Assembly (NCBI GenBank): GCA_038279365.1
Contig: JAYODI010000001.1
Coordinates: 182,137-201,523, forward strand
Length of the DNA stretch: 19,387 nt
Reading direction: 5' to 3'
DNA from: Candidatus Latescibacterota bacterium
Lineage (GTDB): Bacteria; Latescibacterota; UBA2968
Position 1 is the stretch's first letter. Each line of letters starts with the position of its first letter. The position numbers and the translations under genes were made by a program. The notes under the pieces were generated by a model. That model searched no databases, was not told the origin of the DNA, and worked only from the letters and a program-made list of their open reading frames with translations. This document shows, piece after piece, positions 1-19,387 of this stretch.

Positions 1-885
1 GATTTGACCATTCAGGTGGAATCGCGCTCTTCGCATGATGTTTTGGCCCGTAGCTTTTCGGGAATGGCGCAAAGTTTGCGAAATATGTTTCGCGATATTG
101 CTGAAAATGCAAAAGTGCTAAATGTGTCGTCTAACGAGATGACCAGCATGTCGAGCCAGATGTCGGCTCAATCGCAGGATCTGAATGAAAGATTTTCGGC
201 GATTGCGGCCGCGGCTGAAGAAATGAGTGCCAACATGGGAACGGTTTCTTCGAGCACTGAGGAGATGTCTGTTTCTATTGGTGATGTGTCTCAAAATACA
301 GAGCTGGCACGCGAGGCTGCTGCGGGTGCTGTGCGTAATGTGGAAGATGCTACACATCAGGTAACAACGTTGCAAGTGGCCGCTGCAGAGATTAATAAAG
401 TAATTGAAGTGATTGTTGAGATTGCCGAACAAACCAAATTGCTGGCACTCAATGCTACCATTGAGGCTGCACGTGCAGGTGAAGCGGGGAAAGGGTTTGC
501 CGTTGTGGCCAGTGAAGTTAAAGATCTTGCACAGCAGACAAATGATGCCACCAATGAAATTCGCTCACGCATTGAGGCGATGCAAACATCAACAACGAGC
601 ACAGTTTCTGAAATTGGCAATATCAGTGATGTGATTCGCAATATGAATGATATTGTTAACAGCATTGCATCTGCAGTGGATGAGCAGGCGACCACCACGC
701 AGGATATTGCTCAAAATATTTCGCAAGCGGCAATGGTGTCGCAGCAAATAGCTGTGGATATTTCTGCGGCCAGTCGCGCAAGTGCAGAGGTTGAAAGTGT
801 TGCTGAAACGGTGAATATGAAATCAAAAGATTTGGCTGTTTTGGGTGATGGTTTGGGAACGATGGTTGGTCGATTTAAGATTTGA
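1..885 (+). CDS. Methyl-accepting chemotaxis protein, C-terminal part (end of HAMP plus MCP signalling domain); 5'-truncated by the window edge
   Basis: Frame is open from base 1 ([23 protein letters not shown]-like). Contains the MCP hairpin-tip motif [37 protein letters not shown] and ends ...VGRFKI-TGA. The TTG at 4 is probably not the real start. Confidence 0.95.
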
Positions 886-898
886 TTTTTGAAAATTG

Positions 899-933
899 AA
901 AAGCCCCAAGGAATTTTCCTTGGGGCTTTTTTT
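899..933. terminator. Bidirectional rho-independent terminator between convergent MCP and PhyH genes
   Basis: Perfect inverted repeat AAAAGCCCCAAGGA (899-912) / loop ATTT / TCCTTGGGGCTTTT (917-930), with a T-run on + and an A-run on the other side. Confidence 0.9.
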
Positions 934-1771
934 ATGCCAATGCTGCTGAGCAGTTTTCTTCTATCCAAACTTTTAAGGGAACATCTTCATCTTTGGGTGA
1001 AAAGAATCCGTTGCAATTGGTGCCATGTCCGAGGAGTTGTTTGCGAATGGGATCGCATTTGGCAAATAAGTCGGGGCGGATGGTGGTGTCGTCTTTGGTG
1101 CGTATCCAACGATAACCATAGCCATAAAAGAGGACTTTTCGCACAATGGGAGAGTGGTTGGGGCTGCGGGCATGGAAGAGGCGACGGTCAAAAAAGACGG
1201 CATCACCGCGATTTACACAAACAGGCATTGCACCATCGGGCAAACCATCTTGGGGTTTGTTTATGGCTTCTTTGAGATGGCTACCAGGCACAATGTAAAA
1301 ATTGCCCCGTCCTTCTTCTGAAACATCGCTAAGCCAGTAGGCGACTTTGAGGGAGATGCGTGGGCGTGGTGATGTGGTTTCGATGTCGGCATTGACGCGA
1401 CCACTGTCTTGATGAAAGCCGAGGGGGTATTTCATGGGCTCATGGTTGGGTTTTTCCTGTGGAGTGACCCCTAAGTGAGAATGATACAGATAAATGTTCC
1501 AGCCCATAATGCCCCAAACCTTTGGAAATACTTTGGGATTGTCGAGCAAATCGATAAAGGCTTGGTGCTGGCCCACAAAGTTTGGAAAGAAGAGATTGCC
1601 ATCATCTGATAGACCTTTGTATTTTTCTTCGGCCCAAATGGTGTCTACAATTTGTTCGAGCAAATCAAGATGATTTTCATTTACTGCATTGCGTACAATG
1701 AGGTATCCTTCCTCATTAAATTGACGGTGTTCTTCTTCTGTGAGAAGATGGTTTAATGCTGTTGTATCCAT
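932..1771 (-). CDS. Phytanoyl-CoA dioxygenase (PhyH) family Fe(II)/2-oxoglutarate-dependent oxygenase, 279 aa; substrate unknown
   Basis: N-terminal LTEEEHRQFNEEGYLIVRNAV, HxD motif FHQD, GNFYIVPGSH, distal His in GDAVFFDRRLFHARSPN, followed by R of RKVL. SD GGAGG upstream. Confidence 0.9.
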   Translation of the reverse strand: MDTTALNHLLTEEEHRQFNEEGYLIVRNAVNENHLDLLEQIVDTIWAEEKYKGLSDDGNLFFPNFVGQHQAFIDLLDNPKVFPKVWGIMGWNIYLYHSHLGVTPQEKPNHEPMKYPLGFHQDSGRVNADIETTSPRPRISLKVAYWLSDVSEEGRGNFYIVPGSHLKEAINKPQDGLPDGAMPVCVNRGDAVFFDRRLFHARSPNHSPIVRKVLFYGYGYRWIRTKDDTTIRPDLFAKCDPIRKQLLGHGTNCNGFFSPKDEDVPLKVWIEENCSAALA

Positions 1772-1783
1772 GTGCCCTCCTGC

Positions 1784-1812
1784 TTGACAATTGGCGGTTT
1801 TTTCAATAGGTT
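1784..1812 (+). promoter_or_regulatory. Putative sigma70-type promoter for the dsrM-dsrK-desulfurase-dsrC operon
   Basis: TTGACA (1784-1789), 17-nt spacer, TAGGTT (1807-1812). Confidence 0.55.
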
Positions 1813-1836
1813 AGGTGCGCCTTTGGGTATACAAAC

Positions 1837-1866
1837 AATGTAGTTGGGTGCTGTTGTGCTTGTCAA
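1837..1866 (-). promoter_or_regulatory. Putative sigma70-type promoter for the PhyH-family gene
   Basis: On the - strand: TTGACA (1866-1861), 18-nt spacer, TACATT (1842-1837). Confidence 0.45.
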
Positions 1867-1922
1867 TTAAAAATATAAATGACCATTTATTCATTTATTG
1901 TGTATGGGTCAATCAGGATGCT

Positions 1923-2708
1923 ATGGAACATTTTGCTTATTTTATCGTTTATCAATTGCCCTATGTCACCATTCCTTTTTATGGGGTGATGTTGTGTTTG
2001 CGCATTTGGGTGTGGCTTCGCTTTTATAATCCTGCACTCAAATTGCTTCCTCAGGCTTGGGGAACGGTGTTTCAGATTTGGCAACGGCAGTATCGCCCTA
2101 CCATTTATTTGTTTCCGGGGCGTCCACGTTCGCAGGGTTTGGAATGGATGCGTTCTCTCAAGGGGTTTTTGTTTTTTAGCGGGCTTTGGAAACGCGACAA
2201 AGTTTTGTGGGTGGGGTCTTGGTTGTTGCATGTAGGACTGGCTTTGTATGTGTTGGCTCATGTGAGGTTGGTTTTGCCTTTGAGTGCGCAAGCAGATTAT
2301 TTGTTGGTGTCGGCAACAACGGTGGGGTGTGGTTTGATGGTGGGATCTGGGATTTATCTGTTATTGCGTCGTGTGCTTGTGCAACGTGTTCGGGAGATTA
2401 CATCCTTTCGAGATTATTTATCTGACTTGGTATTGTTTGCATTTTCTTTTTCGGCTTTGATGGTTGCGCGCGATGGCGGTGTATCGGGCGAAGCTGTTGT
2501 GGCCTATGTGGTTGGTCTGGCAACATTTTCTGTGGTAATGATTGATGGCGGTGAATGGTGGGTGTGGCATCTGTTGGCTGTTCAGGTGTTGTTGGTGGTG
2601 ATGCCGTTTTCACATTTGTTGCATTTTGGTGGCATCTTTTTAAGCCGTCAGTTTTTGGGTACATCAGATTCGTTTGCTGGTGAGTTTGGAGAAAAAATCA
2701 AAAATTAA
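1923..2708 (+). CDS. dsrM: DsrM-like / NarI (nitrate reductase gamma) family dihaem cytochrome b membrane subunit, about 261 aa
   Basis: Several hydrophobic helices. Haem-b His pairs in SWLLHVGLALYVLAHVR and WHLLAVQVLLVVMPFSHLLHFGGIFLS. The segment YLLLRRVLVQRVREITSFRDY is typical of DsrM/HmeC. Start moved from the GTG at 1815 to the ATG at 1923 (AGGA SD just upstream). The symbol indicates family, not proven orthology. Confidence 0.82.
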   Translation: MEHFAYFIVYQLPYVTIPFYGVMLCLRIWVWLRFYNPALKLLPQAWGTVFQIWQRQYRPTIYLFPGRPRSQGLEWMRSLKGFLFFSGLWKRDKVLWVGSWLLHVGLALYVLAHVRLVLPLSAQADYLLVSATTVGCGLMVGSGIYLLLRRVLVQRVREITSFRDYLSDLVLFAFSFSALMVARDGGVSGEAVVAYVVGLATFSVVMIDGGEWWVWHLLAVQVLLVVMPFSHLLHFGGIFLSRQFLGTSDSFAGEFGEKIKN

Positions 2709-2743
2709 AAATTCAAAAAGGAGTTGTTGTTTTCTTTTTGAGT
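2694..2743. repeat. Short heptamer-period repeat with weak hairpin at the dsrM-dsrK junction
   Basis: AAAATCA AAAATTA AAAATTCA AAAAG (2694-2720) overlaps the dsrM stop. ATTCAAAAAG can pair imperfectly with CTTTTTTGAGT (2733-2743). Confidence 0.4.
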
Positions 2744-2777
2744 GGGATCTGGTCTGTTGTGTATATAGGGAACTGAA

Positions 2778-4139
2778 ATGGCAGTTGAAAACGAAGCAGG
2801 AGAACCCGAACGTCAAAAAAAATACATTCCCCCCGGTATGGTGGGAACATATATGCGGCGCATTGCAGATTCTGACCCATTCGTGCGTGATATTCAAGAT
2901 GAACCATCGGCATTGCGGTTGTATATGGATACGTGTACCAAATGTGGTGTGTGTGCCCAAGAGTGCCCTGTTTATTATGGCCAACCCAACAAACGCATGC
3001 ACCCTGTGGAACGTTCGCGCCAAGTGATACGTTTATATAAAAAGTATACAACATTTTGGGGGCGTTTTTGGGGCTCTATTTTTGACACGCCCGATTTTGA
3101 AGATAACGATGCGGAAGTTTTTGCAGAACGGATGTATGAGTGTTTAACGTGTCGGCGGTGTGCGGCTTATTGTCCTGTGGGCATCGATCATTCGGTTGTT
3201 TCGCGCGTGGGGCGATCATTGGTTGATCTGATGGGGTTAACGCCTCCCTCGTTGGCGCAAGGCACCCAGAACTCGCTTGAAACGGGCAACCTGGAAGGGG
3301 CTTCAACAGAAGCTTTTTTGGATGCCATTGCGTTTATTGAAGAAGAATTAAAAGAAGAAACTGGGGTAGATATTCCCATTCCTTTGGATAAAAAAGGCGC
3401 GGAAGTTTTCTTTTTGCCACCGTCTGGAGATGTGTTGGTTTATGCCGAAAACTTGATGGGCATGGCCAAGGTGTTTTATGCTGCTGGCGTGGATTGGACG
3501 ATGAGCTCTCGGGCTTACGATGGGTCAAATTTTGGGTTTACAACGGGCAATAATTTTTCGATGAAGTATGAAAATAAGCACTATATAGATGCGTGCGAGG
3601 TGCTGGATGCTAAGGTGATGGTGATGGGGGAGTGTGGGCATGCGTATCGGGTGATGAAGTTTATGGCAAGTGAAGGAAGATGGTGGGGAGAATTGTCTTT
3701 TGAAATTACGAGTGGTTTTGAATATACGGCACAACTGATTCGCGACGGACGCTTGAAATTGGATCCTTCTAAAAATGCAGACCCAGTTACGTATCACGAT
3801 TCGTGTCAGTTTGCGGCTGGGTGTGGTATTGTGAGCGAACCGCGTGAAATTTTGAAAGCGGCTTGTGCTGATTTTCGCGAAATGCCCGAAGGAGGCTACA
3901 CGCAGTGGTGTTGCGGTGGTGGTGGTGGGTTGTCGGCTTTGCGATCTGTGCGTGAATTTCGCATGCATATTTCTGGCAAAAAAAAGGCCGAACAGATGCG
4001 TGAGACCGATGCCAAGGTTGTATCTACATCGTGTTTGCAGTGTCGCACACAATTGAAAGAGATTGCACGCTATCATAAAATGCCACTTAAAATTACGGGT
4101 GTGCATGAGTTGGTAAACAATGCGATTGTTATAAAATAG
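2778..4139 (+). CDS. dsrK: DsrK-like (HdrD/HmcF/TmcB family) iron-sulfur protein with two ferredoxin-type [4Fe-4S] motifs and a CCG domain, 453 aa
   Basis: CTKCGVCAQECP and CLTCRRCAAYCPVGID (CxxCxxCxxxCP twice). DsrK-type GECGHAYR. CCG-domain residues TYHDSC...WCCGGGGG...SCLQCR. Lies directly downstream of the DsrM-like gene. Confidence 0.88.
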   Translation: MAVENEAGEPERQKKYIPPGMVGTYMRRIADSDPFVRDIQDEPSALRLYMDTCTKCGVCAQECPVYYGQPNKRMHPVERSRQVIRLYKKYTTFWGRFWGSIFDTPDFEDNDAEVFAERMYECLTCRRCAAYCPVGIDHSVVSRVGRSLVDLMGLTPPSLAQGTQNSLETGNLEGASTEAFLDAIAFIEEELKEETGVDIPIPLDKKGAEVFFLPPSGDVLVYAENLMGMAKVFYAAGVDWTMSSRAYDGSNFGFTTGNNFSMKYENKHYIDACEVLDAKVMVMGECGHAYRVMKFMASEGRWWGELSFEITSGFEYTAQLIRDGRLKLDPSKNADPVTYHDSCQFAAGCGIVSEPREILKAACADFREMPEGGYTQWCCGGGGGLSALRSVREFRMHISGKKKAEQMRETDAKVVSTSCLQCRTQLKEIARYHKMPLKITGVHELVNNAIVIK

Positions 4140-4214
4140 CACTCAGCGATCAGCCTTGGCTATCGGTTTTTGGGGGAGCCGAAAGCTTGTTGCTGACCAG
4201 CTAAAAGCTGAAAG
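4136..4214. repeat. Inverted heptamer tandem-repeat element (TCAGCNN / NNGCTGA) in the dsrK-desulfurase spacer
   Basis: Left arm ATAGCAC TCAGCGA TCAGCCT TGGCTA TCGGTTT; right arm AGCCGA AAGCTTG TTGCTGA CCAGCTAA AAGCTGA AAG. The right-arm units are reverse complements of the left-arm units. Confidence 0.7.
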
Positions 4215-4222
4215 TGGTTTTT

Positions 4223-5392
4223 ATGAGCGATTTGATTTATATGGACAATGCGGCAACGACCTACCCAAAACCGCCTGGTATATTGGAAGATGCGTTGGGC
4301 TTTTATCAAAAGTATGGGGTTAACCCTGGGCGAAGTGGTACCGACCTGGCTCAACAAGCTGAGGCGATGGTGGCTGAGGCACGCCAGTCTTTGACCTCAT
4401 TTTTGGGTGCGACGGGCAGTGCAGATAGATTGGTGTTTACACAAAATGCATCAGACTCCCTCAATATTGCGATTCAGGGTACGCTAAAAGCCGGAGATCA
4501 TGTGATTGCGACTTGTTTGGATCACAACTCTGTGTTGCGCCCGATCTATCATTTGACCAAATATGAAGGGGTTGAGGCAACGTATGTGCCGTTTGATGAG
4601 GCGGGTTATGTTGACCCCGATGCGATTGCACGGGCGATTCAACCCAACACAAAGCTTGTGGTAATGAGCCATGCTTCTAATGTTCTGGGAACCTTGCAAC
4701 CGATTGCTGAAGTGGGTGAAATTTGTCGTGCAAGGGGTGTGATTTTGTGTGTGGATGCGGCGCAAACGGCAGGTATGGTGCCCATTGATATGGAAGATAT
4801 GCAAGCCGATATTTTGTGCTTTACGGGGCACAAGTCTTTGATGGGGCCAACGGGTATTGGGGGGATGTATGTACGTGAAGGCGTGGATGTGGCCCCTTTG
4901 CGATATGGTGGCACGGGCGTGCGCTCAGAACACCTTGAGCACTTGGATGAATATCCGTGGCGTTTGGAATGCGGTACGGGTAATTTGCTGGGTATCGCTG
5001 GTTTGTTAAATGGGCAAAAGTGGATTGCCCGCGAAGGTTTGGGCAATATTCACGCGCGTGAAAAGGCTTTGTTTAAACAGTTGGTAAATGGCTTACGTGA
5101 GGTGGAGGGTGTGATTTTGTATGGTGCAGATCGTTTGGATGAACATGTGGCGGTGTTGTCGGTGAATGTGGTGGGTATGACTGCGAATAATGTGGGCACT
5201 TTGTTAGATGTAAAATTTAATGTGGCTACGCGTACGGGACTTCAGTGTGCGCCCAAGGTTCACGAGTTGTTGGGCACCAAAGATGTAAAGGGTACGGTCA
5301 GAATTTCATTGGGGCCGTTTAATACCGAATCTCATATTGAGACGGTGATAGAAGGTTTGGCTGATATTGCGTCTCGGCATGGAAAAAAATAG
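4223..5392 (+). CDS. Aminotransferase class V PLP enzyme: cysteine desulfurase (SufS/CsdA-related, group II-like) or selenocysteine lyase, about 389 aa
   Basis: IYMDNAATTYPKP, DHNSVLRP, VDAAQTAG, PLP-lysine motif FTGHKSLMGPTGIG, ECGTGN, catalytic Cys motif RTGLQCAP (Cys codon 5246), GTVRISLGPFNT. ATG at 4223 is preferred over GTG at 4214. Confidence 0.9.
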   Translation: MSDLIYMDNAATTYPKPPGILEDALGFYQKYGVNPGRSGTDLAQQAEAMVAEARQSLTSFLGATGSADRLVFTQNASDSLNIAIQGTLKAGDHVIATCLDHNSVLRPIYHLTKYEGVEATYVPFDEAGYVDPDAIARAIQPNTKLVVMSHASNVLGTLQPIAEVGEICRARGVILCVDAAQTAGMVPIDMEDMQADILCFTGHKSLMGPTGIGGMYVREGVDVAPLRYGGTGVRSEHLEHLDEYPWRLECGTGNLLGIAGLLNGQKWIAREGLGNIHAREKALFKQLVNGLREVEGVILYGADRLDEHVAVLSVNVVGMTANNVGTLLDVKFNVATRTGLQCAPKVHELLGTKDVKGTVRISLGPFNTESHIETVIEGLADIASRHGKK

Positions 5393-5471
5393 TCGCAAGT
5401 CTCAGGTCTGCAGGTCGCAGGTCAAAATCTGAAACCCGTGGTGTTGACTTGCAGACTTGCGATTTGTGACT
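5391..5471. repeat. About 80-bp palindromic element of inverted heptamer tandem repeats (RGTCGCA / TGCGACY), copy 1
   Basis: Left AGTCGCA AGTCTCA GGTCTGCA GGTCGCA GGTCAA; right TTGACT TGCAGACT TGCGATT TGTGACT. Bases 5399-5423 are identical to 15325-15349. Confidence 0.85.
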
Positions 5472-5503
5472 GTATTTTAAGATTTGAATCAAGGAGATGT
5501 GTG

Positions 5504-5827
5504 GTGCCTTTTAAAACTGTGACGTTGGGTGGGAAAGAGATTGAGGTGGATGAAGATGGGTTTATTCAGCAACCTGATTTGTGGGATGAGATGGTTGCGA
5601 AAGATTTGGCCGCGCAAGATGGCATTGTGGAAATGACCGAAGCACATTGGGCTGTGGTAAACTATATTCGCACCTATTGGCTCAAGTTTGAGATTGCCCC
5701 GCTTATTCGCAGATTGTGCAAAGAAACCGATTTGGATATTGATACCATTTACGATTTGTTTCCCAATGGGCCTGCTGACGGTGCGTGTAAAATTGCAGGT
5801 TTGCCAACACCGACAGGGTGTACGTAG
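5504..5827 (+). CDS. dsrC: DsrC/TusE family sulfur carrier with both conserved C-terminal cysteines (CX10C), about 107 aa
   Basis: EVDEDGFI, WDEMVA, MTEAHWAVVNYIRTYW, IYDLFPNGPADGACKIAGLPTPTGCT*. Cys codons at 5786 and 5819, the latter penultimate. SD AAGGAG (5491-5496) favours GTG 5504 (or 5501) over 5438. Confidence 0.92.
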   Translation: MPFKTVTLGGKEIEVDEDGFIQQPDLWDEMVAKDLAAQDGIVEMTEAHWAVVNYIRTYWLKFEIAPLIRRLCKETDLDIDTIYDLFPNGPADGACKIAGLPTPTGCT

Positions 5828-5853
5828 AAAAAGGATTTCAAAGGTGTATATAA

Positions 5854-5896
5854 AATAAAAAAGGGGGATCTCAAAAAGAGATCCCCCTTTTTTATT
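5854..5896. terminator. Bidirectional rho-independent terminator closing the dsr-like operon and the convergent mqnB-mqnD-garR unit
   Basis: Perfect 19-bp inverted repeat AATAAAAAAGGGGGATCTC / AAAAA / GAGATCCCCCTTTTTTATT. Confidence 0.92.
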
Positions 5897-5912
5897 ACTG
5901 ATATTTGCAGTG

Positions 5913-6812
5913 TTATTTGCCTGTGCGTGCTTGAATATTTGCCATGTCTTCGACAATGGTGAGTAAGCCCGAGTGATCGAGTTCGCCACGGTCTTTGACC
6001 ATTGCGGTTTTGAAAAGTTCGAATACTTCGCTGGTCACGGGCAATGGCACTTCAAAGTCGTTGCCTGTTTTTTGTACGATGTTGAGGTCTTTGTAATGGA
6101 GGCGAATGCGAAATCCGGGATCAAAGTCGCCATTGACCATGCGTTCACCACGGTTTTCGAGCACACCACAACGGGCAAGACCACCGCTTAAGACTTGTAC
6201 AATTTTGAGGGGGTCAACGCCCGCTTTGGCACCTAATGTGAGGGCTTCGGAAACGCCCGCAATGGTAACGGCTACGAGAATTTGATTGCAGGCTTTGACG
6301 GTTTGCCCTGCACTGAGTGGGCCACACAAAATGGCGCTTTTGCCCATGACATCGAAGAGTGGTTTGGCGGTGTTGAATGTGGCTTCTTCTCCGCCAACCA
6401 TAATGGAGAGGGTGGCATTTTTAGCACCGACATCCCCCCCGCTTACGGGTGCGTCGAGGCATTTGACGCCTTTTGTGGCCAATGCTTCACCTACCGATGT
6501 GGTTACACTGGGTGCAATGGTGCTCATGTCTACCCAAATCATGCCATCGTGTGCACCAGCCAAAAGGCCATTTTCTCCCAGGGCAACCCGCTCTACATCG
6601 GGTGAGTCGGGCAACATGGTGATCACTATGTCGCTGTTTTGTGCCACTTCTTTGGGTGAGGTGGCTTTGGAGGCACCTTGGCCAACCAATGCCTCAACGG
6701 CGGCTTGACTGCGATTGTGAACGGTGAGTTCGTAACCTGCTGCGATGAGGTGGCCAGCCATGGGTTTGCCCATAATGCCTAAGCCAATAAATCCTACTTT
6801 GGGTTTTGCCAT
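5913..6812 (-). CDS. garR: 2-hydroxy-3-oxopropionate (tartronate semialdehyde) reductase, beta-hydroxyacid dehydrogenase family, 299 aa
   Basis: Rossmann motif VGFIGLGIMGKPMA, ITMLPDSPDVE, DAPVSGG, catalytic Lys in GQTVKACNQILVA, FDPGFRIRLHYKDL, GELDHSGL. SD AAGGAG. garR versus glxR cannot be resolved by eye. Confidence 0.85.
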   Translation of the reverse strand: MAKPKVGFIGLGIMGKPMAGHLIAAGYELTVHNRSQAAVEALVGQGASKATSPKEVAQNSDIVITMLPDSPDVERVALGENGLLAGAHDGMIWVDMSTIAPSVTTSVGEALATKGVKCLDAPVSGGDVGAKNATLSIMVGGEEATFNTAKPLFDVMGKSAILCGPLSAGQTVKACNQILVAVTIAGVSEALTLGAKAGVDPLKIVQVLSGGLARCGVLENRGERMVNGDFDPGFRIRLHYKDLNIVQKTGNDFEVPLPVTSEVFELFKTAMVKDRGELDHSGLLTIVEDMANIQARTGK

Positions 6813-6844
6813 TCATAACTCCTTTTAGAAGGTCGCATCGTAAG

Positions 6845-7678
6845 TTATTTGTCTATGAATAAGGGTTGTGTAGATGGGGGAATGATGCTGGCAGCTTCGG
6901 CGCGTTGATACAGATCTGTAATGGCAGCTTCGCCGTCGGTCATATAATCGAGGGTATAATCGTTGACATAGAGATCAATGTGTTGTTGCATTACCTGTTC
7001 GTCCATTTCTTGGGCGTGTTGGCGAATGTAGTCTTTAACAGCATTGGGATTGTTGTGTGCAAATTCGACACTGGCCCGTAGAGAACGGTCGATGTTTTGA
7101 ATGATTTCTGTGCCAAGGTCGCGTCGTGCAAGAATGCCACCCAATGGAATGGGATGCCCCGTTGCCGATTCCCACCATTGCCCCAAGTCGATGACTTTGT
7201 GAAGCCCGTAGTTGGGGTAAGTAAAGCGCGATTCGTGAATGATGAGTCCTGCGTCTACATCGCCTTTTTGGGTGGCCGACATAATTTCGTGGAAAGGCAG
7301 TACAACGAGGTTTTGGATTTGTGGATTAAATAGGCGAAGCAGAAGGGCGGCGGTTGTCAATTTGCCAGGAATGGCGATTTTTTTGTGTTGTAAATCTTCT
7401 GAAGACATGGGCTCGCGTGCGATTACCATTGGACCACAACCGCGCCCTAATGCACCACCGGAGCGTAGGAGACAATATCGGTCTCGCAAATGCCCTAAGG
7501 CATGAAATGAGATTTTGGTCATGTCCAATTGATTGTTGGTGGCCATTGTATTGAGGGTTTCAATGTCTTCGAGCACTTCTTTAAATAGCGGTGCATCTTC
7601 AATTTTGTTGTGTACCAGTCCGTAAAAGATGTACGTGTCGTTTGGACAAGGTGAATAACCAAGTGAAATGGCAGACAT
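6845..7678 (-). CDS. mqnD: 1,4-dihydroxy-6-naphthoate synthase (futalosine menaquinone pathway), 277 aa
   Basis: LGYSPCPNDTYIFYGL, DIETLN, GGALGRGCGP, IAIPGKLTTA, GLIIHESRFTY, DLGQWWE...PIPLGGI, HIDLYVNDYT. Confidence 0.93.
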   Translation of the reverse strand: MSAISLGYSPCPNDTYIFYGLVHNKIEDAPLFKEVLEDIETLNTMATNNQLDMTKISFHALGHLRDRYCLLRSGGALGRGCGPMVIAREPMSSEDLQHKKIAIPGKLTTAALLLRLFNPQIQNLVVLPFHEIMSATQKGDVDAGLIIHESRFTYPNYGLHKVIDLGQWWESATGHPIPLGGILARRDLGTEIIQNIDRSLRASVEFAHNNPNAVKDYIRQHAQEMDEQVMQQHIDLYVNDYTLDYMTDGEAAITDLYQRAEAASIIPPSTQPLFIDK

Positions 7679-7753
7679 AAAGACCTCAAAAGAAAGCGAT
7701 GAAATTTAGAACGATGGTTGTGATTTGGTCGTTGATCGATAGCCGGTTATACC

Positions 7754-8470
7754 TTAACTTAGTGCCTGAATCAGTTTGGCTGTAGCTGTTTGGGCCCGTT
7801 GGAGTGCGAGGGGAATGTTCCAGGCGTCTTTGTTGCGGTCTTCGACCTGGTTGCTGATGGCGCGCAGTTCGAGAAATGGAATTTGGTATTGCAAGCAAAT
7901 TTGGGCTGCGGCCACACCCTCCATATTTTCGCAAATGGCATTGAATTTTTTGGCAATATCATTGCCAATATCGGTGCGTCCACTGCATTGTTGCACCGTG
8001 ACAAACGGCCCTACGATGACCTCTTCTTTGGCATTGTGAAGCGCGTTTTGGGCGTCTGTGATGAGATCTGGATCGAGTGGGTAGGTATTAAAAAAATCGC
8101 GATCTGTTTTAAGAACAGGAATTCCGATCTCATTGGCGGGGAGCCAACCGCTTGGGGTGATGATGCCCAGTTCGGCATAATTTTCTTCGCTGGCCATAAC
8201 CAGATCGCCCAGGTTGAGGTGGGCAGGTAGGTAAGCGCCACCAATGCCTGTTTGTAAGACGAGGTCGGGTTTGATTTGTTGAAGGGCCACGGTAAGAGCA
8301 TGTGTGGTATTAACCAAACCCAAGCCTGTTTCTATCAAGATAACAGGATGGTTGCCCAAAATGCCTCGTGTCCACGTGTTGTATGCAATGTTTTGTTGGA
8401 CTGGGTGCGTGAGCTGTTCACGCAAGATTTGTTGCTCAAAGGCTGTGGCTGTAAGAATAAGTGTGGGCAT
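7754..8470 (-). CDS. mqnB: Futalosine hydrolase (PNP/MTAN nucleosidase fold), about 238 aa
   Basis: LILTATAFEQ, ETGLGLVN, LQTGIGGAY, GPFVTVQQCSG, CENMEGVAAAQ, ELRAISNQVEDRNKDAWNIPLAL. Adjacent to mqnD. Start placed at ATG 8470 (MPTLIL); the track's 27-aa extension runs through low-complexity intergenic DNA. Confidence 0.9.
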   Translation of the reverse strand: MPTLILTATAFEQQILREQLTHPVQQNIAYNTWTRGILGNHPVILIETGLGLVNTTHALTVALQQIKPDLVLQTGIGGAYLPAHLNLGDLVMASEENYAELGIITPSGWLPANEIGIPVLKTDRDFFNTYPLDPDLITDAQNALHNAKEEVIVGPFVTVQQCSGRTDIGNDIAKKFNAICENMEGVAAAQICLQYQIPFLELRAISNQVEDRNKDAWNIPLALQRAQTATAKLIQALS

Positions 8471-8562
8471 AAAGTGAAAGTGTAAAATGTGTGATGAAAT
8501 TTGAGATGTTGAAAGATAGCACAACAATGAAAAATGTAAATTAAAAAGCACGCAGATTTATT

Positions 8563-9780
8563 TTGACGGATGTTCTTTTTCTTAAGGGGTTTGTTTTGGG
8601 TGTGGCAGATTTTCGACTTTGTGGTGGCCAGGTGGTATTGCCCAATGGTGAGGTGATTTTTGGTGATGTGGAAGTGGTGGAGGGGAAGGTGTCTCAAGTT
8701 GGGTGTTTGTCCAATGTAGACTTACGCGTTGTGGATGTGGCGGGTTTGATGGTTGCACCGGGGTATATGGATATTCATGTCAATGGCGGGATGGGCGAAA
8801 CATTTGAAGATGCCGACGACAAGGGGTTGAATAAGATTTTGGATTTGTATGCTAAGCACGGTACTACGTCTTTGTTGGGCGCGTTAAATACGGCTCCCAA
8901 AGAAAAACGGTTGGCAAGCTTGGCAAGGTTAAAAGCATGGCAAAGAACCAAAACCCAACCCATTGACTTTTTGGGTGTGTATTTGGAAGGGCCGTATTTT
9001 AACCCCGAGCAACGAGGTGCTCATGTTGCAGATTGGATGCGAGACCCTGATCCTGAAGAATATGGCACTTGGTTGGACGAATATGGCGATTTGATTCGTG
9101 TTGTTTCTGTGGCTCCCGAGCGAAATGGTGCATTGACAATGATTCGTGAGTTGAGTCGGGCAGGTATTGTTCCCGCCGTGGGGCATTCGATGGCCACAGG
9201 TGCCATTATGCGTGAAGCGATTGCTGCGGGTGTGCGATTGATCACGCATATTTACAACGCGCAATCCACTTTTTGCAGGACTGATCATGGCAAACATTTG
9301 GGTGTGGCAGAGGTGGGATTAATGTGTGATGATTTGACCATAGAAATCATTCCTGATGGGTTTCATTTAACACCCGAAATGTTGGCCTTTGTACTGAAGG
9401 TGAAACCAACAGATTTGATTTGTGCGACCACCGATGCGATGCACGCTACGGGATTGGGTTCTGGAAAATATCAGATGATGGGGCAAACGGTGTGGGTGGA
9501 AGGCGATGAAGCTTTTCGCGAAGATCGCAAACGCCATGCGGGAAGTATTTTGACGATGGAAAAAGCGGTTCAAATTTTGGTGGCAACGGGTGCATCGGTT
9601 GGAGATGCCATACGGATGGCCACAGAGGTACCAGCACGAACCATTGGGGTCGATCATTTTAAAGGCAAATTGGTGAAGGGATATGATGCCGATTTGATTT
9701 TGTTAGACGAACAGTTGAATGTGGTGGCCACCATTTGTCGGGGGAACGTTGTTTATGATCGAGATGGGCGTTTGGTTTAA
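8563..9780 (+). CDS. nagA: N-acetylglucosamine-6-phosphate deacetylase (amidohydrolase superfamily)
   Basis: APGYMDIHVNG, YLEGPYFNPEQRGAH, APE, GHS, THIYNAQ, DGFH, TDAM, AGSILTM, PAR...KGKLVKGYDADL. Start is uncertain (TTG 8563 or GTG 8602). Confidence 0.85.
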   Translation: MTDVLFLKGFVLGVADFRLCGGQVVLPNGEVIFGDVEVVEGKVSQVGCLSNVDLRVVDVAGLMVAPGYMDIHVNGGMGETFEDADDKGLNKILDLYAKHGTTSLLGALNTAPKEKRLASLARLKAWQRTKTQPIDFLGVYLEGPYFNPEQRGAHVADWMRDPDPEEYGTWLDEYGDLIRVVSVAPERNGALTMIRELSRAGIVPAVGHSMATGAIMREAIAAGVRLITHIYNAQSTFCRTDHGKHLGVAEVGLMCDDLTIEIIPDGFHLTPEMLAFVLKVKPTDLICATTDAMHATGLGSGKYQMMGQTVWVEGDEAFREDRKRHAGSILTMEKAVQILVATGASVGDAIRMATEVPARTIGVDHFKGKLVKGYDADLILLDEQLNVVATICRGNVVYDRDGRLV

Positions 9781-9794
9781 TTGGCGTAGAAAAT

Positions 9795-9832
9795 AAAAAA
9801 AGCCCTGTCATTTACTTGACAGGGCTTTTTTT
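9795..9832. terminator. Bidirectional rho-independent terminator between convergent nagA and potD
   Basis: AAAAAAAGCCCTGTCA / TTTACT / TGACAGGGCTTTTTTT, a perfect 16-bp inverted repeat. Confidence 0.92.
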
Positions 9833-9840
9833 GTAACCGA

Positions 9841-10899
9841 TTACTGTGATTTTACGGCAGTCCAAACCACATCATAAAGTTGTGTGTGTTTGCCCACATC
9901 TTGTTGGTATTCGAGTTTTTTCATGGCCGATGCGGGTGGGTAGAGCACGGGATTTTCAAGTGTTTCTTTGTCTAAGAGCTTTTTTGAAGCCTTGTTGGGA
10001 GATGCATATTCTGTATACGTTGAAAGTTGTGCCCCCACTTTGGCATCGAGTATGTAGTTGATAAATTTATGCGCGCCCGATGTGTTGGGTGCTTTGATTG
10101 GAATGGCCATGACATCGGCCCAAACAATGGAGCCTTCGCGGGGGACTATATAGGCAAATTGATCGTTTTCGTCTTCAGAAATGGCACGAAGGGCATCCCC
10201 GTTCCAAACCACTGCCATATCTACGGCCCCAGAAGCCACCCGATTTTTGCCTCCTACGCCACCTTCAAATCCTTGGGCATTGGGGCTTTTTTTGGCGTCG
10301 ATGAGAAGTTGACCCGCTTTTTTGACTTGTTCGGAATCTGTGGTATTGGATGAATAACCCAGATAAACGAGTGCCACACCCAATTGGTCGCGCATTTCAT
10401 CCAACAGAATAAAGGTTCCCACCTCTTTTTTTCGGTCTAAGATGACAGACCAAGAAGGATCGAGGTTGGGAAATTTGGCCTTGTTGTACATGAGACCAAC
10501 GGTGCCCCATTGATAGGCCAAGCTGTATTTGGTTTTGGGATCATAACTCGGATTTAAAAATTCGGCTTCTAAATTTTTGCGATTTGGGATTTGGGTATGA
10601 TCAAGCGGTTTTAAGAGCTCTAAGCGTGACATGAGGGGAACCATCATGTTAGAAACGACCACCACATCATATTGGCTTGCACCGCCGGCATATTGAATTT
10701 TGGCGAGCATCTCTTCCGACGATTCATAGAGTGACAGGTTGACTTTAATGCCTGTGTTCTTTTCAAAGTCGGTTACCATTTCAGGGTCTATATATTCTGA
10801 CCAAATGTATACATTGATTTCTTCTGCGTGACTGTTCTGGGTGATTAAGCCTGATCCCAGAAACAGCAAAATCATACCTGCACGAAAAAGATTCTTCAT
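9841..10899 (-). CDS. potD: Spermidine/putrescine ABC transporter periplasmic binding protein, 352 aa
   Basis: Sec signal peptide ending ...SHA|EE. INVYIWSEYIDP, YESSEEM, YQWGTVGLMYN, WNGDA, PREGSIVWADVMAIP, AHKFINYIL. Confidence 0.9.
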   Translation of the reverse strand: MKNLFRAGMILLFLGSGLITQNSHAEEINVYIWSEYIDPEMVTDFEKNTGIKVNLSLYESSEEMLAKIQYAGGASQYDVVVVSNMMVPLMSRLELLKPLDHTQIPNRKNLEAEFLNPSYDPKTKYSLAYQWGTVGLMYNKAKFPNLDPSWSVILDRKKEVGTFILLDEMRDQLGVALVYLGYSSNTTDSEQVKKAGQLLIDAKKSPNAQGFEGGVGGKNRVASGAVDMAVVWNGDALRAISEDENDQFAYIVPREGSIVWADVMAIPIKAPNTSGAHKFINYILDAKVGAQLSTYTEYASPNKASKKLLDKETLENPVLYPPASAMKKLEYQQDVGKHTQLYDVVWTAVKSQ

Positions 10900-10905
10900 C
10901 GGGCG

Positions 10906-11700
10906 TTACTCCTCGATAGGTGTCTTGGAGAGTTTTTGAAGCCCCAAGACAAGTAGAACGGTTATGAGAACAATCAGCGTGGAGAGCGCGTGAAGCTCAG
11001 GGCTGAGGCCTCGTCTGAGTGATGCATAAATAAAAATGGGTAAGGTATCGGACTTAGGGCCCGATGTAAAAAAGCTAATGACAAAATCGTCTAAAGACAG
11101 TGTGAATGCCAGTGTGGCTCCAGCCAAAATACTGGGTAAAATGAGGGGCAATGTGACCCGTTTGAATAGATCTGGTGGCGATGCATAAAGATCACTGGCA
11201 GCTTCGCTAAATGTGTTGCCCAATGTTTTGAGACGACTGCGCACAATGAGTGCGACAAATGCAATTTGAAATGTTACATGCCCAATGATCATTGAGGCCA
11301 TGCCCGATTGGTATTCGGCCCAAAAAACACGCACAATGCCAAATGCGACGACCAAGGCCGCTGCAAAGATAATATCGGGCGTTACAATGGGTAAATCAAC
11401 CAAAGTGTCTAAGGCCCATTGGGTGCGTGGTCGCCACGGAAAACGTTCCAAACCAATTGCCAAGCAGGTGCCTAATACTGTGGCAATGAGTGTGGATAGG
11501 GTTGCAAGTTGTAGGGTGTTCCAGGTGGCGTTTAAAATGAGTTCATTTTGGAAGAGTTGGGTATACCAAGACAGTGTAAACCCCTTCCATACCAACCCTA
11601 TGCGTGTTGCATTTACCGAATAGATGGAAACGGCCAGCAAGGGTAAATAAAGTATGGCTACAGATAGGGCAATAATTGTGCCTTTGAACATTTGTTTCAT
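10906..11700 (-). CDS. potC: Spermidine/putrescine ABC transporter permease, about 264 aa
   Basis: LYLPL, WKGFTLSWY, EAA loop EAASDLYAS, FTLSLDDFVISFF, TLPIFIY. The ATG at 11700 overlaps the potB stop (ATGA). The 12012 start in the track is an over-extension into potB. Confidence 0.9.
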   Translation of the reverse strand: MKQMFKGTIIALSVAILYLPLLAVSIYSVNATRIGLVWKGFTLSWYTQLFQNELILNATWNTLQLATLSTLIATVLGTCLAIGLERFPWRPRTQWALDTLVDLPIVTPDIIFAAALVVAFGIVRVFWAEYQSGMASMIIGHVTFQIAFVALIVRSRLKTLGNTFSEAASDLYASPPDLFKRVTLPLILPSILAGATLAFTLSLDDFVISFFTSGPKSDTLPIFIYASLRRGLSPELHALSTLIVLITVLLVLGLQKLSKTPIEE

Positions 11701-12602
11701 GGCACATGAACCTGTTGACCTTGTTTGCGATAAAAATAGAGGCCAACCAATGTGAGCACAATCAGCACCAAACTGACAGCGGCCCCAAATGGGTAGTCTC
11801 GGCTGGCACCAAATTGCTGTTGGATGAGATTGCCTACCAACATAAAGTTGGCACCGCCCAAGCGATTGGTAATGACAAACATGCCCATTGTGGGTACAAA
11901 AGTCATTAAGATGGCCACAAAAAGCCCAGGGCGCGTTTGAGGTAAAATGGCAGAACGAAACACGCGCGTTTCTGAAGCATACAGATCTCGTGCGGCTTCG
12001 ACCACAGACCAATTTAGGCGCTCAACGCTGGTGTATAATGGCAAAAGGGCATAGGGCAGAGAATAGGATATCATACCCAAATAAACAGCGATGGTGCTGG
12101 GATAGAGCGCGCGCCCAGTGGGAATGAGCCCAAAATAAGCCGCAATTTGAGACAATGGCAATTGGGGTGAGAGCAACAATTCCCAAGCATAGGTTCGAAT
12201 GACCAAATTGGTACACATGGGAATGACTATGAGTGATAAGGCGATTTGTCTACCGTGCGTACTGAGGTTGTTGATGTAAAATGCCAATGGGTAAGACAAA
12301 AAAACACAAATGGCCGTTACCCAAATGGCGGCCCACAAACTGCGACCCAAAATATAGAGATAGACAGGTGACCAACCAAAGATGCCATAACCGGCCAAGC
12401 GCCTAAAATTGTCGAGTGTCCACTGCCAAACAATTTGGCCATCGGGGCCACGCGTTGTTAACGACAAAAGCCCCACAAAAAAAGAGGGCAAAATCATAAA
12501 CAGCAGCATCCACGCTATGCCCAGTGCAATGCTTGCCAGTGCAATGAGAAACAATCGTCGCCGGGTGGTGATTTGACCGTGAAAAACAAACTGCTTAATC
12601 AC
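11697..12602 (-). CDS. potB: Spermidine/putrescine ABC transporter permease, about 301 aa
   Basis: LSYPLAF, TNLVIRTYAW, LPYALLPLY, EAARDLYAS, GNLIQQQFGASRDYPFGAA. The GTG start at 12602 overlaps the potA stop. Confidence 0.9.
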   Translation of the reverse strand: MIKQFVFHGQITTRRRLFLIALASIALGIAWMLLFMILPSFFVGLLSLTTRGPDGQIVWQWTLDNFRRLAGYGIFGWSPVYLYILGRSLWAAIWVTAICVFLSYPLAFYINNLSTHGRQIALSLIVIPMCTNLVIRTYAWELLLSPQLPLSQIAAYFGLIPTGRALYPSTIAVYLGMISYSLPYALLPLYTSVERLNWSVVEAARDLYASETRVFRSAILPQTRPGLFVAILMTFVPTMGMFVITNRLGGANFMLVGNLIQQQFGASRDYPFGAAVSLVLIVLTLVGLYFYRKQGQQVHVP

Positions 12603-13686
12603 GCAAGACCTCAATGTATTCGGGCGGCAGTTGAATGCTGAGCTTGTTGTTGGGCACCAGTGCAGCTGTGGGTGCCGTTCGAATGCGCAAGGCGCCGGGG
12701 TTGACCAATACTTCGCAATGATCTCCACGATAGATGGCGTCTTGGATGGTGACAGACAGGCCATTGATGTCGGCTGGGTTGTCACATATGCGAATGCGTT
12801 CTGGACGAATCATGATGGTGCCTGTTTGCCAGTCGGGTTTTTGTGACAAGGCAAAATCACCCAATGCAGTGTGTACCAATGCCGAGCCATTTCTTTGAGC
12901 TTGAATGAGGTTGGCACTGCCCAAAAACTCGGCCACAAACCGAGAGGTGGGTTTTTCATATATTTCAGAAGGTGAACCATATTGTTCGATTTGCCCTTCT
13001 TTCATTACAAAAATGCGATCGGATACAGTAAGGGCTTCGTCTTGGTCGTGGGTGACCAACATAAATGTGGTGTTGGAGCTGCGCTGTATGCGACGCAATT
13101 CTACTTGAAGTTCGTTGCGCAATTTGGCATCTAAGGCTGACATGGGTTCGTCTAATAACAAGAGCAAGGGTTCGTTAACCAATGCACGTGCCAGAGCAAC
13201 ACGCTGTTTTTGCCCACCTGATAGGTTGTTTGGCAAACGGTTTTCAAAGGCTTCCAATTGCACCAGTGCAAGGCTTTTGGACACTTTTTCTTTTATCTCT
13301 TTGGCTGGCTTTTTTCGAGATTTGAGGCCAAATGCAATGTTTTCGTATACATTGAGGTGTGGAAATAACGCGTAGTTTTGGAAGACGGTGTTGACGGGGC
13401 GTGTATAAGCTGGGGCATGTGTAACGTGTTGCCCGTTGAGGAAAATATGGCCCGAATCGGGTAGTTCGAGGCCTGCAAGGATGCGTAGAAGGGTTGTTTT
13501 GCCACAACCGGAAGGGCCAAGGAGGGTAACAAATTCTCCTCGGTTGACTTGGATGTTGATGTTTTGCAGTACGGGGGTGTCACCAAAAGATTTGTGAATG
13601 TCTTGAATGGACAAAAAGGCACTGTCACAAGTTGATGAGGTGATTGGTGGGGGTTGAATAGGGACTCGCAAACGCCATTTAAACAT
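12595..13686 (-). CDS. potA: Spermidine/putrescine ABC transporter ATP-binding subunit, up to 363 aa
   Basis: Walker A GPSGCGKTT, VFQNYALFPHLNV, signature LSGGQKQRVALARAL, Walker B LLLLDEP, VTHDQDEAL, C-terminal TOBE-like region. The exact start could be slightly downstream. Confidence 0.92.
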   Translation of the reverse strand: MFKWRLRVPIQPPPITSSTCDSAFLSIQDIHKSFGDTPVLQNINIQVNRGEFVTLLGPSGCGKTTLLRILAGLELPDSGHIFLNGQHVTHAPAYTRPVNTVFQNYALFPHLNVYENIAFGLKSRKKPAKEIKEKVSKSLALVQLEAFENRLPNNLSGGQKQRVALARALVNEPLLLLLDEPMSALDAKLRNELQVELRRIQRSSNTTFMLVTHDQDEALTVSDRIFVMKEGQIEQYGSPSEIYEKPTSRFVAEFLGSANLIQAQRNGSALVHTALGDFALSQKPDWQTGTIMIRPERIRICDNPADINGLSVTIQDAIYRGDHCEVLVNPGALRIRTAPTAALVPNNKLSIQLPPEYIEVLRD

Positions 13687-14119
13687 TGGGCAGACCTTTT
13701 GTGTGATGCACGGGCATAAAAGGATAAGCAGTTAAAAAGTGGGTTTGTTTTTGATTTGTAAAATCTGCGATGTGCCAAGGTTGTGTGGACAACACTGGGC
13801 GATATTTTTTTTGTATGCAATACACATGAGCGTTGACCATTGTGCCATTGGTTAATCGCACACGTGTTTGAATGCGTTTGTAAAAATCACCTTCAAAAAA
13901 ATCTAAGCGTTTGAGTGCTGGCAATGTGACATGGAGATACAATTTGCCAGATGTTTGGGCACCGTAAAAGGGTTTGATGCCCGGATAAACCTCACCGCGC
14001 ACACAACAGCACATATACCCATCTAATACTGCGTTTTGGGCAGTGAAAAGATGTCCTGCAACGCGTTGAAAAATGCTGGAGATTTGAAGTGTGCCATATG
14101 TAAAGAGATGTGTACGCAT
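13679..14119 (-). CDS. Gamma-glutamylcyclotransferase-fold protein (GGACT/AIG2/YtfP-like), 146 aa
   Basis: N-terminal LFTYGTL motif, YPGI, GKLY, LKRLDFFEGDFYKR with the conserved Glu, AHVY. Overlaps the potA start by 8 nt. Confidence 0.88.
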   Translation of the reverse strand: MRTHLFTYGTLQISSIFQRVAGHLFTAQNAVLDGYMCCCVRGEVYPGIKPFYGAQTSGKLYLHVTLPALKRLDFFEGDFYKRIQTRVRLTNGTMVNAHVYCIQKKYRPVLSTQPWHIADFTNQKQTHFLTAYPFMPVHHTKGLPNV

Positions 14120-14126
14120 CGCGATT

Positions 14127-14175
14127 AAAAACTACGCACCCCCTCGAACGAGATTGTCGCGCGAGGGGGTGTGGT
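14127..14175 (-). terminator. GC-rich hairpin followed by a T-run on the - strand; probable terminator downstream of pgl
   Basis: + strand CACCCCCTCG (14137-14146) pairs with CGAGGGGGTG (14162-14171), with extensions. On the - strand it is followed by GTAGTTTTTAA. Confidence 0.6.
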
Positions 14176-14244
14176 GTTGTGTTGCAATAAAGATACACTT
14201 TTAGAGGGAATTCAGGCAAGCACTAAATGCTTGTTTTGCTCATT

Positions 14245-15306
14245 TTACTTTGTGAGAAATTTGATGCATACGGGACGTGATACATCTGCTTCTGCACCTG
14301 TTTTGTGAAGGGTGCCATCTTCTTTGTTGATCCGAAATGTGACAATGTTGTGTGTGTTTTGGTTGGCGGCCAGTAAGAAGTTACCCGAAGGGTCAATGGC
14401 AAAGTTGCGTGGGTTTTTACCCCCTGTGGGTTCGTAACCGATAAGGGTGAGTGTGCCGTCGTCTGCAATGGCATAAATGACAATGCTGTCGTGGCCTCGG
14501 TTAGATCCATATGCAAATTTCCCGTCGGGTGAGACGTGAATGTCGGCGGTGTGACTGGTTTCGGTAAAGTCTTTGGGTAAGGTATTGATGCTTTGGATTT
14601 CTGTGAGTGCGCCTGTTGTTGCGTCATAGTTATAGGCATTTACGGTGTTGCCTATTTCGTTGATGACGTAGGCATATTTGCCGTTGGGGTGAATGTCAAA
14701 GTGACGAGGGCCTTCACCTGGGGAGACAGCAACCGAGTGGGCAAGTGAAAGTTTGCCCGTTTGGTGATGGAGTTCATATACGAGTATTTTGTCCATGCCC
14801 AAATCGGCCACGTAGGCAAATCGGTTTTGCGCGTCAAGGTTTATGGAGTGTGCGTGGGGTTCTTTTTGACGCCGTTCATTCACGCTTGAACCGTGGTGTT
14901 GGATGAAATCGGAGGCTTCTTGCAGTGAGCCGTCTTCGCCGATGGGAAGCACGCAAACACTGCCACCGCCATAGTTGGCAACCAAAGCATATTTGCCTGT
15001 GGCGTCAATGCAGAGGTGACAAGGACCAGGGCCTTTGACCGATTGGACATTGAGTTCGGTGAGTTCCCCCGAATCGGAAATGGCCAAGGCACTGATTGCG
15101 CCTACTTTTTCACCGTTGAGTTCGCTGATTTCGTTTATCGCGTAGAGGTATTTGCCTGATGGGTGAAGGGCCACAAAGGATGGGTTGTTGAGTTTGGCCG
15201 ATCCAATGGGCGATAGTTCACCCGTGTCGCTGTTGTAATTGAATGCATAAACACCGTCGCTGCCTTCGTTTGTGTAGGTGCCTACAAATGCCAAAGTGTT
15301 GCTCAT
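14245..15306 (-). CDS. pgl: 6-phosphogluconolactonase, cycloisomerase-2 / 7-bladed beta-propeller lactonase family, 353 aa
   Basis: AFVGTYT, NPSFVAL, GPCHL, VANYGGGSV, RQKEPHAH, ADLGMDKI, GEGPRHF, ADIHVSPDGKFAYGSNRGHDSI, GKNPRNF. SD AAGGAG. Confidence 0.9.
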   Translation of the reverse strand: MSNTLAFVGTYTNEGSDGVYAFNYNSDTGELSPIGSAKLNNPSFVALHPSGKYLYAINEISELNGEKVGAISALAISDSGELTELNVQSVKGPGPCHLCIDATGKYALVANYGGGSVCVLPIGEDGSLQEASDFIQHHGSSVNERRQKEPHAHSINLDAQNRFAYVADLGMDKILVYELHHQTGKLSLAHSVAVSPGEGPRHFDIHPNGKYAYVINEIGNTVNAYNYDATTGALTEIQSINTLPKDFTETSHTADIHVSPDGKFAYGSNRGHDSIVIYAIADDGTLTLIGYEPTGGKNPRNFAIDPSGNFLLAANQNTHNIVTFRINKEDGTLHKTGAEADVSRPVCIKFLTK

Positions 15307-15324
15307 TGAAAACTCCTTAATATT

Positions 15325-15408
15325 GTCTCAGGTCTGCAGGTCGCAGGTCTAACGCAAAGATAGAACCGTTGGGTTGGCATGCGACCTGTAGGCTTGTGAC
15401 GTGTGACT
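15325..15408. repeat. About 80-bp palindromic element of inverted heptamer tandem repeats, copy 2 (leuB-pgl spacer)
   Basis: Left GTCTCA GGTCTGCA GGTCGCA GGTC; right TGCGACC TGTAGGCT TGTGACG TGTGACT. It has 25 nt of identity with 5399-5423 and a similar loop (GAACCGTTGGGTTGGC vs GAAACCCGTGGTGTTGAC). Confidence 0.85.
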
Positions 15409-15412
15409 GCTT

Positions 15413-16510
15413 TTATGAATGGCTCAAAATATCGACAACCCGATCACCAAAGTCACTGGTTGAGAGTATCTTTTTGGGGTCTGTGTTTTTATTGGCCAAT
15501 TCACCAGTGACGTAGCCTTGGTTGAGAATGTCAAACATGGCATTCCACACGGCGTCGGATTCTTCTTGTAAGCCCAAACATTTGTCGAGTAAGAAGGCAA
15601 TACTGCCAATCATGGAATAGGGGTTGGCTTTGTTTTGTCCGGCAATGTCAGGTGCAGAACCGTGTGCGGGTTCCACGTAGCCTTTTTCAGGGCCAATACA
15701 CGCAGAGGGCATAAGGCCGAGGGAGCCGAGGAGGCCACCGGCTTGGTCGGTGAGAATGTCGCCTTGCATATTTTCAAGTAGCATCACGCCGTTGAATTGT
15801 GTGGGGTTGATCACGAGTTGGAAGGCGGCATTGTCAACAATCACAGAGGCATATTCAACGTCGTCATATTCTTTGGCAACTTCTTCGACAATGGCGTTCC
15901 AAAAACGCGAGGTGGCCAAGACGTTGGCTTTGTGCACGTTGGTCATTAAGGCTTTGCGTTTGCGCGCTTCGTCAAAGGCTACTTTGGCAATGTTGCGCAC
16001 TTGTTCTTCGGTGTAAATGCAATCGTCACTGGCATATCGCATGCCTGTAGCACTGCCTTCTACTTTGTCGCCAAAATAAATGCCGCCCACGAGTTCGCGG
16101 ATCATGAGAATGTCGATGCCTTCGCCCACGACGCTGTCGCGAAGGGGTGAGAAGGACGCGAGTCCTTTGGGCAAGCGTACTGGGCGATAGTTTGCGTAGG
16201 TGTTAAAGCGTTTGCGAAGCGGAAGAATGGCACCGAGTTCGGGACGCGATTCTTGAGGGATTTTGTTCATTTCGGCAACCGATAACCCTACGGGGCCTTT
16301 GATAATGGCATCGGCATTGTCACAGATTGCTTTTGTTTTGTCAGGAAAGGGACTGCCTTCATCAAAATAAGAGGCCGCACCAAAAGGAGCGTGTTCGAGC
16401 ACAAATTCGTGGTCATATTTTTTTTCAATGGTGCGAAGCACTTTAATGCCTTCGCGCGTAATTTCGGGGCCGATGCCATCCCCTTCAAGTACTGCGAGTG
16501 TTTTTTTCAT
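15413..16510 (-). CDS. leuB: 3-isopropylmalate dehydrogenase, 365 aa
   Basis: LEGDGIGPEI, RPELGAILPLRK, YANYRPV, IRELVGGIYFG, VHKANVL, VDNAAFQL, NMQGDILTD, GSLGLMPSA, EPAHGSAPDIAGQNKANP. SD AAAGGA. Confidence 0.92.
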   Translation of the reverse strand: MKKTLAVLEGDGIGPEITREGIKVLRTIEKKYDHEFVLEHAPFGAASYFDEGSPFPDKTKAICDNADAIIKGPVGLSVAEMNKIPQESRPELGAILPLRKRFNTYANYRPVRLPKGLASFSPLRDSVVGEGIDILMIRELVGGIYFGDKVEGSATGMRYASDDCIYTEEQVRNIAKVAFDEARKRKALMTNVHKANVLATSRFWNAIVEEVAKEYDDVEYASVIVDNAAFQLVINPTQFNGVMLLENMQGDILTDQAGGLLGSLGLMPSACIGPEKGYVEPAHGSAPDIAGQNKANPYSMIGSIAFLLDKCLGLQEESDAVWNAMFDILNQGYVTGELANKNTDPKKILSTSDFGDRVVDILSHS

Positions 16511-16640
16511 AATGAATCCTTTCTAAAATGAAACACGATTCCATTTGTCGTAAATGTATTGTGGTAGCGTCGTACAAGGTCTTTAAAACGCTGCGAGAGG
16601 ATTGATCTCCCCGCGAATTTTGAGGCAAAGAATAGGGTGA

Positions 16641-16669
16641 ATATTACAATGAATGGAGATGGAAGTCAA
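16641..16669 (-). promoter_or_regulatory. Putative sigma70-type promoter for leuB
   Basis: On the - strand: TTGACT (16669-16664), 17-nt spacer, TAATAT (16646-16641). Confidence 0.6.
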
Positions 16670-16784
16670 AAGATTTCAAGTTTCTATTTGAGGTGTTTTG
16701 ATAGATGTTGTCTGCTGAGGGAGAGAATGGTAAGTTGTCTCGGTGTTTCAATCGACACTTCATTGATCAATAAGGATTTATGGT

Positions 16785-19387
16785 ATGAACAAAAACAGTT
16801 TATTTTACCCTGCTCCGCTTATCGAAAAGGCACAAAAAAACATCGCGCAGTATACTTGGGCAAAAGACATACAAGACCAGATCGTGCAAGATGCCCAACC
16901 TTGGATGCGTTTTTCGGACGATGACCTTTGGGGTTTGATGTTTGGCAACACGCTTAAGCGTTCTTGGATGGTGTGGTCCAATGGGCATTGCCCCGTGTGT
17001 AAAACAAGTGTGCCCATGTATAATTGGGAAATTGATGCGTTGACTCGCCCTTGGAAAGTGCGTTGCCCACATTGCGCTGAAATTTTCCCAAAGAATGATT
17101 TTTATGCGTATTACCAATCGGGACTTGATGAACATCATATTTTTGATGGCGCCTTGGCAGATCGGTCTTTGTTGTTCAATGTTGAACATCCAGATCCCAG
17201 CCAACCTGCGCATCTTTTTGGTGTGGATGATGGTGATGGTTTTCGTGCTGATGATCATATTTGGTGGTTTGTGGCCACATATTTGATTTATGGCCAATGG
17301 AAACAAGTGGTGCAAAAAGGAATTTGCAAGTTGGCCAATGCATATACGGTCACGGGTGATCACGTGTATGCCCATAAGGCGGGGATTATGCTTGATCGCG
17401 TGGCCGATCTTTATCCGACATTTGATTTTAAGGAAGAGGGTGTGCTTTATGAAAAACCTGCGGCGGCGGGGTATGTGTCTACGTGGCATGATGCGTGCGA
17501 AGAAGTGCGTGAATTGATTTTGGCTTATGATCAAATTCGAGAGGTTGTTGCTGAAGATGAGGATCTGGCAACCTTTCTCCAAAAGAAGTCGGAACAGCAT
17601 CAAATAGGTGTGTCGAAGTCGCATCCAGAGGATGTGATGCACAATATTGAAACGCGCATTTTAGGAGAGACGTTGGTAAACTATGATAAAATTCGCTCCA
17701 ATTATCCTCGGCAAGAAATTGCGTTGATTGTCTGTCACACGGTTTTGGAGTGGCCAGAAAACAGAGATGCGGTGATGGGATTGATTGATGAGATGGTGGA
17801 GACGGCCACGGCGGTGGATGGTGTGACGGGTGAAAAAGGATTGGCAGGATATTCTTCGGGAGTGATTCAAAGTTTGGCGCAATTTCTTGAGTTGTTTGGG
17901 CGGGTAGATCCTCACTTTTTAGATGAGATGCTTCAACGGCATCCCAAACTATCACAGACGTATCGGTTTCATATTGATACAATGTGTCTTCAAAATTATT
18001 ATCCGCGCATTGGTGATACGGGTGGGTTTGCACAAAAGACCGAGCAATATGTGGGTGTGTCGTTTTCCAAAAACGCGGGTTTGTTGCCTTCGATGTATTC
18101 TTTTCTTTGGCGTTTGTATGAGCGCACGGGTGATGTGGGATATGTACAGGCTTTGTATCGGGCAAATGGATATGGGGTGGATGGTTTGCCATTTGATTTG
18201 TTTGCTGAAGATTGTGAAGGTTTTCGAAAGTCGGTTCAAGAGATTATCGCAAAAGAAGGATTGGAATTTCACAATGTGAGTGTAAACAAAGAAGGTTGGC
18301 ATTTGGCACTGTTGCGTTCTGGGCAAGGTGGGGATGAGCGCGTGGTGTGGTTGGATTATGACACGGGGGGGCGGCATGGTCATTTGGATGCGTTGAATAT
18401 GGGGCTGTTTGCAAAGGGGTTGGATTTGATGCCCGATTTTGGTTATCCCCCCGTGCATATGGGCGGTTGGGAAGGGGATCTGTTTAACTGGTATCTCAAC
18501 ACACCTGCGCACAATACGGTTGTTGTGGATGGTCAAAATCAGAAGAAGCCGATTGATGGGGTGACCAAGCTTTGGGCAGTGGGCGATTGTTTGCGAGCGA
18601 TCCAAGCATCTTGTGAAGCGGTGTATGATGTTGCGCGATATGAGCGCACCGTTGTGATGGTGGATGTTTCTGATACGGATAGCTATGTGTTGGATGTGTT
18701 TCAGGTTGCCGGTGGGCGTGATCACGCAAAGTTTATGCACAGCCATTTTGGTGAAGTGACGACACATGGTTTGGATTTGCAGGCTGGTGATGATTATGGT
18801 TATCAAACGCAGATGCGCAATTTTCGGTGTGATCTCAGTCCCAAAACAGGGTGGTGGGTCGATTGGTTGGCCGAGGATCGGTTGGGTTATTTAGACGCGG
18901 GCCGAGCGGTCCATGTGCGATATACCGATTTGACCACTCAGGCAGAAGCCCATATTGCCGAAGGGTGGGTGGCGATGGGTTTTAACAATGACAATGTTGC
19001 CTGGATTCCGCGATTGATGGTGCGCCGCCAAAGTGAGGATGCCAATTTGGTTTCGACATTTGTGGGCGTTTGTGAACCGTATGAAGGAAGCTCTCAGATT
19101 GCGTCGATCACGCGTTTGCCGTTGGTGAAGGAAAACGGCGACAGGTGCCCAGATACTTATGTTGCGGTTGAAGTTCAGTTGGTGGATGGACGGTGCGATT
19201 TGTTAATTGTTTCAGATCGTGATGATTTGCAAGATGTTTCTGATGTTGTGATTCAAGAAGCGTGGGGCGTGCGTTTGGCGGGAGAATTAGGCTGGGTAAG
19301 AAAACGAGTGGATGGGACTGTTGAACGGGTACTGTTACATGGCAAAGCGTTGCGCGTTGATCAGGTTGATTTATCTGGTGAAACGGG
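16785..19387 (+). CDS. Large heparinase II/III-like (polysaccharide/oligosaccharide lyase-fold) protein, >867 aa; 3'-truncated by the window edge and absent from the ORF track
   Basis: ATG at 16785 after SD AAGGA. Translated segments at the start, middle and end are all in the same frame: MNKNSLFYPAPLIEKAQKNIAQYTWAK...; YYPRIGDTG; the heparinase II/III-type motif GGRHGHLDALNMGLFAKGLDLMPDFGYP...WYLNTPAHNTVVVDGQNQ (about 18366-18542); YERTVVMV...YVLDVFQVAGG. No stop codon was seen before the window end. Confidence 0.85.
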   Translation, partial: MNKNSLFYPAPLIEKAQKNIAQYTWAKDIQDQIVQDAQPWMRFSDDDLWGLMFGNTLKRSWMVWSNGHCPVCKTSVPMYNWEIDALTRPWKVRCPHCAEIFPKNDFYAYYQSGLDEHHIFDGALADRSLLFNVEHPDPSQPAHLFGVDDGDGFRADDHIWWFVATYLIYGQWKQVVQKGICKLANAYTVTGDHVYAHKAGIMLDRVADLYPTFDFKEEGVLYEKPAAAGYVSTWHDACEEVRELILAYDQIREVVAEDEDLATFLQKKSEQHQIGVSKSHPEDVMHNIETRILGETLVNYDKIRSNYPRQEIALIVCHTVLEWPENRDAVMGLIDEMVETATAVDGVTGEKGLAGYSSGVIQSLAQFLELFGRVDPHFLDEMLQRHPKLSQTYRFHIDTMCLQNYYPRIGDTGGFAQKTEQYVGVSFSKNAGLLPSMYSFLWRLYERTGDVGYVQALYRANGYGVDGLPFDLFAEDCEGFRKSVQEIIAKEGLEFHNVSVNKEGWHLALLRSGQGGDERVVWLDYDTGGRHGHLDALNMGLFAKGLDLMPDFGYPPVHMGGWEGDLFNWYLNTPAHNTVVVDGQNQKKPIDGVTKLWAVGDCLRAIQASCEAVYDVARYERTVVMVDVSDTDSYVLDVFQVAGGRDHAKFMHSHFGEVTTHGLDLQAGDDYGYQTQMRNFRCDLSPKTGWWVDWLAEDRLGYLDAGRAVHVRYTDLTTQAEAHIAEGWVAMGFNNDNVAWIPRLMVRRQSEDANLVSTFVGVCEPYEGSSQIASITRLPLVKENGDRCPDTYVAVEVQLVDGRCDLLIVSDRDDLQDVSDVVIQEAWGVRLAGELGWVRKRVDGTVERVLLHGKALRVDQVDLSGET

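Follow-up and report, generated by a model that had tools for sequence, protein, structure and literature searches.

The window analysed here, a stretch of 19,387 nucleotides from a Candidatus Latescibacterota genome, carries four genes that form one operon and encode a DsrM-like protein, a DsrK-like protein, a cysteine desulfurase of the TIGR01977 family and, last in order, a DsrC. Its unusual feature is the operon itself, in which a cysteine desulfurase stands in place of DsrAB. We propose, with a probability of about 0.5, that the operon encodes a quinol-dependent "cysteine-sulfur reductase", in which the desulfurase would load the penultimate cysteine of DsrC (CysA) and the DsrMK-like pair would reduce the bound sulfur to sulfide with menaquinol. 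The module points tentatively to a route, not described so far, by which the sulfur of cysteine would become sulfide and which would be tied to the respiratory quinone pool. The literature searched, with Venceslau et al. 2014 (BBA) outside the search, gave no account of a desulfurase-DsrC-DsrMK module, and passing mentions at most of dsrC in Latescibacterota.

Organization of the operon

All four genes are co-directional on the forward strand, with spacers of 69-111 nt within the module and a strong terminator at the 3' end. The first (1815..2708) encodes a DsrM-like di-haem cytochrome b membrane anchor of the NarI family, recognised by matches to PF02665 and NF038037; its alignment to relatives begins at about residue 37, and the true start is likely the ATG at 1923. 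The second (2778..4139) encodes a DsrK-like iron-sulfur catalytic subunit of the HdrD/DsrK type with a CCG domain (NF045796, Fer4_8 and CCG matches). The third (4214..5392) encodes a PLP-dependent cysteine desulfurase of the TIGR01977 (EF2568) type, whose likely start is the ATG at 4223, where the 389-residue database gene call begins. dsrC (5504..5827) starts with a GTG at 5504, 7 nt past a Shine-Dalgarno-like AAGGAG (5491..5496) read from the sequence, and this start is supported because 107-residue database relatives align over 100% of the protein. An intrinsic-terminator-like hairpin with a 19-pair stem followed by a T run (5854..5896) closes the operon and is the sole long-stem terminator-like site within 1700-5950. 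Over the same interval sigma-70-like promoter sites did not exceed chance (5 found, 6.0 expected), so no promoter is claimed, the spacer before dsrC included. The futalosine-pathway genes mqnD and mqnB adjoin the module, according to profile matches. The gene order M-K-desulfurase-DsrC was kept in 22 of 22 related Latescibacterota loci, with one locus cut by a contig end, and in eight near metagenome loci as far as the contigs extend.

Fragments of the locus were also present in RNA libraries. Five runs each contained 6-8% of the sampled words, and four runs yielded ten contig pieces on the locus, with near-identical fragments coming from three studies. Eight of these pieces (161-263 nt, 0-1 differences) fell on the dsrK-like, desulfurase and dsrC genes, and two matched a 39-nt repeat alone. 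None lay over the dsrM-like gene, none joined two genes and one extended 47 nt beyond the desulfurase stop; these contigs are short and may reflect DNA carry-over, and the parts that they leave uncovered are uninformative.

The 39-nt repeat (5392..5430) is GTC-rich and intergenic, and separates the desulfurase gene from the Shine-Dalgarno-like site of dsrC. The genome holds seven copies at ≤6 mismatches, six of them in short intergenic spacers and the C132 copy inside a long open frame. One copy is also found 3' of the IscS-type gene. As a sulfur-specific signal the element was rejected despite that copy, because six of the seven sit in ordinary spacers, in either orientation, and it probably belongs to the genome rather than to the module.

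A DsrC with two cysteines that resembles the reductive type

The open reading frame at 5504-5827 on the forward strand encodes a 107-residue DsrC-family protein with the tail GACKIAGLPTPTGCT; its translation ends with NGPADGACKIAGLPTPTGCT, followed by the stop codon at 5825-5827. It scored 114.9 bits against Pfam PF04358 (cut-off 24.9) and 109.2 bits against TIGR03342 (cut-off 53.5), and is the single PF04358 gene of its genome. The translation confirmed the two redox cysteines of the original prediction, encoded at 5786 and 5819 in a CX10C arrangement with the second one penultimate. These are Cys95 (CysB, codon 5786..5788) and Cys106 (CysA, codon 5819..5821). Both, with the C-x10-C-x tail, were kept in 121 of 121 sequences (the query and its best 120 database homologues, 62-93% identity), and the tail was also found in all 23 DsrC ORFs of module-type loci, that is, the window's own locus (L001) and L004-L025. 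CysB was invariant among the syntenic homologues examined, so the original prediction stands on this point. Judging from the sequence, Cys95 and Cys106 could form an intramolecular disulfide or trisulfide. The DiSCo criterion (PMC8477390) is the C-terminal motif AGLPKPTG(not N)CA, one deviation being tolerated, or, alternatively, two cysteines. With AGLPTPTGCT the window DsrC shows two differences from this motif (Thr in place of the Lys and of the final Ala), and it qualifies through its two cysteines instead.

The protein had further been viewed as a bridge between the biosynthetic and respiratory branches of its family, a view that we do not retain. Its identities, its profile scores, two discrete sequence characters and its place in the tree make the window DsrC look like an ordinary reductive DsrC and not like TusE, although a TusE affiliation is not formally excluded by AU tests. 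Identity is 63% to the DsrC of a genome that carries dsrA and has its DsrK gene some 1.8 kb further downstream in that locus, and 61-67% to the five nearest outgroup DsrCs, with a true dsrA in four of those five genomes. Identity to E. coli TusE is 40% with a 7-residue gap, and the score against the TusE equivalog NF008562 was 75.7 bits, under the cut-off of 191. The best matches among solved structures were dissimilatory DsrCs (81-113 bits). The premise that TusE keeps the terminal cysteine alone agrees with the tail of E. coli K-12 TusE (KQATKIAGLPKPVKCI), which has Thr at the CysB position. C72 of the window DsrC is common to six of the nine closest two-cysteine DsrCs in the alignment, and the 7-residue insertion typical of the oxidative/TusE type is absent. 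In the careful tree the module DsrCs came out as a clade (99/90), part of a polytomy that also contains reductive DsrCs; E. coli TusE fell inside a separate clade (99/95). When the module DsrC was grouped with E. coli TusE (p = 0.085), with the one-cysteine proteins of the phylum (p = 0.051) or with the Tyr-type partners described below (p = 0.43), the AU tests rejected none of these groupings.

The DsrM-like and DsrK-like proteins

The DsrM-like protein matched PF02665 (Nitrate_red_gam) with 36.5 bits and the DsrM family NF038037 with 50.7 bits, below the cut-off of 300. It has four invariant haem-ligand histidines, common to DsrMs of dsr operons, and lacks an insertion of about 14-21 residues before the first His helix, as does the DsrM of the DsrMK-only locus of Pelotomaculum. 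This insertion is present in L026, L028 and L030, the last with DsrJ, DsrO and DsrP all above their cut-offs; we equated it by position alone with the TMH3 loop described in a preprint (10.64898/2026.08.25.746951). In its four haem histidines and in lacking the occluding insertion, the window's DsrM-like protein is similar to the DsrM-1 type, which the same preprint proposes to be itself a quinol oxidiser.

The DsrK-like protein, single-copy in its genome, scored 315.6 bits against NF045796 DsrK, below the cut-off of 400, and DsrK was its best-scoring family (TmcB 210.3, HmcF 194.9); Fer4_8 and CCG domains were also found. It contains two CX2CX2CX3C motifs (C53-C63 and C122-C132), the CCG cysteines C343, C378-C379 and C419-x2-C422, and a C286-G-H288 motif. 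C53-C63, C122-C132, C343, C378-C379, C419 and C286-G-H288 are invariant in comparison with four genuine DsrKs. C286-G-H288 was matched by motif, and not by sequence alignment, to Cys329 and His331 of A. fulgidus DsrK, which the preprint (10.64898/2026.08.25.746951) reports as conserved and non-ligating. The position of A. fulgidus Asp500 (the "supernumerary ligand") is taken by Cys422 in the window protein, by Cys also in Pelotomaculum (L031) and in a gammaproteobacterial locus (L049), and by Asp in the DsrKs of L028 and L030. Having all cluster cysteines together with C286-G-H288, the DsrK-like protein looks competent.

In the tree, a 100/100 split separates genuine DsrK from an accessory family, and the DsrK-like protein belongs to the latter side. 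Accessory DsrMK-like modules from metagenome loci (L124-L196) lie on the same side, with DsrK-like proteins 47-54% identical to that of the window and with C286-G-H288 and C419-x2-C422 invariant in both. Their "split-cysteine" DsrC-family partners are of two kinds: a one-cysteine protein (35% identity to the window DsrC) in which Tyr takes the place of CysB, and a protein of about 220 residues with two or three DsrC-profile matches that has, of the two redox cysteines, only the one at the CysB position. A desulfurase in the module position was found in none of 72 such loci; one locus (L188) has a 52% desulfurase-like match on the opposite strand, about 1.2 kb upstream of the DsrC-like gene, and another (L131) a 39% match about 6 kb away. 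Overall, relatives of the DsrMK-like pair were accompanied by DsrC-family genes in 43 of 49 assessable loci. Because the pair belongs to this accessory lineage, whose usual partners are one-cysteine DsrC-like proteins, its substrate need not be that of genuine DsrK. The canonical lineage of the DsrC and the accessory lineage of the DsrMK suggest a mosaic origin of the module; we word this as a suggestion since the AU tests do not reject the alternatives.

The closest known arrangement is dsrMK-dsrC-dsrN of Pelotomaculum propionicicum (L031), with a DsrMK of the DsrM-1 type found in Gram-positive sulfite/sulfate reducers and a two-cysteine CX10C-x DsrC that is 55% identical to ours. Both loci have the order dsrM, dsrK, then dsrC, both are devoid of dsrJOP, both DsrMs lack the occluding insertion and both DsrKs have CxxC at the last CCG position; the chemistry expected for both is a quinol-driven reduction of a sulfur-loaded DsrC arm. 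However, the genome of the window lacks DsrAB, a desulfurase gene separates dsrK from dsrC, both the DsrM-like and the DsrK-like protein score under the curated equivalog cut-offs, and the DsrK-like protein is 34% identical to its Pelotomaculum counterpart, across the 100/100 split from genuine DsrKs. The DsrMKJOP of A. fulgidus and other sulfate reducers, as described in PMC10861901 and 10.64898/2026.08.25.746951, has a two-cysteine DsrC as substrate, and its DsrK has one CCG-type catalytic site, two ferredoxin-type clusters and the Cys-Gly-His motif (Cys329/His331). In contrast, the window module is without J, O and P and without the DsrM insertion, it has Cys for Asp500, and its sulfur donor would be a desulfurase instead of DsrAB.

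A dedicated cysteine desulfurase

The original prediction had described the DsrC as paired with a desulfurase, and the gene directly upstream (4214/4223-5392) indeed matched TIGR01977 ("cysteine desulfurase family protein", cut-off 377) with 427.9 bits. The lysine of its GHK motif and the cysteine of its GLQCAP motif (K204 and C342, P0124 numbering) are invariant in 50 homologues; by comparison with other class-V desulfurases, we take them to be the PLP lysine and the catalytic cysteine. Homologues with 54-59% identity are named from Bacteroidia, Sphingobacteriales and Ignavibacteriae. The genome has its housekeeping IscS-type and SufS genes elsewhere, in their own Fe-S contexts, and the module desulfurase is an extra, dedicated copy.

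The nearest characterised relative of TIGR01977 proteins, according to 10.1101/2020.02.07.939272, is a selenocysteine lyase, E. faecalis SclA (EF2568). An alternative function would therefore be selenium trafficking, in which the enzyme acts as a selenocysteine lyase and selenium is bound by the two cysteines of DsrC as a selenotrisulfide, which the DsrMK-like pair reduces to selenide for SelD. Two cysteines ten residues apart could conceivably hold selenium between them, and the genome has a selD with an in-frame TGA. Nevertheless, the desulfurase scored 325.9 bits against SclA (NF040779), under the cut-off of 525, and the text of 10.1101/2020.02.07.939272 at hand offers no sequence determinant of specificity for selenium over sulfur. 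Moreover, selD lies on another contig than the module and was over the cut-off in 118 of 151 genomes of the phylum, among them 19/19 of family f2, 61/64 of family f3 and 2/2 of the module-less genus g5. As selD is common in module-less families, selenium use does not track the module; we rejected a selenium link on this occurrence, and consider the selenium function highly improbable.

Distribution of the module and missing partners

In a sample of 151 Latescibacterota genomes, DsrC and the DsrK-like protein co-occurred in 27 of the 30 genomes of one family (f1) and in none of the genomes of other families. Within f1, two genomes of genus g5 (100% and 95% complete) lacked both, and in genome G054 the DsrK-like gene is cut by a contig end; 12 of the module-bearing genomes of the family are single-contig assemblies. 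The genome of the window, 98.5% complete, gave 24.9 and 30.9 bits for dsrA and dsrB, below both cut-offs (392.85 and 341.5). A hidden sulfite reductase was discarded, since the sole dsrA/dsrB-like match is a NirA-type assimilatory reductase that is also present in lineages without the module. Throughout the phylum sample, dsrA passed the cut-off in one of the 151 genomes, outside f1 (0/30 in f1). According to PMC3397948, CysB is confined to DsrAB carriers with rare exceptions.

The absence of DsrAB could mean that dsrMK-dsrC is a decaying remnant, left after the loss of dsrAB from a sulfite-reduction pathway, and that the desulfurase is an unrelated neighbour. The dsrM-dsrK-dsrC order of the sulfite reducer Pelotomaculum fits such a history, as does Lawsonia, a genus without DsrAB that has both cysteines (PMC3397948). 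We regard it as barely credible: the four genes are intact and keep their catalytic residues over 66-93% identity in at least five genera, the desulfurase sits between dsrK and dsrC in 22/22 loci, and the DsrK-like protein lies outside the genuine DsrK lineage. The near-identical fragments in RNA libraries of three studies argue weakly in the same direction.

Profile searches of the window's genome gave no match for TusA or TusBCD (PF01206, PF02635, PF04077). MnmA was present there and in 38 of 41 sampled genomes, including families without a DsrC-family gene, and no sulfur-related gene flanked mnmA. Since MnmA is widespread and the module is confined to one family, s2U synthesis in the phylum does not need the module. 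Other Latescibacterota families have a distinct one-cysteine TusE-like protein with no DsrMK or desulfurase alongside. The data favour the proposal, made in the original prediction, that the DsrC serves as a DsrK-type substrate in preference to a TusE-type relay to MnmA: DsrM-like and DsrK-like genes lie in its operon and co-occur with it across the phylum sample, the DsrK-like protein keeps its cluster-binding and catalytic cysteines, the Tus partners were not found in this 98.5%-complete genome and MnmA occurs with or without a DsrC-family gene.

The same data bear on a biosynthetic explanation, in which DsrC would hand sulfur to an acceptor (MnmA for tRNA thiolation, a thio-cofactor or Fe-S assembly) and the DsrMK-like pair would re-reduce a trapped disulfide. 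A desulfurase beside a small cysteine carrier is the usual layout of biosynthetic relays (SufS-SufE, CsdA-CsdE, IscS-TusA). In the E. coli Tus relay (IscS, TusA, TusBCD, TusE, MnmA) a cysteine desulfurase is the ultimate sulfur source, and TusE shares the PF04358/TIGR03342 family and the penultimate cysteine with the window protein. Furthermore, the genome has MnmA and appears devoid of TusA and TusBCD, and a clade with E. coli TusE or with the one-cysteine proteins of the phylum is left standing by the AU tests. On the other hand, TusE differs in its 40% identity and in Thr at the CysB position, the score against its equivalog is far from the cut-off (75.7 vs 191), and the partners encoded in the window are DsrMK-like. 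The distribution of MnmA, the flanks of mnmA and the solitary TusE-like protein of other families do not fit this explanation either, and a membrane quinol oxidase would be a costly reset device. We therefore consider a biosynthetic role unlikely.

Proposed mechanism

In the reductase that we propose, the PLP desulfurase would remove the sulfur of L-cysteine, leaving alanine and an enzyme persulfide, and the sulfur would move to Cys106 (CysA) on the flexible C-terminal arm of DsrC. Cys95 (CysB) may then capture it as a stable intramolecular trisulfide, or resolve it to H2S and a disulfide. The non-cubane [4Fe-4S] site of the DsrK-like protein would reduce the oxidised or sulfur-loaded arm, giving sulfide and dithiol DsrC. 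The electrons would come from menaquinol, for which the di-haem DsrM-like anchor would provide an open oxidation site on the outer side of the membrane. The net reaction would be cysteine + menaquinol -> alanine + H2S + menaquinone. The analysis itself establishes the content and order of the genes, their conservation and co-occurrence, the catalytic residues and the lack of DsrAB and of the Tus relay; that sulfur passes from the desulfurase to DsrC, what CysB does chemically, which way electrons flow and what is formed are inferred. There are two precedents in vitro. E. coli IscS with cysteine persulfurated A. vinosum DsrC, and mutation of the penultimate cysteine abolished sulfur binding (PMC3397948). 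[quoted passage not shown]

A predicted complex of the desulfurase dimer with DsrC, run outside the calibration conditions of the tool, scored 0.59, and the best of three controls scored 0.00; contact agreement among runs was ≥72% and partner pLDDT ≥86. Of 157 solved complexes, 116 attained the mark used for such predictions, as did 2 of 215 mismatched pairs; those that did so with a score of ≤0.60 were 18 of the 157 solved complexes and both passing mismatches. The prediction thus weakly supports an interaction between the two proteins.

Several points count against a reductase. The DsrM-like and DsrK-like proteins score below the curated cut-offs, belong to an accessory lineage and, in the case of the DsrK-like protein, have Cys at the Asp500 position; the desulfurase has a selenocysteine lyase as its closest characterised relative, and the AU tests leave room for a TusE affinity of the DsrC. 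CysB would be superfluous for a simple reduction of a CysA persulfide and yet is invariant, so the chemistry of this residue is unaccounted for. In addition, the midpoint potentials of menaquinone (about -74 mV) and S0/H2S (about -270 mV) make quinol-driven reduction uphill, an objection that applies to DsrMKJOP as well.

An obligatory role for CysB would be obtained if the system worked in the oxidative direction, with the DsrMK-like pair oxidising the sulfane sulfur of DsrC (persulfide plus CysB to trisulfide) and passing electrons to the menaquinone pool. In sulfur oxidisers, persulfurated DsrC is oxidised to the trisulfide by DsrMK(JOP), according to the DiSCo paper (PMC8477390). However, there is no DsrAB to carry the trisulfide on to sulfite, a profile search of the genome did not find DsrEFH-type genes, and the DsrC is of the reductive type, without the oxidative-DsrC insertion. 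With DsrAB and DsrEFH as the downstream genes covered, operation in this direction seems improbable to us.

Returning to the reductase, oxidation of menaquinol on the outer face of the membrane means that the reaction could add to the proton-motive force. This opens the wider and more tentative possibility of a "cysteine-sulfur respiration", in which cysteine sulfane sulfur would be the terminal electron acceptor, the desulfurase would replace DsrAB, the DsrMK-like pair driven by menaquinol would conserve energy by releasing protons outside, and CysB would guard against sulfur leakage by forming the trisulfide. We consider this a doubtful extension of the reductase.

Significance

DsrC and DsrMK are commonly taken as markers of DsrAB-dependent dissimilatory sulfur metabolism. 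Here an entire Latescibacterota family without DsrAB maintains, as one unit, a canonical two-cysteine DsrC, a DsrMK-like pair and a desulfurase. If our proposal is true, DsrC sulfur chemistry would be independent of sulfite reductase, and marker-gene surveys based on dsrC or dsrMK would classify these organisms wrongly. Additionally, the system is small, with four genes and one soluble substrate, and could suit the study of how DsrK-type non-cubane clusters act on protein-bound sulfur. Lastly, if the proposal holds, cysteine would have to be counted among the candidate electron sinks of sediments and among their candidate sources of sulfide.

The desulfurase-DsrC operon

The DsrC gene (5504-5827, + strand) starts with GTG, 7 nt downstream of an AAGGAG, and its translation gives a 107-residue product with the C-terminal tail GACKIAGLPTPTGCT*. 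As the original prediction had stated, this tail carries two cysteines, Cys95 (CysB, codon 5786) and Cys106 (CysA, codon 5819), with ten residues between them and the second penultimate, and the C-x10-C-x tail was kept in all 121 sequences comprising the window DsrC and its 120 best database homologues. The premise that TusE-type proteins generally keep the terminal cysteine alone agrees with the reference E. coli K-12 TusE, where Thr occupies the CysB position. The window protein matched the Pfam DsrC family (PF04358) with 114.9 bits, TIGR03342 with 109.2 bits and the TusE equivalog with 75.7 bits, under its cut-off of 191.

The gene closes a series of four co-directional genes (all + strand), 3' of which lies a 19-pair terminator hairpin (5854-5896, +). 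The first encodes a DsrM-like NarI-type cytochrome b (1815/1923-2708) and the second a DsrK-like Fe-S/CCG protein (2778-4139); DsrM and DsrK were their top-scoring families, with 50.7 and 315.6 bits, under the curated cut-offs of 300 and 400, respectively. The third (4214/4223-5392), directly before dsrC, codes for a TIGR01977 cysteine desulfurase (427.9 bits, cut-off 377), so that the reported pairing of DsrC with a desulfurase holds. Eight short contig pieces from RNA libraries (161-263 nt with 0-1 differences; four runs, three studies) matched the dsrK-like, desulfurase and dsrC genes, a weak hint of expression.

A 39-nt GTC-rich element of tandem heptamers lies at 5392-5430, 3' of the desulfurase stop codon. 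The genome holds seven copies at six or fewer mismatches, in either orientation, six of them in short intergenic spacers; the others are at C129:52287, C132:5881, C149:31713, C160:16896, C168:27743 and C183:8658 of the same genome (G000). The C132 copy is inside a long open frame, another separates the IscS-type gene from apbC, and the element was the sole match of two RNA-library contigs. On the opposite strand, 3' of the operon, a tartronate-semialdehyde-reductase-like gene is followed by two menaquinone genes of the futalosine pathway at 6845-8551 (- strand), mqnD (PF02621) and mqnB, the futalosine hydrolase (TIGR03664); in the fetched flanks of related loci mqnD was retained in 18/22 and the reductase-like gene in 19/22. 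Further on, a potABCD-type polyamine ABC transporter operon (9841-14119, -) is preceded by a gamma-glutamyl cyclotransferase-like gene; the ORFs listed for its two permeases share ~300 nt, which makes internal true starts probable. The 3' end of the window (16785-19385, +) is open within a protein of >867 aa whose C-terminal domain is heparinase II/III-like and which weakly matches oligoalginate lyase, in keeping with the polysaccharide-degrading lifestyle reported for the phylum.

Sulfur metabolism of the genome

The genome (6.03 Mb, 98.5% complete, 7.4% contaminated) holds one PF04358 gene and single copies of the DsrM-like and DsrK-like genes. Searches for dsrA and dsrB in it gave at best 24.9 and 30.9 bits, nowhere near the cut-offs, and both weak matches were one 745-aa NirA-family assimilatory sirohaem reductase. 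This putative nitrite/sulfite reductase (G000:C12:21203-23440; L002:400-2637), conserved across several Latescibacterota families, has two NIR_SIR repeats and a ~160-residue extension past the NirA profile match, and scores below all curated cut-offs (at best 280.6, against 523). DsrH/TusB, DsrE/TusCD and TusA were not found in this 98.5% complete genome. An oxidative direction of the pathway is quite improbable, as neither DsrAB nor DsrEFH, the two candidates searched for, is there to carry it on.

The other desulfurases of the genome sit elsewhere (an IscS-type gene adjoining apbC, SufS adjoining sufD, and a NifS-like gene), and the operon enzyme is thus an extra, dedicated copy. MnmA is encoded too, with no sulfur genes beside it. 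A biosynthetic sulfur relay with a redox reset seems unlikely, and is weakened by the presence of MnmA in 38/41 sampled genomes whatever their module state. The nearest characterised relative of the desulfurase is the selenocysteine lyase SclA, which would favor a role in selenium trafficking; selD, however, occurs in 118/151 genomes, module-less families included, and we regard this role as very improbable. The selD of this genome (G000:C34:35750-36673) has one in-frame TGA, as in most Latescibacterota genomes sampled, so that SelD presumably contains selenocysteine.

Type of DsrC

True dsrA (573-587 bits) was found in four of the five genomes carrying the nearest outgroup DsrCs examined (55-67% identity). 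The window DsrC is 63% identical, without gaps, to the DsrC of L028, a locus from a dsrA-bearing genome with a DsrK gene ~1.8 kb downstream, compared with 40% and a 7-residue gap for E. coli TusE and 35% for a Tyr-type partner (a one-Cys DsrC-family protein with Tyr at the CysB position). Among solved structures, seven dissimilatory DsrCs scored 81-113 bits and the single chain named 'Sulfurtransferase' 32 bits. Residue C72 recurs in 6/9 of the closest aligned two-Cys DsrCs and in no protein of the oxidative, TusE or one-Cys type, and the window DsrC lacks the 7-residue insertion seen in oxidative DsrCs and in E. coli TusE; at the sequence level both features agree with a reductive-type DsrC. 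In the careful tree (44 rows, 105 columns) the module DsrCs formed a single clade (99/90), which shared a polytomy with reductive DsrCs; E. coli TusE fell within a separate 99/95 clade, and a 78-row quick tree was concordant. AU tests on this short alignment rejected no alternative (TusE, p = 0.085; one-Cys proteins of the phylum, 0.051; Tyr-type partners, 0.43).

Distribution of the module

Among 62 genome loci, the desulfurase was directly before dsrC in all 22 with a DsrC at 76-88% identity, and the DsrM-like and DsrK-like genes were visible in 21 of these, the remaining locus ending at a contig end. In the 40 other loci no desulfurase is adjacent (a 29% desulfurase-like match lies 2.4 kb upstream in L063), and 29 of them include a DsrK gene (26-36% identity). 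Across 151 sampled genomes of the phylum, DsrC was over the cut-off in 32 genomes and a DsrK-like gene (at least 73% identity) was present in 28. Both occurred in 27/30 genomes of one family, f1, 12 of the module-bearing ones being single-contig assemblies; the exceptions were two genomes of one genus, g5 (100% and 95% complete), with neither gene, and one (G054) whose DsrK-like gene ends at a contig end. No other family in the sample has the pair, three genomes elsewhere giving 25-30% matches only. That the operon is a decaying remnant is scarcely credible.

In families f10 and f11 the DsrC-family proteins are TusE-like, with one Cys (e.g. ...KKATYIAGLPKPKSCI), and 38-41% identical to the window DsrC, and neither DsrMK nor a desulfurase was found near their genes. 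The sole true dsrA of the 151 genomes (G008:C258:1160-2089, L066; 466.9 bits) is in a genome outside f1, on a ~2-kb contig of a 410-contig assembly that has a one-Cys form as its only DsrC-family gene; either contamination or a genuine sulfite reducer of another family could account for it.

An accessory DsrMK-like lineage

The window DsrK-like protein retains the two CX2CX2CX3C motifs, the cysteines of the CCG domain and C286-G-H288, all invariant with respect to four genuine DsrKs. The C286-G-H288 motif fits the conserved non-ligating Cys329 with His331 described for A. fulgidus DsrK in a cryo-EM preprint (10.64898/2026.08.25.746951). The same text reports that Asp500 replaces a cluster-ligating Cys and calls it strictly conserved among Dsr proteins. 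At the equivalent last CCG position (window residue 422, alignment A1), the window, Pelotomaculum propionicicum (L031) and gammaproteobacterial (L049) proteins have Cys; in contrast to that strict conservation, Asp was present only in the DsrKs of comparison loci L028 and L030. The DsrM-like protein retains four haem histidines and lacks the ~14-21-residue insertion that precedes the first His helix in the DsrMs of L026, L028 and L030 (the last with DsrJ, DsrO and DsrP over cut-offs), as does the DsrM of the DsrMK-only Pelotomaculum. With insertions equated by position only, it would fit the DsrM-1 type, proposed in the preprint to oxidise quinol itself (10.64898/2026.08.25.746951).

DsrK-like relatives at 47-54% identity are many, annotated '(Fe-S)-binding protein' in KSB1, Gemmatimonadales, Planctomycetota and others. 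Among 80 metagenome loci, eight were module-type (71-93% identity), with the desulfurase in seven and a two-Cys DsrC in four, the rest ending at contig ends. None of the other 72 has a desulfurase in module position; L188 has a 52% desulfurase-like match on the opposite strand, ~1.2 kb 5' of its DsrC-like gene; in L131 a 39% match lies ~6 kb off. A one-Cys DsrC-family gene (tail ...GAYRLAGLPRPxGCx) is directly upstream in 43/49 loci with enough upstream DNA, and a ~220-aa protein with two or three DsrC-profile matches and Cys at the CysB position only was found in 21/48 with enough downstream DNA. Both odd genes flank accessory pairs in L124-L196 (e.g. L191:5510-5908, L191:8528-9190; 47-54% identical). 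As the one-Cys form has Tyr at CysB, the two redox cysteines are split over two proteins. The consistent company of DsrC-family proteins supports DsrC as the substrate of these pairs. In the DsrK tree (32 rows, 457 columns), 11 genuine DsrKs were separated from the accessory family and all eight module proteins (100/100), a warning that the accessory pairs, the module's included, are not genuine DsrK.

A proposed desulfurase-fed DsrC

We give a probability of about 0.5 to the reading in which DsrC is loaded by the desulfurase and reduced to release H2S by the DsrMK-like pair with menaquinol. The desulfurase would form a persulfide from cysteine and hand the sulfur to CysA, CysB would make a trisulfide or resolve the persulfide, and reduction to H2S would take place at the DsrK-like site, with electrons from menaquinol via the DsrM-like anchor. 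Against this reading, simple persulfide reduction has no need of CysB, the DsrMK-like complex belongs to the accessory lineage, and by redox potentials the quinol-driven reduction is uphill. The predicted complex of a desulfurase dimer with DsrC scored 0.59 (best of three controls, 0.00), with at least 72% of contacts shared between runs and a partner pLDDT of at least 86. The mark was reached by 116/157 solved complexes and 2/215 mismatches, at 0.60 or less by 18/157 and both passing mismatches. The run, with its own alignments and three chains, lay outside this calibration; the model lends weak support to the pairing. Published work reports that A. vinosum DsrC is persulfurated by E. coli IscS with cysteine, the penultimate Cys being required (PMC3397948), and describes DsrMKJOP as a sulfide-releasing menadiol:DsrC-trisulfide oxidoreductase (PMC10861901).

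We found no description of a desulfurase-DsrC-DsrMK module in the literature searched. One paper holds that CysB occurs only with DsrAB, save in Methylococcaceae, Marinobacter and Lawsonia (PMC3397948), and the DiSCo paper lists DsrC in four DsrAB-less genomes with no further comment (PMC8477390). The module is best described as a DsrC-DsrMK system in which a desulfurase would take the place of DsrAB as the sulfur source; here, in Latescibacterota, DsrC is its last gene.
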